64,000 nucleotides of DNA from Gemmatimonadales bacterium (lineage in GTDB: Bacteria; Gemmatimonadota; Gemmatimonadetes; Gemmatimonadales; GWC2-71-9). Both the position numbers and the translations under genes were made by a program. The stretch's first letter is position 1. Each line of letters begins with the position of its first letter. The notes beneath the pieces are model-generated. The model worked only from the letters and a program-made list of their open reading frames with translations, did not search any database and was not told the DNA's origin. Below, in pieces: positions 1-64,000 of this stretch. The stretch is taken from positions 6,091 to 70,090 of the forward strand of contig DATEHG010000069.1 in NCBI GenBank assembly GCA_035279705.1, read 5' to 3'.

Positions 1-470
1 GTGCGGTTGGTCGGGCCCAGCACCCCGGCCACATACCGCGGGCGACCCGGCTCGCGGGCTTCCCGCGCGTCGCAGGCGGCGCGGGCCAGCCGCACCGCGG
101 CGGCGTTGAGCTCCGGTGCCAGCGCCTCCATGCCGTAGTCGCCCATCGACACGCTGGTGGAGTTGAAGCTGTTGGTCTCCAGGATGTCCGCACCGGCCTC
201 GAGGTATGCCTCGTGGATGGCGGTGATGATCGCCGGCTGGGTGAGCGAGAGAAGGTCGTTGTTGCCCTTGAGATCCCGCGGCCAGTCGCGGAACCGGTCG
301 CCGCGGTACTCGGCCTCGCCGAGCTGGTAGCTCTGGATCATGGTGCCCATGGCACCATCCAGCAGCAGGATGCGTTGGCTCAGCAGCTCGTCCAGGCGCG
401 CCAGGCGTGCCCTGCGCCGCTCGGCGGCCGCCGGATCGAGAGGGGGAACGGAGTAGGGTGCAGTGCTCAT
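1..470 (-). CDS. metH: Cobalamin-dependent methionine synthase, N-terminal fragment (gene continues past the left edge)
   Basis: Not in the ORF track because there is no in-window stop. The reverse strand from ATG 470..468 reads [48 protein letters not shown]...[22 protein letters not shown]. This is typical of the homocysteine S-methyltransferase domain at the MetH N-terminus. Confidence 0.85.
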
Positions 471-479
471 ATCGGGTCC

Positions 480-514
480 AAATGAAAAATCCCGGTGGCC
501 AAAACGGCTCCGGG
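480..514 (-). terminator. Intrinsic-terminator-like hairpin plus U-tract inside the metH leader (candidate attenuator)
   Basis: The minus strand reads CCCGGAGCC-GUUUU-GGCCACCGGG followed by AUUUUUCAUUU. It ends about 10 nt before the metH ATG, which leaves no room for a promoter between hairpin and start codon. Confidence 0.5.
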
Positions 515-651
515 AGCAGCGTTTTAGCGTTTATTTAACGTGGCCGCAAGCAGCGCAAATGACCACGACATCGGACTGTTGTGCTTTCAATATAGCGCCA
601 CGGTACCGGGCCACGCCACCCGAGGCGTCCCATCCGGGCCGGGACCCTGTG

Positions 652-984
652 TCATCGCCTGCCGCCGACCTGCGGATCGGTCCCGCCAGGTCCCGCGATG
701 CCAAGCCGGTCCTCCGCCAGGCGGGCGGTGACTCCCCGGATCAGGACTACCTTGTTCCGTCCCCTCTCCCCGGACCGGATTTCGATCTTCGAAGGCGCCA
801 CGCCGAGCCGGGCGGCAAGGAGCTTGACCAGGGCTTCATTGGCCGCGCCCTCGACCGGCGGTGCCGTGACGCGGATTCGGAGAGCACCATTAACGACGCC
901 CAGGATGCCACTTTGAGCGGCCCGCGGTTGCAGGCGTATGGCGATGACGACGCCGTCTCCACTGCTCGAGAGGACGGTGCTCAC
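652..984 (-). CDS. DUF167 (YggU-like) protein
   Basis: C-terminal 110 aa of ORF 652..1296: VSTVLSSSGDGVVIAIRLQPRAAQSGILGVVNGALRIRVTAPPVEGAANEALVKLLAARLGVAPSKIEIRSGERGRNKVV. The GTG start at 984 overlaps the yggT stop (GTGA). YggT-DUF167 is a known conserved pairing. Confidence 0.75.
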   Translation of the reverse strand: MSTVLSSSGDGVVIAIRLQPRAAQSGILGVVNGALRIRVTAPPVEGAANEALVKLLAARLGVAPSKIEIRSGERGRNKVVLIRGVTARLAEDRLGIAGPGGTDPQVGGRR

Positions 985-1562
985 CCCAGTTGCAGCACGA
1001 GCCGGAGCAGAACCAGCTGCCCCACATACAGGATCACGTACGCCGCAAGCGGGCTCAGATCGAACATGCCGAACGGCGGCAGAATCCGGCGCAGGGGGTC
1101 GACCAGCCAGTTGGTGAGCGCCATGACGGGCCGCATCCACCGGGCGTAAGGCGAGAGCCCCATCCACGACCCCACTACCCGGATGAACAGCGCCACGACC
1201 AGGAGGCTGTAGGCGCCCTGGATAGCCAGGATCAGCACGCCGCTCGGCCCGCTCCGGACGGCGGAGGACAGGCTGAAGAAGGCGCCGATCAGCCACTGGG
1301 TCAGGCCGATCACCAGGAGCCCGCCCAGGAGCGAAATCCAGAACAGCCAGATTGGCGCTTCGCTGGGATTGTGGCCCGACTTCACCATCCGGCGTTCCAG
1401 CGGCAGGATCAGTGGCTGGCTCACCCGGCGCATGAATCTCGGCAGGGGGCCGAACGGCTGCAGATACCGGGAGCGGACTCCCCAGTGGGTCAGCGCGACG
1501 GCGGCCGAGAAGGTGAATCCGCCCAGGACGGTCAGGCGGACGATCGTGATGAGGAGCGGCAT
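981..1562 (-). CDS. yggT: YggT family integral membrane protein
   Basis: ORF 981..1610. Multi-TM protein with a duplicated YGGT-type repeat (…MRRVSQPLILPLER… and …LTNWLVDPLRRILPPFGMFDLSPL…). I prefer the internal ATG at 1562 (MPLLITIV), 10 nt after the upstream stop. Confidence 0.75.
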   Translation of the reverse strand: MPLLITIVRLTVLGGFTFSAAVALTHWGVRSRYLQPFGPLPRFMRRVSQPLILPLERRMVKSGHNPSEAPIWLFWISLLGGLLVIGLTQWLIGAFFSLSSAVRSGPSGVLILAIQGAYSLLVVALFIRVVGSWMGLSPYARWMRPVMALTNWLVDPLRRILPPFGMFDLSPLAAYVILYVGQLVLLRLVLQLG

Positions 1563-1572
1563 GGTGCTGCGG

Positions 1573-1998
1573 CTAGCGGGCGCCCGGAATCTTGAACTGG
1601 GCTGGCTCACCGGTGCGGAGGCCGCAGGTCACGGTGAAGACACCGCCGTTGAGCGAGGCTTCTTCCTGGATGTCTCCCGTGGCGCGGCAGCCGGAGAGCT
1701 GCATGCCATCGGTCGAGCGGAAGACCACCGTGACCTCCGGCGAGCCATCGCGCACTGCCAGGCGGCGGATGGTGTACTTGCTGAGCGAGTCCACCCCGAC
1801 CTGGCGCAGGGTCGCGGGGAGCCGTCCCTGGTGGGCACTCTTGTAGCTCAGCACGGCGTCGATGGTGGCAAAGACGTCCCGGCCCAGCAGGTTGGCTTCG
1901 TCCTGCGCGTTGTTGGCCGGCTTGTCGCTGGCCGGCTTCTTGTGGCAGGCAGCGAGCGCCACCAGCGCCAGCAGCAGGCTATTCCAGCGCAAACTCAC
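1573..1998 (-). CDS. Hypothetical lipoprotein
   Basis: 141-aa ORF with a lipobox-type signal peptide (LLLALVALAAC). I recognise no further domain. Confidence 0.6.
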   Translation of the reverse strand: MSLRWNSLLLALVALAACHKKPASDKPANNAQDEANLLGRDVFATIDAVLSYKSAHQGRLPATLRQVGVDSLSKYTIRRLAVRDGSPEVTVVFRSTDGMQLSGCRATGDIQEEASLNGGVFTVTCGLRTGEPAQFKIPGAR

Positions 1999-2953
1999 GG
2001 TTGAACACCACCTCGAAGCTGAACGTCTTGGCCTTGCTCCGGGCCTCGATGTACTCGGCGATTTTCTGCAGCCGGCTGGGAATTCCCATGATCTTTTCCT
2101 GCGCCTTGCGGCCCAGTTCGTTCAGCCCGCTCAGGCTCTCGATCCTCCAGTACTCGATCTGCTCCTGCACGATCTTGAGGTAATCCCGCGGCCCGTAGAT
2201 CCCGGCCCTCCGGATTACGTCGGCAATGTCCCGGAAGTGCGGCATGCTGTGCCCCGGCATCTCGATGCTGGGAAGAATGAACGAGGCGGAGTGCAGCGCT
2301 TCATCGGGATCGCGCTGCAGGATCTCGTCGAACACCGTGCGGTAGAACTGGAAATGCCGCGCTTCCTCGGTGGCCACGTTGCGCAGCACTTCGCCCAGGG
2401 CCGGCTCGTATTCCGCCGCCAGCCGGCCGGTCTCGCTGTGGGAAGTCTGGGTCGCCCGCTCCTGCACGGTCGTGTACACGAACACCCGGTAGGGGTCCCG
2501 GTCCCACCCGGGGTGGAACCCGTTCCGGATGTAGTTGAACTGCATCTCCTCGAGGTGCCGCTGGTTGAACAGCCGCGTGTCCCGCCCGTAGTTGCTGAGC
2601 ACGGCGCCATGCCGGTCCTCTTCGGCCGTCCACAGGTTGTTCCATTCGCGCCAGTAGCTGTCGTCCCCGAGGTAGACCGAGATGAGGCGGTGGAAATGGG
2701 GCAGCCCCTCCTCCGTGAGGAGGTTGAGCGCCAGCGCCGCGCGGATATGGTCGGGGATGGTCTGGGCCCGCTTGCGCAGGCCTTCGGTGTGCTCATCCGG
2801 CGATTCGCCGGGCTCGGGGCCGAGCAGGTCTTCCGGGAACCAGAGCGTCCGCTTGCGCTCGTGCGCCGCCATCAGCTCCTTGACCCGGGTTTCCATGTCC
2901 CGCAGCACCTCCAGCTTGGAGTGGAACAGCCGTGCCGCTTCGGTGAGGGCCAT
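1979..2953 (-). CDS. Soluble acyl-ACP desaturase (di-iron, DesA1/stearoyl-ACP desaturase family)
   Basis: 324-aa ORF with di-iron ligand motifs typical of the family: LLTEEGLPHF, WTAEEDRHG, TQTSHSETG and ATEEARHFQFY. Confidence 0.85.
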   Translation of the reverse strand: MALTEAARLFHSKLEVLRDMETRVKELMAAHERKRTLWFPEDLLGPEPGESPDEHTEGLRKRAQTIPDHIRAALALNLLTEEGLPHFHRLISVYLGDDSYWREWNNLWTAEEDRHGAVLSNYGRDTRLFNQRHLEEMQFNYIRNGFHPGWDRDPYRVFVYTTVQERATQTSHSETGRLAAEYEPALGEVLRNVATEEARHFQFYRTVFDEILQRDPDEALHSASFILPSIEMPGHSMPHFRDIADVIRRAGIYGPRDYLKIVQEQIEYWRIESLSGLNELGRKAQEKIMGIPSRLQKIAEYIEARSKAKTFSFEVVFNREFALE

Positions 2954-2970
2954 GGTCCGGTCCGGAATCG

Positions 2971-3008
2971 GGAAATAACGCGGGCCGCCGCGAGGTGCCG
3001 CGGCGACC
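2971..3008 (-). terminator. Possible terminator downstream of the GNAT gene
   Basis: Minus strand GGTCGCCGCG-GCACCT-CGCGGCGGCC (one mismatch) followed by CGCGUUAUUUCC. The U-tract is weak. Confidence 0.35.
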
Positions 3009-3062
3009 GTTCAGGTGGCAAATGTGGTGGAAAGGAAGGCGGGAAGGAAGGCCGGGACCTGC

Positions 3063-3494
3063 TCAGCGATCGGCGGCCTCGAACTGCTTCTCCATCAGGT
3101 ACCAGGTCCGCCGCCCGACATAGTCGGAACGGGCGAAGAGGCGGTGCCAGCCCGAAGTCAGCAGCATCGGCTCGGCCCTGAGGTCATCGGTCCAGAATTC
3201 GGCGACGTGGGCACCCAGCTCCCGGGCCCGCGTCTCGAACGCCTGCAGCAGTCGCCAGCCGTGTCCCTGGTGGCGGGCGTCCGGCTCGACCGCGATGTCG
3301 AGGAGCTGCGCCACGCCGCCACGCAGCCCGTAGCGCACTCCGCCGATCCAGTCGCCAATTTCGTTGGTCAGGACCAGGTAGTGCTCGTCTATCGCCTTCG
3401 GCTCGCCCACCCGCTCCTCTTCCCGCTGGAGCAGATCGGTGAACCACTCGGCGAAGTCCTCGCCCCGTTCCATTTCCCGTATCGTCAGACTCAT
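3063..3494 (-). CDS. GNAT family N-acetyltransferase
   Basis: Internal ATG at 3494 of ORF 3063..3695 (MSLTIREMERGEDF…). Acetyl-CoA-binding-like motif IAVEPDARHQGHGWRLLQAFETRARELG. Confidence 0.75.
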   Translation of the reverse strand: MSLTIREMERGEDFAEWFTDLLQREEERVGEPKAIDEHYLVLTNEIGDWIGGVRYGLRGGVAQLLDIAVEPDARHQGHGWRLLQAFETRARELGAHVAEFWTDDLRAEPMLLTSGWHRLFARSDYVGRRTWYLMEKQFEAADR

Positions 3495-3713
3495 CGTGTG
3501 CCTCGGTGACTGCCACTGCTGAAACGTTGCGAACAGCACGGAAGTTCTGCACTGGAGAGAACGGCAAGGTAGGTGCCACCGGCGTACAGTGGCGTGGCCA
3601 TGATTACAAGCTAATACACCACAAGAAGTTCCGGGTTCCTCCCGGTTCGACTCCGGCGGTCCGGCCGTCCGGATCCGGGACGGAGAATTCCGCAAATGTG
3701 TCTATCTGGCGGG

Positions 3714-3989
3714 TCACTGTGTCCGGCAGCTGCGCTCCTCCGGCACGATCCGGCCGCACGCGATCGCGTCATTCATCCCGCTGGTGAGCGGGCCACAGGC
3801 CGTGGTCTGGGCCGACTGCACCGCTTCCCCTTCGGTGGCATGAGACGCGGTGGCACAGTTCCGCTTGCCGTTGTAGGTCACGCACACCTCGCAGGTGACC
3901 TTCTGGGCGCTCAGCGTGTTGTAGAGCAGGAGGCCGACGAAGCCGACCACCACCAGCACGATCACCAGCTTCCGCTGGGCGCGGGTCAT
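3714..3989 (-). CDS. Small membrane-anchored cysteine-rich protein (hypothetical)
   Basis: Internal ATG at 3989 (MTRAQRKLVIVLVVVGFVGLLLY…). One TM helix followed by an approximately 60-aa segment with 6 Cys. The start overlaps the upstream Yip1 stop (ATGA). Confidence 0.55.
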   Translation of the reverse strand: MTRAQRKLVIVLVVVGFVGLLLYNTLSAQKVTCEVCVTYNGKRNCATASHATEGEAVQSAQTTACGPLTSGMNDAIACGRIVPEERSCRTQ

Positions 3990-4705
3990 CCGGCGGCCCG
4001 CACTGCGCCCCACACCCCCCAGAGGCCCGGCAGCAGCCACACGATTCCTGCCCCGATCAGCGCCTTCTTCAGCTCGATCTTGCCGGTGACAGAGAGGCCG
4101 AGCGCGAGCAGCCCCGTGCACCACAGGGTGATCAGGTCGAACCGGCCGAGGATCGTGAGCAGGACGAAATGGGCGTCCGGATCGATGAATCTGGCCGGGC
4201 CGAGTTGCAGGGCATAGCGGGAGGTGAGGGTGTCGGCTGAAACCACCGCTGCCTGGAGCAGGTTGGTCAGGCCCTCGAGCACTCTCGGGAACATGGCGTA
4301 CACGGCGACCATGCAGGCGGCCTCGAGTTCCTGCCGCGCGCCCACGAACTTCCCCGCAATCCAGAGGAAGAACCCGATGACCAGGGGCGCCACGAGGAGC
4401 ACGACGGGAATGATGACGGTGGTGAACTTGGTGGCGATCTGCCGGCCCTTGTCCACCTGCTCCTGCGTCATGGCCGGGTTCTGGCGCTGCTGGACGGCCA
4501 TCGCCCGATCAAACTCGGCGTCGTACATCGGCTGCAGCAGGCCGCGCCCTCCGAAGAACAGGGCGATCGAAACCGCGAACATGATCAGCAGCGGCAGCCA
4601 GAATCCGCTCGTGGCGCGCCGGGTAAAGACCGCGCGCGGCGCGTAGAAGATTTCGAGGAAGTCTTCCCAGATCGGGACCGGGGCAGCGGATACGGGGGCG
4701 GTCAT
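3986..4705 (-). CDS. Yip1 domain membrane protein
   Basis: Internal ATG at 4705 of ORF 3986..5014 (MTAPVSAAPVPIWEDFLEIFYAPRAVFTRR…). Five predicted TM segments, and the N-terminal motif is typical of the Yip1/DUF1282 family. Confidence 0.65.
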   Translation of the reverse strand: MTAPVSAAPVPIWEDFLEIFYAPRAVFTRRATSGFWLPLLIMFAVSIALFFGGRGLLQPMYDAEFDRAMAVQQRQNPAMTQEQVDKGRQIATKFTTVIIPVVLLVAPLVIGFFLWIAGKFVGARQELEAACMVAVYAMFPRVLEGLTNLLQAAVVSADTLTSRYALQLGPARFIDPDAHFVLLTILGRFDLITLWCTGLLALGLSVTGKIELKKALIGAGIVWLLPGLWGVWGAVRAAG

Positions 4706-4939
4706 GGGATTTGGTGATCCTCCGGCAGGTGGGCGTCGTCGGTGCCGAACGACCTGAAGTATCGTGCCATCGTGCCCGATCGGCCACTGGCCGGCGGGCG
4801 GCGCGGCCGTCGGTGACAAATTTCTTACACCCGCAATACTCGAACATTGGAGGCCGTGCCGCAATCGGTTATTTTCAATAGCCCTCCGTACACACCGCCG
4901 ACATTCGCAGCCAACGGAACCTGGTCTAGGAGTCCACGA

Positions 4940-5317
4940 TTGAGAATTCTGATCGTCGAGGACGCCCCCCTCGTCCAGAAGATGTACCGCCTGGTGTTTT
5001 CGCCCCGGGATCACGACCTGGTGATGGCCGCCAACGGCATCGAGGGGCTGCAGCTTCTCGACCAGCCGGGGATCCCCTTCGACCTCATCCTGCTCGATCT
5101 CCGCATGCCGGACATGGATGGCGCCGAGTTCATCGGCCGGGTTCGTGCCGGGCCCTGGTCGTCGGTTCCGGTCATCCTGACGACCGCTGAGCCGGAGGAC
5201 TCGCCGCTGCTGCAGCTGGCCCGGACGCGGGGCGCCTCGGTCACGGTGCGGAAGCCGTGGAAGCCGCAGGAACTGCGCGATGCGGTGGCCGCGCTGCTGG
5301 GGGGAGGCGGCGGATGA
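4940..5317 (+). CDS. cheY: CheY-like single-domain response regulator
   Basis: REC domain: IVEDAP…LILLDLRMPDMDG…VILTTA…VRKPW. I prefer TTG 4940, which is preceded by AGGAG at 4928..4932, over the track start at 4847. Confidence 0.85.
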   Translation: MRILIVEDAPLVQKMYRLVFSPRDHDLVMAANGIEGLQLLDQPGIPFDLILLDLRMPDMDGAEFIGRVRAGPWSSVPVILTTAEPEDSPLLQLARTRGASVTVRKPWKPQELRDAVAALLGGGGG

Positions 5318-5724
5318 GCGGCGCGAGTCCCGGCACCTTTCTGGTGGTCGACGATTCCCGGCTGCACCATCAGATGTACAAGGTCATCTTCTCGCAGGCC
5401 CCGCTCACGGGCAGCACCCTGCTGCACGCCCATAACGGCCGGGAGGGCTACGCCGCGCTCACCACCCGCCCTGACGTGACCCTGGTCTTCCTCGATCTCA
5501 ACATGCCGGAGATGAACGGCCTGGAGTTCCTGGCCCGGCGCCGGGCCGAGGCGCTGCACCCTCACATTCCGGTCGTCCTCGTCACCACGGAAAGCACCGC
5601 GGAGGATGAAGCAAGAGGGCGATCTGCCGGCGCCTGGGAGTACCTGCGCAAGCCGTTCACTCCCGCGGACGTGGTGGGGCTGGTGGCCCGGGCCCAGGCC
5701 GAGGCCCGGGGGCGCGCTCCCTGA
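5314..5724 (+). CDS. cheY: CheY-like single-domain response regulator (second copy)
   Basis: ATG 5314 overlaps the previous stop (ATGA). REC motifs VVDDS…VFLDLNMPEMNG…VLVTTE…LRKPF. Confidence 0.85.
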   Translation: MSGASPGTFLVVDDSRLHHQMYKVIFSQAPLTGSTLLHAHNGREGYAALTTRPDVTLVFLDLNMPEMNGLEFLARRRAEALHPHIPVVLVTTESTAEDEARGRSAGAWEYLRKPFTPADVVGLVARAQAEARGRAP

Positions 5725-5725
5725 A

Positions 5726-7375
5726 ATGACCGATGACAACGCCTTTGCCGAACTGCTTCAGGACTACATCGGTGAGTGTCTGCCGCTGGCCGAAGCGGTA
5801 GCCGACGGCTTCATCGAGCTCGAGCAACGGTGGCAGGCCGGGGACGCGGCCGACGAGCGGATTGCGCCGCTCAAGGGCACCCTCCATACCCTCAAGGGCA
5901 ACTCCGCAATGATGGGCTTTGCCCATCTGCAGGAGCTGGCCCACGCACTCGAAGATCTGCTTGGACGGCTGGGCGCCGAACCGCAACTGCGGGTACCGAG
6001 TGCCGACCTGCTGGTGGCGGGTGGCGGACTTCTGGTCGAGCTGGTGCCGCGGGCGGGAGACAAGGCGGCCGGAAAGGAACGCTCGGCGAGCTATGTCGCC
6101 CGGGTCCGGGAGGCGTTGGCGCAAGCTGGTGCGGCGGCCGCCGGACCTCTCGAACGCCGCTCGGCGGCTCCGGCGCGGGGGCGCCGGGCCGACGACCAGG
6201 TCGAGGCCGGCAGTGAACTCATCCGCATCGAAGCGAGGCGCCTGGACGCGCTGCTGGAAATCTTCGGCGAGGCCGTCATTGCTCACGCCGGGCTGGCCCA
6301 TGCCGCGCGCCGCCTGACCCGGAGGGATCGGGGACGGCCGGAGGTGCTGGAACTCGATCGCGGCCTCTCCGGCCTGGAACAGACGCTGCTGCGCCTCGAG
6401 AGCGCCCTCATGGAGGCACGGCTGGTCCCGATCGGTGGCGTATTCGCCCGTTTCGGGCGGCTGGTGCGGGACCTGGCCCACGGCGAGCACAAGCGGGTCC
6501 GCCTGGTGACGACGGGAGTCGAGACCCGCCTCGACAAGTCGGTGGTGGACCGGATCGGCGAACCGCTGGTTCACCTGGTGACCAACGCGCTCATCCACGG
6601 CGTTGAACCTCCGGCCGAACGGGAGCGGGGGGGCAAGCCCGCCGAGGCCACGCTGACCCTCACCGCCACCCCGCGCAGCGACCGGGTCATCGTGACCGTC
6701 GCGGATGACGGACGCGGACTCGATCCCGGCAGGCTCCTGCTCAAGGCCCAATCACTCGGGCTGGCACCGGCCAATCCCACGCCCGAGGAAATTCTGACGC
6801 TCGCCTTCCTGCCTGGTCTCTCCACCTCGGACCAGGTCGGTGCCATGGCCGGACGCGGTGTCGGGCTGGATGTCGTCGCCGGCAGCATTCGCGCGCTGGG
6901 TGGCAGCGTGGCGGTGGCCAGTACGCCCGGCAAGGGTGCGACGTTCACACTCACCCTGCCGCTCACGGTGGCTGTGGTCCGTTCCCTCATGATCGAATCG
7001 CTGGGAGAGCGCTACGCCATTCCGCTGCACGGCGTGGCGGAAACCGTCCGGTTGGGTGCCGACGACGTCCACGAGATTGAAGGACGCGGGATGCTGCTGT
7101 GGCGGGGTGAACTGATCCCGGTCCAGGACGCCGGCGATCTGCTCCGGAACGGGACCCGGGGCCAGGGGCGCTACTGCGTGGTACTGCAGGCCGAGTCCCG
7201 GCGCCGCGGGCTCTTGGTAGACCGGGTCATCGGGCACCAGGAAATCGTGGCCAAGGGTCTCGACCCGGTGCTGGGCCGGCCGCCGGTGGTGTCGGGAACG
7301 GCCGTGATGGGGGACGGGCGGGTGACCTGCATCCTGGATCCCGCTCGCATCGTCGAACGACGATTCGACTCCTGA
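5726..7375 (+). CDS. cheA: Chemotaxis histidine kinase CheA
   Basis: Internal ATG 5726 (MTDDNAFAELL…). Hpt motif LHTLKGNSAMMG, an HATPase region (…ADDGRGLD…GRGVGLDVV…) and a C-terminal CheW-like domain. Confidence 0.9.
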   Translation: MTDDNAFAELLQDYIGECLPLAEAVADGFIELEQRWQAGDAADERIAPLKGTLHTLKGNSAMMGFAHLQELAHALEDLLGRLGAEPQLRVPSADLLVAGGGLLVELVPRAGDKAAGKERSASYVARVREALAQAGAAAAGPLERRSAAPARGRRADDQVEAGSELIRIEARRLDALLEIFGEAVIAHAGLAHAARRLTRRDRGRPEVLELDRGLSGLEQTLLRLESALMEARLVPIGGVFARFGRLVRDLAHGEHKRVRLVTTGVETRLDKSVVDRIGEPLVHLVTNALIHGVEPPAERERGGKPAEATLTLTATPRSDRVIVTVADDGRGLDPGRLLLKAQSLGLAPANPTPEEILTLAFLPGLSTSDQVGAMAGRGVGLDVVAGSIRALGGSVAVASTPGKGATFTLTLPLTVAVVRSLMIESLGERYAIPLHGVAETVRLGADDVHEIEGRGMLLWRGELIPVQDAGDLLRNGTRGQGRYCVVLQAESRRRGLLVDRVIGHQEIVAKGLDPVLGRPPVVSGTAVMGDGRVTCILDPARIVERRFDS

Positions 7376-7384
7376 GGAGCCAAC

Positions 7385-7945
7385 ATGCCGCCCAAACGAG
7401 CCTCCTCCCGTACCACCGACCCGTCCGTCGCGCCGCCCGCGAGCGAACGGCTTCTCGCTTTCGCCGACGATCTGTCGCGACAGCAGGCCGCGGCCGCACC
7501 CAAGGCACCCGACCCCGAACTCCATCTCGTCACCTTCCGCCTCGAACGCGAGTCGTTTGCCGTACCGATCGAGCGGGTGCGCGAGGTGGTCCGGGTGAGC
7601 GACATCACCCGCGTGCCGGAGGCCCCGCCCCACATTCGCGGAGTCACCAACCTTCGGGGCCGGGTGCTCCCGGTGGTGGAACTTCGCACCCGCCTCGGCC
7701 TGACGGCGGCGGTGATCACTCCGGCCTCCCGCGTTCTCGTCGTCGAGGCACACGGGCGGGTCCTCGGTCTGCTGGTGGACGGCGTGTCGCGCGTGGTCAA
7801 GGTGCCGTCCTCCGCCGTCGTGCCGCCGCCAGAGGAGGTGCTGTCCGATCGCACCGACTACATCCCCGGGGTAGCCCGGACCGGCGATACCCTCCTGATC
7901 CTGCTTGATCTCGACCGTGCCCTGCTGTTGTCCGATGAACGCTGA
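7385..7945 (+). CDS. cheW: Coupling protein CheW
   Basis: 186-aa ORF with GAGGAG upstream. CheW domain: LVTFRLERESFAVPIERVREVVRVSDITRVPEAPPHIRGVTNLRGRVLPVVELR. Confidence 0.9.
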   Translation: MPPKRASSRTTDPSVAPPASERLLAFADDLSRQQAAAAPKAPDPELHLVTFRLERESFAVPIERVREVVRVSDITRVPEAPPHIRGVTNLRGRVLPVVELRTRLGLTAAVITPASRVLVVEAHGRVLGLLVDGVSRVVKVPSSAVVPPPEEVLSDRTDYIPGVARTGDTLLILLDLDRALLLSDER

Positions 7946-7978
7946 CCACCCCACTTCCCTCAGCCCCGTGATGCTCCC

Positions 7979-9475
7979 ATGAGCGATGGACTCGTGCAGC
8001 TGGTGCGTGACTGGACCATCCGCCGGAAGATTCTGACCGGCTTTTCGCTCGTGCTGCTGATTACCGCGCTGCTGGGCTGGATCTCCTGGCGAGAGCTCGA
8101 ACGGATGCGTACCGCGGCCGGCGCCGCCGCGCGCGGCGAGATCACCGGCGCGGTACTGGACCAGTTGAGCCAGGGCAGCAGTCTCTGGATCCTGGCTCTG
8201 GTCGCCACGGCGGTGCTCGTGGGCCTGGCCCTTGCCCTCTTCCTGGCCAGGATCATCGGCGATCCGCTGACCAACCTCGGCATCCTGGCGGAACAGGTCT
8301 CCAAGGGAGACTTGAGCAAGGACATCGTCAGCCGCTCCCGGGACGAGATCGGCTGGCTGGAACACTCGATGCGGACGATGGTCAAGAATCTGCGCCAGAT
8401 CGTCGGCCAGATTGCCGCTTCCTCGGCGGCGGCGGCCACGACGGCCGAGCAGGTCTCGGCCGCGGCCACCCAGATGGCCCGCGGAGCCGAGGCCCAGTCG
8501 AGTTCGACCGAGGAGACGTCCGCCACGATGGTCGAGATGGCCGCGCAGATGCAGGCGCTGGCCCGCAACGCCGAGGCCCTGGCCGCCAACGTGGATGAGA
8601 CCTCGACCTCGATTCACGAGATGAGCACCGTCCTGGGGCAGACTTCGAAGAACGGCGAAGGACTGCTCCAGGCGGTCGAGGAGGCCATGGGCCGTCTCAG
8701 CCAGATGATCGAGAACATGACGCGTATCGCCGCCCGGGTGCACGAGGTCGACGAGGTCTCCAAGCGTTCCGCCGGCGAGGTGCGTGGCGGCGGGGAGCGG
8801 CTGCACAACTCCATCGGCCTGATCGGCGAGCGCTCCGAGGAAATCGGCAAGATCATCCGGGTCATCGACGACATTGCCGATCAGACCAACCTCCTGGCCC
8901 TCAATGCCACGATCGAGGCCGCCCGCGCCGGAGACGCCGGCAAGGGATTCGCCGTCGTGGCCGACGAGGTCCGCCGCCTGGCGGAGCGCTCGGCCCAGGC
9001 CACCCAGGAGATCGGCGACCTGATCGAAACCGTTCAGAAGGAAACCCGCAGCGCGGTGCAGCTGATGGAGCAGGTCCTGTCAGGCATCGTCGGCTCGATC
9101 GATCGGACCTCCACCCTGGTGGGCGAAGTCGCCGGCTCCGCCGAATCGCAGGCCACCGATGCCCGGCAGGTCTTGCAGGCCGCGGGCAACATGTCCGCGC
9201 TGACCCGCCAGATCTCCAACTCGATCCGGGAAAATGCCGCGGGCGCCCGCGAGGTCACCCAGGCGGCGGAGAAGATGAACCAGCTCACCCACCAGATGTC
9301 CGAAGCCGTCGCCGAGCAGCGCCGCGGCGGTGAGATGGTGGTCAAGGCGGTCGAGTCGATCGCCCTGGTGTCCCGGCAGAATCTGGTGGCGGTGGAGCAG
9401 CTCACCGGTGCGGCCAAGTCCCTGGCCTCGGAGTCCGAGGCGCTCAAACAGCGCGTCGGATCCTTCACGATCTGA
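7979..9475 (+). CDS. Methyl-accepting chemotaxis protein (2 TM, approximately 30-aa outer loop, HAMP, signalling domain)
   Basis: 498-aa ORF with a HAMP segment and the conserved signalling hairpin [41 protein letters not shown] see no recognisable periplasmic ligand-binding domain. Confidence 0.9.
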
Positions 9476-11511
9476 TGCTCGAAGAGGAGTCGGCCGCCCT
9501 CGGCCGTCGGCTGGCCGGCCTGGCGGAAGCCTCCGACCTGCCCGCCCGCGATCGCCTGATCCTGTCCGGCCTCGAGGCGTCCGGCGCTCAGGAGCGGGAG
9601 GTGGCGATCGCGTGGGCGGCGCGATGCTTCGAACCGCCCCGGCTGACCGGACTGGTGGCCGACGAGGCCAACGCCGCGCTGCGCAACGGCGCGCTCGAGG
9701 CGTTGCGCCGGCAGGGCCCCTACGCGCTTGAGCACCTGCACAGCCGTCTGGACGGCGACGATCCCGACCTGGTGATGTTCTCGGTCCAGACTCTCGCCCT
9801 GATCGGGTCACCCGCCAGCATTCCCGCCCTGCTGCCCCTGCTTCGCCACACCGCCAGCAATGTGGTGCAGGTATCCGCCGAGGCGCTGGGCGGGCTCAGG
9901 GCCAGGGCGGCGGTGCCTGGTTTGATCGAGCTGCTGCGGGGTGATCTCTGGCTGCAGCTGGCGGCCATCGAAGCCCTCGGTTCGATCGGGGACGCCCGGG
10001 CAGTCGGTCCCCTGCTGAGCCTCTATCCGGACGGGCCGCTGGCTGAGCCGGTCGCGGGGGCGCTGGGCCGGATCGCGGCTCCGGAGGCGGCACCGGCCCT
10101 GGTCGCGGTGCTCGGCCAGGATCGCTGGCGTCCGCTCTGGCCGGCCACGCTGGTGGCCACGGCCGCCTCGATCAGCACCGCCTCCGATCCTGCCAGCGTG
10201 GTGGGGCCGCTGAACCCGCTGCTCGATCAGGGGGAGCTGGCCGATTTCTTCCTGGCTGCCCTCGGGGGACAGTCGCGGGACGCCGGAGATCCGGGCGCGG
10301 CCGCGGGGACCATTCGCGATGACCGCCGCCAGGCCCGTGGAGGTGGTACTCAGCAGCGTGCGGCGGCCTTGCTTGCCCTCGCCTCGGCGGTGCGGAGACA
10401 GGTCCGCGCCGTCATGGCACTGGGTGCCGAGACGGACTGGGCCGATTGGCTCGCCCCCCAAGCAGACCGCTTCGCGAAGGGACTCGGGGTGCTGGCCGGA
10501 CCGCTGCTCACGGATGCCGACCCCCTGGTCAGGGCGGGTGCTCTGCGCGTGCTCCCGGCCGGCGTCTTGAGCACCTCGAAGGTCGAGGCCTGCCTCCAGG
10601 ATCCTCAGCAGGAAGTCCGGACAGCGGCTTGCCTGGCGCTGGGGCGCCTGCAGGATCCGACCGCGGTTCCGGCTTTGCTGGACCGGCTCCGCACTGGTTC
10701 ACCTGCCGAGCGAACCGCCGCCGCGGCCGCGCTGAGTGCGGTGCCCGGGGCCGAGGTTCAGGACGCCCTGGCTTCGTGCCTGGCGCCCGAAACCCCGCGC
10801 GAGGTCATGCTGGCCGCGCTTTCGGCACTCGAACGGGCCGGTGGCCCGTCCATCGAGAGCCGATTGCTCGAATTGGCCCGTTCCCCTGCGGTCGAGGTGC
10901 GCCGCGGTGCGCTGCGCGCGCTGGCACCACTCCCCGGCGGCAAGGGCGAAGTGGCGCTGCTTCGGGCACTGGCCGATCGGGATTCGGGCGTCCAGACCCT
11001 GGCCCTGGACCTGCTCGTGAAACGGGGCGGTGAACATGTGCTCCGCACCTTTCTGATGATGCTGCAGGCAAACGATTCGCTCCGCTATCACGTGATCCGG
11101 GCGCTGGGCCGGCTGGGAGCACCCGAGGCGGCGCCGGCACTGCAGACGCTGTATCCCGGCTGCCAGCTGCACGAGCGGCTGGAAATCCTCACCGCACTGG
11201 GCCGCCTAGGCGCTCCGGGCCGCCAGCAGTTCCTGCGGCAGCAGCTCCACGACAGCGAGATTGATATCAGGCGCGCCGCGGCCTGGGCGGTCGCGGAGAG
11301 TGCCCGGGCCGACGATCTGCCGCTGCTGGAAGAAATGGCCCGGGACGCCGACTGGGCCCTGCGGGGTGAGGCCGCACGTGGACTGGGCCGGAGCGGCGCG
11401 GATGCCGCGCGGCCACTGCTGCTCGATCTGGCCCGTGATCTCGAGCGGGTCGTGGCCGGGGTGGCGGTCCGGGCCCTGGAGGCCGCGTCGCCAGGAAGGA
11501 GCCCCGGGTGA
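9475..11511 (+). CDS. HEAT-repeat (PBS-lyase-like) protein embedded in the che operon
   Basis: 678-aa ORF with many repeats of the type A..ALG.LG...A.P.L..LL.D.d..VR..A. Its start overlaps the mcp stop (TGATG). Confidence 0.8.
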   Translation: MLEEESAALGRRLAGLAEASDLPARDRLILSGLEASGAQEREVAIAWAARCFEPPRLTGLVADEANAALRNGALEALRRQGPYALEHLHSRLDGDDPDLVMFSVQTLALIGSPASIPALLPLLRHTASNVVQVSAEALGGLRARAAVPGLIELLRGDLWLQLAAIEALGSIGDARAVGPLLSLYPDGPLAEPVAGALGRIAAPEAAPALVAVLGQDRWRPLWPATLVATAASISTASDPASVVGPLNPLLDQGELADFFLAALGGQSRDAGDPGAAAGTIRDDRRQARGGGTQQRAAALLALASAVRRQVRAVMALGAETDWADWLAPQADRFAKGLGVLAGPLLTDADPLVRAGALRVLPAGVLSTSKVEACLQDPQQEVRTAACLALGRLQDPTAVPALLDRLRTGSPAERTAAAAALSAVPGAEVQDALASCLAPETPREVMLAALSALERAGGPSIESRLLELARSPAVEVRRGALRALAPLPGGKGEVALLRALADRDSGVQTLALDLLVKRGGEHVLRTFLMMLQANDSLRYHVIRALGRLGAPEAAPALQTLYPGCQLHERLEILTALGRLGAPGRQQFLRQQLHDSEIDIRRAAAWAVAESARADDLPLLEEMARDADWALRGEAARGLGRSGADAARPLLLDLARDLERVVAGVAVRALEAASPGRSPG

Positions 11512-12338
11512 GTCCCGGGGAGGAACTCGAGTGGAAGCTGCTCACCGACCTGCTTGAAGCCCGATACGGGCTGGTCTTTCCCGGAGTCCGGCTCGACATT
11601 CTCCGGGCCCGCCTCAACGCCCGGCTGGCCGCGCTGCACCTCGACACCTTCCTCGACTACTACCACTACCTGCGGTCCCATCCCGATCGTGAAGCCGAGT
11701 TTGTCGAAGTGGTGCGGCGCACCACCAACAACGAGACCTACTTTCTTCGGGAGCCGCACCACTTCGACATCGTGGTGCGCCATGTCATCCCCGCCCTGGG
11801 CACGGCGCTGCGCCAGCGGCCCCTGCGGGTACTCTCGGCCGCCTGTTCCTCCGGCGAAGAGCCGTATTCGCTGGTGATCGCGCTGCAGCACGCCGGCGTG
11901 GAGTTGAACGGAGTGCAGTGGCAGATCGACGCCTGCGATCTCAATGTCGATCGTCTCGAGCAGGCCCGGCGGGCCACGTACGAGGCCGGCTCGCTCCGGG
12001 CCTGCTCCGAGGAGGACAAGGCGAGACTGTTTACGGCCGAGGGCAATCGCTTCGTGCTCAAGGAGCGCTACCGCAAAGGCGTCCGCTTCGTCGAGGCCAA
12101 TCTGGCGCTGCCGTTCAGCGGCCTGGGCGCCCAGTCCTACGATGCGATCTTCTGTCGCAACCTGCTCATCTACCTGAGTGAAATGGCCATCCGGACGCTG
12201 ATCGACCGGTTTGCCAGGCTGCTGCCGCCGGGTGGACTCCTGCTGCTGGGTCACTCGGAGTCTCTCATCGACAAATCGACCGCCTTCGCGCCGGTGGTGC
12301 TCGAGGGCGTTGTGGTCTATCGCCGGGTGGCGGCATGA
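11508..12338 (+). CDS. cheR: Chemotaxis protein methyltransferase CheR
   Basis: 276-aa ORF whose GTG start overlaps the HEAT gene stop (GTGA). CheR motifs: TNNETYFLREPHHF, LRVLSAACSSGEEPYS and IFCRNLLIYL. Confidence 0.9.
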   Translation: MSPGEELEWKLLTDLLEARYGLVFPGVRLDILRARLNARLAALHLDTFLDYYHYLRSHPDREAEFVEVVRRTTNNETYFLREPHHFDIVVRHVIPALGTALRQRPLRVLSAACSSGEEPYSLVIALQHAGVELNGVQWQIDACDLNVDRLEQARRATYEAGSLRACSEEDKARLFTAEGNRFVLKERYRKGVRFVEANLALPFSGLGAQSYDAIFCRNLLIYLSEMAIRTLIDRFARLLPPGGLLLLGHSESLIDKSTAFAPVVLEGVVVYRRVAA

Positions 12339-13369
12339 GTATCCGGGTGTTCGTGGTCGACGACTCCTCGTTCGTGCGCAAGGCGCTGGCCCGGGCGCTC
12401 GCCGGCCGGGGAGACATCGTGGTCGTAGGCGAGGCCGCGACGGGGGCCGAAGCGCTGGCGGCAGTGCCGGCGGCCAACCCCGATGTCGTCACGCTGGACG
12501 TGGCGATGACCGGCATGGACGGGCTGGCCACGCTGCGGGCGTTGCTGGCCTGGCGGCCATCGCTGATCGTCATCATGCTGTCGGCCCATACCCGGGAGGG
12601 TGCCTCGGCCGCCCTGCAGGCGCTCGAGATCGGGGCGGTGGACTTCATCGACAAGACCGCGCTGCGATTGATGGACCTCGATCACGTGGGCCATGAACTG
12701 CAGGAGCGCATCGAGGCCTGGCGTCCCCGGATGAGCGGTCCCGCCCGGCCGCGAGGACAAACGGTCCGGCCGGCAGTGTCCGCGCCGGCCACGGGAGACC
12801 TGACCCGCATCGAGCTGTGTGTGATCGGCGCCAGCACGGGCGGGCCGCCGGCATTGCAGCATCTGCTGGAGCGGCTGCCCGCCGACTTTCCGCTCCCCGT
12901 TGCCATTGTCCAGCACATGCCGGCGGGATTTACCGCGCCCTTTGCGGAGCGGCTCAACGCGCTCTGCCGGCTCACGGTGTCCGAGGCCCGGGAGGGCGAG
13001 GTGCTGAGCCCCGGAAAAGTCCTGATTGCCCCGGCGGGCAGGCACCTCCGGATCGGTACACGTTTGCGCGCGCTGCTCGACGAGGATGGGGCGGGGGCCA
13101 CGCATGTTCCCAGTGTCGACGTGCTCATGCGGTCCGCCAGTGAAGTGCGGCCCGGAGCCACGCTCGGAATTCTGCTCACGGGAATGGGGGACGACGGGGC
13201 GGACGGGATGTGCCGGATCAGGGCGTCCGGAGGTTTCACGGTCGGTGAGAGCGAAGCCTCCTGCGCGGTGTTCGGCATGCCGCGCGCTGCCGCAATGCGG
13301 GGGGGCGTCGACCGGATGCTGAGCCTGCCGGAAATCGGGGAACTGCTGGCCGGCTTCCCCGGCCGCTGA
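12335..13369 (+). CDS. cheB: Protein-glutamate methylesterase CheB (REC plus methylesterase)
   Basis: 344-aa ORF with an ATGA overlap with cheR. N-terminal REC (VVDDS…LDVAMTGMDG) followed by the CheB catalytic domain (IGASTGGPPAL…VQHMPAGFT…LTGMGDDGA). Confidence 0.9.
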   Translation: MSIRVFVVDDSSFVRKALARALAGRGDIVVVGEAATGAEALAAVPAANPDVVTLDVAMTGMDGLATLRALLAWRPSLIVIMLSAHTREGASAALQALEIGAVDFIDKTALRLMDLDHVGHELQERIEAWRPRMSGPARPRGQTVRPAVSAPATGDLTRIELCVIGASTGGPPALQHLLERLPADFPLPVAIVQHMPAGFTAPFAERLNALCRLTVSEAREGEVLSPGKVLIAPAGRHLRIGTRLRALLDEDGAGATHVPSVDVLMRSASEVRPGATLGILLTGMGDDGADGMCRIRASGGFTVGESEASCAVFGMPRAAAMRGGVDRMLSLPEIGELLAGFPGR

Positions 13370-13387
13370 GCAGCGCCCCGCGCCCCG

Positions 13388-14776
13388 TCAGAGCAGGGTG
13401 CCGCGCAGTACCAGGAGGCCGACCGAAAAGAAGATGATCAGCCCTGTGACGTCGACCAGCGTGGCCACGAACGGCGCCGAAGCGCTGGCGGGGTCGAAGC
13501 CGACGCGGCGGAGTACAAAGGGCAGCATCGAGCCCGCCAGCGAACCGAACAGCACCACGCCCACCAGCGCCAGCGCCACCGTCGTGGCGACCAGCCGGTA
13601 GTGATCGCCGTAATCGTACCAGCCCAGGTGCTGCCAGAGGATGATCCGGAAAAAGCCGATGACCCCGAGGATGCAGCCCAGGATGAATCCCGAGGGCAGC
13701 TCGCGGACGGCTACCCGCCACCAGTCCTTGAGCGTCACCTCCTGCAGGGCCATCGCGCGGATGATGAGGGACGTGGCCTGCGAGCCGCTGTTGCCCCCCG
13801 AACTGATGATGAGCGGAATGAACAGCGCCAGCACCACGGCCTTGCTGATCTCGTGCTCGAAATGTCCCATGGCCGTGGCGGTGAGCATTTCGCCCAGGAA
13901 GAGGGCGCAGAGCCAGCCGGCCCGTTTCTGGATCATCTTGCTCAGCCCGATTTCCATGTACGGCTCGTCCAGCGCTTCCATGCCGCCGAACTTCTGCACG
14001 TCTTCCGTCGTCTCGGAAATCAGGGTGTCGATGATGTCGTCTACCGTCACGATGCCGAGTATCTGGCCGCCTTCATTGACCACGGGAATGGCGAGCAGGT
14101 TGTACTTCGAGATCAGCCGGGCCACTTCTTCCCGGTCGATCAGGGGCCGGGTCGTGACCGGCTTGCGCCGCTCGCCGATCTCGAGGACCGGGGTTTCGGA
14201 CGCCACCATGATCACCTCGCGCAGCGAGATGACGTGCTGCAGCCGCTGGTCCTTCTCGTCGACCACGTAGATGGCGTAGACGGTTTCCTTGGCACTGCCG
14301 ACTTCGGTGATGAACTTGCGCACCTGCAGCGCCGTCCAGCTGCCGGGGACGCTCAGAAATTCCGTCGTCATGATGCCGCCCGCGCTGGTGGGCGGATAGT
14401 TGAGCAGCTGGCGGAGCAGGTCCCGGGTCGGAGCGTCGATCAGGTGCCCCAGCCGCTCCCGGTCGGGATCGCCCAGCTCGCGGATGAGGCCGACCTGCTG
14501 GTCGGACGACATCGCCGAGATGATCGGCCCGAGCACCTCGTTGGGGAGATGGGTGACGATGCCGGCCCGGTCGGTCAGCTCCGGCTCGTCGAAGACCTGG
14601 ACCGCGAGGTGGAACGGCAGCGCCCGCACCACCTGCGCCGCGCCCTCGGGCGGCAGCTGGCTCAGCGCCTCGGCGATGTCCGCCGGCTGCATGTTCTGAC
14701 TGGCTTCGAGAAAATCGTCCTCGTCGCCGGACAGGAGATACAGCAGCTCAGGGGTCGGAGCGTCGGAGGTGGGCAT
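13388..14776 (-). CDS. mgtE: Magnesium transporter MgtE
   Basis: 462-aa ORF with the MgtE N-domain, tandem CBS domains and a C-terminal TM domain (…IPLIISSGGNSGSQ…PFVATLVDVTG…). Confidence 0.9.
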   Translation of the reverse strand: MPTSDAPTPELLYLLSGDEDDFLEASQNMQPADIAEALSQLPPEGAAQVVRALPFHLAVQVFDEPELTDRAGIVTHLPNEVLGPIISAMSSDQQVGLIRELGDPDRERLGHLIDAPTRDLLRQLLNYPPTSAGGIMTTEFLSVPGSWTALQVRKFITEVGSAKETVYAIYVVDEKDQRLQHVISLREVIMVASETPVLEIGERRKPVTTRPLIDREEVARLISKYNLLAIPVVNEGGQILGIVTVDDIIDTLISETTEDVQKFGGMEALDEPYMEIGLSKMIQKRAGWLCALFLGEMLTATAMGHFEHEISKAVVLALFIPLIISSGGNSGSQATSLIIRAMALQEVTLKDWWRVAVRELPSGFILGCILGVIGFFRIILWQHLGWYDYGDHYRLVATTVALALVGVVLFGSLAGSMLPFVLRRVGFDPASASAPFVATLVDVTGLIIFFSVGLLVLRGTLL

Positions 14777-14904
14777 GGACGGCCGCGAAGTGGCGGGTGA
14801 CCGATGGTACGACTGCCGGGGAATTCCTTACGCGGCCCGGTGCACCGCGGCACCGGGATGCCGGCCGCCTGGCGGCGGCCGGCCGGTGCGGCCCTGCCTG
14901 TCGG

Positions 14905-15267
14905 CTACTGCGGAATGACGGTTTCGTCTCCCGTCTTGCCATCCCGGATCGGGACGACTCCCGCCCGCCAGCCGCTCTTGAACTGGACCGTCAGGCGGTG
15001 ACCCTGCGAATCGGCCACGATATTGACCACCTCGGGGAACTTCTTCGCATAGGTCATGGCGATCTCGGCCTGGTTGCCGCTGCCCGAGTTGTAGGGCCGG
15101 GCAAACTCGCGGCCGATGGCCACGCTGATCGCCTGCTCCCGCCCGTACCGGGCGAACTGGTCCGGCGGCACCAGCCCGGCCTGATTGCTGACGGGGCCTT
15201 CGTAGTCATAGGAACGGCAGCCAGCCAGCGCCAGAGCCAGAAGCAGGGCGGTCGAAGTACGGATCAT
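14905..15267 (-). CDS. Hypothetical lipoprotein
   Basis: Internal ATG 15267 of ORF 14905..15672: MIRTSTALLLALALAGC (lipobox). 120 aa. Confidence 0.6.
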   Translation of the reverse strand: MIRTSTALLLALALAGCRSYDYEGPVSNQAGLVPPDQFARYGREQAISVAIGREFARPYNSGSGNQAEIAMTYAKKFPEVVNIVADSQGHRLTVQFKSGWRAGVVPIRDGKTGDETVIPQ

Positions 15268-15319
15268 CGGTCTCGACTCATGAATGGGGCCGGCCGGAGC
15301 GGCCGGATGAACTGCCACG

Positions 15320-16312
15320 CTAGCGGATCGACTCGGCACTGGCAAGAGGGGCGTCGTCCGGTCCGCCCGATTCCGCACACTGCAGGTCATGCCCGCTCCG
15401 CACATGCGGCACGAGGACGCTGACCCCGAGGCCCACCGCCAGCCCGGCGAGCGCGTCGACACCGTAATGGATCTGGCTGTAGACCACGCCGAAGAAGATC
15501 CCGATCGTCGGGAAGAGCAGGATCCAGCCCAGCGGCTTGGACCCCCGGAACGCGAAGATGGTCGCCACCACGGAGACGGCGACGTGGCTCGAGGGAAACG
15601 CCGAGCCGTACGCGTCCCCCCGGAGCACGATGCTTTCGGCCCATTGGGCCGGCCAGATCTGGGTCGCGGCATTGTCCGGGAACGGCCAGTAGTAGAGAGG
15701 ACCGGCCACCGGAAAGAGGAGGAATACCGCGTAACAGACGAAGAAACAGAAGGAGGCGGCGAAGATGGCCTGGCGGGCTTCTCCCCTCTTGCGGGTGAAC
15801 CAGAAGCCGAGCGGGGCCGCGATGACCAGGACGTAATAGGAGATGTAGCTGAGATGCAGGATCGCCGAGAGGACGGGATTGGGCATGGCCCGGATCCAGT
15901 CGTAGGCCACCATCCGTCCGAAGATGTCGAGTTCCCATCCCTGCACCAGGCCGTCGAACGTATGGATGGCGCCGGAGGTGCTGTTGAGCAGGCCGATCGT
16001 CGAGTAGAGACTCCCCATTACGATCGCGGGATACCACTCCGCGAGGAAGCTGTGGGTCCGCGCCCGCGCCCGTGAGATCGGCGCCAGGATGGCCAGGGTA
16101 ATGACCAGCAGGTGCGCCACCAGCAGCCACACCGTTTCCGTCGCCGTCGGCGAGGCGCCGCGCCAGCCCATGAAGTGCGCGATGAGAACGATCGTCGCAA
16201 TACAGATGTACCCGACGGTCAGCCGGTCCAGGGAGTCAACCCGAGGCACCCGCCGGCGCTCGACGAAAGGGGAAGCGGCCGCGGCGGTTCCGGCAGAGTC
16301 GTGGGATTCCAT
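15320..16312 (-). CDS. PAP2 superfamily membrane phosphatase
   Basis: Multi-TM ORF with PAP2 motifs AFPSSHVA and SQIHYGVDALAG. The start is ATG 16312 or TTG 16324. Confidence 0.75.
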   Translation of the reverse strand: MESHDSAGTAAAASPFVERRRVPRVDSLDRLTVGYICIATIVLIAHFMGWRGASPTATETVWLLVAHLLVITLAILAPISRARARTHSFLAEWYPAIVMGSLYSTIGLLNSTSGAIHTFDGLVQGWELDIFGRMVAYDWIRAMPNPVLSAILHLSYISYYVLVIAAPLGFWFTRKRGEARQAIFAASFCFFVCYAVFLLFPVAGPLYYWPFPDNAATQIWPAQWAESIVLRGDAYGSAFPSSHVAVSVVATIFAFRGSKPLGWILLFPTIGIFFGVVYSQIHYGVDALAGLAVGLGVSVLVPHVRSGHDLQCAESGGPDDAPLASAESIR

Positions 16313-16444
16313 CGTGCCTAACAATAGAGCGGATTTCGCCGCGGCCCAAGCACCCCCGGCCGGGACCGCTGAATGAAGCCGGGTCGCTGAAACGCCGAGG
16401 GGCGGCCGGCCGGCCGCCCCTCGGCGTGGAAGTTCACGCCGCGG

Positions 16445-17680
16445 TCACGCCGCCAGGGCGCTGCCGGCGAGGGAATGAGGCACCGGATCGATCACTCCGG
16501 TCTGCTCGTCCCGGATGTGCCACGCCATGCCGAACTCGGGCAGGCGCTGGAGGAACGGGTCGGGATTCAGCTCCTCCGGCGAGCGTACCCCCGGCATGAA
16601 CCAGGGCCCCTCGGCCATCAGCACCGCCGCCAGCACGGGCGGGATCCCGGTCTGATAGGCGGTGGCTTGAACCCCCATCTCGCGGTAGACCGTGTCATGG
16701 TCTGCGATGTTGTAGAGGTAGTAGGCCCGCTCGATGCCGTCCTTGATGCCCCGCGCCAGGGTGCCGACGCAGGTCTTGCCGTGCAGCCGGCCCGCCAGGT
16801 CCTTGGGATGCGGCAGCAGGGAAACCACCACGTCCCTGGGTGCCACCTCGACGCCGCCCACCGCCACCTTGTCGGTCCGCGAAATGCCAAGCTGCTTCAT
16901 GACCTTGAGCGTCTGCCAGGTCACCTCATCCATGCAGAGCTTGAAGTCCGCCACTTCGAGGCCGCCGATGAACCGGGGGAGGGTGCGGGCCTCCTCATGG
17001 TCGACGTAGTAGGTGTTGAGGACGCCGAGCTCGGGGAAGTTGAACGGCTCGTAGCCGGAGAGGGCCGGCTCGAGATGGAATTTCCCGTCGCGCCAGGCAA
17101 TCGCGCCGCAGAGGCATTCGTCGATGAATACCCAGGGGCTGAAGGCGGCCAGGAATCCGTCGTGACCCTGGCAGACCGAGTTGTCGCCGTCCCGGATGTG
17201 GAGGTGAGTCACCCGGTCGAGCAGATGCCTGGCGGCATAGGCCGCATAGACATTGCTGGTCCCCGGATCCGCGCCCATGCCGAGCAGCGCCATGCGCCCG
17301 GCCGCCCGGAATTCGGCATCGAGGGCAAACTGGTCATCCAGTTTCGGGATGCCGTCGTCGGCCGCACCGCCGCTCGCCATGTCGATGTAATCGCAGCCGG
17401 CTTCGAGGCAGGCGCGCATGACCACCAGGTTGGTGGCGGGGAGAGCGGCATTGAGGAGGAGCGTCGTTCCGCTGTCACGGATGGCGCGGACCAGTTCGGC
17501 GCCATTGCTGGCGTCGAGCGCCATGGCACGGACCCGGGAATCGTTGACGCGGCTGGCCAGCGCCTCGGCACGGCTGGCGACGAAATCGGCGACGATGAGC
17601 TGCTCCACCTTCGAGATCTGCGCGAACTTCAGGACGGACACGGTACCCACCGCGCCGGAGCCCAGTACCAGGACTTTCAC
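16445..17680 (-). CDS. Saccharopine dehydrogenase family NAD(P)-binding oxidoreductase
   Basis: GTG 17680 is preceded by GAGGAG. N-terminal Rossmann motif VKVLVLGSGAVG, and the Sacchrp_dh-type length and C-terminal half. Confidence 0.8.
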   Translation of the reverse strand: MKVLVLGSGAVGTVSVLKFAQISKVEQLIVADFVASRAEALASRVNDSRVRAMALDASNGAELVRAIRDSGTTLLLNAALPATNLVVMRACLEAGCDYIDMASGGAADDGIPKLDDQFALDAEFRAAGRMALLGMGADPGTSNVYAAYAARHLLDRVTHLHIRDGDNSVCQGHDGFLAAFSPWVFIDECLCGAIAWRDGKFHLEPALSGYEPFNFPELGVLNTYYVDHEEARTLPRFIGGLEVADFKLCMDEVTWQTLKVMKQLGISRTDKVAVGGVEVAPRDVVVSLLPHPKDLAGRLHGKTCVGTLARGIKDGIERAYYLYNIADHDTVYREMGVQATAYQTGIPPVLAAVLMAEGPWFMPGVRSPEELNPDPFLQRLPEFGMAWHIRDEQTGVIDPVPHSLAGSALAA

Positions 17681-18080
17681 AAACTCCTCTTTTCGGGTCT
17701 GGCGGGACTCGGTCTGGTCCCCCCTGCATGGCCCGCCGCGGGCCTGAAGGGTTTGTCCGGGACCTCGCCCCCCCCGCCGTTGGGGGTCGCAGCTCAAGGG
17801 TATAGGTCAGCTGCGAGTGAGGATCCTCCGCGTTGTCGGAGGATGCAAACACGCCACCCGCTTCTGGAGCAGGCGCCGCACAGCCACTCTAACCCACCCC
17901 CCCCACCCTCTGTCCAGCCCCCCTCAGGGTCACGGATTTGGCGTCATTCCGCCAAATTCGGGGGCAAGATGATGGGGCTAGCAGGCTTGACGGGGGTGGA
18001 AGGCGGCCCGTAACAGCCTGAATTATAGGCTGATTATCGGTCACTTTGGGATCTGCGGGGTACTGCGACGACTGCAGGCG

Positions 18081-18584
18081 TCACTGCCGGGCTGGGAGGT
18101 CCACCAGACGGATTGTCGTGACTTGCCAGAGCGATCGGGCGGCACGCCGATCAGCTGGGGCGACAAGCCGGAATGGCCCCTCGTGGCTGTCGAGTGGCGC
18201 GACCCCCTTCCGGTCGGCCAGGACGATAACCGAAGCGCTGATACTCGGATCAAGTTCGGCAATGGCAAACCCCACCCGTTATCCGTCGCTGGCTTCGATG
18301 ACCAGTGACCGGGCCAGGGCGGCGCCACGGAGCGGATTGGAGAGATCGACGCCCGCCCGGGCCAGCACGTCTCTGAGCGGCACGCCCTGGTATGCGGCAG
18401 GGGCCTGGCCGTGGTCGGCCATGGCTACCTCGGTCCGAGGCATGGCCTGAAGCGCCGAATCCGTGAGGATGACCATGGCCGGCACATCGCCGGTGACAGT
18501 GACGGCGCCCTGCGCCGCCGCGGCGCCGGGCAGCAGCGCGGCCGCGATGAGGGCGGTGACCAGCCGGGGCGTGCGGCGCCTCAG
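18081..18584 (-). pseudogene. Secreted molybdopterin-oxidoreductase-like (YedY/SorA-fold) small protein interrupted by one in-frame TAA
   Basis: Track ORFs 18279..18485 and 18081..18275 are in the same frame. The read-through is …LVIEASDG-TAA-RVGFAIAELDPSISASVIVLADRKGVAPLDSHEGPFRLVAPADRRAARSLWQVTTIRLV. The stop (plus-strand tta at 18279..18281) sits where I would expect a sense codon, possibly Tyr (TAY). A signal-peptide-like N-terminus (LRRRTPRLVTALIAAALLPGAAAAQG) lies upstream, but I found no clear canonical start. Confidence 0.6.
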
Positions 18585-19546
18585 AAGCGAGCCTGGAACT
18601 GGGTGATGACGGTTCCGCCGGTCGTGCCCGGGTTGCCGAGGGTGCGGCGGACGTAGTTCACCGTGATGCGGAAGCGCGAGGCGGCGAAGAAGAGGTTGGC
18701 GCCTCCGGTGGTCGCGTGATTCTTGTAGCCGTGAGTGATCGCCTCATTGCGGCGGAAATCTTCCTGCTTGACCACCAGCTGAATCCACGGCACGATCCTG
18801 TACGACAACTGGGCGTACCACCCCTTGTCGGGGGAGTTCTGGAAGTCTCGCGCCAGGGTGATATACTCGCCCTTGAGCCCGATGCCCCGATAGTCGGCGG
18901 CCAGGTCCGCCCCGTACCGGGTGCTGTCCCTCGTGTCGGCGACGTTGGCGGCGATATTGAGGAACGGCAGCGGCCGGATCGAGAGCCGCCCGACCAGGAG
19001 CAAGGTGGTATCGGCGTTGCTGGGGTGGTTCTGTCCCGAGCCGTTGAAGATGCCGAAGGCGAGGTACCCAAGATTTCCGGCGGTATAGTCGCCCATGAGG
19101 CCGATGTCCCGCTTGGGAGCGAGTGAGTCGACCACGGATGCCCGGTCGGCGGTTTCGATCACAGCGATCGAGGTAACGTACTCGAGGGAGAACGGGGTCT
19201 TGTACTGGCCGGCGGTGAGGGCAAATCCGGACCTGCTCCAGCGGACCAGCGCGTCCCTCACGCTGACCGTGGCGACCCCGGCGGCCGGCGCGGTGAGTTC
19301 GGACTGCAGCTTGTAGCCGAAGCCGTCACCCAGGTAGCCGTCTACCGTGGCCCGGGCCCGGTTGAGGCTGAACACGAGTCCCGGTCCGTCGGTATAGGTG
19401 CCACGGGCCTGGATGTAACCGCCCAGCCGGACGGCGGGCCCGCTCGACGGCGCGTAGAGCGAAGGCGTCGGCACCTGCGCGGTGAGCGCTGGCGCTGAAA
19501 GGCACAGGATGAGCAGCCCGCGGGTCGCTACGGCCGATCGGCGCAT
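18581..19546 (-). CDS. Outer-membrane beta-barrel porin, tentatively OprO/P-like (anion-selective family)
   Basis: 321-aa ORF with a signal peptide (LLILCLSAPALTAQ), alternating beta-strand pattern, aromatic girdles and a C-terminal …ITQFQARF. The family assignment is by resemblance only. Confidence 0.6.
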   Translation of the reverse strand: MRRSAVATRGLLILCLSAPALTAQVPTPSLYAPSSGPAVRLGGYIQARGTYTDGPGLVFSLNRARATVDGYLGDGFGYKLQSELTAPAAGVATVSVRDALVRWSRSGFALTAGQYKTPFSLEYVTSIAVIETADRASVVDSLAPKRDIGLMGDYTAGNLGYLAFGIFNGSGQNHPSNADTTLLLVGRLSIRPLPFLNIAANVADTRDSTRYGADLAADYRGIGLKGEYITLARDFQNSPDKGWYAQLSYRIVPWIQLVVKQEDFRRNEAITHGYKNHATTGGANLFFAASRFRITVNYVRRTLGNPGTTGGTVITQFQARF

Positions 19547-19588
19547 GATATTCCAAGTCTTGTATTGAGTAGCATAGAGTCACTTAAT

Positions 19589-19627
19589 GGTATACATTTC
19601 AGCCTGATAGGGGAATATATGGATACC
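19589..19627. promoter_or_regulatory. AT-rich imperfect inverted repeat in the porin / mod-regulator divergent promoter region
   Basis: GGTATACAT (19589..19597) and ATGGATACC (19619..19627) match 8/9 as an inverted repeat. The second arm covers the regulator start codon. The region 19547..19618 is conspicuously AT-rich for this genome. Confidence 0.3.
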
Positions 19628-20005
19628 TTGAGCGCCCAGCAGGCTGCCAAGCTACTCCATCTCAACGTGAAGCGGGTCCAGGCCCTCGCCAGGTCCGGGC
19701 AGCTCCCCGCGGCGCGCGTCGGTCGAAAATGGCTGTTCCGGCGGACCGATCTGGAGCGGATGCTGGGCAACCAGGCCGGCGAGGCGGCCGCCCTCGGCCT
19801 CGAGCTGAGCGCCCGCAACCAGCTCCGGGGGCGGATCACCTTCATCAACCTCGGTACCATGATCGCCGAGGTGAAGATGGATATCGGGGGCCAGGAGCTG
19901 ACCGCGCTGATCACGAAGGACTCGGTCGAGAAGATGGCGCTCAAGATTGACGACGAAGTGCTGGCCATCATCAAGTCCACACAGGTCATCATCGGAAAAG
20001 GCTGA
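19619..20005 (+). CDS. Molybdate-responsive regulator candidate: excisionase-type HTH plus TOBE (Mop) domain
   Basis: ATG 19619 (MDTLSAQQAAKLLHLNVKRVQALARSGQLPAARVGRKWLFRRTDLERML). The C-terminal TOBE domain reads LSARNQLRGRITFINLGTMIAEVKMDIGGQELTALITKDSVEKMALKIDDEVLAIIKSTQVIIGK. Confidence 0.8.
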   Translation: MDTLSAQQAAKLLHLNVKRVQALARSGQLPAARVGRKWLFRRTDLERMLGNQAGEAAALGLELSARNQLRGRITFINLGTMIAEVKMDIGGQELTALITKDSVEKMALKIDDEVLAIIKSTQVIIGKG

Positions 20006-20009
20006 GGCA

Positions 20010-20828
20010 ATGCGTTCCTGGCTCAAGCGGGCAGCACTGGCCGCCGTACTCGTTCTCGGTCTCGTTCTTCCCGCCCGGGCCCAGCAGAAGATCCTCACGG
20101 TGTACGCCGCCGCCTCGCTCACCGAGGCGTTCGAAGACATCGGCAAGATGTACGAGCAGCAGCACCCGGGCACAGCGGTGGAGTTCAATTTCGCCGGCTC
20201 CCAGGCGCTGGTGTTCCAGATGCAGCAGGGGGCCGCCGCCGACGTTTTTGCCTCGGCCGACAACGTCTGGATGCAGGTCGCGGTCGACAGCGGACTCACG
20301 GCGGAGGCCCCCGTGTTCTTCGCCCACAATCGCCTCGTTGTCATCATTCCCAAGTCGAATCCCGGGCGGGTGGACGGTCTCGAGAACCTGGCCCGCCAGG
20401 GCACCAAGGTGGTCCTCGCCGCCGACGCGGCGCCGGTCGGTCGCTACAGCCGCCAGGCCCTGCGCAACCTGGCCAGCCAGCCCGGCTATCCCGCCGACTA
20501 TGTACGCAACGTGCTCCGGAACGTGGTCTCCAACGAGGAGAGCGTGAAGGGCGTGGTGTCCAAGGTCCAGCTGGGAGAAGCGGACGCCGGTATCGTCTAC
20601 CGGTCCGACGTCACGGAGCCGGTGGCCCGCGTCGTCAAGGTTCTGCCGATTCCCGAATCACTCAATGTCCGCGCCGACTACCCGATCGCCGTGCTCAAGG
20701 AGAGCCGCCAGCAGGATCTGGCCCGCGATTTCATCGCCCTGGTCATGTCCGCCGAGGGGCAATCCGTCCTGCGGCGATATAACTTCATCCCGGTCGGTTC
20801 GGCGGTCCCCGCGTCAACGAGTCCCTGA
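20010..20828 (+). CDS. modA: Molybdate ABC transporter substrate-binding protein ModA
   Basis: ATG 20010 with a signal peptide. ModA motifs: LTVYAAASLTEAFEDIGKMYE, NFAGSQALVFQMQQGAAADVFASAD and GEADAGIVYRSD. Confidence 0.9.
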   Translation: MRSWLKRAALAAVLVLGLVLPARAQQKILTVYAAASLTEAFEDIGKMYEQQHPGTAVEFNFAGSQALVFQMQQGAAADVFASADNVWMQVAVDSGLTAEAPVFFAHNRLVVIIPKSNPGRVDGLENLARQGTKVVLAADAAPVGRYSRQALRNLASQPGYPADYVRNVLRNVVSNEESVKGVVSKVQLGEADAGIVYRSDVTEPVARVVKVLPIPESLNVRADYPIAVLKESRQQDLARDFIALVMSAEGQSVLRRYNFIPVGSAVPASTSP

Positions 20829-20846
20829 ACAGGAGCAGTCCTCCCC

Positions 20847-21680
20847 ATGACCGAGCGGCGCCCGGGAGCCGGTGGCATCCTCCTGCGCGCCGCCACGGTG
20901 CTCGGGCCGCTGTTCCTTGCCGTCCTTCTCGGTGTTCCCCTCCTGGCCCTGCTCCTCCGGGTGCCGGCGGCCGATGTCCTTGGCCGGCTCGCTGAGCCCG
21001 AAGTCCTCCGCGCCCTCAGGCTGAGTCTATTCACCAGCGCCGTCGCCACGGGGCTGGTCGTACTGCTCGGCCTGCCGACGGCGTACTTGATGGCCTCCCG
21101 GCGCTTTCCCGGCAAGCGGGTGATCGAAGTGATCCTGGACCTCCCGATGGTCCTGCCGCCCACTGTGGCCGGCTTTGCCCTGCTCCTGGCCTTCGGGCGG
21201 AACGGACTGCTGGGCAGCACCCTGGGCGCCTTCGGCGTTACGCTCCCGTTCACCACGCTGGCGGTGGTCGTGGCGCAGGTGTTCATGGCCGTGCCCTTCT
21301 TCGTGGCGCCAGTAAGGGCGGGATTCGGGGCCGTCGAGCGGCGCTACCTCGACGCCGCGGCCACGCTCCGCGCCGGTGAGGGCTACACCTTCCGTCGCGT
21401 CATGCTGCCCCTCAGCCTGCCGTCGGTACTGGCCGGCACCGGCATGGCCTGGGCGCGCGCGCTCGGCGAGTTCGGCGCGACCATCACGTTCGCGGGCAAC
21501 CTTCCGGGCCGGACCCAGACGATGCCGCTCGCGGTTTACGTCGATCTCCAGGGCGACCTGGACCGCGCCGTCGCGCTGTCGGTGCTGCTGCTCCTCATGT
21601 CCGCCATACTCCTGCTCGCCTTGCGCTACTCGCCGGTCGGCCTCTTCGGCCGGAAAACCGATGCTCCGCTGCACCGTTAG
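20847..21680 (+). CDS. modB: Molybdate ABC transporter permease ModB
   Basis: 277-aa multi-TM ORF with the EAA-type loop YLDAAATLRAGEGYTFRRVMLPLSLP and ARALGEFGATITFAGN. Confidence 0.9.
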   Translation: MTERRPGAGGILLRAATVLGPLFLAVLLGVPLLALLLRVPAADVLGRLAEPEVLRALRLSLFTSAVATGLVVLLGLPTAYLMASRRFPGKRVIEVILDLPMVLPPTVAGFALLLAFGRNGLLGSTLGAFGVTLPFTTLAVVVAQVFMAVPFFVAPVRAGFGAVERRYLDAAATLRAGEGYTFRRVMLPLSLPSVLAGTGMAWARALGEFGATITFAGNLPGRTQTMPLAVYVDLQGDLDRAVALSVLLLLMSAILLLALRYSPVGLFGRKTDAPLHR

Positions 21681-22731
21681 CAAGCGCCTGGGCAACTTCG
21701 TGCTCGACCTGTCGCTCACCGCCGCCGAGGGCGAGACGCTTGTCGTGGTCGGGGAAAGCGGCTCGGGCAAGTCCACCCTCCTCCGCCTCCTGGCCGGTCT
21801 GGAGCGTCCCGATGCGGGCATCATCGCGCTCGATCAGGCCGAGTGGTTCAGCACGGAGTCCGGCGCCTGGTGCCCACCCGCCGAACGTTCGGTCGGGTTG
21901 GTTGCCCAGGACTACTCGCTGTTTCCTCACCTGACGGTGCTCGAGAACGTCTGCTTCGGACTTCGCGCCGCTGGCATGCAGGCGCCCCAGGCGCGGCGCC
22001 AGGCGTTCGACATGCTCGACCGGCTCGGCATCGGAGCCCTGTCCACCCGGCGGCCGGGCGGGCTTTCGGGCGGTCAGCAGCAGAGGGTGGCCCTGGCGCG
22101 CGCGCTGGTGCTCGACCCGGCGCTGCTCCTGCTCGACGAGCCGCTCTCCGCGCTCGACCTCCAGACCCGCCGCGAGGTGCGGGCCGAGCTGCGTGGCATG
22201 CTCGCCGCGCTCTCCTGCGTCACGGTGTATGTGACGCACAGCCCGCTCGAGGCGCTGGCCTTCGGGCGGCACATCGCGGTGCTGGACAACGGCAGCCTGG
22301 CCCAGTGGGGCAGCGGCGGCGAGCTGCTCCGCCATCCGCGCTCGCCGTACGTGGCGGAGTTCATCGGACTCAATTTCTTCCAGGGCACGATCGAGGGGCG
22401 GGGAGGCGGCCTGGCGCGGATTCGCACCGAGGGCGGGGTGCTCAGCGTGGTCGATCCCGGCGGCGAGGACCCCGTGCTCCTCGCGGTGGACCCGCGGGAA
22501 ATCGTCATTCATGCCGATGCGCCGAGCGGAAGTACCCAGAACGTGTTCCGGGGTCCGATTGTCGAGTTGATCCCGGAGCCGCCCCGGGGCGAGCGCGTCC
22601 GCATCGTCCTCGGCACCGAGCCTCCCCTGGTGGCGGAGGTGAGCCGGGCCGCGGTGGAACTGCTCGACTTGCAGGAAGGGAGGACGGTCTTCGCCACGTT
22701 CAAGGCGCTCGGGGTCACTGTTTACCGGTAG
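21661..22731 (+). CDS. modC: Molybdate ABC transporter ATP-binding protein ModC
   Basis: Internal ATG 21661 (MLRCTVSKRL…). Walker A GESGSGKST, signature LSGGQQQRVALARAL, Walker B LLLLDEP and a C-terminal TOBE-like region. Confidence 0.9.
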   Translation: MLRCTVSKRLGNFVLDLSLTAAEGETLVVVGESGSGKSTLLRLLAGLERPDAGIIALDQAEWFSTESGAWCPPAERSVGLVAQDYSLFPHLTVLENVCFGLRAAGMQAPQARRQAFDMLDRLGIGALSTRRPGGLSGGQQQRVALARALVLDPALLLLDEPLSALDLQTRREVRAELRGMLAALSCVTVYVTHSPLEALAFGRHIAVLDNGSLAQWGSGGELLRHPRSPYVAEFIGLNFFQGTIEGRGGGLARIRTEGGVLSVVDPGGEDPVLLAVDPREIVIHADAPSGSTQNVFRGPIVELIPEPPRGERVRIVLGTEPPLVAEVSRAAVELLDLQEGRTVFATFKALGVTVYR

Positions 22732-22804
22732 GTCCCTGGCCGGTGGCCAGACTTGCTCCCGCCCCTCCGAAGCGGCTAATCTCCCCGCCTTCTCGAAGCC
22801 CGGA

Positions 22805-24442
22805 ATGACAGCCATGAGCGGTGTGTTCAGCGTTCCCCAGCCCACCAACGAGCCGGTACTCGGCTATGCCCCCGGATCCGCCGAGCGGACGACGCTCAAG
22901 GCCGAGCTGGCCCGGCAGACCGGGCTGCAGGTGGATATCCCGGTCGTCGTCGGCGGCAAGGAAATCCGCACCGGCAAGACGATCGACGTGGTCTCCCCCC
23001 ACAATCACAAGCGGGTCATCGCCAAGGTGCACCAGGCGGACGCGGCCACGCTCGATGCGGCCATCCGTTCCGCGGTCGAGGCCCAGAAGGAGTGGGCCAG
23101 CTGGCCTTTCGAGCAGCGGGCGGCGGTATTTCTCAAGGCCGCGGATCTCCTGGCGGGCTCCTGGCGGCCGGTGATGAATGCCGCGACGATGCTTGGCCAG
23201 AGCAAGACCTGCTACCAGGCCGAGATCGACAGCGCCTGTGAAGCCATCGACTTCCTGCGGTTCAACGTGCACTTCGCCGAGCGGCTGATGCGGGAGCAGC
23301 CGATCAGCTCGCCGGGAGTGTGGAACCGGATGGAGCACCGGCCGCTCGAGGGGTTCGTCTACGCCATCACGCCGTTCAACTTCACCGCGATCGGCACCAA
23401 CCTGCCGACCACGCCGGCCATCCTCGGCAATGTGGCGCTCTGGAAGCCGGCGGCCACGGCGGCGCTCAGCAACTGGTACTTCATGAAGCTGCTCATGGAG
23501 GCCGGCTTGCCGCCGGGGGTGATCAACTTCGTGCCCGGCGATTCGTCGCTGGTGAGCGAGAAGCTGCTGTCCAACCGCAACCTGGCCGGTATTCATTTCA
23601 CGGGCTCGACCTCGGTCTTCCAGATGCTCTGGCGCAAGGTGGCGGAAAACCTGCCGAACTATGTGAGCTACCCTCGGCTGGTGGGGGAAACCGGCGGCAA
23701 GGACTTCATCTGGGCCCATCCCAGCGCCGACTGGGAAGCGCTCGCGGTGGCCATGGTGCGCGGGGCGTACGAGTACCAGGGACAGAAGTGCAGCGCCGCT
23801 TCGCGCTGCTACATCCCGGCCAGCCTGTGGCCGAAGGTCAAGGAACGGGTGCTGGCGCAGATCGCCGATATCCGGATGGGAGATGTGGCGGATTTCCGCA
23901 ACTTCATGGGTGCCGTCATTGACCGGAAGGCATTCGACCGGATCAAGGGCTACATCGACCAGAGCAAGGGCCAGAAGGGTGTGACGATCCTGGCGGGCGG
24001 CGGGTGCAATGCGGAGACCGGCTATTTCGTCGACCCGACGCTCATCCAGGTCGAGGATCCCGAATATCGCCTGATGTGCGAGGAGATCTTCGGCCCGGTG
24101 CTCACGGTGTACGTCTATCCCGACAACCAGTGGGAGGAGACGCTCGCCCTGGTGGACCGGACGAGCCCGTATGCACTGACCGGGGCGATCTGGGCCCAGG
24201 ACAAGGGGGTGCTGCTCACCGCCACGCGGGCGCTGCGCAACGCCGCCGGCAACTTCTACATCAACGACAAGCCGACCGGCGCCGTGGTAGCCCAGCAGCC
24301 GTTCGGTGGTGCCCGGGCCAGCGGCACCAACGACAAGGCCGGTTCGATCCTGAACCTGCTGCGCTGGATCTCACCGCGGAGCATCAAGGAAACGTTCGCC
24401 CCGCCGAAGGACTACCGGTATCCGTTCATGGGCGCGGAATAG
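22805..24442 (+). CDS. pruA: L-glutamate gamma-semialdehyde (1-pyrroline-5-carboxylate) dehydrogenase
   Basis: 545-aa aldehyde dehydrogenase with the long P5CDH-type N-terminus. Catalytic motifs VGETGGKDF and YQGQKCSAASRCY, with a C-terminal …FAPPKDYRYPFMG. Confidence 0.9.
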   Translation: MTAMSGVFSVPQPTNEPVLGYAPGSAERTTLKAELARQTGLQVDIPVVVGGKEIRTGKTIDVVSPHNHKRVIAKVHQADAATLDAAIRSAVEAQKEWASWPFEQRAAVFLKAADLLAGSWRPVMNAATMLGQSKTCYQAEIDSACEAIDFLRFNVHFAERLMREQPISSPGVWNRMEHRPLEGFVYAITPFNFTAIGTNLPTTPAILGNVALWKPAATAALSNWYFMKLLMEAGLPPGVINFVPGDSSLVSEKLLSNRNLAGIHFTGSTSVFQMLWRKVAENLPNYVSYPRLVGETGGKDFIWAHPSADWEALAVAMVRGAYEYQGQKCSAASRCYIPASLWPKVKERVLAQIADIRMGDVADFRNFMGAVIDRKAFDRIKGYIDQSKGQKGVTILAGGGCNAETGYFVDPTLIQVEDPEYRLMCEEIFGPVLTVYVYPDNQWEETLALVDRTSPYALTGAIWAQDKGVLLTATRALRNAAGNFYINDKPTGAVVAQQPFGGARASGTNDKAGSILNLLRWISPRSIKETFAPPKDYRYPFMGAE

Positions 24443-24451
24443 GCGAAGGGC

Positions 24452-24504
24452 GAAAAGCGAAGGGCGAAAGGGAACCGCTTTTCTCTTTTCGCCTTTCGCT
24501 TTTC
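24452..24504 (+). terminator. Long (about 21-bp) imperfect hairpin built from GGCGAAA-type repeats between convergent pruA and the amidohydrolase gene
   Basis: GAAAAGCGAAGGGCGAAAGGG (24452..24472) pairs with CTCTTTTCGCCTTTCGCTTTTC (24483..24504). There are 18 Watson-Crick pairs plus 3 G-U pairs in the plus-sense RNA. No clean U-tract follows. Confidence 0.5.
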
Positions 24505-24517
24505 TCCCGTTCGCAGC

Positions 24518-25822
24518 TCACTGGCCGCCTTTGTAGACCACGCCGCCTTTCATCACCCAGGTCACCCGCTGCAGCTCCTTGATGTCGGCCAGCGGATCAC
24601 CATCGGTCGCGATCAGGTCCGCCCAGTGGCCCGGCGCCACGGCGCCCAGGTCGTCGGCGTGGTCCAGCAGCGTCGCGGCGACGGAGGTGGCGGAGCGGAT
24701 GGCCTGCATCGGCGTCATGCCGTAGCGCACCATGTAGTCGAGTTCCTGGGCCTGGTTCTCGGTCCAGGCGTACCCGCCCGCGTCGGTGCCGTAGGAGATC
24801 ATCGCGCCGCGCTTGAGCGCCTCGCCGAACGCCTTGCGTTCGATCTCGACCATCTGGGGCCAGATCCCCCCGCGTCCTTCCGCCACGTAGGCGCCGACGA
24901 AGATCGTCGGGCACCAGTAGACGCCCTGCCTGTTCATCCGGTCGATCAGGTCAGGGGTCAGGCCGTCGCCGTGCTCGATACTGTTGACGCCGGCGCGAAG
25001 CGCCGCGTCGATGCCGTCCCAGCCGATCGCGTGGGATGCCACCTTGCGCCCCAGCCGGTGGGCCTCATCCACGAAGGCCTTGAACTCCTCGTCGGTGTAG
25101 TTGACCCAGCTCCGGAGCCGTCCGTCCTTGGCGATGTAGTAGCGGCGGTCCGAGTAGACCTTGATCCAGTCGGCACCGTACTTCACCTGCTCCCGGACCG
25201 CCTTGCGGATGGCATCCACGCCATCGACGATCTCCACTCCCTCCGGCACCTTGAGCTCCCAGGAGTACCCCGACAGCGGATACATCCCGGTGGGCGCAAA
25301 GGCGCGGGTGGCCACGTAGAGGCGCGGGCCGGGAACGATGCCCCGTTCGATGGCCCGCTTCAGATCCACGTCGGCGTACATGGCGCCTTCGGTTTCGAGA
25401 TCCCGCATGGTGGTAAAGCCATTGAGCAGCGCGGTGCGCGCCGCAGCGGTGGCCCGGATCGTCCGATAGGGAATGGATTCCTTGAGGAGCTGGTTGTCGT
25501 AGTCTTCGGCGGTGATGTCGCCCTGCAGGAGGAGGTGGGTATGGGCGTCGATCATACCGGGCAGCACGGTGCGGTTGCCCAGGTCGATGAGCCTGGCCTG
25601 TCCGGCGGTCTTCTGGATGTCGGCAAAGGCGCCCACGGCGGTGATCCGGTCGCCCTCGATCAGGATGCCCTGGTCAGTCCGGACCCGGTCACTCGTCCCG
25701 TCGATCAGGCGGGAGGCGTGGATCAGGATCCGGGCCGGGGCGGCCTGGCCGGCCAGGGCCCTTGCCGCGACGAGACCCATGACGAGGAAGGCGGCGGGCC
25801 ACCGGGAGTGGAGTCGGCGCAT
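24518..25822 (-). CDS. Secreted metal-dependent amidohydrolase (Xaa-Pro dipeptidase / imidazolonepropionase-like superfamily)
   Basis: 434-aa ORF with a signal peptide. Metal ligands MIDAHTHL near the N-terminus, …SHAIG…, …SIEHG… and …YGTDAG…. Confidence 0.8.
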   Translation of the reverse strand: MRRLHSRWPAAFLVMGLVAARALAGQAAPARILIHASRLIDGTSDRVRTDQGILIEGDRITAVGAFADIQKTAGQARLIDLGNRTVLPGMIDAHTHLLLQGDITAEDYDNQLLKESIPYRTIRATAAARTALLNGFTTMRDLETEGAMYADVDLKRAIERGIVPGPRLYVATRAFAPTGMYPLSGYSWELKVPEGVEIVDGVDAIRKAVREQVKYGADWIKVYSDRRYYIAKDGRLRSWVNYTDEEFKAFVDEAHRLGRKVASHAIGWDGIDAALRAGVNSIEHGDGLTPDLIDRMNRQGVYWCPTIFVGAYVAEGRGGIWPQMVEIERKAFGEALKRGAMISYGTDAGGYAWTENQAQELDYMVRYGMTPMQAIRSATSVAATLLDHADDLGAVAPGHWADLIATDGDPLADIKELQRVTWVMKGGVVYKGGQ

Positions 25823-25940
25823 GGTTGCTCCAGGGATGTGGTAAGGAGAGTGCGCTGGAAGTTGAGCCGGCCGTCCGGCGCCGCAAGGGTGGGCCGGTCT
25901 ACGCTACCTTTGTCGTGCCATTTCCAGTGAGATCGCCCGC

Positions 25941-26744
25941 GTGACCGTTCGCCCATCGGCCCTGCTGCTGCTCTGCCTTCCGGTCGCGGTCCTCCGCGCC
26001 CAGTCACCGGTCTACAACCCGGCGATGCTGGATGGCGCCCGCTTCCAGCAGACGATCCGCAGCCAGATCCGGACCGAGGCGGGCAACAAGGTGAGCCAGG
26101 AGCGCAGCGGCCGCGAGGGGACGATCGACATGCGGGCCGTCATGGGAGACAGCGGCATCCAGCTCGAGTCCTGGTTCGAGTCCCTGAATCTCTGGCGGGA
26201 AAGCGGCGACGAACGATACGCCCCGGATACCGACGGCCTGATCGGCGGACGGTACCGGGGCCGCCTTTCCCCCGACGGCCGGTACCAGTGGCTGGATCAG
26301 CCCTTCATTCCCGACCAGCTCTCCGAGCTGGCCGAGCTGGGTTCGGCGCTCGACGATCTTCTCCCTCCGGTACCTGCCGCCGACCTGAAGGTCGGCGCCG
26401 CGGTGTCCTCGGCGGACGGCTGGAGGATCGAGCGTCAGCCCGACAGCTCGGCGGAGGGTCGGGTCCTCCGCCGCTATCTCATTGCCGGGGAGCGGCGCCG
26501 GGCCGAGGTCGGCGCGCCGATCGATTCGCTCCCGGTCGAAGCCAGTACGTACGAGAAGGAAACCGGCACCATGATCTGGGACCCCGAGCAGGGGCCGCTG
26601 CGCTGGCTGCGGCAGATCACGCTCACCGCCGCGCTGCCGGCCAAGGGTGCCATCCGCCGACCGGTGCGGACCCAGATCGAGCAGTCCGTGCTGCTGGAGC
26701 GGCTGGGGCCGGGCGAGTCTCAGTCTCGGACAGGTCCGCCGTAG
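25941..26744 (+). CDS. Hypothetical secreted protein
   Basis: GTG start and signal peptide MTVRPSALLLLCLPVAVLRAQ. I recognise no domain. Confidence 0.5.
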   Translation: MTVRPSALLLLCLPVAVLRAQSPVYNPAMLDGARFQQTIRSQIRTEAGNKVSQERSGREGTIDMRAVMGDSGIQLESWFESLNLWRESGDERYAPDTDGLIGGRYRGRLSPDGRYQWLDQPFIPDQLSELAELGSALDDLLPPVPAADLKVGAAVSSADGWRIERQPDSSAEGRVLRRYLIAGERRRAEVGAPIDSLPVEASTYEKETGTMIWDPEQGPLRWLRQITLTAALPAKGAIRRPVRTQIEQSVLLERLGPGESQSRTGPP

Positions 26745-26794
26745 GCGCCGGGCGCGGGCCCGGTCCGGGCCGCGCGGCGGAGAGCGCGGGCAAG

Positions 26795-26823
26795 ATATAT
26801 AGGTATGCGGCATACATATATTT
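26795..26823. promoter_or_regulatory. AT-rich extended palindrome 3' of marR (core GTATGC-G-GCATAC)
   Basis: ATATATAG-GTATGC-G-GCATAC-ATATATTT. The 6-bp arms are perfect and the flanks are imperfect. It shares the CATATAT motif with the palindrome at 27358..27382. Confidence 0.35.
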
Positions 26824-26843
26824 GACTCCTTTGAGAGTGGCGG

Positions 26844-27353
26844 TCAGTGGATGGCGCATTCCACCGGGCAGCGCGCCGTCGGGCAGGTGCCCTCGTCGCA
26901 CAGCCGGCAGTAGCGGTCGGCCTGTTCCCGGGTCCGCGTCATGGCGGCGAGCAGCTTTTCGGTGAGCAGTTCCAGCTGGCGGCGTTCGCGGCCGGTCAGG
27001 GAGGCCAGGGGGCCTTCGATCACCTTGCGCCGCTCGGCGAGCAGCGCGCGCATGGCCTGGCGCCCGGCCGTGGTGAGCTGAAGGCTCACCGACCGGGCGT
27101 CGGCGCCGGCAGCCCGGACCACCAGGCCGTCGGCTTCCAGCCGGTCGACCAGCCGGACCGTGCCCGAATGCGACAGCGACAGGGCGGGGCGGAGCGCATC
27201 GATCGTAAGGCCGGGATAAGTGCCGATGACGACCAGCGCCGCGGGCGCCGATGCGCCATGGGCGGCGGCGTTTTCGGTGGCCAGGCGGAGCTCATCCCCC
27301 AGGGCGAGGGCCAGGGCTCCGAGCAGGTTGGCGGAACGGGCGTCAGCACTCAT
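26844..27353 (-). CDS. MarR family transcriptional regulator with C-terminal Cys-rich tail
   Basis: 169-aa ORF with a winged-HTH region (LSLSHSGTVRLVDRLEADGLVVR). The tail is RYCRLCDEGTCPTARCPVECAIH (5 Cys). Confidence 0.8.
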   Translation of the reverse strand: MSADARSANLLGALALALGDELRLATENAAAHGASAPAALVVIGTYPGLTIDALRPALSLSHSGTVRLVDRLEADGLVVRAAGADARSVSLQLTTAGRQAMRALLAERRKVIEGPLASLTGRERRQLELLTEKLLAAMTRTREQADRYCRLCDEGTCPTARCPVECAIH

Positions 27354-27357
27354 GTCT

Positions 27358-27382
27358 CAATATATGAGGCGCGCATATATTG
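27358..27382. promoter_or_regulatory. Perfect 9-bp inverted repeat between the pqqE stop and the marR start (candidate MarR operator or RNA hairpin)
   Basis: CAATATATG-aggcgcg-CATATATTG, located 5 nt upstream of the marR ATG (27353). It is strongly AT-rich in a GC-rich context. Confidence 0.5.
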
Positions 27383-27395
27383 GCAAGAGGCGGGG

Positions 27396-28487
27396 TCAGG
27401 CGGGCTGCGGTTCCCCCTTCACGGTGCGGTAGACGTACGCGGGGAGCTGCTCCGGCACCTGGAGCGCGCCGGTGATGAGATCGTGGCGCGGGGAAAGAGT
27501 GCAGACAGGGTCGGTCGCCGCGGCGTCGCCGGTCAGGGCAAAGGCCTGGCAGCGGCAGCCGCCGAAGTCGGTGTGCTTCCGGGGACAGGAGCGGCAGGGC
27601 TCCTGCATCCACGCGTCGCCTCGGAAGGCATTGAAAATGGGTGATTCCCGCCAGATGGCGCCAAGGCTCTGTTCCCGCACATTGACGAACTGCAGGTGGG
27701 AAATCTGCGTGGCGCCGTGGCACGGCAGCGCCTTGCCGTCCGGCGTGACCAGGATGTAGACCCTGCCCCATCCCGCATAGCAGGCCTTGGGGTAGGTCTC
27801 GTAGTAATCCGGCAGCACGTAGAGAATCTGCATCTGGCCCCGGTACCGCTCGATCGCCGCCGCGGCGATCGGCCGCGACCGCTCGACCTGCTCCCGCGTC
27901 GGCATCAGCGCCGCCCGGTTGGTGAGCGCCCAGCCGTAGTACTGGGTGTTGGCCAGCTCCAGCCGGTCCGCGCCGAACTCGGCGGCCATCGCGATGATCG
28001 CCTCGAGATGATCGAGATTGCCGCGGTGCAGCACTACGTTCACCGAAAAGGCGAGACCCAGTTCCCGCACCAGCGCCGCCGCCTCCCGTTTCTGCTTCAC
28101 CGACCGGATGCCCGCGATCTTCTCGGCATTGGCGGTGTCGGCGTCCTGGAACGAGATCTGGATATGGTCGAGCCCGGCGGTCTTGAGCCGCTCGGCCCGC
28201 GCCCGGGTCAGGCCGAGGCCCGAGGTCACCAGAGTGGTGTACAGCCCCTCGGAGCGGGCGTGCCCGACCAGTTCCTCCAGGTCCTTCCGCACCAGCGGTT
28301 CCCCGCCAGACAGCCCAAGCTGCAGCACACCAAGCTCCCGCGCCTCGGTCAGCACCCGCTTCCACTGCTCGGTGGTGAGTTCGGCCTCGGCGCGGCTCAT
28401 CTCCAGTGGATTGGAGCAGTAGGGACAGTGCAGCGGGCAGCGGTACGTCAGCTCCGCCAGCAGCGTGGTGGGCAGCAGGTCAGCCAC
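27396..28487 (-). CDS. pqqE: PQQ biosynthesis radical SAM/SPASM protein PqqE
   Basis: 363 aa. CPLHCPYCSN radical-SAM cluster motif and a C-terminal SPASM cysteine set (…CRSCPRKHTDFGGCRCQA…). The GTG start overlaps the pqqD stop by 8 nt. Confidence 0.95.
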   Translation of the reverse strand: MADLLPTTLLAELTYRCPLHCPYCSNPLEMSRAEAELTTEQWKRVLTEARELGVLQLGLSGGEPLVRKDLEELVGHARSEGLYTTLVTSGLGLTRARAERLKTAGLDHIQISFQDADTANAEKIAGIRSVKQKREAAALVRELGLAFSVNVVLHRGNLDHLEAIIAMAAEFGADRLELANTQYYGWALTNRAALMPTREQVERSRPIAAAAIERYRGQMQILYVLPDYYETYPKACYAGWGRVYILVTPDGKALPCHGATQISHLQFVNVREQSLGAIWRESPIFNAFRGDAWMQEPCRSCPRKHTDFGGCRCQAFALTGDAAATDPVCTLSPRHDLITGALQVPEQLPAYVYRTVKGEPQPA

Positions 28488-28753
28488 GGCTGGTCACCAG
28501 ATCGCGGCGGGACAGGTCGTTGAGATACTCGATCACGTCGGCCGAGACGTCGGTCCCGTACTGCTCGGCAAGGGTGCCTGAAATTTCGCGCACCGTCCGC
28601 TGCCCGTCGCACAACTCGAGGATCGCGGCGCCCGTGTCGTTGATGAACATCGCGCCCTCCGGATAGAGCAGGACCCGGCGCTGGCGGACCCGGTCGAAGT
28701 CGATCCGCGCCAGGCGCCAGAGGCTGGGCCGTGAATCGGGGCCGATATTCACG
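28480..28753 (-). CDS. pqqD: PQQ biosynthesis peptide chaperone PqqD
   Basis: GTG 28753 overlaps the pqqC stop (GTGA). 91 aa: …RVLLYPEGAMFINDTGAAILELCDGQRTVREISGTLAEQYG…. Confidence 0.85.
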
Positions 28754-29510
28754 CCTGTCCGGGCTCCAGGTAGGCGTGATGAATGTTGTCGATCAGGGCC
28801 CAGAGCATTTCCAGCTTGAACGCGAGTGCCCCGAACGCCTTTCGCTGGCTGTCCACCGTGGTGCAGTGCTGCTGCACGATCGACAGGCCGTGCTTGACGT
28901 CTCTCGGCGCCTGGACCAGCCGGCTCTTGAAGTAGTCCAGCGCTTCCGGCGGGATCCAAGGGTAATGGCGGGGAAAGGCTTCGATGCGCTCGCCGTGGAT
29001 GCGGGGCGCGAACAGTTCGGTGAGTGACGAAGCGCAGGCGGTGACCCAGTCGTTGTTGCGGCAGAAGGTGACGTAGGACTCGCAGATGAGGCGCACTCCA
29101 GGGAGGACGTGGCGCTCGTCCTCCATCTCCTCGCGCGGCACGCCGAGGGCCACACCGAGACGGATCCACAGTTCGATGCCGCCGGTGCCCGGGGCTCTGC
29201 CATCGTGGTCCACGATCCGCTGGATCCACTCCCGGCGCACTTCGGGGTCAGGGCAGTTGCTGAGGATCGCCGCGTCCTTCCGCGGCACGACCCGCTGGTA
29301 GGCGAGGCGGTTGGCGACCCACCCCTGGAACTGGCGCTGGGTGAGTTTGCCTTCGTACATCAGGCGGTGGAATGGATGGCTGACGTAGTACGACCCGCTG
29401 AATGAGCGGAGCGCCGCCTCCAGGGCTTCGGGGGAAAGAGGCCGGTCCAGCGTCGGTATTGGAGGCGCGGGTGGCGCCGCCAGGAGTGAGGCGTTGAGGG
29501 TGGCCGTCAT
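28749..29510 (-). CDS. pqqC: Pyrroloquinoline-quinone synthase PqqC
   Basis: 253 aa with family-typical strings: YYVSHPFHRLMYEGKLTQRQFQGWVANR, ILSNCPDPEVRREWIQRIVDHDG and YFKSRLVQAPRDV. Confidence 0.95.
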   Translation of the reverse strand: MTATLNASLLAAPPAPPIPTLDRPLSPEALEAALRSFSGSYYVSHPFHRLMYEGKLTQRQFQGWVANRLAYQRVVPRKDAAILSNCPDPEVRREWIQRIVDHDGRAPGTGGIELWIRLGVALGVPREEMEDERHVLPGVRLICESYVTFCRNNDWVTACASSLTELFAPRIHGERIEAFPRHYPWIPPEALDYFKSRLVQAPRDVKHGLSIVQQHCTTVDSQRKAFGALAFKLEMLWALIDNIHHAYLEPGQA

Positions 29511-29558
29511 CCGTCGGTTCCGGGAAAGTTGCGCCGGAGCAATGTGGCGCTGGAGGCT

Positions 29559-29594
29559 GAAAATACGAACGGGGCCCGCCAGTCAGCGGGCCCC
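29559..29594 (-). terminator. Strong hairpin plus U-tract immediately after pqqA (attenuator between pqqA and pqqC)
   Basis: Minus strand GGGGCCCGC-UGACUG-GCGGGCCCC followed by GUUCGUAUUUUC. It begins 19 nt after the pqqA stop. Confidence 0.7.
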
Positions 29595-29612
29595 GCTCGG
29601 TGTGGCTTCTGC

Positions 29613-29687
29613 TTAGAGCGTGGCCACGTAGGCGGTGACTTCCATCGTTACCGCGACCACTTCGGCTTCGGGCTTCGTCCAGGTCAT
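29613..29687 (-). CDS. pqqA: PQQ precursor peptide PqqA (24 aa; not listed as its own entry, buried in track ORF 29613..29855)
   Basis: MTWTKPEAEVVAVTMEVTAYVATL carries the conserved E-x-x-x-Y (EVTAY) crosslink motif. GGAGG lies 7 nt upstream of the ATG. Confidence 0.85.
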   Translation of the reverse strand: MTWTKPEAEVVAVTMEVTAYVATL

Positions 29688-29795
29688 CGTGTTGCCTCCG
29701 AGTTGAGCCAGAAAGTTCGGGGAATCCCCGTGGTGTCCATACCAGGGCGGATCTCCCCGGCGAAGCCTGTGGGATGTCCGCAGGCGTATGGCAGG

Positions 29796-29813
29796 ATGCA
29801 CGTCGTGTGCCCG
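29796..29813 (-). promoter_or_regulatory. Candidate sigma-54 (-24/-12) promoter upstream of pqqA
   Basis: The minus strand reads cGGGCAC-ACGAC-GTGCAT, against the consensus TGGCAC-N5-TTGCA(T). GG and GC are at the correct 10-nt spacing. The element is about 110 nt upstream of the pqqA ATG. Confidence 0.6.
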
Positions 29814-29907
29814 GGTGATGACCTCCGGATGGAATTTCAAGCCGTTGCAATACAACAGCTTGAAGTCCAGCCAATCACTCGATAGAAAGCCCGGGGGTGG
29901 GGCAGAT

Positions 29908-29944
29908 GGGTGAAATCACCCAGCGACTGGGTCATCTCACCCAG
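29908..29944. promoter_or_regulatory. Three overlapping palindromes (candidate enhancer/UAS for the adjacent bEBP)
   Basis: GGGTGA-AA-TCACCC (29908..29921), ACCCAG-CGA-CTGGGT (29918..29932) and CTGGGT-CATCTC-ACCCAG (29927..29944). They lie about 100-150 bp upstream of the -24/-12 element and directly after the regulator stop codon. Confidence 0.45.
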
Positions 29945-29947
29945 TGG

Positions 29948-31345
29948 TCAACCCTGCAGCCCGTACTTCTTGAGGCGATAGCGCAGCGTGTCCCGGCTGA
30001 TGCCGAGTCGCTGGGCGGCCCTGGTCTGGTTGCCGGCGGCGTCGCGGAGTGCGCGCTCCAGCATGCTCTTCTCGAGTTCGGCCAGGTCCATCCCCTCGGT
30101 CACCACATCCCACTCCGCCGTGGCCGAGATCCCCGCGGGGGGTGCACCACCAACGGCGGGTCCCGCGGCCGGCATGTTGAGCGAGAGGTGGTCCACCCCG
30201 ACGAGCTCGCCCTGGCTCCAGAGCACCGCGCGCTCGATGACATGGCTGAGTTCGCGCACGTTCCCGGGCCAGGGGTACCGCTTGAGCTGCAACTCGGCGT
30301 CGCTGTCGAGCCGCCGCGCCGGTTTGCCGTACTTGGTGCTGAACTGCCTCAGGTAGTGCTGAGCCAGGGCCAGGACATCATCGCCGCGCTCCCGCAGGGG
30401 CGGCAGGCGCAGCAGGATGACCGCCAGACGGAAATAGAGATCCTTGCGGAACTGCCCGCCCTTCGATTCGTGCTCGATGTCCCGGTTAGTGGCGGCCAGG
30501 ATCCTCACGTCGATCTTGCGGTCCCGGATGCCGCCCACGCGGCGCACGGTCCGCTCCTCGATGGCGCGGAGCAGCTTCCCCTGCAGCGCCAGTTCGAGGT
30601 CGCCGATTTCATCGAGGAAGATGAATCCTCCCTCGGCGGCCTCGAACAGGCCGAGCTTCGACTCCTTGGCGTCGGTAAAGGCGCCGCGCTCGTAGCCGAA
30701 CAGCTCGGCCTCCATCAGGTTGGCGGGAAGGGCGGTGCAGTTGACATCGATGAAGGGCTTCGCGCTGCGGGGCCCTGACGTGTGGATGGTCCGGGCCACC
30801 AGACCCTTCCCGGTGCCCGTTTCACCCGTGATGAGCACGGGTGGCGTTTCCGCCAGGGCGGCCACCTCGCGGGCCCGTTCCAGCACGGCCTTCATGGCCG
30901 GCGAGCTGCCCAGCACGCTGCCGAAGGATTCTTCTTGCGAGGCACGCCGCCGGTAGAACGACAACTCCTGCTTGAGCTGGCTCGTCTCACGGGCCCGGTC
31001 GGCCAGCAGCTTGAGCTCCTCCAGGTCCACCGGCTTCTTGAGATAGTCGAAGGCGCCGAGCTTGACCGCCTCGACCGCGCCTTCGATGGTGCCGAACGCC
31101 GTCATGACCACCACCGGCGTGGCGGCGTCGAACTCCCGGACCCGTTTGAGCAGGTCGATGCCGCTCATGCCCGGCAGCCGCAGGTCGGTGAACACCACGT
31201 CGGGCCGCAGCCGGTCGAGCAGCTCGACGGCTTGCTCCGCGGAGGAGGCGACCTCCGCCTCGTAACCCGAGGCCTCGAGAAAGGCCTTGATGGCCTTGGC
31301 AAGATTTCGCTCGTCGTCGACGACGAGGACGGTCGGGCCACTCAT
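29948..31345 (-). CDS. NtrC-family sigma-54-dependent response regulator (REC-AAA+-Fis HTH)
   Basis: 465 aa. REC (VVDDE…VFTDLRLPGMSG…KKPV), Walker A GETGTGKG, GAFTDA loop (a GAFTGA variant), Walker B FLDEIG, WPGNVREL, and a C-terminal HTH QTRAAQRLGISRDTLRYRLKKYG. Confidence 0.9.
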   Translation of the reverse strand: MSGPTVLVVDDERNLAKAIKAFLEASGYEAEVASSAEQAVELLDRLRPDVVFTDLRLPGMSGIDLLKRVREFDAATPVVVMTAFGTIEGAVEAVKLGAFDYLKKPVDLEELKLLADRARETSQLKQELSFYRRRASQEESFGSVLGSSPAMKAVLERAREVAALAETPPVLITGETGTGKGLVARTIHTSGPRSAKPFIDVNCTALPANLMEAELFGYERGAFTDAKESKLGLFEAAEGGFIFLDEIGDLELALQGKLLRAIEERTVRRVGGIRDRKIDVRILAATNRDIEHESKGGQFRKDLYFRLAVILLRLPPLRERGDDVLALAQHYLRQFSTKYGKPARRLDSDAELQLKRYPWPGNVRELSHVIERAVLWSQGELVGVDHLSLNMPAAGPAVGGAPPAGISATAEWDVVTEGMDLAELEKSMLERALRDAAGNQTRAAQRLGISRDTLRYRLKKYGLQG

Positions 31346-32892
31346 GCGGTTCTCGACTCCAAGGGTTCGGCCTCCGGTGCCGTCGCGGCGGGGAAATACA
31401 GTCGCGCGGTCGTGCCCTGGCCCGGCCGGCTCGACAGTTCGAGGCGGCCGCCATTCTGCTCGACGAAGCGCCTTGCCATCGTGAGCCCGAGTCCGGTGCC
31501 GTCCGGCCGAGTGGTAAAGAACGGGTCGAACACCGACTGCATCACCGATTCGGGAATGCCGGGGCCGCTGTCCGCGATGGCGATGACAACTTCACCTCCG
31601 CCCCCGGGCAGCTCCACCTCGCCGACCGAAACCCGGAGTGTTCCGCCACCTGGCATCGCCCCCAGCGAATTGGCCACGATCTCGGTGATGGCCTGATCGA
31701 GGCGGACGGGATCGACGGCGATCTCGGCGACTCCGTCCGGCAGGTCGATCTCGAGCTTCACCCGGCGCTCGGTAAGCAGCTGAGCCAGCGAGTTCAGCAG
31801 GCTGTGCACCAGAACTCCCGGGCGTTCCCGGAGTGGATGTACCGGCGCCGGACTCGAGAAGGCCAGCAGGTGGGTAATCCGCCGATCCAGCCGGTCCACC
31901 TCGTCGATCATCGAGCGGAGTTGCTCGCCGGCCGCCGGACTTTCCGGGTGCCGGAGCACGAGCTGCGCCGAGGCCCGGAGGCTGGCCAGTGGATTGCGGA
32001 GGCCATGCGCCACTCCAGCTGCCATCTCGCCGATCGAGGCAAGTTTTTCGGACTGCACCAGGCGGGCCTGGGCCTGCTGCAAGTCCGTCAGGCGTGCCTC
32101 GAGTTGCGTGTTCAGGCTCTCGAGGTCCGCCCTCGACCGGCTGAGCCGGTCGGTCATGCCGGCAAAGGCGCGGGCCAGGTCACCGATCTCGTCTCTGGCC
32201 TCGACTCCGACCGGCCGCTCCATCCCTCCCGATCCCGCGGCGGCCATGGCGCCCTGCAGCTCGGTGAGCGGCTGCACCAGGCTGCGGGAAATCATCCAGG
32301 CCGCGAGCGGTCCGAGCACCAGGGTGAGGGTCAGGATCCAGAGCAGCGCCCGACGCTCGCCGTCGACGATCTCCTGGACTCTGGTGAACGCGGTGTGCAG
32401 GCTGTACTCCCGGGCCCGCCGGTAGATCTCGTGATTCACCTCGGTCAGCGCGGGCTGCAGTTTGAACTTGAGTTCCTGTCGCGCCAGCTCGTAGGCCTCG
32501 GCGTTGCGGTGCTTGTCCATGAGGGTGAACACGCTGTCGCCCACTTCCTGGAAATGCTTCTGGATGACCCGCACGCCGTCGGCCAGTCCCTTCTCGTCCG
32601 GCCGCAGTTCGGCCGTCCAGCGGTCAAACCAGTAGTCCACTACCTCGCCATGCGTCTTGAACTCGGCCCGCGCGTTTGGTTCGTGTCCGGAGAGCGCCTG
32701 CCAGAGCACTTCGCCCTGGTTGAACATGGCGGTCTCGACCTCCGCGTAAGTCCGGGTGCGCCCGAGACTCACACCCAGGGCGTCGAGGGCGTGCCGTTCG
32801 AGCGCGTTGCTGCGGATCGCCGCCGCCGCCACCAGGGCCACGGGCAGGGTCATCAGGGCAAAGCCCAGCAGCAGGCGACGGCGGAACGTCAT
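31342..32892 (-). CDS. HAMP-domain sensor histidine kinase
   Basis: I prefer ATG 32892 (MTFRRRLLLGF…), which overlaps the upstream stop (ATGA). Two TM segments flank an approximately 170-aa outer domain, followed by HAMP, the H-box EMAAGVAHGLRNPL and HATPase (…DSGPGIP…GTGLGL…). Its stop overlaps the RR start (ATGA). Confidence 0.9.
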   Translation of the reverse strand: MTFRRRLLLGFALMTLPVALVAAAAIRSNALERHALDALGVSLGRTRTYAEVETAMFNQGEVLWQALSGHEPNARAEFKTHGEVVDYWFDRWTAELRPDEKGLADGVRVIQKHFQEVGDSVFTLMDKHRNAEAYELARQELKFKLQPALTEVNHEIYRRAREYSLHTAFTRVQEIVDGERRALLWILTLTLVLGPLAAWMISRSLVQPLTELQGAMAAAGSGGMERPVGVEARDEIGDLARAFAGMTDRLSRSRADLESLNTQLEARLTDLQQAQARLVQSEKLASIGEMAAGVAHGLRNPLASLRASAQLVLRHPESPAAGEQLRSMIDEVDRLDRRITHLLAFSSPAPVHPLRERPGVLVHSLLNSLAQLLTERRVKLEIDLPDGVAEIAVDPVRLDQAITEIVANSLGAMPGGGTLRVSVGEVELPGGGGEVVIAIADSGPGIPESVMQSVFDPFFTTRPDGTGLGLTMARRFVEQNGGRLELSSRPGQGTTARLYFPAATAPEAEPLESRTA

Positions 32893-34274
32893 GCGCGTCC
32901 GGGGAAGGTGCCGAGCCCGGCATCCTTCCACCAGCGATAGAACGTGGCCCGGCCGATGCCCAGCGTTCGCGCCGCCGCGCTGCGATTGCCACCATGACCG
33001 GCCAGGGCCCGGAGCAGCAGCATCCGCCGCTCGGCCTGACCCGGTTCACCGATCACCAGCGGCACATGGGCCTCGGACTGCCGCACCTCGGCCGGAAAAC
33101 TTTCCGGTCCCAGCTGCGCCGGCCGCGAGATCCGGCCGCGCCGGCGGAGCGCCAGCGCGTGCCGCACGGCGCTCTCGAGCTCACGCACGTTGCCCGGCCA
33201 GCCGTACGCGGTCAGCATCGCGAGGGCCGCCGCGGAAATGGTCACGCCGGAGTCGGCGGCGTGCAGGGCGAGGAAATGCTCGACCAGGCGAGGCAGGTCC
33301 GACAGCCGCTCGCGGAGCGGCGGCACCGCGATCCGCACCACCTTGAGCCGGTAGTAGAGTTCCTCGCGCATCCGTCCGGCCTTCACTTCGCTCTCGAGGG
33401 GGCGGCGCGAGGTGGCGAGCAGGCGCACGTCCACCGCCCGGGGCCGGCTTTCCCCCATGCGGCGGAGCGAGCCGCTCTGCAGGACTTCGATGAGGCGGCT
33501 CTGGGATGCCGCCGGCAGGAGCGCGGGCTCCTCGATCACGAGGGTTCCGTCACGCGCTGCCTCGATCCGCCCGGGCACGCGGCCATGGCCGAACAGCTCC
33601 CCCTCCAGATCTCCATGCTCAAGACTGCCGCAGTTGAACACGATGAGCGGGTGCTGCGCGCGCCCGCTGCCGGCGTGAATCAGCTGGGCCACCAGCTCCT
33701 TGCCGGTGCCCGGCTCGCCTTCGATCACAACGGGGGCATCGCTGGGGGAGACGAGGCCGATGAGATCGTACAGGGCCAGCATCAGCGGATGGGCACCGAT
33801 CAGGTTGCCGAAGCCGCTCCGGCTGCCCACGGCGGTCTGCTGCCGACAGAGCACGGCCAGGTCACGGATGATGACCAGGATGCCGGCGCGCTTCGACTCA
33901 TCCTGCCACGAGGTCACCATGATTTCGGTGGCCCGGCGGTTGCCCTGGGCGCAGAGGACCTCGGTCACCAGTCTGGCGGGAACACCGGTATCGCGTACCC
34001 GCCAGGCATCGCGATTGAGGGCTGGCTCGAGACGCAGCACGTCCCGCCAGTGGCGGCCGATCGCGGTCTCGGGGGAGAGGCCGGTCACCCGGCTCGCGGC
34101 CGGGTTGTGCAGCACCACGAGCCCGTCGGCATCGACCGCGATCGCGCCGTCGTCGGTGGCGCCGATCCAGGCCTGCAGGATTCCGGGGTCCGCCGGCCGT
34201 GGGGCAGACGCGGTCCCGCCGCCCGGCGCGGCAGGATCCCCGGAACCGCCGTGCGACCCTTGCCGCAGCATCAC
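32889..34274 (-). CDS. PAS-AAA+-Fis HTH regulator lacking the GAFTGA sigma-54 contact loop
   Basis: 461 aa. PAS (…DDGAIAVDADGLVVLHNPAASRVTGLS…), Walker A GEPGTGKE, then ELFGH-GRVPGRIEAARDGTLVIEE where canonical bEBPs have ELFGHEKGAFTGA…GGTLFLDEI. WPGNVRELE follows, and the HTH is RSAAARTLGIGRATFYRWW. The start (GTG 34274 or ATG 34271) overlaps the pqqB stop. Confidence 0.85.
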   Translation of the reverse strand: MMLRQGSHGGSGDPAAPGGGTASAPRPADPGILQAWIGATDDGAIAVDADGLVVLHNPAASRVTGLSPETAIGRHWRDVLRLEPALNRDAWRVRDTGVPARLVTEVLCAQGNRRATEIMVTSWQDESKRAGILVIIRDLAVLCRQQTAVGSRSGFGNLIGAHPLMLALYDLIGLVSPSDAPVVIEGEPGTGKELVAQLIHAGSGRAQHPLIVFNCGSLEHGDLEGELFGHGRVPGRIEAARDGTLVIEEPALLPAASQSRLIEVLQSGSLRRMGESRPRAVDVRLLATSRRPLESEVKAGRMREELYYRLKVVRIAVPPLRERLSDLPRLVEHFLALHAADSGVTISAAALAMLTAYGWPGNVRELESAVRHALALRRRGRISRPAQLGPESFPAEVRQSEAHVPLVIGEPGQAERRMLLLRALAGHGGNRSAAARTLGIGRATFYRWWKDAGLGTFPGRA

Positions 34275-35176
34275 GCCTCGAACCGCATGCCGTCATCCCC
34301 CACGACCCAGCCGGCAGCCTCGACTGCCGTGCGTTCCTGCGACCGCTCGACCAGGACCGGATTGCTGTTGTTGATGTGAGTGTAGACCCGCCGGGACGGC
34401 GCGAGCGGTGTCACGATATCGAGGCTTCCACCGGTGCCACTCATCGGCAGATGCCCCATGGCAGCCGCGGGACGGTCACTGATGCCGAGATCCATCAGCT
34501 CGCGCTCGGACCAGAAGGTGCCGTCGAAGAGGAGCAGCGTCGCATTCCCGAGGCGCTCACGCAAATCGGCGTCGACACCGCCGCACCCCGGCACGAACAG
34601 GAGCCGGGCCCGGTTCGGGCCGCGGACGTCGAGGCCCACCGTGTGGCCGGGCAGATCACGACGGGCAAAGCGGGGCGGATCGCCCGGAACCCCGAACGCC
34701 TCCGCGATAAGACCGCTGGGCGCGCCGTCGCGCAGCAGCAGTGGTACCGCCTGGCCGAGGCCAAGCTCGTGCCAGCGGACCGCCGCAAAGGCGCTGGTGA
34801 CCGGCAGCAGCCGCGAATCCTCCTCGAGCACCGCCTTGACCGCGCCGGTCGACCACAGCTGGAGGGTTCTCGCTTCGCGCAGCAGCGCCAGGCCCATCGT
34901 GTGGTCGAGCTCGGCGTCGGTGGTGACAACGCCTTCGAACCCCGCGTGCCGGACACCCTCGGGGATTCCGTTCTGCAGGCGCCCGAGCTGGTCGCGGACA
35001 TCCGGTGAGGCGTTGAGCAGGAACCAGTGACGGCCGTCGGCGCTCACCGCCGCCGACGACTGGCTGCGGGGGTGGGCGCGCGCAGGATCGGCCCGGCCGA
35101 TGCGGCAGACCGGGCACCAGCAATTCCACTGGGGAAATCCGCCGCCTGCCGCGGTTCCGAGCAGGATGACGTGCAT
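34271..35176 (-). CDS. pqqB: PQQ biosynthesis protein PqqB (metallo-beta-lactamase fold)
   Basis: 301 aa: MHVILLGTAAGGGFPQWNCWCPVCR… , …SAAVSADGRHWFLLNASPD… and …YTHINNSNPVL…, all typical of PqqB. Confidence 0.9.
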   Translation of the reverse strand: MHVILLGTAAGGGFPQWNCWCPVCRIGRADPARAHPRSQSSAAVSADGRHWFLLNASPDVRDQLGRLQNGIPEGVRHAGFEGVVTTDAELDHTMGLALLREARTLQLWSTGAVKAVLEEDSRLLPVTSAFAAVRWHELGLGQAVPLLLRDGAPSGLIAEAFGVPGDPPRFARRDLPGHTVGLDVRGPNRARLLFVPGCGGVDADLRERLGNATLLLFDGTFWSERELMDLGISDRPAAAMGHLPMSGTGGSLDIVTPLAPSRRVYTHINNSNPVLVERSQERTAVEAAGWVVGDDGMRFEA

Positions 35177-35179
35177 GGC

Positions 35180-35208
35180 TGAAGAAAGGGGCCGCCCCGC
35201 GCGGGGCG
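35180..35208 (-). terminator. GC hairpin plus pyrimidine tract in the 36-nt gap between the hybrid kinase and pqqB
   Basis: Minus strand CGCCCC-GCGC-GGGGCG followed by GCCCCUUUCUUCAGCC-AUG(pqqB). Confidence 0.4.
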
Positions 35209-35212
35209 CAAG

Positions 35213-38209
35213 TCAATCCCGGATGGTCTGGTGCGGCGCGCTGGTGCGAGACTGCGGACTGCCGGGGGGGCCGTTGAGCAGTTCGCGCACCTTGAGGCGG
35301 AGCGACTCGGGCGTGAACGGCTTCTGCATGAAACCATACCCCGCACGATCCTCCCGGCGCACCAGGTCATCGGGGCTGTAACCCGAGATGAAGAGCACTC
35401 GCAGCCCGGGAAGCGTGGTGGAGAGCTCCGCCGCGAGGTCGGGTCCACGAAGGCCCGGCATCACCACGTCGGTCACGAGCAGCGCGATCGATTCCCGATG
35501 CACCGTGGCGAGACGCCGGGCTTCGGATGCTTCAGCGGCTTCGAGAACGCGATAGCCTGCCGAACTCAGGGTGCGCTGGGCCACGGCGCGAACCGGTGCC
35601 TCGTCTTCCACCAGCAGGATGGTTTCGTGGCCGCCCTGGATCCGCGGCGCCTCGACCGGCCGGTCGCCGGACTCTTCGGGTCCGGTCGCGGGAAGACGGA
35701 CTCGTACGATCGTGCCGCTGCCCGGGCTGCTCTCCAGTTCGATGGAGCCGCCCGCCTGCTGCACGATGCCGTAGACGGTGGCTAGGCCGAGGCCCGTGCC
35801 GCGGCCCAGCTCCTTGGTCGTGAAGAAGGGCTCGAACGCCCGGGCCTGGACCTCCGGTCCCATGCCGACGCCGGTGTCCTCCACCGTGAGGAGCACGGCG
35901 GGCTGGGTTTCGGCGCCGACCGTGCGCGTGTGACTGGTCCGGATGGTCAGGGTCCCGCCCCGTGGCATCGCGTCGCGCGAGTTGACCGCCAGATTCATCA
36001 CGACCTGTTCCAGGTGTCCCGGGTCGGCCAGGACCCAGGCGCCGGAGCGTTCCAGGTGCGTCACCAGCTTGATCTCCTCGCCCAGCAGGCGACGGAGCAG
36101 GTGCGACATCTGGGTGAGCAGGGCGTTGAGTTCCACCGGCCGCGGCTGCGCCGACTGGCGGCGGCTGAAGGTGAGCAGCTGCCGGGTGAGGCTCGCTCCC
36201 CGCTGCGCCGCGGTCTCGATCTCGCGGGCCTCGTTCCGCAGCGGCGAGCCGTCGGGCAGGTCCTCGGCCAGCAGCGCCGCCGTGCCCAGGATCGCGGTGA
36301 GGAGGTTGTTGAAGTCGTGCGCGATTCCGCCCGCAAGGAGGCCCACCGCCTCCAGCTTCTGTGACTGGCGCAGCTGATCCTCCAGCCGGCGGCGCTCGAC
36401 TTCCGCCGCCAGTCGCTCGGTGATGTCGCGCATGTGGCAGATGACGCCGGCGCCTGCCGGCGTGGGCTCGAGCGAAGAACCCACCAGCTCGGTGACCGCC
36501 CATCCGCCGTCCTGCCGGTGGATCCGCATGATCGCGGTGACCGCGCCGTTCGCTTCCCGCGTGGCCCGCGACAGCGCCGCCGCCGCGGTCTTGCGATCCT
36601 CGATGTGAACAAGATCCAGCACCGGACGCCCCTTGAGCGTTTCGGGGGCGTAACCGGTGAGGCGCTGCGTGGAGGGGCTGGCGAACTGGATCACCAGTCC
36701 GGGATCCAGCAGGACGATGGCATCGCTGGCGTGCTGCACGATCGAGCGGAAATACGCCTCGCTTCGGGCCAGCGCCTGCTCCGAGGCTACGCGGTTCGAA
36801 ATGTCAGTGAACGCGATGACCGCTCCCTCGGACCGGCCGTCGCGGACCAGCGGCGTGGCCTGGAACTCGATCGGAAAACCTCGGCCGGCGCGATCCCAGA
36901 ACCAGTCACGGCCCGACAGCACACTTCCCTCGGTACGGACCTGCACCATGGGGCAGGTCTCCGGCGGATAGGGCGACCCGTCCGCATGCGAATGGTGGAA
37001 CAGGGCGTGCGCATCGTGACCGATCAGCTCCTGGGGGGCCCGGAAGCCCAGCATCTGTGCCGCCGCCGGATTGGCAAACATGATCCGCCCCGCTGCGTCG
37101 AGCCCGTAGATCCCCTCCGCGGTGGAATCGAGCAGGCTCCGCACCTGGCCCTCCGAGGTGCGTACCTGGTGCAGCAGTTCCGTCAGCGTCTGCCGGTTCC
37201 ACCACTCGAGGCCCCAGGTGAGTCCCACCAGCACCACGGCCTGGATCACCAGGTACGGCCACAGGTCGACGGCGAGATTGTCCCGCAGCAACCACCCCGC
37301 GACCACGACCGCCAGCATGGCCAGGGCCGGGATCGTGAGCTCGAACGCCCGGGGGCGCTCGCGACGGATCGGGTATTCCGCGCCCGCTGCCGCCGGCTCA
37401 GGTTGCGTCGCCGCATCGGCCCAGGCCGCCCAGAACGTGCACGCCAGCAGCACCAGCCAGAGGGGGGCTGTGACGTAGTTGGGAATCTTGGTGGGGGAGA
37501 GCAGCTGGATCGGATAGGTCGAGCGGGCCAGGAAGTCGACGGCGACTCCGGCGACAAGCACCCGGAGCGGAAGCCCCGGCGTGCGGTCCTCGAGCCAGAT
37601 GGTGAGCAGTCCGAAGATCAGCGCGGTGACGGCCAGCGCCGGATACAGAATGGCGGCGCCGATCTGGAGCGGATCGAAGCCGCGCTGGCTCATCGGCGCG
37701 GCGAACACGAAGGTGTTCACCATGCCCGCCGAGCAGACCAGGATGCCGAGATAGTACAGCTGCCGGACCGTGACGCGGCGGGATGGCGCGGCGGGCCGGA
37801 AGGCGACGAAGCCCGCGATGTAGCAGGCGGGCACGAGCAGATAGAAGAAGTCGGCGGCGGTGGGAAAGGGCCAGTAGCGGTGCTGGACGAGCTCGAACCA
37901 GTCCCACACGAGCATGCCCAGGCCGAACACCGCACTGCCGGCGCCGAAGCAGCTCCAGGCAAATCGGAGATGCGGAGTCGTGTGCTGGCGGGCGGTCAGC
38001 CAGGCCCGGGTGGCCGCGGCGATGGCGGCCAGGGTCCAGAAGAGATCGACCCAGAGAGAAAACCGGGACCGCGTGTCCCACAGGAAGTAGCCGCCGACGG
38101 TGAAGGCGGCCACATAGATCAGCGAGCCGGCTGCGACCAGCCACCGGGTCCGCCTCGGGTCCACCCCCATTGCCGCAGTCCTCCCCCGCTCCGGGTTCGA
38201 CCTCGACAC
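35213..38209 (-). CDS. Hybrid sensor histidine kinase: approximately 10-TM N-terminal domain, 3 PAS, HisKA-HATPase, C-terminal REC
   Basis: 998-aa ORF (alternative start at 38170). About 330 aa of membrane domain, then PAS repeats, the H-box LAGGIAHDFNNLL, the HATPase motif GVGMG…GTGLGL, and REC (LLVEDE…LVTDVVMPGLRG…QKPF). Confidence 0.9.
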   Translation of the reverse strand: MSRSNPERGRTAAMGVDPRRTRWLVAAGSLIYVAAFTVGGYFLWDTRSRFSLWVDLFWTLAAIAAATRAWLTARQHTTPHLRFAWSCFGAGSAVFGLGMLVWDWFELVQHRYWPFPTAADFFYLLVPACYIAGFVAFRPAAPSRRVTVRQLYYLGILVCSAGMVNTFVFAAPMSQRGFDPLQIGAAILYPALAVTALIFGLLTIWLEDRTPGLPLRVLVAGVAVDFLARSTYPIQLLSPTKIPNYVTAPLWLVLLACTFWAAWADAATQPEPAAAGAEYPIRRERPRAFELTIPALAMLAVVVAGWLLRDNLAVDLWPYLVIQAVVLVGLTWGLEWWNRQTLTELLHQVRTSEGQVRSLLDSTAEGIYGLDAAGRIMFANPAAAQMLGFRAPQELIGHDAHALFHHSHADGSPYPPETCPMVQVRTEGSVLSGRDWFWDRAGRGFPIEFQATPLVRDGRSEGAVIAFTDISNRVASEQALARSEAYFRSIVQHASDAIVLLDPGLVIQFASPSTQRLTGYAPETLKGRPVLDLVHIEDRKTAAAALSRATREANGAVTAIMRIHRQDGGWAVTELVGSSLEPTPAGAGVICHMRDITERLAAEVERRRLEDQLRQSQKLEAVGLLAGGIAHDFNNLLTAILGTAALLAEDLPDGSPLRNEAREIETAAQRGASLTRQLLTFSRRQSAQPRPVELNALLTQMSHLLRRLLGEEIKLVTHLERSGAWVLADPGHLEQVVMNLAVNSRDAMPRGGTLTIRTSHTRTVGAETQPAVLLTVEDTGVGMGPEVQARAFEPFFTTKELGRGTGLGLATVYGIVQQAGGSIELESSPGSGTIVRVRLPATGPEESGDRPVEAPRIQGGHETILLVEDEAPVRAVAQRTLSSAGYRVLEAAEASEARRLATVHRESIALLVTDVVMPGLRGPDLAAELSTTLPGLRVLFISGYSPDDLVRREDRAGYGFMQKPFTPESLRLKVRELLNGPPGSPQSRTSAPHQTIRD

Positions 38210-38257
38210 TCCGACTGATCCTACCGCGCCCGCGGCGCGGCGCCAGCCCCGGAGGTC

Positions 38258-39844
38258 CTAGTGGGCCGCACCCCCGCCGCTGCGGACGCGCCCGGTCTTG
38301 AAGAGCAGCAGCAGCGGAAGCGAGAGGATGAAGGTGGCACCCATGATCAGGAAGACCTTTTCGAACGCGATCATCGAGGCCTGGCGCTCGACCCGGAAGT
38401 CGAGCACCGCCATGGCCCGCTGATGCGCCAGCGAAATATCCGCCCCGAGGGCCTGGAACCGGCGGGTCAGCCCGTCGACCAGCGGCTGGACCTGCGGAGC
38501 CGCGGTTTCGACGTGGGTCCTGAGCGCCTCGCGGGCATTCTCCCGGAACCGGGTGATGAGCGTGGCCGAGATGGCGATCCCGAAACTGCCGCCGAGCTGG
38601 CGGCTCAGGTTGTAGAGGCCCGTGCCCTGCGGAATCCGCCCCGGCGCGAGGTTGGCCACCGCGACGCCGGTGAGCGGAACGAAGATGAACCCGAGGCCGG
38701 TGCCGCGGAGAATCATCGGCAGCAGGAGATCGGCCGTACCCGAGTCCGTGGTGAGGTGGGCGTGCAGCCACATCGACCAGCCGAACAGTCCCACGCCGAA
38801 CACGATCATGGCCCGGGCGTCCACCTTGTTCCCCAGCCGGCCGACCACGGCCATCGTCACGGCGCTCGCAATGGCGCCCGGCAGGATGACCCGGCCGGTG
38901 TCCCAGGCTCCGAAGCCGAGCAATGACTGCAGGAACACCGGCAGGACGAACACGCTGGAATAGAGCGCAAAGCCCAGGACGGCGCCGAAGATGACGGCGG
39001 CCGCAAGCTGCCGGTCCTTGAGGATGTGAAGGTCCACCACCGGGTGCTCGGTGCGGAGCTCGTGCCAGATGAACAGCACGATGCTGGCGCCCGCCACGAT
39101 CGTCTCGGCCAGGATTTCCTTCGACGCAAACCAGTCCTTCGACTCACCCCGCTCGAGCAGGATCTGCAGCGCGCCGATGCCCAGGATGAGGAGCCCCAGG
39201 CCGATCCAGTCGACCGACTCGCCCCGTTCCACCTGGTGCGCCGGCTCCGGCACATAGCGCCAGGTCATCATGGCGGCCAGGGCGCCGAGCGGAAGATTGA
39301 TGTAGAAGATCCAGGGCCAGGAAAAGTTGTCGGTCAGCCAGCCGCCGAGCGTGGGGCCCAGCGTGGGGCCGACCATCACGCCCATGCCGAAGATGGCCAT
39401 GGCCTCTCCGCGCTCCTCGACCGGGAAGACGTCGAACAGAATGGCCTGGGCCGTCGAGATCAGGGCTCCGCCCCCCAGCCCCTGGATGACCCGCCACCCC
39501 ACCAACCCTTCGAGGGTGTGCGCGTGACCGCAGAAGAAGGAGGCGGTGGTGAAGAGAATGATCGAGCCGGTGTAGTAGTTCCGCCGGCCGAACCGGTCGG
39601 CGAACCAGCTGGTCACCGGCAGCACGATCACGTTGGCCACGATGTAGCCGGTACTCACCCAGGCGATCTCGTCCAGCGTGGCGCCGAGATTCCCCATCAT
39701 GTGCGGGATGGCGACGTTCACGATGCTGGTGTCCACCAGCTCGAGCACGCTCGCCATCACCACCGCAATGGCGATGATGTAGCGGGCCTGGTAGACCGCG
39801 TCGCGATCGACGACGCGTCGGGCGGGGAGGACCAGCGTGGCCAC
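38258..39844 (-). CDS. MFS efflux transporter, DHA2 (EmrB/QacA) family, 14 TMS
   Basis: 528 aa: …LDTSIVNVAIPHMMGNLGA…WVSTGYIVANVIVLPVTSWFADRFGRR…. Confidence 0.9.
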   Translation of the reverse strand: MATLVLPARRVVDRDAVYQARYIIAIAVVMASVLELVDTSIVNVAIPHMMGNLGATLDEIAWVSTGYIVANVIVLPVTSWFADRFGRRNYYTGSIILFTTASFFCGHAHTLEGLVGWRVIQGLGGGALISTAQAILFDVFPVEERGEAMAIFGMGVMVGPTLGPTLGGWLTDNFSWPWIFYINLPLGALAAMMTWRYVPEPAHQVERGESVDWIGLGLLILGIGALQILLERGESKDWFASKEILAETIVAGASIVLFIWHELRTEHPVVDLHILKDRQLAAAVIFGAVLGFALYSSVFVLPVFLQSLLGFGAWDTGRVILPGAIASAVTMAVVGRLGNKVDARAMIVFGVGLFGWSMWLHAHLTTDSGTADLLLPMILRGTGLGFIFVPLTGVAVANLAPGRIPQGTGLYNLSRQLGGSFGIAISATLITRFRENAREALRTHVETAAPQVQPLVDGLTRRFQALGADISLAHQRAMAVLDFRVERQASMIAFEKVFLIMGATFILSLPLLLLFKTGRVRSGGGAAH

Positions 39845-39848
39845 GGAA

Positions 39849-40961
39849 CTACCGGGTCTTGATGGTCACGACCACGGACATGCCGGGCCGGAGCGGGAAC
39901 CTGGGATCGGCATGATCCACCGCGATCCGCACCGGCACCCGCTGCACCACCTTGGTGAAGTTGCCGGTGGCGTTGTCGGGCGGCAGCAGCGCGAAGCGGG
40001 CGCCGGTCGCCGGGCTGATGCTCTCGACGTGCCCCTGGAACTCCTTGTCGGGGTACGCGTCCACCTTGAACGTGGCCGCGTCCCCCGGGGTCACGTTCTC
40101 GATCTCGGTTTCCTTCAGGTTGGCCGTGACCCAGATGGTGTCCGCCGGCAGCAGCGACATCATCGTCTGACCCGGTGAAACCAGTCCGCCCACTTCCACC
40201 GTGCGCCGGGCCACGACACCGTTGGCCGGCGCCGTGACCACCGCGAAGCTGAGCTGGAGTCTGGCATTCGCCACGTTGGCCTCGGCCGCAACCAGGCGGG
40301 CATCCGCCACCCGGGCCCCCGCGGAGTAGGCGGTGACCTGCTGCTGGCTCGCGGCCGCGCTCTTCTTGATCGCCTCGAGATTGGCCGCGGCCGCGTCGGC
40401 CGTGGCCTGGGCCCCGTCGAGCTGCTGCGCCGAAATGATCTGGCGCGCGGCCAGCGTCTTGTACCGCTCCAGGTCCGCCTGCGCCTTGCGCGAGTTGGCC
40501 TCGGCGGCGGCGATGGAGCTCTGCATGCTGGCGGCCTGGGCCTCGCTCGCCCCGAGCTGCGCCGCGGCCTGCCCCGTGCCCTTGCCATGTCCGGCCTGCG
40601 CCGCGGCGAGTTCGGCCTCCGCCTGGCGGAGCTTCACCTCGAGATCACGGTGATCGAGCACGACGAGCGTATCGCCCTGCTTGACCGGCTGGTTGTCGTC
40701 CACCCGTACCTCGGCCACGAAGGCCTGGATCCGGGCGGCGACCGGGGTGACGTGACCCTCGATCTGCGCGTTGTCGCTGGAGACCCGGTTCCGGGAAGCG
40801 AGGTACTGGCGCAGGCCCCATCCGGCGACGGCGAGGGCGAGCAGGCCGGCGATCAGAGCGGCCGGTGGCTTGCGCCGGGCCTTGGGCGCCGCCGGTACGG
40901 CGTCGCCCGCGGACTCGACGGTCAGCGGCTGGGGACGGGAAAGGGGAGTGGCCATGGTCAT
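39849..40961 (-). CDS. HlyD/EmrA-family membrane fusion protein
   Basis: ATG 40961 or 40955. N-terminal TM anchor, a long coiled-coil (…LRQAEAELAAAQA…), a barrel-sandwich region and a C-terminal …NFTKVVQRVPVRI…. Confidence 0.9.
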   Translation of the reverse strand: MTMATPLSRPQPLTVESAGDAVPAAPKARRKPPAALIAGLLALAVAGWGLRQYLASRNRVSSDNAQIEGHVTPVAARIQAFVAEVRVDDNQPVKQGDTLVVLDHRDLEVKLRQAEAELAAAQAGHGKGTGQAAAQLGASEAQAASMQSSIAAAEANSRKAQADLERYKTLAARQIISAQQLDGAQATADAAAANLEAIKKSAAASQQQVTAYSAGARVADARLVAAEANVANARLQLSFAVVTAPANGVVARRTVEVGGLVSPGQTMMSLLPADTIWVTANLKETEIENVTPGDAATFKVDAYPDKEFQGHVESISPATGARFALLPPDNATGNFTKVVQRVPVRIAVDHADPRFPLRPGMSVVVTIKTR

Positions 40962-40974
40962 TCTCTCTTTCGTG

Positions 40975-42291
40975 CTATTGCAGGTCATCCAGGATGCCGA
41001 GCGCCCGGTAGGCACTCAGACGGGCGACACCGAGCGCGACTCGGGCCTGAATCAGAACGTCTCGCGACACCACCACACTTACCTGCGCGTTGCTGGTCTC
41101 GATGCTGCTGGCGATGCCGGCCTTGAACCGCTCGCCGGCCTGGTCCAGTTCCAGCGCTGCCAGGCGCAAACGATCCTGGGCCAGCCCCACCTGCTGCCGC
41201 GCCGCCTGCAGGTCCAGCAGCGCCTGGCGGGTTTCCGTTTCCACCTGGCGCTCGGCGTCATGCAGGCGCAACCGCTGGGCGTCCACCTTGGCATCCTGCT
41301 CGGAGGCGCGGGTCTGCCGCTTGAGTCCGTCGAAGATCGGCACCGACACCTGGACCCCTACGGCGTACGTCCCGCTCAGCCGGTCGAGCGTGTTGCCGCT
41401 CTGGGTGTACTGACCCATGGCGCCGATGCTGGGAAGGTTCTCGTACTTGATGGCCTTGAGGCTTCGCTCGGTGACTTCGAGCCGCTGCTGCTCGGCCATG
41501 ACCTCGGTGCGATGCGCCAGCGCAAAGGCGACGGCACTGTCCGGATCGGACAGCACCGCATCGCCCGACGGCGCCAGCGAATCGGTCAATTCCACGGAGG
41601 CCGACGGCGGGAGGTCGAGCGCCCGGGCCAGTTCGAGCCTGCTCCGGTCCTTCAGGTTGCGGGCGATGACCAGCTGGGTCTTCACCGCGGCAAAGTTCAC
41701 GCTGCTCCGGGTCGAATCGATCGGCGGGCTCACCCCGGTAAGCACCAGCTGGCGGGACTGATCCAGCAGGTCCGCCGCGATCACGCTGTCCGCCAGACGC
41801 GCCGTGACTGCCTCGGCGGAGCCCAGCGCACGGATGTAGGCGATGCCGGCAGTCACGGCGCCCTGCTCACCGGCGGTGCGGGCATCGAGACCGGCGGCCT
41901 TGACCGAGTCCGACGCCGCGTGATTCCGGGCCCAGAGGCTCGCGTTGTAGATCGACTGCGTGGCCTGGACCTGGAAGGACCAGACATCGAACGGGTCGGT
42001 GATGCCCGTGACGCCGGGGAAACCGAACTCGTCGAAGTTGAGCGTCTGGTGCGCCACACGGGCATAGCCCCCGACCGTGGGCAGCAGGTCGCCCCGCTTC
42101 TGGCCCTGGCGGGCCTCGGCGATCTGCACATTGATCTGCGCCAGTTCGGCGCCGATGGCCTGCGTGCGTCCCAGCTTCACGGCCTCGATCAGCGACAGGC
42201 GCGAGGGCGTCAGGCTCGCGACCGGCACCTGCGCGGACAACGGCGCGGCGAGGAGCAGCGCGGAGAGAGCGAACTTCAACGGGCGGTGCAT
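40975..42291 (-). CDS. TolC-family outer membrane efflux protein
   Basis: 438 aa with a signal peptide and the duplicated OEP repeat architecture. Confidence 0.85.
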   Translation of the reverse strand: MHRPLKFALSALLLAAPLSAQVPVASLTPSRLSLIEAVKLGRTQAIGAELAQINVQIAEARQGQKRGDLLPTVGGYARVAHQTLNFDEFGFPGVTGITDPFDVWSFQVQATQSIYNASLWARNHAASDSVKAAGLDARTAGEQGAVTAGIAYIRALGSAEAVTARLADSVIAADLLDQSRQLVLTGVSPPIDSTRSSVNFAAVKTQLVIARNLKDRSRLELARALDLPPSASVELTDSLAPSGDAVLSDPDSAVAFALAHRTEVMAEQQRLEVTERSLKAIKYENLPSIGAMGQYTQSGNTLDRLSGTYAVGVQVSVPIFDGLKRQTRASEQDAKVDAQRLRLHDAERQVETETRQALLDLQAARQQVGLAQDRLRLAALELDQAGERFKAGIASSIETSNAQVSVVVSRDVLIQARVALGVARLSAYRALGILDDLQ

Positions 42292-42292
42292 G

Positions 42293-42967
42293 TCACTCCT
42301 TCGGGGCGCCGGGAGCGCCCGCCTTCAGTCCACGCAGCATGAGCTCGGAGACTCCATCGAATACCTCGGCGTCGCTGAACGTCACGCTGTCGAATTCCTT
42401 GAGGAACCGCTGATTGCTGGCCCACTGCACCAGGGCGACGCAGATGGTCCGGCCGACCAGATCGGGATTCACCGGGGCGAATTCCCCGCTGCGGATGCCG
42501 CGCGAAATGACCTGGGAGACGATTTCCCGGGCGGGGATGACGACTTCACCGAAGTAGAAGCGGGCCAGCTCGGGAAAGTTGGTGATCTCCGAGTGCACCA
42601 GCCTGGACAGCCGGACCTTGCTCTCGTCCCGCATCCCGCGCCACAGCATGGCGATGATCTGGCGGAGCAGTGCTTCGCTCGTTCCCGTATGCTGCCGCAC
42701 CGTTTCGCGGAACTGCGTGATCGCGGCGCCAACCTTGTTGCGCACCATCTCCTGGAAGAGCGCTTCCTTCGAATCGAAATAGAGGTAGACCGTTCCCTTG
42801 CTCACTCCCGCCTGGCGGGCCACATCCTCGAGCCGCGTCCCCGCATAGCCACGCTCGCCGAAGACGAGCAGAGCCGCCTCGAGTATCTCGGTGGGCCGCT
42901 CATCGGGACGCCGCTGCCAGCGCGGCGAGCCCTCGTCGGTGGAGTTCAATTCGGTTTCGGCACTCAT
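42293..42967 (-). CDS. TetR/AcrR family transcriptional regulator
   Basis: 224 aa with the N-terminal HTH …FGERGYAGTRLEDVARQAGVSKGTVYLYFDSKEALF…. Confidence 0.9.
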   Translation of the reverse strand: MSAETELNSTDEGSPRWQRRPDERPTEILEAALLVFGERGYAGTRLEDVARQAGVSKGTVYLYFDSKEALFQEMVRNKVGAAITQFRETVRQHTGTSEALLRQIIAMLWRGMRDESKVRLSRLVHSEITNFPELARFYFGEVVIPAREIVSQVISRGIRSGEFAPVNPDLVGRTICVALVQWASNQRFLKEFDSVTFSDAEVFDGVSELMLRGLKAGAPGAPKE

Positions 42968-42981
42968 CTCAGTCGCCTTTG

Positions 42982-42999
42982 TTACTGACGGGTCAGTAA
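42982..42999. promoter_or_regulatory. Perfect 18-bp palindrome, candidate TetR operator
   Basis: TTACTGAC-GG-GTCAGTAA lies 15 nt upstream of the tetR ATG. An extra half-site GGTCAGTAA occurs at 43032..43040. Confidence 0.65.
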
Positions 43000-43456
43000 G
43001 TTAACGAGCCGGATTTCCTTGTCAACCCGCCGGTCAGTAACGGCAATGTATTGTGCTGTAACGGCTTAGTGTGGGTAGAATTCGGACAGACGAGCTAGGC
43101 TGAGGGGCTGGAGTCAGAAATCGAGAGACAGGCGGGCTCGAACGAAGGCGGGTCGAGAGCTACCTGAGCGTCGAACGGCCGGTGCGGGTGCAAAGACAGT
43201 GAGGATGGGAAACCGGACGCGCACCAGCTGGATCGATCGTGCCCGGAGGGAGCCCTGTTCCTGACGCCGATCCGACCTGGCGACGCCGGCGGTTTGCGCC
43301 GCCGGACCGGCTCATTCCGCCCGTGTCGATTTGCGGCGCCGTTCGTCAACCCACTCCAGCAGCAGGGGTTGGCGCGCAGCTCGTGACGTGCAGTCTCTTG
43401 CTTGAGGGCTCGACAGTTCATATGTTGAGAGAACTCGCCGCCGGAGGCGCCGCTGC

Positions 43457-44575
43457 ATGATGGATCATTTCCTCAGCTCCGACGACTACGATGAACAAGC
43501 CCACCAGCTCTACAATGAAGGTCGCTACGACGAAGCCCTCGCTCTCCTGAAGGAGGGCGCCTCCCTCTACCCCAACGCGATCGAAATCCATGTCGGGATG
43601 GCGTATGCCTACCTGGCGCGGGAGGAATTCGCCTGGGCGCTGCGCAGCTTCGACCTCGCGCTGGGTCTGGACGATTGCCACGAGGACGCGCTCGCTGGAC
43701 AGGGTGAGGTGCTGCTCAAGCTCGGCCGCCAGGCGCCGGGACTGCAGGCCTTTCAGAAGGTCCTGACGCTCGGCTTCAAGGAGGACGCCGACCTGATGCT
43801 CCAGATCGGGCGGGCGCTGTTCCGGGAGGGCCTGCTGCACCACGCGCAGCGGTTCTTCGAGTATGCCGTGGCGGCGCGCCCCGACTCGCCGGACGCGGCC
43901 GCCTGCGTCGGCTACGCCGCGCACCGGCTGGGCGATGAGGGCACGGCGCTCTACTGGCTCCGGCGCGCGCTGGAGATCGATACCCAGTACAGCGAAGCCC
44001 GGATCTATCTCAGCAACATGCTGTACGACCGGGGCGAATCCGAGGCGGCGCTATTCCAGCTCGAGCGGACGGTTCCCGACGACCACTACGACGAGCTGGC
44101 GCTCTGGCGCTACATCGAGCTCAAGAAGTCGCTCTACCGCCTGCGGGACGACGATCCCGAGCTCACCCCCTGGCTGGCCCGACTGGGTGAGGTGGCCGGC
44201 GAGCCCGACACCGTGGACATGCTGCTCGCGGAGGTCGAGTCCCAGCAGCCCGACGGCAGCGTGCGGGACCCGAGACAGCTCGAGCTCTTCGGCACGCTGC
44301 TCACCGAACTCCAGGCGATGCAGAAGCGGCCGAATACCACCGAGCACCACCAGGTCGCGTCGCTCTCGGGCAAGCTGTTCCGGGGGACGTGGGACGAGAT
44401 TCTCGTGGAGATGAAGGCGGCGGACCGGGAATGGTCGGCGGCCTCCATGCAGGAGTACATGCTCGACCTGGCGCGGCGCGGCGCGACCGAAACCGGCGTG
44501 GTTATCCCCGTGACGGATGCCGAGGCCTTCATCCGGGGCAGTGCCGCTGCGGGAGTGGTGCGCATCATCCAGTAG
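43457..44575 (+). CDS. Tetratricopeptide (TPR) repeat protein
   Basis: 372 aa with several TPR-like units in the N-terminal 220 aa (…AHQLYNEGRYDEALALLKEGASLYPN…). Confidence 0.7.
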   Translation: MMDHFLSSDDYDEQAHQLYNEGRYDEALALLKEGASLYPNAIEIHVGMAYAYLAREEFAWALRSFDLALGLDDCHEDALAGQGEVLLKLGRQAPGLQAFQKVLTLGFKEDADLMLQIGRALFREGLLHHAQRFFEYAVAARPDSPDAAACVGYAAHRLGDEGTALYWLRRALEIDTQYSEARIYLSNMLYDRGESEAALFQLERTVPDDHYDELALWRYIELKKSLYRLRDDDPELTPWLARLGEVAGEPDTVDMLLAEVESQQPDGSVRDPRQLELFGTLLTELQAMQKRPNTTEHHQVASLSGKLFRGTWDEILVEMKAADREWSAASMQEYMLDLARRGATETGVVIPVTDAEAFIRGSAAAGVVRIIQ

Positions 44576-44675
44576 GCGCGTTGCCGCAGCATTCGCGGAG
44601 GGCGGGAGGCGGCTCTGGCCGGCTCCCGCCCTCCGTTCCCTTTTCCGGCCACCCGGTCCGCCTTACGCTTCAGCC

Positions 44676-47300
44676 ATGACTGCCGACAACCGACGGACCT
44701 GGACCGCTGGCGTCCACCGCGAAGTGCTGCCCAACGGCCTGACCCTGCTGATCCAGGAAGACGCCGAAGCGCCGGCCGTGGCGGTCGTGACGCACGTGAA
44801 AGCGGGTTTCTTCGATGAGCCTGACCGCTGGACGGGGATTTCCCACGTCCTCGAGCACATGTTCTTCAAGGGCACGCCCAGCCGTGGCGTGGGCGCCATC
44901 GCCAGGGAAACGAAGGCGGTCGGCGGCTACCTCAACGCCAGCACCAGCTACGACCAGACCAACTACTACACGGTACTTCCCGCCAGCGGCCTGGCCAGCG
45001 CGCTCGATATCCAGGCCGACGCACTCCGCAATTCCCTGATCGATGCCGATGAGCTTGCCCGGGAGCTTCAGGTCATCATCCAGGAAGCCAGGCGGAAGCT
45101 CGACACTCCGTCCGCCGTGACTCACGAGACCCTGCACGAGGTGATGTTCGACCACCACCGGATCCGTCGCTGGCGGATCGGCTACGAGAAAGACCTGGCC
45201 CGCCTCACCAGGGACGACCTCTGGCAATACTACCGATCACGCTATGTGCCGGAGCGGACGGTGGTCGCCATCGTCGGGGCGCTGGAGCCGGCGGCGGCGG
45301 CCGCCCTCGCTCGGCAGGCGTACGGCGGCTGGGCCCCCGCCCCCGGTGCCGTGGATCGTTCGCCCGCGGAACCACCTCGCACCGGGGTGAGGGCGCGCAC
45401 CCTGCGGGCCGACGTAGCCCAGGCCGAACTGGTGCTGGGCTGGCGCGGCGTTCCGCCTCTTCACCCGGCCGCGCCGGCGCTGGACATGGCGGCCGCCGTT
45501 CTCGCGACCGGCCGCGGCAGCCGTCTTTACCGCGCCCTGCGCGAACCCGGGCTGGCCACCTACGTCTACGCCCATCACTACAGCCCGACCGAACTCGGCG
45601 TGATGAGCCTGGGCGCCGAGCTTGCCCCCGAGAACACCGATTCCACGCTCGGTCTCATCGCGGAATCGATTACCGCGCTGGCCATGTCGGGCCCGACGCC
45701 GGCGGAACTCGAGCGGGCCCGAACCCTGGTTCTGGCGCGATGGGTCCGGGGCATCGAAACCACTGATGGAAAGGCGAGTGCGCTGGCGGCGGCGGAAGCG
45801 CTCGACGGGATCGAGGCGATGGATCGCGAGTACGCCGCCCTCGAGCAAGTCACGGGGGATGAGGTTCGGGAGGCAGTCTCCCGCTATCTGCGGCCGGAGG
45901 ACGTCTCCGCCGTCCTGACGCTGCCAGGCGATCGCGGCGTCCCGCTCACGCCGGAGCAGGTCGAACGGGCCTTTGCCGTGACCCGCCTGCAGCCGGCGCC
46001 CGACGTTGCGGTCCTGGCTTCGCCAACGATCCGCCCGATTCGAACTCCGGTCCGGAAGGAGGCCGGTGTCCTGCACGCCAGCCTCCCCGGGGTGGATCTC
46101 CTGGTGCGCCGCAAGGCGGGAATACCGACCGCGGCAGTGGGGCTGTACCTGCGGCGGACGCGATTCGACCCGCCGGAATCCGCCGGCATCGGGGCTCTGG
46201 TTGTCCGGAGTGCGCTGCGCGGTGTCGCCGGTGGTGATGCGAGTGAACTCGCCTTTGCCGTCGAGCAGCTGGGCGGCACGCTGTTGCCCGGTCTCGCGCT
46301 TGATTGGGTTGGATGGTCAACCTCGGTGCTGGCGCAGCATCTGCCGACGGCCGCGGCGATTCTCGCCCGTCTGCTGACCGAGCCGACGCTCGCCGACGGT
46401 TCCGTGGCGGCCGAGCGTGATCTCCTCGTTGAAGAGACCCGGCAGGCCGCAGACGACATGTTCCGCTACCCGTTCCAGCTCGCCTTCCGCGAGGCGTTCG
46501 GTCCCAGGGGATACGGCCTTCCGGCGCTCGGACTCCCGGATGGGCTCGCCAGCATTGCACCGGATGCCGCTCGCCGCTGGCATCGCGAGGCATTCCTCGG
46601 GCAGCGGGCCACCGTCCTCGTCGTGGGTGAGGTAGACCCGGAGGCGGCAATCGATACTCTGGCCGGAATCTTCGGTGGGATGCCCGCGGCGCCCCCGCAC
46701 GCCGGAGTGGCGCCAGAAACGTGGCTGCCCTTGGCGGGCGCGCGGGAGACCCGGCTCCAACGTCAGAAGGCTCAGTCGGCGTTTGCGATGGTGTTTCCGG
46801 GCCCGGCCCGCGGCGACGCCGAATACCCCGCCGCCGAGGTCTGGGCCGCCATCGCCAGCGGTCTGGGCGGCCGGCTCTTCGAGTCGCTGCGGGACAAGCG
46901 GTCCCTTGCCTACACTGTTATGGCACTGTCCTGGGCGCGCGGGCGAGCAGGCTCGCTGGCGACCTACATCGCGACCTCACCCGATCGAGAAGCCGAGGCG
47001 CGAGAGGCCATGCTCGTCGAGCTGGCCCGCTTTGCGTCGGAGCCCCCCGGCGAAACGGAGCTGCACCAGGCGGTGAATTACCTGGCCGGACAGGCTCAGG
47101 TCGATCGCCAGAGCAATCCGATGATCCTGGCGGAGCTGCTTGAGTCATGGATGATCGGCGGTGGATTGGCGGAGTTCGCCGATCCGGCGGCGCGGTTCCG
47201 TGCGGTCACTGCAGATCAGGTGATGAGGCTGGCAGCGAGGTGCTTGAACCCCAGCCGCAGGGCCGAGGGGGTCATCGAGGGAAGCGGTGGTGGGAGGTAG
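44676..47300 (+). CDS. M16 (pitrilysin) family zinc peptidase, two fused M16 units
   Basis: Internal ATG 44676 (MTADNRRTW…). Inverted zinc motif HVLEHMFFKG and a downstream E in the first unit. The second unit lacks the motif, which is the usual non-catalytic half. Confidence 0.85.
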   Translation: MTADNRRTWTAGVHREVLPNGLTLLIQEDAEAPAVAVVTHVKAGFFDEPDRWTGISHVLEHMFFKGTPSRGVGAIARETKAVGGYLNASTSYDQTNYYTVLPASGLASALDIQADALRNSLIDADELARELQVIIQEARRKLDTPSAVTHETLHEVMFDHHRIRRWRIGYEKDLARLTRDDLWQYYRSRYVPERTVVAIVGALEPAAAAALARQAYGGWAPAPGAVDRSPAEPPRTGVRARTLRADVAQAELVLGWRGVPPLHPAAPALDMAAAVLATGRGSRLYRALREPGLATYVYAHHYSPTELGVMSLGAELAPENTDSTLGLIAESITALAMSGPTPAELERARTLVLARWVRGIETTDGKASALAAAEALDGIEAMDREYAALEQVTGDEVREAVSRYLRPEDVSAVLTLPGDRGVPLTPEQVERAFAVTRLQPAPDVAVLASPTIRPIRTPVRKEAGVLHASLPGVDLLVRRKAGIPTAAVGLYLRRTRFDPPESAGIGALVVRSALRGVAGGDASELAFAVEQLGGTLLPGLALDWVGWSTSVLAQHLPTAAAILARLLTEPTLADGSVAAERDLLVEETRQAADDMFRYPFQLAFREAFGPRGYGLPALGLPDGLASIAPDAARRWHREAFLGQRATVLVVGEVDPEAAIDTLAGIFGGMPAAPPHAGVAPETWLPLAGARETRLQRQKAQSAFAMVFPGPARGDAEYPAAEVWAAIASGLGGRLFESLRDKRSLAYTVMALSWARGRAGSLATYIATSPDREAEAREAMLVELARFASEPPGETELHQAVNYLAGQAQVDRQSNPMILAELLESWMIGGGLAEFADPAARFRAVTADQVMRLAARCLNPSRRAEGVIEGSGGGR

Positions 47301-47375
47301 GACAAGGCCTTTGCGAGGGCGCGCTCACACCAGGCGAATGTGAGCGGCCGCTCGCCAAGGCCGTGCTGGGCCCGG

Positions 47376-47813
47376 TCAGCTGCTCGCCTTGAGACGTGCC
47401 GCCACCCGGTTCCGGAATGATTCCAGGGTTTGAGCTCCCATCTCGGTGTTCCGTGCCACCCACTCGGCATTGCGCATCGTGCGTGGCGAGGTCGCCTTCC
47501 GCAGGGCTTCCAGGTAGGGCTCCACTTTGGCAAAGAGCAGCAGGCCCTCGCCGTTGTTCTCGACGAGAAAGTCGCCGTTGATGATACCGTGGCGGGCCAT
47601 GCTGTAGACCATCTCCCAGTAGCCCGCCACCTGGCGCCAGGCGGTGTTGAGGGGGTGATCGCCCTTGAGCACGGCCAGCGCCTCTTCGGCCGACCGGGGC
47701 CAGAACTCGGCGCCCAGCTTCTTGCGGGCCTCGCGCATGACGCTCTCGCGGCGCAGGTCGTACAGCTTGATGATCAGATCGGCATCGAGGTGGTCGGGGC
47801 TTTCCTTCAGCAT
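47376..47813 (-). CDS. Hypothetical protein (145 aa, helical, no domain recognised)
   Basis: ORF with plausible composition, 17 nt downstream of the AdoMetDC-like gene on the same strand. Confidence 0.5.
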   Translation of the reverse strand: MLKESPDHLDADLIIKLYDLRRESVMREARKKLGAEFWPRSAEEALAVLKGDHPLNTAWRQVAGYWEMVYSMARHGIINGDFLVENNGEGLLLFAKVEPYLEALRKATSPRTMRNAEWVARNTEMGAQTLESFRNRVAARLKASS

Positions 47814-47830
47814 CGGGTCTCCGTGGTGGT

Positions 47831-48151
47831 TCAGGGTCGGGCGCCGAGACGGCGGGTCATGACTTCGATGCCGCGCTCGGGTGAGGAATTGCCGGGGAGG
47901 AGAATGTCGACCAGGCAGCGACCTGCGGCCGGGTCGGTGTGCAGCACCAGGTGCCCGCGATGGGCCAGCAGGACGACCGCGGTCCCCATGGGGCCTTCAC
48001 GGACGATGGGCGTGCCGTATGCCGCGAGCCCCAGTGCCGCACCCGCCGAGATCACCGCGGCGCTGAGGGCGGCGGTGTCGGTCAATCGGGCGGCGGGCAG
48101 GTCGGTCAGTTCGGTGAGAAGGTGGCCGGGTCCGGAGGGGGTGGAGCTCAT
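47831..48151 (-). CDS. S-adenosylmethionine decarboxylase-like (PF02675-type) protein lacking the self-processing Ser
   Basis: 106 aa. …GTAVVLLAHRGHLVLHTDPAAGRCLVDILLPG… aligns by eye to the family core …[28 protein letters not shown]…. The Glu-Ser cleavage/pyruvoyl site is replaced by Arg-Gly. Confidence 0.6.
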   Translation of the reverse strand: MSSTPSGPGHLLTELTDLPAARLTDTAALSAAVISAGAALGLAAYGTPIVREGPMGTAVVLLAHRGHLVLHTDPAAGRCLVDILLPGNSSPERGIEVMTRRLGARP

Positions 48152-48162
48152 CGCACCTGCGG

Positions 48163-48621
48163 TCAGAACATCGACATCGCGAGAAACGAACGGAGGTTGT
48201 CATTGGTGGTCCGAAGCCGGGCGGACAACAGGCGGACCATGGCCCAGAGCACCTTGTAGCCCAGTTCCCGGTTGAAGTCGAGCAGCATCTCGAAATCGGG
48301 ACGGGTTATGGTGAGGCACACCGCCGGATTGTTGACGACCGCGTCGGTGCTGCGCTCGGAGCGGTCGAAGACCGACATCTCGCCGAAGCAGGTCCCCGGC
48401 TTGAGCACGGCCAGCGCCTCCTCACCTGAACCGGGGATGTTGCGGCTGATGCGCACATCTCCCGAAACGATGATGTAGAAGCGGTTGCCCGGTTCGCCTT
48501 CCTTGAAGATCGTCTGCCCGCCCTTGAACGACTGCTCTTTGCAAATCTCGGCGACCTGGGCAAGTTCCTCGTCGTCGAGATCGGAAAAAATCGCGATGTT
48601 CTTGAGGAGAGCGAGATCCAT
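48163..48621 (-). CDS. Stand-alone cyclic-nucleotide-binding domain protein
   Basis: Internal ATG 48621 of ORF 48163..49170 (MDLALLKNIAIFSDLDDEEL…). cNMP-binding core: GEPGNRFYIIVSGDVRI…GTCFGEMSVFD…RSTDAV. Confidence 0.8.
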   Translation of the reverse strand: MDLALLKNIAIFSDLDDEELAQVAEICKEQSFKGGQTIFKEGEPGNRFYIIVSGDVRISRNIPGSGEEALAVLKPGTCFGEMSVFDRSERSTDAVVNNPAVCLTITRPDFEMLLDFNRELGYKVLWAMVRLLSARLRTTNDNLRSFLAMSMF

Positions 48622-48651
48622 ATCGGAGCCTCGGCGCGGGCCAGGAGCCTG

Positions 48652-49200
48652 ATGCCCGAAGGTAAGGCTGGCCCGGAACGCGAGCAAGCGCGGCCGGGTT
48701 TCTCGGTTGCCGATGCGCTGACCCTGATCCGCCTTCCGCTGGCCGCCGGGTTCGTGATCTTTCCGGAGACCGAAGTCCGGCTGGTGATCCTGGTGGTGGC
48801 CGGAGTCACCGATCTGCTCGACGGCTTCATCGCGCGGCGATTCGGCGGTTCGCGGCTGGGTGCTTTTCTCGATCCTGTCACTGACAAGCTTTTCATGGCG
48901 GCGGCCTTCGGAGTGGTCGCCTTTTCGGGCCGGCTGGCCTGGTACGAAATCGCCGGCGTACTGGCCCGGGATGCCGTCGCCACAATCGCGTTTGTCGTCA
49001 CGGCATTCTCGGGGCGGCCGAGCGCCATCCCCGCCCGTCTCGGCGGCAAGGCCGTTACCGTCTGCCAGATGCTCACCCTGCTCGCCTTTCTGGCGGAATC
49101 GCCATTCCTGCGGCAGCTGGCCTGGGCCACCGGCGCCATCGCCCTCTATGCCATCTGGGATTACAGCCATGCCGCCGCGCGAAGCCGGCGGCCGCTCTAG
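48652..49200 (+). CDS. CDP-alcohol phosphatidyltransferase family protein
   Basis: 182 aa with the signature D-x2-DG-x2-AR-x8-G-x3-D-x3-D, present as DLLDGFIARRFGGSRLGAFLDPVTD. Confidence 0.85.
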   Translation: MPEGKAGPEREQARPGFSVADALTLIRLPLAAGFVIFPETEVRLVILVVAGVTDLLDGFIARRFGGSRLGAFLDPVTDKLFMAAAFGVVAFSGRLAWYEIAGVLARDAVATIAFVVTAFSGRPSAIPARLGGKAVTVCQMLTLLAFLAESPFLRQLAWATGAIALYAIWDYSHAAARSRRPL

Positions 49201-49236
49201 TTTCCAGCCAGCCTCTTCCCCTCATTGGGGCGTTTG

Positions 49237-49674
49237 ATGAGCGACAACATCCGGCAGGTCAGTCTCTCCTGGCAGGGCGGGCTCCGGTTCCGCGGTGGCA
49301 AGCCCGGCGGCCCGACCGTAGACACGGACGGAGATGTGGTCACCGCGCCCGGCCCGATGCATCAGCTCCTGGTGGCCGTGGGAAGCTGCAGCGGGTCGGA
49401 CGTCGTGCTGATTCTCGAGAAGATGCGCGTCCAGCTCCGCAAGTTCGAAATGGAGGTCGAGGGGGTGCGTCGGACCGAGGATCCCAAGCGCTATACCTCG
49501 ATACATCTCCAGTACCGCCTTGCCGGTGAAGGTCTCGATGAGGCCAAGGCGCGCCGCGCGATCGATCTGTCCATCGAGCGCTACTGCTCGGTCATCCATT
49601 CACTCAATCCGGACATCCCGATCACCTATGGGCTCGTGATCGAACCTGTCCAGCCGGGAGTGCCGGCGTCCTGA
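49237..49674 (+). CDS. OsmC/Ohr family protein
   Basis: ATG 49237 (the track has TTG 49225). Typical paired Cys (…VGSCSGSD… and …RYCSVIHSL…) and typical size. Confidence 0.75.
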   Translation: MSDNIRQVSLSWQGGLRFRGGKPGGPTVDTDGDVVTAPGPMHQLLVAVGSCSGSDVVLILEKMRVQLRKFEMEVEGVRRTEDPKRYTSIHLQYRLAGEGLDEAKARRAIDLSIERYCSVIHSLNPDIPITYGLVIEPVQPGVPAS

Positions 49675-49676
49675 GT

Positions 49677-50138
49677 GTGACCCGGAGACTGGCCGCACTG
49701 GCGCTGGTCGCGGCCTGGCCGGCCCAAGCCCAGACCAGTCCTCCGAGATTCGAGGCCGGGCTCCAGGCGCTGGGGGTGCTGGCGGAGCCGGATTATGGCG
49801 GTGCGGGGCCTTGGCTTGCCTGGCGGCCGGCACCCTCGCTGCGACTGGGCCTGCTGGCTACCGCAGGCGCCTCGGCCGGCAGCACCGCCGGGCGGGTCGA
49901 GGGCACCGGTCACCTGCTGCTCGAACCAGGGCGGATGACGGGTGCCGGGGTCTATTTCCTGGCGGGCGTGGCGTGGAGGATCACTCACGAGGACCGGGCG
50001 TTTCTGCTGGCCGGAATCGGAGTCGAGTCGGCCCCCGGGCGTCGGAGCGGATGGGTGGTCGAACTGGGGGTGGGAGGCGGCTGGCGGGCGACTGCCGGTT
50101 ACCGGTGGCGCTGGGGGGGGCGGCCCCCTTCACGCTAA
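49677..50138 (+). CDS. Hypothetical secreted protein, possibly a small beta-barrel
   Basis: GTG start and signal peptide LAALALVAAWPAQAQ. Gly/aromatic-rich alternating pattern. Confidence 0.45.
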   Translation: MTRRLAALALVAAWPAQAQTSPPRFEAGLQALGVLAEPDYGGAGPWLAWRPAPSLRLGLLATAGASAGSTAGRVEGTGHLLLEPGRMTGAGVYFLAGVAWRITHEDRAFLLAGIGVESAPGRRSGWVVELGVGGGWRATAGYRWRWGGRPPSR

Positions 50139-50144
50139 ACAGAA

Positions 50145-50166
50145 GGGCCGCCCCGCAGGGCGGCCC
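50145..50166. terminator. Bidirectional terminator hairpin between convergent genes
   Basis: GGGCCGCCC-CGCA-GGGCGGCCC (perfect 9-bp stem). The plus side is followed by CCATTTCAT and the minus side by TTCTGTTTAG. Confidence 0.65.
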
Positions 50167-50191
50167 CCATTTCATCCGGTGCCGGTCCGAC

Positions 50192-50464
50192 TCAGTTGAC
50201 CGATGCGGCAGCGGGAGCGGAATTGCGCGCCACGACGGGCTGGCAGAATCGCTCACCCAACTGCCTCAACTGCTGGACCTGCTCCTCGGCGAGATCTTCG
50301 TACCGCTCGCCGATGTACTGCATGGTATCGTCAAACCATTCCTTCTGGTGCTCCGGCAAGGCTTCCAGCACCTGGCACCGGAGGATATGGCTGAAAAGTT
50401 CGTCTCGGGCCTGATCAAAGCTGCTGGTGGTAGCGGTTTCTCGACGTGTCTTCTTTTTCGACAT
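50192..50464 (-). CDS. Hypothetical small protein (90 aa)
   Basis: Internal ATG 50464 (MSKKKTRRETATTSSFDQARDELFSHILRCQVLEALPEHQKEW…). The composition is protein-like. Confidence 0.45.
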   Translation of the reverse strand: MSKKKTRRETATTSSFDQARDELFSHILRCQVLEALPEHQKEWFDDTMQYIGERYEDLAEEQVQQLRQLGERFCQPVVARNSAPAAASVN

Positions 50465-50606
50465 TCTGGGTGCCCCCTTCTGGGCCGTTGATTGCACAAA
50501 TATAGCTGACTTGCACCATTCGTTGCAAACCCGGTCCCCGCCGTATCCTCCCTCCATTACATTTGCCCTCCGGAGTGCCGGGGCTCGAACCCGGTCAGGA
50601 GGCGCC

Positions 50607-50912
50607 ATGAGCGATCACGATGAAGTCTATGGGCAGCGACGGCTCGAAAAGCTGCAGGAGATGCTGCGGTCACTGGCCGAGCGGATCCGCGAGCTGGACG
50701 GGCAGGACGCGCTGCTGAGCAATGTGCCGGAGCTGCAACGGCGGCTGGGTGACCTCCGTTCGGAGCTCTTTCACTACGAAGTGCGGGCGACCTACGACAC
50801 CCCGGAGGTCGCCGCTCACCGCCGGCTGATTGAAGAGGCGGAACAGAGCGATCCCTTCCTTTACGATGACCCCGAGGACGATCAGCCATGGCGGAGCAGA
50901 CCGGCGGACTGA
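50607..50912 (+). CDS. Hypothetical acidic coiled-coil protein (101 aa)
   Basis: Internal ATG 50607 (MSDHDEVYGQRRLEKLQEMLRSLAERIRELDG…). Confidence 0.45.
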   Translation: MSDHDEVYGQRRLEKLQEMLRSLAERIRELDGQDALLSNVPELQRRLGDLRSELFHYEVRATYDTPEVAAHRRLIEEAEQSDPFLYDDPEDDQPWRSRPAD

Positions 50913-51571
50913 AGCCTTTCTACACCCTGATTGCCGTGGTGGCCGTACTCGGCGTCGGGGTCCTCGGATGGCTGATGAGCCAGCAGAAGCACGTGAGCCT
51001 GCCGGTGGACGTCACCGTGCAGGTGGCCGACACCGCCGGTTTCCGCGGCTATCTCCTCGGCTCCGATTCCGCCAAGGTCGAGATCACGGAATACGCCGAC
51101 TATCAGTGCTCCCACTGCGGCCAGTTTGCCGTGGTGCAGTTTCCCGATGTGCGCGCCCGGCTGATTGCCACCGGCAAGCTCCGGTGGCGGTTCCGTGATT
51201 ACCCCCTGAATGGTCACCCGCTGTCGCGGCTGGCCGCGCACTCGGCGGCCTGCGCCAATGACCAGGGCAAGTTCTGGGAGCAGAACGCCGCCATCTTCGA
51301 CGGCCAGGGGAACTGGGCCGTGCAGTCGAGCGGCGCCGACGACGTCTTCCGCGACTACGCCAAGGCCAACGGTCTCGACCTCAAGGCCTACGACGCCTGC
51401 ATGACCTCCGCCAAGTACGCGGGCCGGATCCAGGCCGACTACGAATCGGGGAACCGGCTGGGCGTCAATGCCACGCCGACCTTCCTGATCGCCGGGCGGT
51501 TGTATCCCGGCGGCCTCGCCGCCGACGATATCAAGCACATGGTCGACTCTCTCTCCGCCGTCGCCCACTGA
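50888..51571 (+). CDS. DsbA-family thiol:disulfide oxidoreductase, membrane-anchored
   Basis: 227 aa with an N-terminal TM helix. Thioredoxin fold with active site CSHC (…EYADYQCSHCGQF…) and …GVNATPTFLI…. Confidence 0.85.
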   Translation: MAEQTGGLKPFYTLIAVVAVLGVGVLGWLMSQQKHVSLPVDVTVQVADTAGFRGYLLGSDSAKVEITEYADYQCSHCGQFAVVQFPDVRARLIATGKLRWRFRDYPLNGHPLSRLAAHSAACANDQGKFWEQNAAIFDGQGNWAVQSSGADDVFRDYAKANGLDLKAYDACMTSAKYAGRIQADYESGNRLGVNATPTFLIAGRLYPGGLAADDIKHMVDSLSAVAH

Positions 51572-51572
51572 C

Positions 51573-51995
51573 ATGAAATACCGGATGGCCAGCACCCTGC
51601 TCAGTCTGTGCGGGGTGCTGCTGGCGGCCTATCTCTACCTGTACAAGACCGGGCGGATCGGCACCCTGGCCTGCGGCACCGGCTCCTGCGAGGCGGTGCA
51701 GTTCAGTCCGTACGCGCAGGTGTTCGGCGTCGAAGTATCGCTGATCGGCTTACTCGGCTACCTGGTGCTCGTGGCCTGTTCCATCGGAGCGGTGCAGGCA
51801 GCTCCCGGCCAGCGGACCGCTCCGGTCCGGGCGCTCTTCGTCCTCTCGGGGCTGGGGGTAGCCTTCAGCCTCTATCTCACGGGCATCGAGCTGTTCGTGT
51901 TGCACGCGATCTGCCGCTGGTGCGTGGGCTCGGCCCTGATCATCACCCTGATCTTCCTCTGCGCCCTCCTGGACCGGCGGCGCACGGCTCGATGA
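51573..51995 (+). CDS. Vitamin K epoxide reductase (VKOR) family protein
   Basis: 140 aa with 4 TM segments, loop cysteines (LACGTGSC) and the CRWC active-site motif in the last helix. Confidence 0.85.
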   Translation: MKYRMASTLLSLCGVLLAAYLYLYKTGRIGTLACGTGSCEAVQFSPYAQVFGVEVSLIGLLGYLVLVACSIGAVQAAPGQRTAPVRALFVLSGLGVAFSLYLTGIELFVLHAICRWCVGSALIITLIFLCALLDRRRTAR

Positions 51996-53953
51996 GCCTG
52001 ACACTCCAGGCCAACACCGGCAGCATGCCCGCCGGCGCAGTCCACGAGCCGAAGGCGAGCCCGCGGGGGATGGCCCTCGCGGGCCTTTCGCTGGCCGCCC
52101 TCGGTGTGGTGTACGGCGACATCGGCACCAGTCCGCTCTACGCCATCAAGGAGTGTTTCGGCGCCGCGCACGGGGTCGAACCGACTCCCGAAAATGTGCT
52201 GGGGATTCTGTCGGTCGTGCTCTGGGCGATGAACTTCGTGATCTCCTACAAGTACATCGCGCAGGTCATGCGGGCGGACAACCAGGGAGAAGGCGGCATC
52301 CTCGCGCTGCTGGCGCTGGTCCGGCCGCAGGGTGAGCCGACCCGCTGGGGCCGGCTGCTGATCATGCTGGGGGTGTTCGGGGCGGCGCTGCTCTACGGCG
52401 ACGGTGTGATCACGCCGGCCATCTCGGTGCTGGGCGCCACGGAAGGCCTCAAGGTCACCACCGAGCGGTTCGAACCGTTCGTGGTGCCGATCACCGTCGT
52501 AATCCTGATCCTGCTCTTCTGGTTCCAGAAGCAGGGCACGGCCGGCATCGGCCGGATCTTCGGACCGGTGATGGTGGTCTGGTTCGCGTGCATTGCGCTG
52601 CTGGGCGTGGGCGGCATCGTGCGCGAGCCTTCGGTGCTCAAGGCCATCAACCCGATGTACGCCGTGGATTTCTTCCGCCGGGACGGGCTGCAGGGGTTCC
52701 TGATCCTCGGCGCCGTCGTGCTGGTGCTTACCGGCGGGGAAGCGCTGTACGCCGACATGGGTCATTTCGGCAAGCGGCCCATCCGGCTGGCGTGGTTCGG
52801 CATGGTGCTGCCGGCACTGATGCTCAACTACTTCGGCCAGGGGGCGCTGCTGCTGGACGATCCTTCCGCGGCGGTCAACCCCTTTTACCTGCTGGTGCCC
52901 GAATGGGGCCGCTATCCGATGATCGCCATTGCGACTGCCGCGGCGATCGTGGCTTCCCAGGCGCTGATCTCGGGCGCATTCTCCCTGACCCGCCAGGCCA
53001 TCCAGCTGGGCTTTTCCCCGCGGGTGACGGTGACTCATACCTCCGCCACCGAGCAGGGCCAGATCTACGTGCCGGAGGTCAACTGGGCGCTGATGGTCAG
53101 CTGTGTCGGCCTGGTGCTGGCCTTCCGCTCGTCGAGCAACCTGGCGGCGGCGTACGGCATCGCGGTGACCGGAACGATGGCGATCACCACCGTGCTGTTT
53201 GCCCGGGTGACTCGGATCCACTGGCACTGGCCGGTCTGGCGCACGATCATCGTCGCCGGACTGTTCCTGGTCGTGGACCTGGCCTTCTTCGGCGCCAACC
53301 TGGTCAAGGTGCATCAGGGAGGATGGTTTCCGCTGGTAATCGGCGCGCTGATCTACCTGCTGATGAGTACCTGGAAACGGGGGAGGGTGCTGCTGTCGCG
53401 GGTCATGGAAGAGAACAGCCTGCCGATCCAGATCTTTCTCAGCGACGTGGCCCGCCGGCTGCCGACCCGGGTGCCCGGCACCGCCGTGTTCATGACTTCG
53501 AGGGCCGGGGGCGCGCCGCCGGTGCTGCTGCACCACGTCAAGCACAACAAGGTGCTGCACGAGCGGGTAATCCTGATGTCGGTCAAGGCGCTCGGGGTGC
53601 CGATGATCGACGAGGCCCAGCGGGTGGCGCTCGAGTCGCTGGGCGACGGGTTCTACGCCGTCGAGGCGCGCTACGGGTTCATGGAATCACCGGATGTGCC
53701 GGCGGCGCTCCGGGCCCTGGTGCAGTTCGGCATCACGGTGAAGCCGATGGAGACCACCTTCTACCTCGGGCGCGAGACGCTGATCGTCACCATGCCCAAG
53801 CGCGGCGTCGAACCGCCGCCCCTCGAGCGCCGCATGTGGCGCTGGCGCAAACTGCTCTTCGTGGTGATGGCCAGGAATGCGCAATCGGCCACGGCGTTCT
53901 TCAACCTGCCGCCGAACCGGGTCGTGGAAATGGGGGCGCAGATACAATTCTAG
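51992..53953 (+). CDS. kup: KUP/HAK/KT potassium uptake protein
   Basis: Internal ATG 51992 overlaps the VKOR stop (ATGA). …LGVVYGDIGTSPLYA…NQGEGGILAL…GDGVITPAISVL… and a C-terminal cytoplasmic domain. Confidence 0.9.
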   Translation: MSLTLQANTGSMPAGAVHEPKASPRGMALAGLSLAALGVVYGDIGTSPLYAIKECFGAAHGVEPTPENVLGILSVVLWAMNFVISYKYIAQVMRADNQGEGGILALLALVRPQGEPTRWGRLLIMLGVFGAALLYGDGVITPAISVLGATEGLKVTTERFEPFVVPITVVILILLFWFQKQGTAGIGRIFGPVMVVWFACIALLGVGGIVREPSVLKAINPMYAVDFFRRDGLQGFLILGAVVLVLTGGEALYADMGHFGKRPIRLAWFGMVLPALMLNYFGQGALLLDDPSAAVNPFYLLVPEWGRYPMIAIATAAAIVASQALISGAFSLTRQAIQLGFSPRVTVTHTSATEQGQIYVPEVNWALMVSCVGLVLAFRSSSNLAAAYGIAVTGTMAITTVLFARVTRIHWHWPVWRTIIVAGLFLVVDLAFFGANLVKVHQGGWFPLVIGALIYLLMSTWKRGRVLLSRVMEENSLPIQIFLSDVARRLPTRVPGTAVFMTSRAGGAPPVLLHHVKHNKVLHERVILMSVKALGVPMIDEAQRVALESLGDGFYAVEARYGFMESPDVPAALRALVQFGITVKPMETTFYLGRETLIVTMPKRGVEPPPLERRMWRWRKLLFVVMARNAQSATAFFNLPPNRVVEMGAQIQF

Positions 53954-54021
53954 CCGTTAGCCGTTGGCCGCCAGCAGGTCAATGGTCATCGGTCGCCGGC
54001 CCCTTGGTTAAGTCCGCTTGA

Positions 54022-54050
54022 CTCTCTCCTCTCTCCTCTCTCCTCTCTCC

Positions 54051-54051
<1 letters not shown>
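54022..54051. repeat. Tandem heptamer microsatellite (CTCTCCT)x4 abutting the acs stop codon
   Basis: ct-CTCTCCT-CTCTCCT-CTCTCCT-CTCTCCT on the plus strand, which is (AGGAGAG)n on the acs strand immediately after its TGA. Confidence 0.85.
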
Positions 54052-56006
<1,955 letters not shown>

Positions 56007-56143
56007 GCCGGAATCCTGACGGGAGTAGGCAAACCCTTCGGGCTTGCAGATTTAGAACGATGCCGCGGAGTGCCATCCGAAGTAAGCGAATCGGGGCCAG
56101 TTCCGCAATGCTAACTCATTGATTCGCTTTCAGTTACCTCCAC

Positions 56144-56159
56144 TGGCACCGCTCTCGCA
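56144..56159 (+). promoter_or_regulatory. Sigma-54-like -24/-12 element upstream of the STAS-REC-ccm genes
   Basis: TGGCAC-CGCTC-TCGCA against TGGCAC-N5-TTGCA, with one mismatch in the -12 box. It lies about 230 nt upstream of the STAS ATG. Confidence 0.4.
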
Positions 56160-56376
56160 CTATACCCTGGCACGGGCCACCTGGCCCACCACAATTGATC
56201 CGCCCGATAGAGCACACCCGGAGTGATCCGGGGCCGCAAAACTAGAGGTCTCTCCAGTTCCAGCGGGGAGATAGCTCGGTGCCGAAGGCGGGATGCACCG
56301 CGAATGCGAGTGAACGTCCCGTTGCGCCTCACGGCGATGAGACCTCGTGTACGCGGAATCGGGCGTGGGAGGATGG

Positions 56377-56691
56377 ATGCTGACCACGCAACCGAACTCG
56401 AAGAACCTGGTAGCCCCGGATCACCTGGGGCTCGAATCGCGAACCGAGTTCCGCCAGCAGGCCACTGCCCTGCTCGACACCTTGCCCGATCGCACCGGCT
56501 GTCTGGTCATCGACCTGGCCGGCACCCGCCAGGTGGATTCGGCGGGACTCGGGGCCCTGATGCTGGTCCAGCGCCGCGCCGCCGAGCGCAAGCAGGTGGT
56601 GGTGCTGCGGAACGTGAACGAGGAGCTCCGCTTCCTGCTGGTGCTCACGAAGCTGGACGATCTCTTCCAGCTCGAATCCGGTCAGGTTTGA
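56377..56691 (+). CDS. STAS-domain protein (anti-sigma-factor-antagonist-like)
   Basis: ATG 56377 is preceded by GGAGG (the track has GTG 56347). …LVIDLAGTRQVDSAGLGALMLVQRRAAERKQVVVLRNVNEELRFLLVLTKLDDLF…. Confidence 0.8.
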   Translation: MLTTQPNSKNLVAPDHLGLESRTEFRQQATALLDTLPDRTGCLVIDLAGTRQVDSAGLGALMLVQRRAAERKQVVVLRNVNEELRFLLVLTKLDDLFQLESGQV

Positions 56692-56704
56692 TTACAGGGG
56701 TCGC

Positions 56705-57094
56705 ATGACCGCTACGGTCGCACCGCTCCGGGTCCTGTTCATCGAGGACGAGGCCGCCCTCCAGCTGAGCTACCGGCGGTATTTCGCCAGCCGGTACGAG
56801 GTGGCCACCGCGGCGAGCGGCGCCGACGCCTTGCGGCAGCTTGTGGCCCATCCTCCCGAAGTGGCCGTGCTGGACATGCGGCTGCCGGATACGGACGGGA
56901 TCGATCTCCTGCGCCGGCTGCGGGCTGAACTGCCCGATCTGCCGGTCGTGATTACCACGGCCTATCTGAGTGTCGAGCCCCAACTCCGAGTCCTCAACCT
57001 TTCCTACCACGGCTACATCGTCAAGCCGTTCGATCTCGACGAGCTCGGTCGAGCCATCGAACAGGCCGGATCCGCGGTGGCTGCTCGCCGCTGA
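56705..57094 (+). CDS. Single-domain response regulator (REC)
   Basis: 129 aa: VLFIEDE…VAVLDMRLPDTDG…VVITTAY…YIVKPF. Confidence 0.85.
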   Translation: MTATVAPLRVLFIEDEAALQLSYRRYFASRYEVATAASGADALRQLVAHPPEVAVLDMRLPDTDGIDLLRRLRAELPDLPVVITTAYLSVEPQLRVLNLSYHGYIVKPFDLDELGRAIEQAGSAVAARR

Positions 57095-57776
57095 AGGGCT
57101 GGTCCGCCGCTACGGCGCCCGCCGGGTGCTGAACGGCCTCTCGCTGTCTCTCGCTCCCCACGACTGTCTGCTGGTGCTGGGTCCCAACGGGGCCGGCAAG
57201 TCCACGCTCCTGCGCCTGCTGGCGGGCCTGATCCGTCCGCACGCCGGATCGGTGCATGTCGCCGGCCGGCGTCTCGCGGCGGATGATCCCGGGTCTCGCG
57301 CCTCCCTCGGGCTGGTCGCCCACCAGACGATGCTCTATGACGACCTCACCCTGCGCGAGAACCTGCTCTTTGCCGCGCGCCTCTATGACCTGCCCGATGG
57401 CGCAGGCGCTGTGGCCCAGGCGCTGGCGGAGGCGGGACTCACTGGCCGTGCGGAGGACCGGCCCCGGGACCTGTCGCGAGGCATGCAGCAGCGCGCCGCG
57501 ATCGCGCGGGCGCTGCTCCACCGCCCCCGGGTGCTGCTGCTCGACGAGGCGTTCACCGGGCTCGATGCGGCCTCGGGCGACCGGCTGCGGACCCGGCTCG
57601 CGGAGGAACGCTCCCGGGGCGCCGCCCTGGTGGTCGTGAGCCATCACCCGGATGAGGCCTGGGCGCTCGCGACCCACGTCGGATTCCTGAACGACGGCCG
57701 CTGGGCGCGGCTGGAGCCTCGGCCCTCTCACCTGTCGACCGCCGAGGGGTGGTTGCGGGAGGCGGCGCATGGCTGA
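56970..57776 (+). CDS. ccmA: Heme exporter ATP-binding protein CcmA (start uncertain)
   Basis: Walker A GPNGAGKST, signature LSRGMQQRAAIARAL and Walker B LLLDEA. The conserved domain begins near 57078 (LLAAEGLVRRYG), but the only ATG/GTG/TTG in frame upstream is GTG 56970, which would overlap the REC gene by 125 nt. Confidence 0.75.
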   Translation: MSSPNSESSTFPTTATSSSRSISTSSVEPSNRPDPRWLLAAEGLVRRYGARRVLNGLSLSLAPHDCLLVLGPNGAGKSTLLRLLAGLIRPHAGSVHVAGRRLAADDPGSRASLGLVAHQTMLYDDLTLRENLLFAARLYDLPDGAGAVAQALAEAGLTGRAEDRPRDLSRGMQQRAAIARALLHRPRVLLLDEAFTGLDAASGDRLRTRLAEERSRGAALVVVSHHPDEAWALATHVGFLNDGRWARLEPRPSHLSTAEGWLREAAHG

Positions 57777-58449
57777 GGCCGTCCGCGCCGCGCTCGCCAT
57801 CGCGGGCAAGGATCTGCGCCTCGAATGGCGCAGCCGGAGTGCGCTGCTCTCGGCCGTCGTGTTCGCCGCGCTGGTGCTGGTGATCTTCAATTTCGCCCGC
57901 GACCCCACGGCTGTTTCCACCCTCGATCTGGCCCCGAGCATCCTGTGGGTCACGTTCGGCTTCGCGGCGATCGTGGCCCTGAACCGGGCCTTCACGGTGG
58001 AGCGCCAGCACGGGGCGCTCGCCAGCCTGCTGCTCGCGCCGGTGCCGCGGAGCGCCATCTTTGCCGGGAAGTATCTGGCCAACCTGGTGTTCGTCGGTGT
58101 GGTGGAACTGGTCACGCTGCCGCTCTTCGTGCTGTTCTTCAATGTCGATCTGAGCGGGGCACTGGCGGGCCTGCTGGCGGTGATCGTGCTGGCGACGATC
58201 GGTTTCGTGGCGGTGGGGACCGTGTTCAGCGCCATGGCGGTGCGCACCCGGTTCGCCGAACTGATGCTGCCGGTGCTGCTGCTGCCATTCATGATGCCGC
58301 CGCTCATGACGGCGGCCCAGGCCACTAGCCGGCTGCTCGGGGGTCGTCCGTTGAGCGAACTGATGGGGTGGCTTAGGTTGCTTTCACTCTATGACGTCGC
58401 CTTTGTGACGCTTTCCTTCCTGATCTTTCCGGCGGTGGTCGACGAATGA
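57769..58449 (+). CDS. ccmB: Heme exporter permease CcmB
   Basis: 226-aa 6-TM ORF: …AGKDLRLEWRSRSALLSAVVF…FTVERQHGALASLLLAP…. Confidence 0.85.
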   Translation: MAEAVRAALAIAGKDLRLEWRSRSALLSAVVFAALVLVIFNFARDPTAVSTLDLAPSILWVTFGFAAIVALNRAFTVERQHGALASLLLAPVPRSAIFAGKYLANLVFVGVVELVTLPLFVLFFNVDLSGALAGLLAVIVLATIGFVAVGTVFSAMAVRTRFAELMLPVLLLPFMMPPLMTAAQATSRLLGGRPLSELMGWLRLLSLYDVAFVTLSFLIFPAVVDE

Positions 58450-59147
58450 GTTCCGTTCTGGCGGCGGCCGGTCGCGTGATGCAGCGAGGCCGCCTCATCA
58501 CCCTCGCGGGGCTGGCACTGCTGGCCGCCGTGGTGGTGCGGGCCCAGTGGTTCACTCCGGTGGAGGAGCGCCAGGGCCTCGCCCAGAAGATCTTCTACCT
58601 GCACGCCCCCTCGGCCTGGTCGGCCCTCTTCCTCGGGTTCGGCCTCGTCGGCATCAGTTCGGCACTCTATCTCTGGCTCGAGGATCCGCGGCTCGACCGG
58701 TTCGCCGCGAGCTCGGCCGAGGTGGGCGTGGCCTTCAGTTCCGTCATGCTCACGACCGGCCCGATCTGGGCCAAGCCGATCTGGGGCACGTACTGGAGCT
58801 GGGACATGCGGCTCTCGATGACGCTGCTGCTGGTGCTCCTGTTCCTCGGGTACCTGGCGCTCCGCAGCGCGCTTGACGACCGCAGCGAGCGGGCGCGGTA
58901 CAGCGCGGTCATCGGGGTGATGGCCCTGGTGCTGGTGCCGTTCATCCACCTTACCGTGTACCTGTTCCGCACCCTGCATCCGCAGCCGATCGTGCTCAAA
59001 CCCAGCGCTCCGTCGCTGCCGCCGGAGATGCTGTACACACTGCTGCTGGGGTTCGTGGCGACCAGCGTGATGTACCTGGGATTCGTGACCCTGCGCTACG
59101 GTATCGCGCTGGCGCGGGAAGCGCAGGAGGATGACCGCCATGATTGA
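58446..59147 (+). CDS. ccmC: Heme exporter/heme lyase subunit CcmC
   Basis: 233 aa with the WWD-type tryptophan-rich motif WAKPIWGTYWSWDMRL. ATGA overlap with ccmB. Confidence 0.9.
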   Translation: MSSVLAAAGRVMQRGRLITLAGLALLAAVVVRAQWFTPVEERQGLAQKIFYLHAPSAWSALFLGFGLVGISSALYLWLEDPRLDRFAASSAEVGVAFSSVMLTTGPIWAKPIWGTYWSWDMRLSMTLLLVLLFLGYLALRSALDDRSERARYSAVIGVMALVLVPFIHLTVYLFRTLHPQPIVLKPSAPSLPPEMLYTLLLGFVATSVMYLGFVTLRYGIALAREAQEDDRHD

Positions 59148-59265
59148 CCCGCCCGACAACCGCGGGTTCATGGTGGCCGGCTACACGGTCGCGCTGACCC
59201 TCTACCTGCTGTACACGATCTCCCTCTGGATCCGCGCCAGGAAGGCGGAGCGCGGAGAACGGTAG
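59140..59265 (+). CDS. ccmD: CcmD-like small membrane protein (41 aa; below the ORF-track size cut-off)
   Basis: ATG 59140 overlaps the ccmC end. MIDPPDNRGFMVAGYTVALTLYLLYTISLWIRARKAERGER has one TM helix and a basic tail, in the position and of the size expected for CcmD. Confidence 0.6.
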   Translation: MIDPPDNRGFMVAGYTVALTLYLLYTISLWIRARKAERGER

Positions 59266-59289
59266 ACCCGGGCTTCGCCCGGGTCTACC
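59261..59289. terminator. Perfect 12-bp-stem hairpin between convergent ccmD and aqpZ
   Basis: GGTAGACCCGGG-CTTCG-CCCGGGTCTACC. The ccmD TAG lies inside the 5' arm. There is no U-tract on either side. Confidence 0.55.
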
Positions 59290-59298
59290 GCGGCGGGA

Positions 59299-59967
59299 TT
59301 ACTCGCCCTTGAGCAGCACCCGGTCCCACAGCAGGCCGGCCACCACCCCACCCACCAGCGGACCGATCCACCACACCGCATGCGCGCTCCACACACCCGC
59401 GACGGCCGCCGGGCCGAACGCGCGCGCGGGGTTCATCGCCGCGCCGGTCAGCGCGCCGCCCATCAGGATATCGAACAGCAGCACCAGCCCGATGGCAAAG
59501 CCGCCCACCTTGGGGGCGTTCTTCGCGACTGCCGTCCCGTAGACCGCACTGACCAGGAAGAAGGTCAGTATCGCCTCCAGTGCCACCGCCTGGCCGAAGC
59601 CCATTCCCGGCGCGAGGGTCGGCAGGCCGAGTGAGGTCACCTTCTCGATGGCCACCGGCAGCACGAGCTTGAGCGCCAGCGCGCCGGCGACGCCGCCCAC
59701 GAGCTGCGTCACGATGTAGGCACCGGCCGTCCGGGCATCGATCCGGCGCCCGACGAGCAGCCCCGTGGTGACCGCCGGGTTGAAGTGACCGCCCGAGATG
59801 TTCATCAGCGCGGTGACCATGACGCCGAGCACCAGCGCGTGAGCCAGGGCGATGCCGAGCAGCCCGAAACGGGCGTAGCTGTCGGCGATGACGCTGCCGC
59901 AGCCGATGAAGATCAGGGCAAATGTGCCCAGGAACTCCGCAACCAGACGACGGGACAGCGGGACCAT
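59299..59967 (-). CDS. aqpZ: Aquaporin Z / MIP family channel
   Basis: 222 aa with two NPA boxes (GGHFNPAVT and GAAMNPARAFG). Confidence 0.9.
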   Translation of the reverse strand: MVPLSRRLVAEFLGTFALIFIGCGSVIADSYARFGLLGIALAHALVLGVMVTALMNISGGHFNPAVTTGLLVGRRIDARTAGAYIVTQLVGGVAGALALKLVLPVAIEKVTSLGLPTLAPGMGFGQAVALEAILTFFLVSAVYGTAVAKNAPKVGGFAIGLVLLFDILMGGALTGAAMNPARAFGPAAVAGVWSAHAVWWIGPLVGGVVAGLLWDRVLLKGE

Positions 59968-60028
59968 GCCGAAGCCTCAGCGAACGGGGAGATTGGCGGG
60001 AGGAAAACCGGGGCCGAATCTAGAAACA

Positions 60029-60051
60029 GGGGGGGAAGGGGGGAAGGGGGG
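60029..60051 (+). repeat. G-tract array G7-AA-G6-AA-G6 (potential G-quadruplex with the GGG at 60063)
   Basis: gggggggaaggggggaagggggg, located in the aqpZ upstream / KS-operon downstream intergenic region. Confidence 0.8.
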
Positions 60052-60062
60052 ACGACAACTGC

Positions 60063-60139
60063 GGGATTGTGGGAATGTGGGAGTATGGGATTAGGGCACC
60101 TGAGCCTCCAATCCCATACTCCCACAATCCCCCATTCCT
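60063..60139. repeat. 77-nt inverted repeat made of TGTGGGA/TATGGGA octamer-like units (17-bp perfect stem, 17-nt loop)
   Basis: TGTGGGAGTATGGGATT (60076..60092) pairs perfectly with AATCCCATACTCCCACA (60110..60126). The arms extend imperfectly to about 30 nt each. The element starts 2 nt after the KS-gene stop. Confidence 0.75.
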
Positions 60140-60140
60140 C

Positions 60141-61385
60141 TCATTCGTTTCTGCGGAACACCAGGCAGGCATTCACGCCGCCGAACCCGAACGAATTGCT
60201 GACGATCACTCCCGGAGTGGCGTCCTGCCCGGCGCCTGTGATGTAGCCGAGGTCACAGGCGGGATCGGGCGTCGCCAGGTTGACGGTGGGGGGAAGCCAG
60301 CCGCGGGCGCTCGCCAGCGCGCAGATGGCCGCCTCGATGGCCCCGCTCGCCCCGAGGGCGTGACCATAGTAGCCCTTGGTGCCGCTCACCGGCAGGCGGG
60401 CAGTGTGACCGTTGAAGACCTGCCGGATGGCCCCGGACTCGGTCGGATCGTTGAGCGGAGTGGACGAGCCGTGGGCGTTGAGATAACCAACGTCCCCCGG
60501 AGCCACGTGCGCATCCGCGAGGGCCAGCCGCATGGCGCGCGCCGCCTGCCGGCCGTCCGGACGCGGTGCGGTCATGTGATGGGCGTCGTTGGTGAGGCCA
60601 TAGCCGCAGAGTTCGAGATAGATCGGGGCACCGCGGGCGATGGCCCGCTGCCGCTCCTCCAGCACGAGGACCGCCGCACCCTCTCCCATCACGAAACCGT
60701 CGCGTCCCGAATCGAAGGGACGGCTGGCGGTGGCGGGGTCGTCGTTGCGGGTGGACATGGCGCGGATGATCGCGAACGAGCCGAAGCAGAGCGGAGCGAG
60801 TGGCGCCTCCGCCCCGCCGGCCAGCATGACATCGGCCTCGCCGCGGCGGATCGCGCGCAGGCCCTCTCCGATTCCGATGGTGCCCGAGGCGCAGCTCATC
60901 CCGTTGGTGCTGTTCGGGCCGGTGACGCCGAACTCGATGGCGATGTTGCAGCTGGCCGCGCCGGCGAAGACCGAGAGCGCCAGGGCGGGATCCACGGCCC
61001 GCATGCCGCCGGTCACGTAGTGGCCATGCTCCTCCTCGGCGCGACCGATGCCGCCGAGCGCAGTGCCCATCATGACGCCGATGCGGTCGGGATCCTCGAC
61101 GGACAGGTCCAGATGGGCGTCGGCCAGGGCCAGCCGGGTGGCGGCCACGCTGAACTGGGAGTAGCGGTCGAACCGCCGGGCCCGCCGCTCCTCCAGGTGG
61201 TCGGTTGCGAAGAAGTCGTTCACCTGGGCCGCGATCTTCGATCGGAATGGCGCCGGATCGAACCGGGTGATGCCCTGCACCACGGAGCGCCCGGAGCGCA
61301 GTCCCTGCCAGAGTCCTTCCACGCCCACACCGATGGGCGTGATCGCTCCGATTCCCGTCACTACTACCCGCCGCTCGTCCATCAT
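60141..61385 (-). CDS. Beta-ketoacyl synthase, KAS II (FabF)-like
   Basis: Internal ATG 61385 (MMDERRVVVTGIG…). Active-site Cys in NGMSCASGTIG, and the two His residues in NAHGSSTPLND and GYYGHALGASG. Confidence 0.9.
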   Translation of the reverse strand: MMDERRVVVTGIGAITPIGVGVEGLWQGLRSGRSVVQGITRFDPAPFRSKIAAQVNDFFATDHLEERRARRFDRYSQFSVAATRLALADAHLDLSVEDPDRIGVMMGTALGGIGRAEEEHGHYVTGGMRAVDPALALSVFAGAASCNIAIEFGVTGPNSTNGMSCASGTIGIGEGLRAIRRGEADVMLAGGAEAPLAPLCFGSFAIIRAMSTRNDDPATASRPFDSGRDGFVMGEGAAVLVLEERQRAIARGAPIYLELCGYGLTNDAHHMTAPRPDGRQAARAMRLALADAHVAPGDVGYLNAHGSSTPLNDPTESGAIRQVFNGHTARLPVSGTKGYYGHALGASGAIEAAICALASARGWLPPTVNLATPDPACDLGYITGAGQDATPGVIVSNSFGFGGVNACLVFRRNE

Positions 61386-61837
61386 ACCTGCTCCACGCGT
61401 TGCCGTATCCCCGCCAGCGTCCTCGAGGCAATACCATGAACAAACACCGGCCCGATGACCCATCTCGCCGCCGCCGTACCGATCAGCGGCCAGCGTGGCC
61501 CGGGCCACTCGTGCACGATTTCGGCGTCACTGCCGCCTTCGCTTTCGCGCACCGTCCACCAGACGTCCATACCGCGGGTGATTCCCCGGATGTGACGGTA
61601 GCGCACTTCCCGGCGGACCGGGTCGACCGACATTTCCGAGACCCACCAGGTGGGCCAGCGGAATCCAGGGAAGGGACGCCAGGCGGCCATCTCCACCACA
61701 CGCATGCCCGCGTCACGCTTGAGCTCCCTGACCCATCGATAATGCGACAGGAACTCCGGCCACTGCTCCACCTCGCTGGCCGCTGCGAACACCCGATCCG
61801 CAGGGGCCGCCATGTGCAACCGGTCGATGATTCGCAT
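61382..61837 (-). CDS. SRPBCC (polyketide cyclase/dehydrase, START-like) protein
   Basis: Internal ATG 61837 (MRIIDRLHMAAPADRVFAAASEVEQWPEFLSHYRWV…). 151 aa, with ATGA overlaps at both ends. Confidence 0.7.
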   Translation of the reverse strand: MRIIDRLHMAAPADRVFAAASEVEQWPEFLSHYRWVRELKRDAGMRVVEMAAWRPFPGFRWPTWWVSEMSVDPVRREVRYRHIRGITRGMDVWWTVRESEGGSDAEIVHEWPGPRWPLIGTAAARWVIGPVFVHGIASRTLAGIRQRVEQV

Positions 61838-62533
61838 CAGCCGACCGGCTGCCAGGCCGCGACCAGCCGGAACATCGGATGGCGCCAGACGTGGCCCCTG
61901 ATGCCGGCTCCCTCCAGCGCCGCGATGAGCTCCGGTGCCGAAAAACCCCGGCGGATCGAGCGCAACCCGTCGCTCCGGGTGTCGGGATCGAACCGGAGGA
62001 GATGGGCGCCGATCCAGAAGCCTGCCTGGGCGAAGCGGCTGCGTCGCAGGTCGGTGACTATCACGCCTCGCCGGGCGACTCTGTCGCACTCGGTCAGCAG
62101 CGCGGCCAGGACCTCCGCCTCGAGATGATGCGCCACCTGGCTCACCGTGATCAGGTCGACGCTGCGGGAGCGGAGCGGCAGTGCGGCGCCGCAGCCCAGC
62201 AGGGTCGGGAGGCCGGCCGCGAACGCCAGCCGAGCGGCCGCCGGATGCCGCTCGAGGCCGAACGGCTGGATCACCAGGCCGCGCCGCTCTCCCCAGGCTA
62301 CGGCCGCCCTGGGGAGGTCGCCCAGTCCGGTACCGACGTCGAGAAGGGTGAAGCGGTCGCCCTGCCGCGCGTCGGCGAGGAGTTTCCGGAGTGCACTCGC
62401 CACCGCCGACCGCCCACCGAACCACCGGTTGGAGCGGGCAATGTTCTGGAGCGACAGCGCCACACGGTCCGGGTCGGCAGCCAAGTCATCCAGCAGCTCG
62501 GCGCCCGCGGGCGGTCGCAGTGCTCCGTTCACG
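61837..62533 (-). CDS. Class I SAM-dependent methyltransferase
   Basis: GTG 62533 overlaps the flavin reductase stop (GTGA). Motif I is LLDVGTGLGDL. 232 aa. Confidence 0.75.
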
Positions 62534-63014
62534 GTGTGAGATCGGCGTAGCCGCCGCGGTAATACAGCAACGGGTGTCCCTCCGTCGTGCTCCCCCCGGT
62601 GACCCGACCGACGAACAGGGTGTGGTCGCCCAGCTCGTGGGCGGCGAAGTACTCGCATTCGATGTGGGCCAGCACCCCTTCGAGTACGGGGAGCTGGCCC
62701 GCCGTCATCCGGTATCCTACTCCGGCAAACCGGTCCGCTGTTTGTTCCCCGGCGAAACGGCGGGACAACCCTTCCTGGCCGGCCGAGAGGAGGTTGACGA
62801 CGAACGGACGGCGGTCGGCCAGGACCCGGTGAGTCTCCGCCTGGCGATCGATGCAGACGGACAGCAGCGGCGGTGCCAGCGACACCGAGGAGAGGGAGTT
62901 GGCCGTCATGCCCACCGGTGCCCCATCCATGCCGCGTGCCGTGATGACCGCGACGCCGGTGGGGAAGTGGCCAAGCAGCTGGCGGAAGAGCGCGGTGTCG
63001 ACGTCGGTGGTCAT
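62529..63014 (-). CDS. Flavin reductase (FMN-binding split-barrel) family protein
   Basis: 161 aa: …LFRQLLGHFPTGVAVITARGMDGAPVGMTANSLSSVSLAPPLL…. Confidence 0.85.
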   Translation of the reverse strand: MTTDVDTALFRQLLGHFPTGVAVITARGMDGAPVGMTANSLSSVSLAPPLLSVCIDRQAETHRVLADRRPFVVNLLSAGQEGLSRRFAGEQTADRFAGVGYRMTAGQLPVLEGVLAHIECEYFAAHELGDHTLFVGRVTGGSTTEGHPLLYYRGGYADLTP

Positions 63015-64000
63015 CAGAGCAGCATGCGCGCGAGGAAGACCGGATTGAGCACGGCCGCAGCCGGGAGGCAGTCACCGGTGACGCCGATCAGGGTGTCCGC
63101 CATTCCCGCCCGCTGGCCAAGCCGCCGGACGGCGTGATTGAAGAGTGCGGGCCAGAGCATCGCATAGCCAATGAGCCGCTCGACTCCCCACGTACCGAGG
63201 AACTCCTGGCGCCGCCGCGCCGCGTAGGGGGCCAGATGCCGGGCCGTGATCCGCTCCGACCGTTCGAACAGCGGGATCAGGCATTCCGCTGCCAGCTCGG
63301 CACCCCGCAGCGCGCGATAGATCCCCTCACCAGTGAAGGGATCGAAGAAGTCCGCGGCATCGCCCACGAGGAGAGCCCCGTCGCGAACGACGGGACGCGT
63401 CCGCGCCGCGAAGGGACCCGTCACCAGGATTTCCCGAACCACCCGATCGGGAGAGATGCGGCCCCGGACGTCCGGCAGGTCATCGAGCGCGGCGAAGAAG
63501 AAATCGGCCACGCGGCCGCCGGCCAGCGTGGCCCGGTGCGCCGGCACGACGAGAGCGACATTCGTCACGCCCCCGCCGATCGGATTGAGACCCGCGTATC
63601 CCTCCGGGCCCACATGCAGTTCGGCAGACCCTCCGAGACCCGAGACGTCCTCGACATGGGCGACGAACGCCATGCGGGACGGTGTGCCGAGCGTGCGGCG
63701 TCCCGCCCGGCGCGCCACCACGGAGCGGAGACCATCGGCGCCAACCGTGATCCGGGCCCTCACCTCATGGTGAGCGCCGTCTTCGCCGCGGAGCTTCGCT
63801 CCCTGCACTTCGCCGCCGTTCTCGATCAATTCGACGACGGAAACGCCCTCGACCACCAGGGCGCCGGCGCGGCGAGCGGCGTGGACCAGCTCGGCGTCCA
63901 GAATCCGGCGCGCGACCGAGAGGCCGGTGGACCGCCAGGCCGGGGTGGTAAGGCGGGCGAACTCCCCGCTCAGGCGCGCGCCGCCGGATGCGGTCACGGT
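63014..64000 (-). CDS. FAD-dependent oxidoreductase, geranylgeranyl-reductase/aromatic-hydroxylase-like (C-terminal part; N-terminus beyond the right edge)
   Basis: …ITVGADGLRSVVARR… and …LVGDAADFFDPFTGEGIYRAL… (the GD motif of flavoprotein monooxygenases/reductases). The N-terminal GxGxxG region is not in the window, so the track start at 63997 is not the true start. Confidence 0.8.
   Translation of the reverse strand, partial: TVTASGGARLSGEFARLTTPAWRSTGLSVARRILDAELVHAARRAGALVVEGVSVVELIENGGEVQGAKLRGEDGAHHEVRARITVGADGLRSVVARRAGRRTLGTPSRMAFVAHVEDVSGLGGSAELHVGPEGYAGLNPIGGGVTNVALVVPAHRATLAGGRVADFFFAALDDLPDVRGRISPDRVVREILVTGPFAARTRPVVRDGALLVGDAADFFDPFTGEGIYRALRGAELAAECLIPLFERSERITARHLAPYAARRRQEFLGTWGVERLIGYAMLWPALFNHAVRRLGQRAGMADTLIGVTGDCLPAAAVLNPVFLARMLL

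Follow-up and report, generated by a model that had tools for sequence, protein, structure and literature searches.

The last part of the analysed window (the whole stretch of 64,000 nucleotides, from a Gemmatimonadales MAG) is occupied, at 60141..64000, by five consecutive ORFs, all on the minus strand. One of these ORFs encodes a FabF-type β-ketoacyl synthase (KS), which raises the question of whether this enzyme serves ordinary fatty-acid synthesis or, as the initial annotation proposed, a specialised lipid or polyketide pathway with its own tailoring enzymes. The answer tentatively favoured here is that a KS/cyclase pair fed by fatty-acid synthesis (FAS) may make a phenolic lipid, which would then be methylated and hydroxylated.

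Operon organization

In the order of transcription, the genes encode a FAD flavoprotein of the geranylgeranyl reductase (GGR) family (63014..>64000; PF01494), of which the 3′ 328 of 412 codons are present up to the window edge; a short-chain flavin reductase of the HpaC/StyB/HsaB type (62529..63014; 161 aa; PF01613, 150 bits); a class I SAM methyltransferase (MT) of the PRK06202 family (61837..62532; 231 aa; GTG start; PF08241; PRK06202, 122 bits); a helix-grip SRPBCC protein similar to type II PKS aromatase/cyclases (ARO/CYCs) (61382..61837; 151 aa; PF03364); and the KS (60141..61385; 414 aa; PF00109 and PF02801). The Pfam and NCBIfam matches agree with the domains first assigned to the five genes, which form a genuine co-directional, translationally coupled operon. 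All four junctions overlap, as had been described, with GTGA between reductase and MT and ATGA between SRPBCC and KS; however, the flavoprotein/reductase junction at 63014 and the MT/SRPBCC junction at 61837 are 1-nt TGATG overlaps rather than the ATGA initially read. Genes in GC-rich genomes often overlap at their junctions, and it is the retention of the module across lineages, not the overlaps, that marks it as more than chance.

The flavoprotein is indeed truncated by the window edge, and its missing 84 N-terminal codons, including the GAGPAGS motif, were read from a near-identical contig, L001. There, a DUF92 membrane-protein gene lies 7 nt upstream of the flavoprotein gene and is preceded by a divergently transcribed gene, so the suggestion that ACP, ligase or further genes may lie upstream did not hold. 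Neither at the module nor on its upstream side in the window and L001 is there a gene for an ACP, a ligase or a type III PKS. The operon has six genes in all (DUF92, GGR-family flavoprotein, flavin reductase, MT, SRPBCC and KS), of which the window covers the distal five-sixths.

Conservation of the SRPBCC–KS core

Synteny at the level of the order is uninformative because, among Gemmatimonadales, gene order is shared over the entire 20-kb region. The module is also found in unrelated contexts in other Gemmatimonadota, in Armatimonadota and in unclassified metagenome lineages. In Gemmatimonadota, the upstream neighbour is a divergent menG (L070, L033 and L062) or pilMNO (L052). The cultured Armatimonadota member Capsulimonas corticalis carries hemL-MT-SRPBCC-KS, and other loci show GntR and MT-SRPBCC-KS followed by cellulase genes (L089), MT-GGR-SRPBCC-KS (L087/88 and L132), hemL-MT-GGR-SRPBCC-KS (L094-097), or SRPBCC-KS alone (L111/L126). 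On an acidobacterial contig (L093), menG lies beside a related MT. The KS directly follows SRPBCC in 72 of 72 genome loci and 58 of 61 metagenome loci. The SRPBCC–KS core is conserved between at least two bacterial phyla; SRPBCC followed by KS is the functional core, and MT, flavoprotein and reductase are variable accessory genes. The inheritance of the module looks vertical, with a sequence conservation about as high as that of acetyl-CoA synthetase. A literature search found no published description of an SRPBCC–KS module.

The ketosynthase

The Cys-His-His elongating triad recognized initially is present as Cys165, His305 and His342, and these residues, together with Lys337 and Phe401, are kept in 75 of 75 full-length KS relatives; the GFGG gatekeeper is kept as well. 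The window KS has ~50% identity to cyanobacterial, Firmicutes and Thermus FabFs, carries the NCBI name FabF, and scores 501 bits against the FabF equivalog model TIGR03150, just over its cutoff of 493.75. This score, the name and the full catalytic apparatus favour a rather unlikely alternative to a phenolic lipid pathway, in which the KS is the housekeeping FabF (KAS II), SRPBCC is an acyl-ACP-binding FAS-II accessory, and MT and flavoprotein are unrelated or loosely related. High conservation and vertical-looking inheritance point the same way, as does the finding that tblastn detected a second KS in none of the locus sequences examined. A precedent is the helix-grip protein MSMEG_5634/Rv0910, which, according to the abstract of the study, binds acyl-AcpM and works with FAS-II (PMC9014085). 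However, that abstract says nothing of a genetically linked KS, and MSMEG_5634/Rv0910 is absent from the sequence matches and the top 50 fold matches of the module SRPBCC.

Other features of the KS weigh against a housekeeping role. All 75 relatives carry the signature [DN]PxLALxVFxGAxSCNxAI where canonical FabFs have an SPF[FM][IV]P pocket helix, i.e., the housekeeping SPFF(V/I)P is replaced by a subfamily-specific signature kept across phyla. The TIGR03150 scores of module KSs fall on either side of the cutoff (478, 501 and 523), some thus passing under it. Module KSs share 56-77% mutual identity, and even across phyla the window KS has a nearer relative in a module (540 bits and 59.8% identity to the KS of Capsulimonas) than among solved FabFs (at most 397 bits in the PDB). 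Its genetic context is an SRPBCC gene rather than acpP or fab genes: neither the window nor the 83 related loci examined first (L001-L083) gave a tblastn match to an ACP or a further KS, and across ~165 loci the KS was never found beside acpP or a second KS (the ACP query covering L001-L083), bearing out the early remark that this KS lies outside a fab/acpP context. Sequence comparison points to a separate FabF-derived subfamily travelling with SRPBCC across phyla, and the co-inheritance of this subfamily with SRPBCC and MT across phyla argues for the specialised pathway originally suggested.

The SRPBCC protein

The best PDB sequence matches of SRPBCC are the ARO/CYCs WhiE-ORFVI and TcmN, and the AF2 model (pLDDT 88) gave WhiE, TcmN and ZhuI as the best Foldseek matches (E ~1e-11). 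There are 55 invariant columns within Gemmatimonadota and 29 across phyla, and the invariant polar residues (His32, Tyr33, Arg54, Ser67, His82 and His109) look more like those of an enzyme than of a passive carrier, which is a further point against the housekeeping reading. In the alignment, equivalents of TcmN Trp28, Tyr35, Trp65 and Ser67 are kept, residues with roles assigned in the TcmN literature. However, the position of TcmN/WhiE Arg69 is occupied by Met in Gemmatimonadota and by Gln in Armatimonadota.

The module resembles type II PKS systems (WhiE-ORFVI, TcmN, ZhuI) in that a gene for a KAS I/II-fold KS adjoins one for a monodomain SRPBCC that, in sequence and in fold, is closest to ARO/CYCs among solved proteins. 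In one lineage MT and SRPBCC are naturally fused (P0228), which again disfavours housekeeping and recalls TcmN, the PDB molecule name of which denotes a cyclase-O-methyltransferase fusion, although the domain order is reversed in the module's fusion. In contrast to type II PKSs, there is a single FabF-like KS, its neighbourhood lacks a chain-length factor, a dedicated ACP and a malonyl transferase, and the KS scores higher with FabF (397 bits) than with the actinorhodin KS (310 bits).

The accessory enzymes

The full-length flavoprotein (412 aa, from L001) scores below family cutoffs throughout. Its best model is the GGR superfamily TIGR02032 (147 bits; cutoff 158.8), followed by the quinone-forming aromatic hydroxylases QhpG (111 bits), LodB and GoxB; MenJ (90 bits) and UbiH lie far below their cutoffs. 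In the PDB it is most similar to carrier-protein-dependent FADH2 halogenases and to archaeal GGR. Halogenases of the PltA, Bmp2, Mpy16, ChlB4 and CndH class are two-component flavin-dependent enzymes that act on carrier-protein-tethered substrates, and, as in such systems, the adjacent flavin reductase could supply FADH2 to the flavoprotein. However, the halogenase motifs are absent: the catalytic Lys aligns to Leu81, and WxWxIP is replaced by GYAGLNP. The flavoprotein keeps the Cys typical of GGR and the GGR-type motif GDAAxFxDPxTGEGI; at this motif the aligned halogenases show DP(I/V)FSSG. By its NCBIfam scores (HPA-hydroxylase reductase, 134 bits; HsaB, 133; StyB, 110), the flavin reductase belongs with those of two-component aromatic hydroxylases; most Gemmatimonadales loci have it, and other lineages lack it.

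The MT matches only Methyltransf_11 and the uncharacterised family PRK06202. The folds nearest to its AF2 model (pLDDT 94) are those of small-molecule MTs of a generic kind, CouO/NovO and Coq5 among them (TM ~0.6).

Proposed pathway and alternatives

In the proposed phenolic lipid pathway, the module would draw acyl-ACP and malonyl-ACP from fatty-acid synthesis, a supply suggested by its lack of an ACP, acyltransferase, reductase and thioesterase of its own. The KS, presumably a homodimer, would add one or more malonyl units, and SRPBCC would take the β-keto or poly-β-keto acyl-ACP ahead of FabG reduction and dehydrate or cyclise the chain, releasing a phenolic lipid of the alkyl-pyrone or alkyl-resorcinol type. 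The MT would methylate the ring, and in Gemmatimonadota the flavoprotein, using FADH2 from the HpaC-type reductase, may hydroxylate it to a hydroquinone or quinone. The parts that the initial annotation expected for aromatic or quinone-type tailoring are at hand: an ARO/CYC-like SRPBCC, a small-molecule MT, and an aromatic-hydroxylase-like flavoprotein with its reductase. Scaffold-plus-tailoring pathways typically combine a constant core with tailoring genes that vary, and the module fits this pattern.

The predicted order of chemistry (condense/cyclise, methylate, hydroxylate) would parallel the alkylresorcinol-to-quinone logic of SrsABC, HidABC and the planctomycetal MT-oxidoreductase-T3PKS operon, small operons that combine a scaffold-forming condensing enzyme, an MT and a FAD oxidoreductase without an ACP gene (PMC10896814). 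However, a KAS II-type enzyme and a separate cyclase would replace the type III PKS, none of which occurs in any locus with Pfam-annotated genes, and the srs/hid likeness stays an analogy. The phenolic lipid reading is also weakened by the FabF-like character of the KS throughout (triad, gatekeeper and NCBI name), by the lack of a chain-length-factor partner or dedicated ACP nearby, by the loss of Arg69 in SRPBCC, by a vertical, highly conserved pattern more typical of primary than secondary metabolism, by the generic MT fold matches, and by the finding of no type III PKS-linked MT relative in three sampled distant contexts. We know of no precedent for a FabF-like KS making a poly-β-keto chain without such partners.

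Primary metabolism is also the setting of an unlikely alternative, a FAS branch point for modified acyl chains, in which SRPBCC would be a dehydratase/isomerase, a FabB-like KS would elongate the unusual intermediate, and MT and a reduced-flavin GGR-type reductase would make a methyl branch from a double bond, as BfaB/BfaA do in 10-methyl fatty-acid synthesis. The two-gene core, standing alone in L111/L126, may resemble fabA-fabB logic; the GGR (C=C reductase) family match and motifs of the flavoprotein, the self-contained module dependent on the FAS ACP, and the primary-metabolism conservation pattern are consistent with such a branch. However, the MT is not of the olefin-methylating CFA-synthase type, the nearest relatives of SRPBCC are ARO/CYCs, several lineages can do without MT and flavoprotein, and to our knowledge no SRPBCC protein acts as an acyl-ACP isomerase.

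Tailoring of an isoprenoid quinone such as menaquinone, with a MenJ-type GGR, a ring-methylating MT, a Coq10-like SRPBCC, DUF92 as prenyl-phosphate kinase and the KS as a passenger, agrees with the MenJ, UbiH and Coq5 matches, the JGI auto-names Coq10 and UbiE/UbiG of relatives, the menG neighbours and the upstream DUF92, but is improbable, as the KS, the most constant partner of SRPBCC, cannot be a passenger because it stays where MT, GGR and DUF92 are missing, there is no prenyltransferase, the flavoprotein scores so low with MenJ and UbiH, and SRPBCC is nearer to ARO/CYCs, with no Coq10 structure among its 50 best fold matches.

The downstream end

Directly 3′ of the KS stop codon, a near-perfect long hairpin (60069..60133, minus strand; arms 60077-60092 and 60110-60125) likely marks the end of the operon. 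The intergenic RNA downstream of the KS folds with −72.6 kcal/mol (z = −4.2); the hairpin has no U-tract and was not among the calls of a consensus terminator scan. An aquaporin (MIP) gene (59299..59967, minus strand; PF00230 in L001) lies 173 nt downstream of the KS. This syntenic neighbour comes after the KS in most loci of Gemmatimonadota and also in L090, and probably forms a separate transcription unit.

Organization and boundaries of the operon

The operon lies on the minus strand at window positions 60141–64000 and comprises genes for an FAD flavoprotein (63014 to beyond 64000, an ORF open to the window edge), a flavin reductase (62529–63014), a methyltransferase (MT; 61837–62532, starting at a GTG codon), an SRPBCC protein (61382–61837) and a ketosynthase (KS; 60141–61385). 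Each was called as an ORF, and the domain assignments made for all five in the initial annotation were borne out by Pfam and NCBIfam: the reductase and the KS are recognized by both, and the SRPBCC protein by Pfam. The same annotation had described overlaps at all four junctions, one with a GTGA motif and three with ATGA. The overlaps are real, but two of the four motifs had been misread, since the junctions consist of two 1-nt TGATG overlaps, one GTGA and one ATGA.

An exact-protein look-up recovered a near-identical contig of 30.8 kb (L001) that runs on upstream of the operon. From this contig, the full flavoprotein is 412 aa long with an N-terminal GAGPAGS motif, and a gene for a 255-aa DUF92 membrane protein stops 7 nt upstream of the flavoprotein gene. 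Because the next gene beyond DUF92 is divergently oriented, the operon comprises six genes, and the earlier suggestion that an ACP, a ligase or further pathway genes might lie upstream has to be dropped. With every ORF of the six-gene operon accounted for, none encodes an ACP, a ligase, an acyltransferase or a type III PKS.

Directly after the KS stop codon lies a near-perfect hairpin (60069–60133). Its stem, about 22 bp long, contains GTGGGAGTATGGGATT paired with its complement, and its arms map to 60077–60092 and 60110–60125. The tract following it is C-rich rather than a U-tract, and the 16-mer of the arm occurs only once within the window. The hairpin could be a variant of a rho-independent-like terminator or a repeat element. 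An aquaporin gene is located 173 nt downstream of the KS gene, beyond the hairpin.

The identical proteins in NCBI, from records labelled Gemmatimonadales bacterium, carry generic names ("NAD(P)/FAD-dependent oxidoreductase", "flavin reductase family protein", "methyltransferase domain-containing protein", "SRPBCC family protein", "beta-ketoacyl-ACP synthase II" and "DUF92 domain-containing protein"), and full-text searching of the literature found no description of this module. The name given to the KS makes it likely that annotation files the enzyme under housekeeping fatty-acid synthesis, and for the same reason the module may escape rule-based cluster finders.

Distribution and the conserved core

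With one genome scanned per species, at least 233 relatives were recovered, and this lower bound puts the module in no fewer than 233 species-level genomes of the Gemmatimonadota; it also occurs in a second phylum. The best 80 matches are all Gemmatimonadota (one is titled "bacterium HR33"), and nearly all of them show the order DUF92–flavoprotein–reductase–MT–SRPBCC–KS–aquaporin. This order is part of a larger block of about 20 kb that is colinear in dozens of Gemmatimonadales species-level MAGs (L004–L083; e.g., L004 5621–20452, corresponding to window positions of about 50000–64000) and includes the divergent gene, DUF92 through KS, aquaporin, ccmCBA, a response regulator, STAS, acs, kup, VKOR and dsbA. 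The colinearity is unusually stable for proteins that share 55–80% identity. Since the whole neighbourhood is colinear, synteny within the Gemmatimonadales is weak evidence of function and was discounted, and conservation was judged only from loci with differing surroundings.

Such loci are found in several lineages. Three Gemmatimonadota MAGs (L070, L033 and L062) lack the reductase, DUF92 and aquaporin genes and carry flavoprotein–MT–SRPBCC–KS with menG divergent upstream, while a fourth Gemmatimonadota genome (L052) has pilMNO upstream of the module. The complete genome of Capsulimonas corticalis (Armatimonadota) shows hemL–MT–SRPBCC–KS. Further layouts are MT–flavoprotein–SRPBCC–KS (L087 and L088), MT–SRPBCC–KS between a GntR gene and cellulase genes (L089), and MT–SRPBCC–KS–aquaporin beside hemBCD (L090). 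Two more, hemL–MT–flavoprotein–SRPBCC–KS and bare SRPBCC–KS pairs, came from a metagenome scan that used the Armatimonadota-type SRPBCC as its query. Among loci with enough sequence, the KS gene directly follows the SRPBCC gene in all 72 genome loci and in 58 of 61 metagenome loci, which identifies SRPBCC and KS as the invariant core. The MT is usually present and the flavoprotein is frequent, in two different positions. The reductase and DUF92 occur only in the Gemmatimonadales.

The three metagenome exceptions (L099–L101; e.g., L100 4507–6029) were rejected as members of the module, being a divergent, P450-coupled SRPBCC paralogue with no adjoining KS. The paralogue reads HDRWV instead of HYRWV (Tyr33 to Asp), and its gene shares an overlap with the end of a gene for a cytochrome P450.

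Several smaller features of these neighbourhoods were also recorded. The divergent menG genes of the reductase-less Gemmatimonadota subclade (L070 7168–7950, L033 443–1189 and L062 7133–7879, all minus strand) score above the MenG/UbiE cutoff of TIGR01934, and a MenG homologue also lies divergently beside a related PRK06202-type MT on a Blastocatellia contig without a KS (L093 1828–2574, minus strand). In Armatimonadota-type loci (L084 8716–10014, L086 3453–4784 and L094–L097), hemL (TIGR00713, 607 bits) directly precedes the MT gene, and the two overlap by 14 nt in both L084 and L086. On L090, hemB, hemC and hemD lie just past the KS–aquaporin pair. Several Gemmatimonadales carry a small lipoprotein-like ORF of about 150–185 aa between DUF92 and the flavoprotein (L009 2749–3309, L011 1605–2066, L023 7063–7602, L027 5595–6134 and L049 7052–7606), with a conserved C-terminal motif (...SW..V.....PGD.Q..TT.WRF...C....). 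This ORF has no Pfam match and is absent from the genome of the window.

The SRPBCC protein

The SRPBCC family is very strongly conserved, with 6806 database matches and with 55 alignment columns invariant among 16 diverse members. Its best matches, both in sequence (profile search, E = 2e-9) and in fold (Foldseek search with an AF2 model of pLDDT 88, E about 1e-11, TM 0.76–0.88), are the aromatase/cyclases (ARO/CYC) of type II PKS systems, i.e., WhiE-ORFVI, TcmN and ZhuI. In the alignment, the equivalents of TcmN Trp28, Tyr35, Trp65 and Ser67 are conserved and that of Arg69 is not; the roles of these residues are those described in the TcmN literature. The residues invariant across phyla include His32, Tyr33, Arg54, Ser67, His82 and His109, a set that, judged from the alignment, looks like an active site.

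The putative tailoring enzymes

The flavoprotein falls just under the geranylgeranyl reductase (GGR) subfamily cutoff of TIGR02032 (158.8 bits), as the window protein scores 147.3 bits and its L087 homologue 145.1 bits. In the window protein, the Cys of the GGR motif PxCGG is kept (DKPCSE) with SE in place of GG, and the YxWxFP motif is degenerate; a metagenome homologue (L132) reads KPCGD. Next among the family matches come QhpG, LodB and GoxB, which are aromatic hydroxylases that form quinones. Although its closest PDB relatives are FADH2 halogenases that depend on a carrier protein, a halogenase was rejected because, in the full-length sequence, the catalytic Lys76 of CndH aligns to Leu81 and the WxWxIP position reads GYAGLNP.

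The flavin reductase (PF01613, 150 bits; closest models HpaC, HsaB and StyB) is of the type serving two-component oxygenases. It adjoins the flavoprotein in most Gemmatimonadales loci and is absent from other lineages. A flavoprotein accompanied by a separate short-chain NAD(P)H:flavin reductase corresponds to the gene layout of a putative two-component flavin monooxygenase.

The MT belongs to the uncharacterised PRK06202 family (NCBIfam), and its AF2 model (pLDDT 94) has a fold like those of generic small-molecule MTs, including Coq5 and the aromatic C-methyltransferases CouO and NovO. The family is broad, with 1138 clusters at 50% identity and E ≤ 1e-10 in an exhaustive profile search. That search also yielded a natural MT::SRPBCC fusion of 408 aa from a low-GC lineage (P0228), and P0157 may be a true second one, which is uncertain. 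Two apparent fusions that join a flavoprotein tail to reductase, MT and SRPBCC (P0153, 639 aa; P0144, 314 aa) contain out-of-frame-looking stretches and neighbour-gene fragments and were treated as artefacts of frameshifts or gene calling, probably on error-prone contigs; P0311 (391 aa) seems to have an over-long, mis-called N-terminus. A BioC/pimelate role for MT and KS was rejected, given that TIGR02072 is not matched, the TM to the BioC fold is 0.42, the aminotransferase beside the Armatimonadota MT is HemL rather than BioA, and several lineages do without the MT. The idea that the MT family ties the module to type III PKS operons found no support in three contexts of distant MTs (an MFS transporter, a halogenase/TAL cluster and menG–pyrE), as neither a type III PKS nor a KS was found nearby. 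One such distant PRK06202-type MT lies in an unrelated aromatic natural-product-like cluster (L092 6001–12547), together with an O-methyltransferase, an aromatic ammonia-lyase and two flavin-dependent halogenases that are genuine, as they have WxWxIP.

Comparison with known systems and a possible pathway

The module resembles type II PKS systems in its ARO/CYC-like SRPBCC, although the Arg69 equivalent is not conserved. It differs from their minimal system in that each locus has one KS instead of a KS-alpha/chain-length factor (CLF) heterodimer, and in that a dedicated ACP is absent from the module loci within the scope of tblastn and Pfam. The Srs/Hid alkylresorcinol operons share with the module an MT (SrsB/HidA) and an FAD oxidoreductase (SrsC/HidB), a likeness by enzyme class alone; their scaffold enzyme is a type III PKS, which the module lacks, and no Pfam-annotated related locus contains a chalcone-synthase-family gene. 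The planctomycetal operons of MT, oxidoreductase and type III PKS (PMC10896814) share with Srs/Hid a logic that the module would follow, with a KAS II and a cyclase in the place of the type III PKS.

These parts, together with a fixed core and variable tailoring genes, are best fitted by a pathway to a phenolic or quinone-type lipid. The KS would extend an acyl-ACP drawn from fatty-acid synthesis (FAS), and the ARO/CYC-like SRPBCC would divert the unreduced product and cyclise or dehydrate it, so that a phenolic (pyrone or resorcinol) lipid is released. The MT would then methylate this lipid and, in the Gemmatimonadota, the flavoprotein with its reductase would hydroxylate it toward a quinol or quinone. 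We put this pathway forward tentatively, at somewhat under an even chance, because we know of no single FabF-like KS that makes poly-beta-keto chains without a CLF or its own ACP, and because the vertical, highly conserved inheritance of the module looks like primary metabolism. The initial annotation had arrived at essentially this reading, with a loose analogy to srs-type clusters in which a KAS II-type enzyme stands instead of a type III PKS.

The module's recurrent linkage to genes of respiratory cofactors, namely hemL (often overlapping the MT gene), hemBCD, ccmABC and menG, is compatible with a redox-lipid role and could also be coincidence. A more specific version, which we consider unlikely, is that a homodimeric FabF-derived KS and an ARO/CYC-like SRPBCC, with neither CLF nor dedicated ACP, form a minimal "type II-like" synthase, so far unrecognised, in Gemmatimonadota, Armatimonadota and further uncultured lineages. 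From FAS intermediates, it would directly make a polyketide-derived alkyl-(methyl/methoxy)-hydroquinone or quinone, and this lipid would act in the membrane as an auxiliary redox carrier. Such a carrier would explain the repeated linkage to these genes.

If a phenolic or quinone lipid is indeed the product of the KS–cyclase pair, the pair would represent a new minimal route from FAS intermediates to aromatic polyketides, and two abundant, poorly studied soil phyla would gain a membrane lipid or redox carrier, with a ready test system in three or four small genes and a cultured host, Capsulimonas corticalis.

The ketosynthase and rival explanations

The closest solved relatives of the window KS are the FabFs of Synechocystis, Bacillus, Listeria and Thermus (387–397 bits in the PDB comparison), ahead of the actinorhodin KS (310 bits) and FabB (about 216 bits), and identity to E. 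coli FabF is roughly 40–42%, the E. coli query sequence, also used for numbering, being approximate. Against the FabF/KAS II equivalog TIGR03150 (cutoff 493.75 bits), the module KSs straddle the cutoff, with 501.3 bits for the window KS, 523 for that of Capsulimonas and 477.8 for that of L087. The enzyme is squarely FabF-like, yet the module KSs appear to form a group of their own. They share 56–77% identity across lineages, and the window and Capsulimonas KSs match at 540 bits. The Cys-His-His elongating triad noted earlier is indeed kept, as C165, H305, H342, K337 and the GFGG gatekeeper F401 are invariant in all 75 full-length module KSs. All 75 also share [DN]PxLALxVFxGAxSCNxAI at residues 132–150, where the FabFs of Synechocystis, Bacillus and Listeria have the canonical SPF(F/M)(V/I)PxMI, so that the canonical helix is absent from the module KSs; in FabF structures, this helix helps to line the acyl pocket and forms part of the interface of the dimer.

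The position of the KS away from acpP and fab genes is likewise upheld. With the ACPs of E. coli and B. subtilis as tblastn queries, no ACP-like ORF was found in the 64-kb window or in L001–L083, no Pfam-annotated locus has a PP-binding gene, and tblastn found no second KS in the window, in L001–L083 or in the metagenome loci L094–L173. Each locus scanned has one KS gene within about 10 kb on either side.

Three main rivals to the phenolic-lipid pathway were weighed. The KS may be the housekeeping FabF, with the SRPBCC protein as an acyl-ACP-binding partner, for which MSMEG_5634 offers a precedent (PMC9014085). Should these genomes have no FabF besides this KS, its obligatory SRPBCC partner would itself be new to bacterial fatty-acid synthesis. 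Alternatively, KS and SRPBCC may constitute a FabA/FabB-like branch of FAS leading to modified fatty acids. The last rival, tailoring of an isoprenoid quinone with the KS as a passenger, is contradicted by the invariance of the KS in the module.

Another quinone cofactor is suggested by a PQQ-type gene set on the minus strand of the window (26844–35176), about 25 kb from the operon. It encodes a Lactamase_B_2 protein with a PqqB-like N-terminus (34271–35176), a TENA/PQQC-family protein (28749–29510) and a radical-SAM/SPASM PqqE-like protein (27396–28487), with a MarR gene and a sigma-54 activator nearby.
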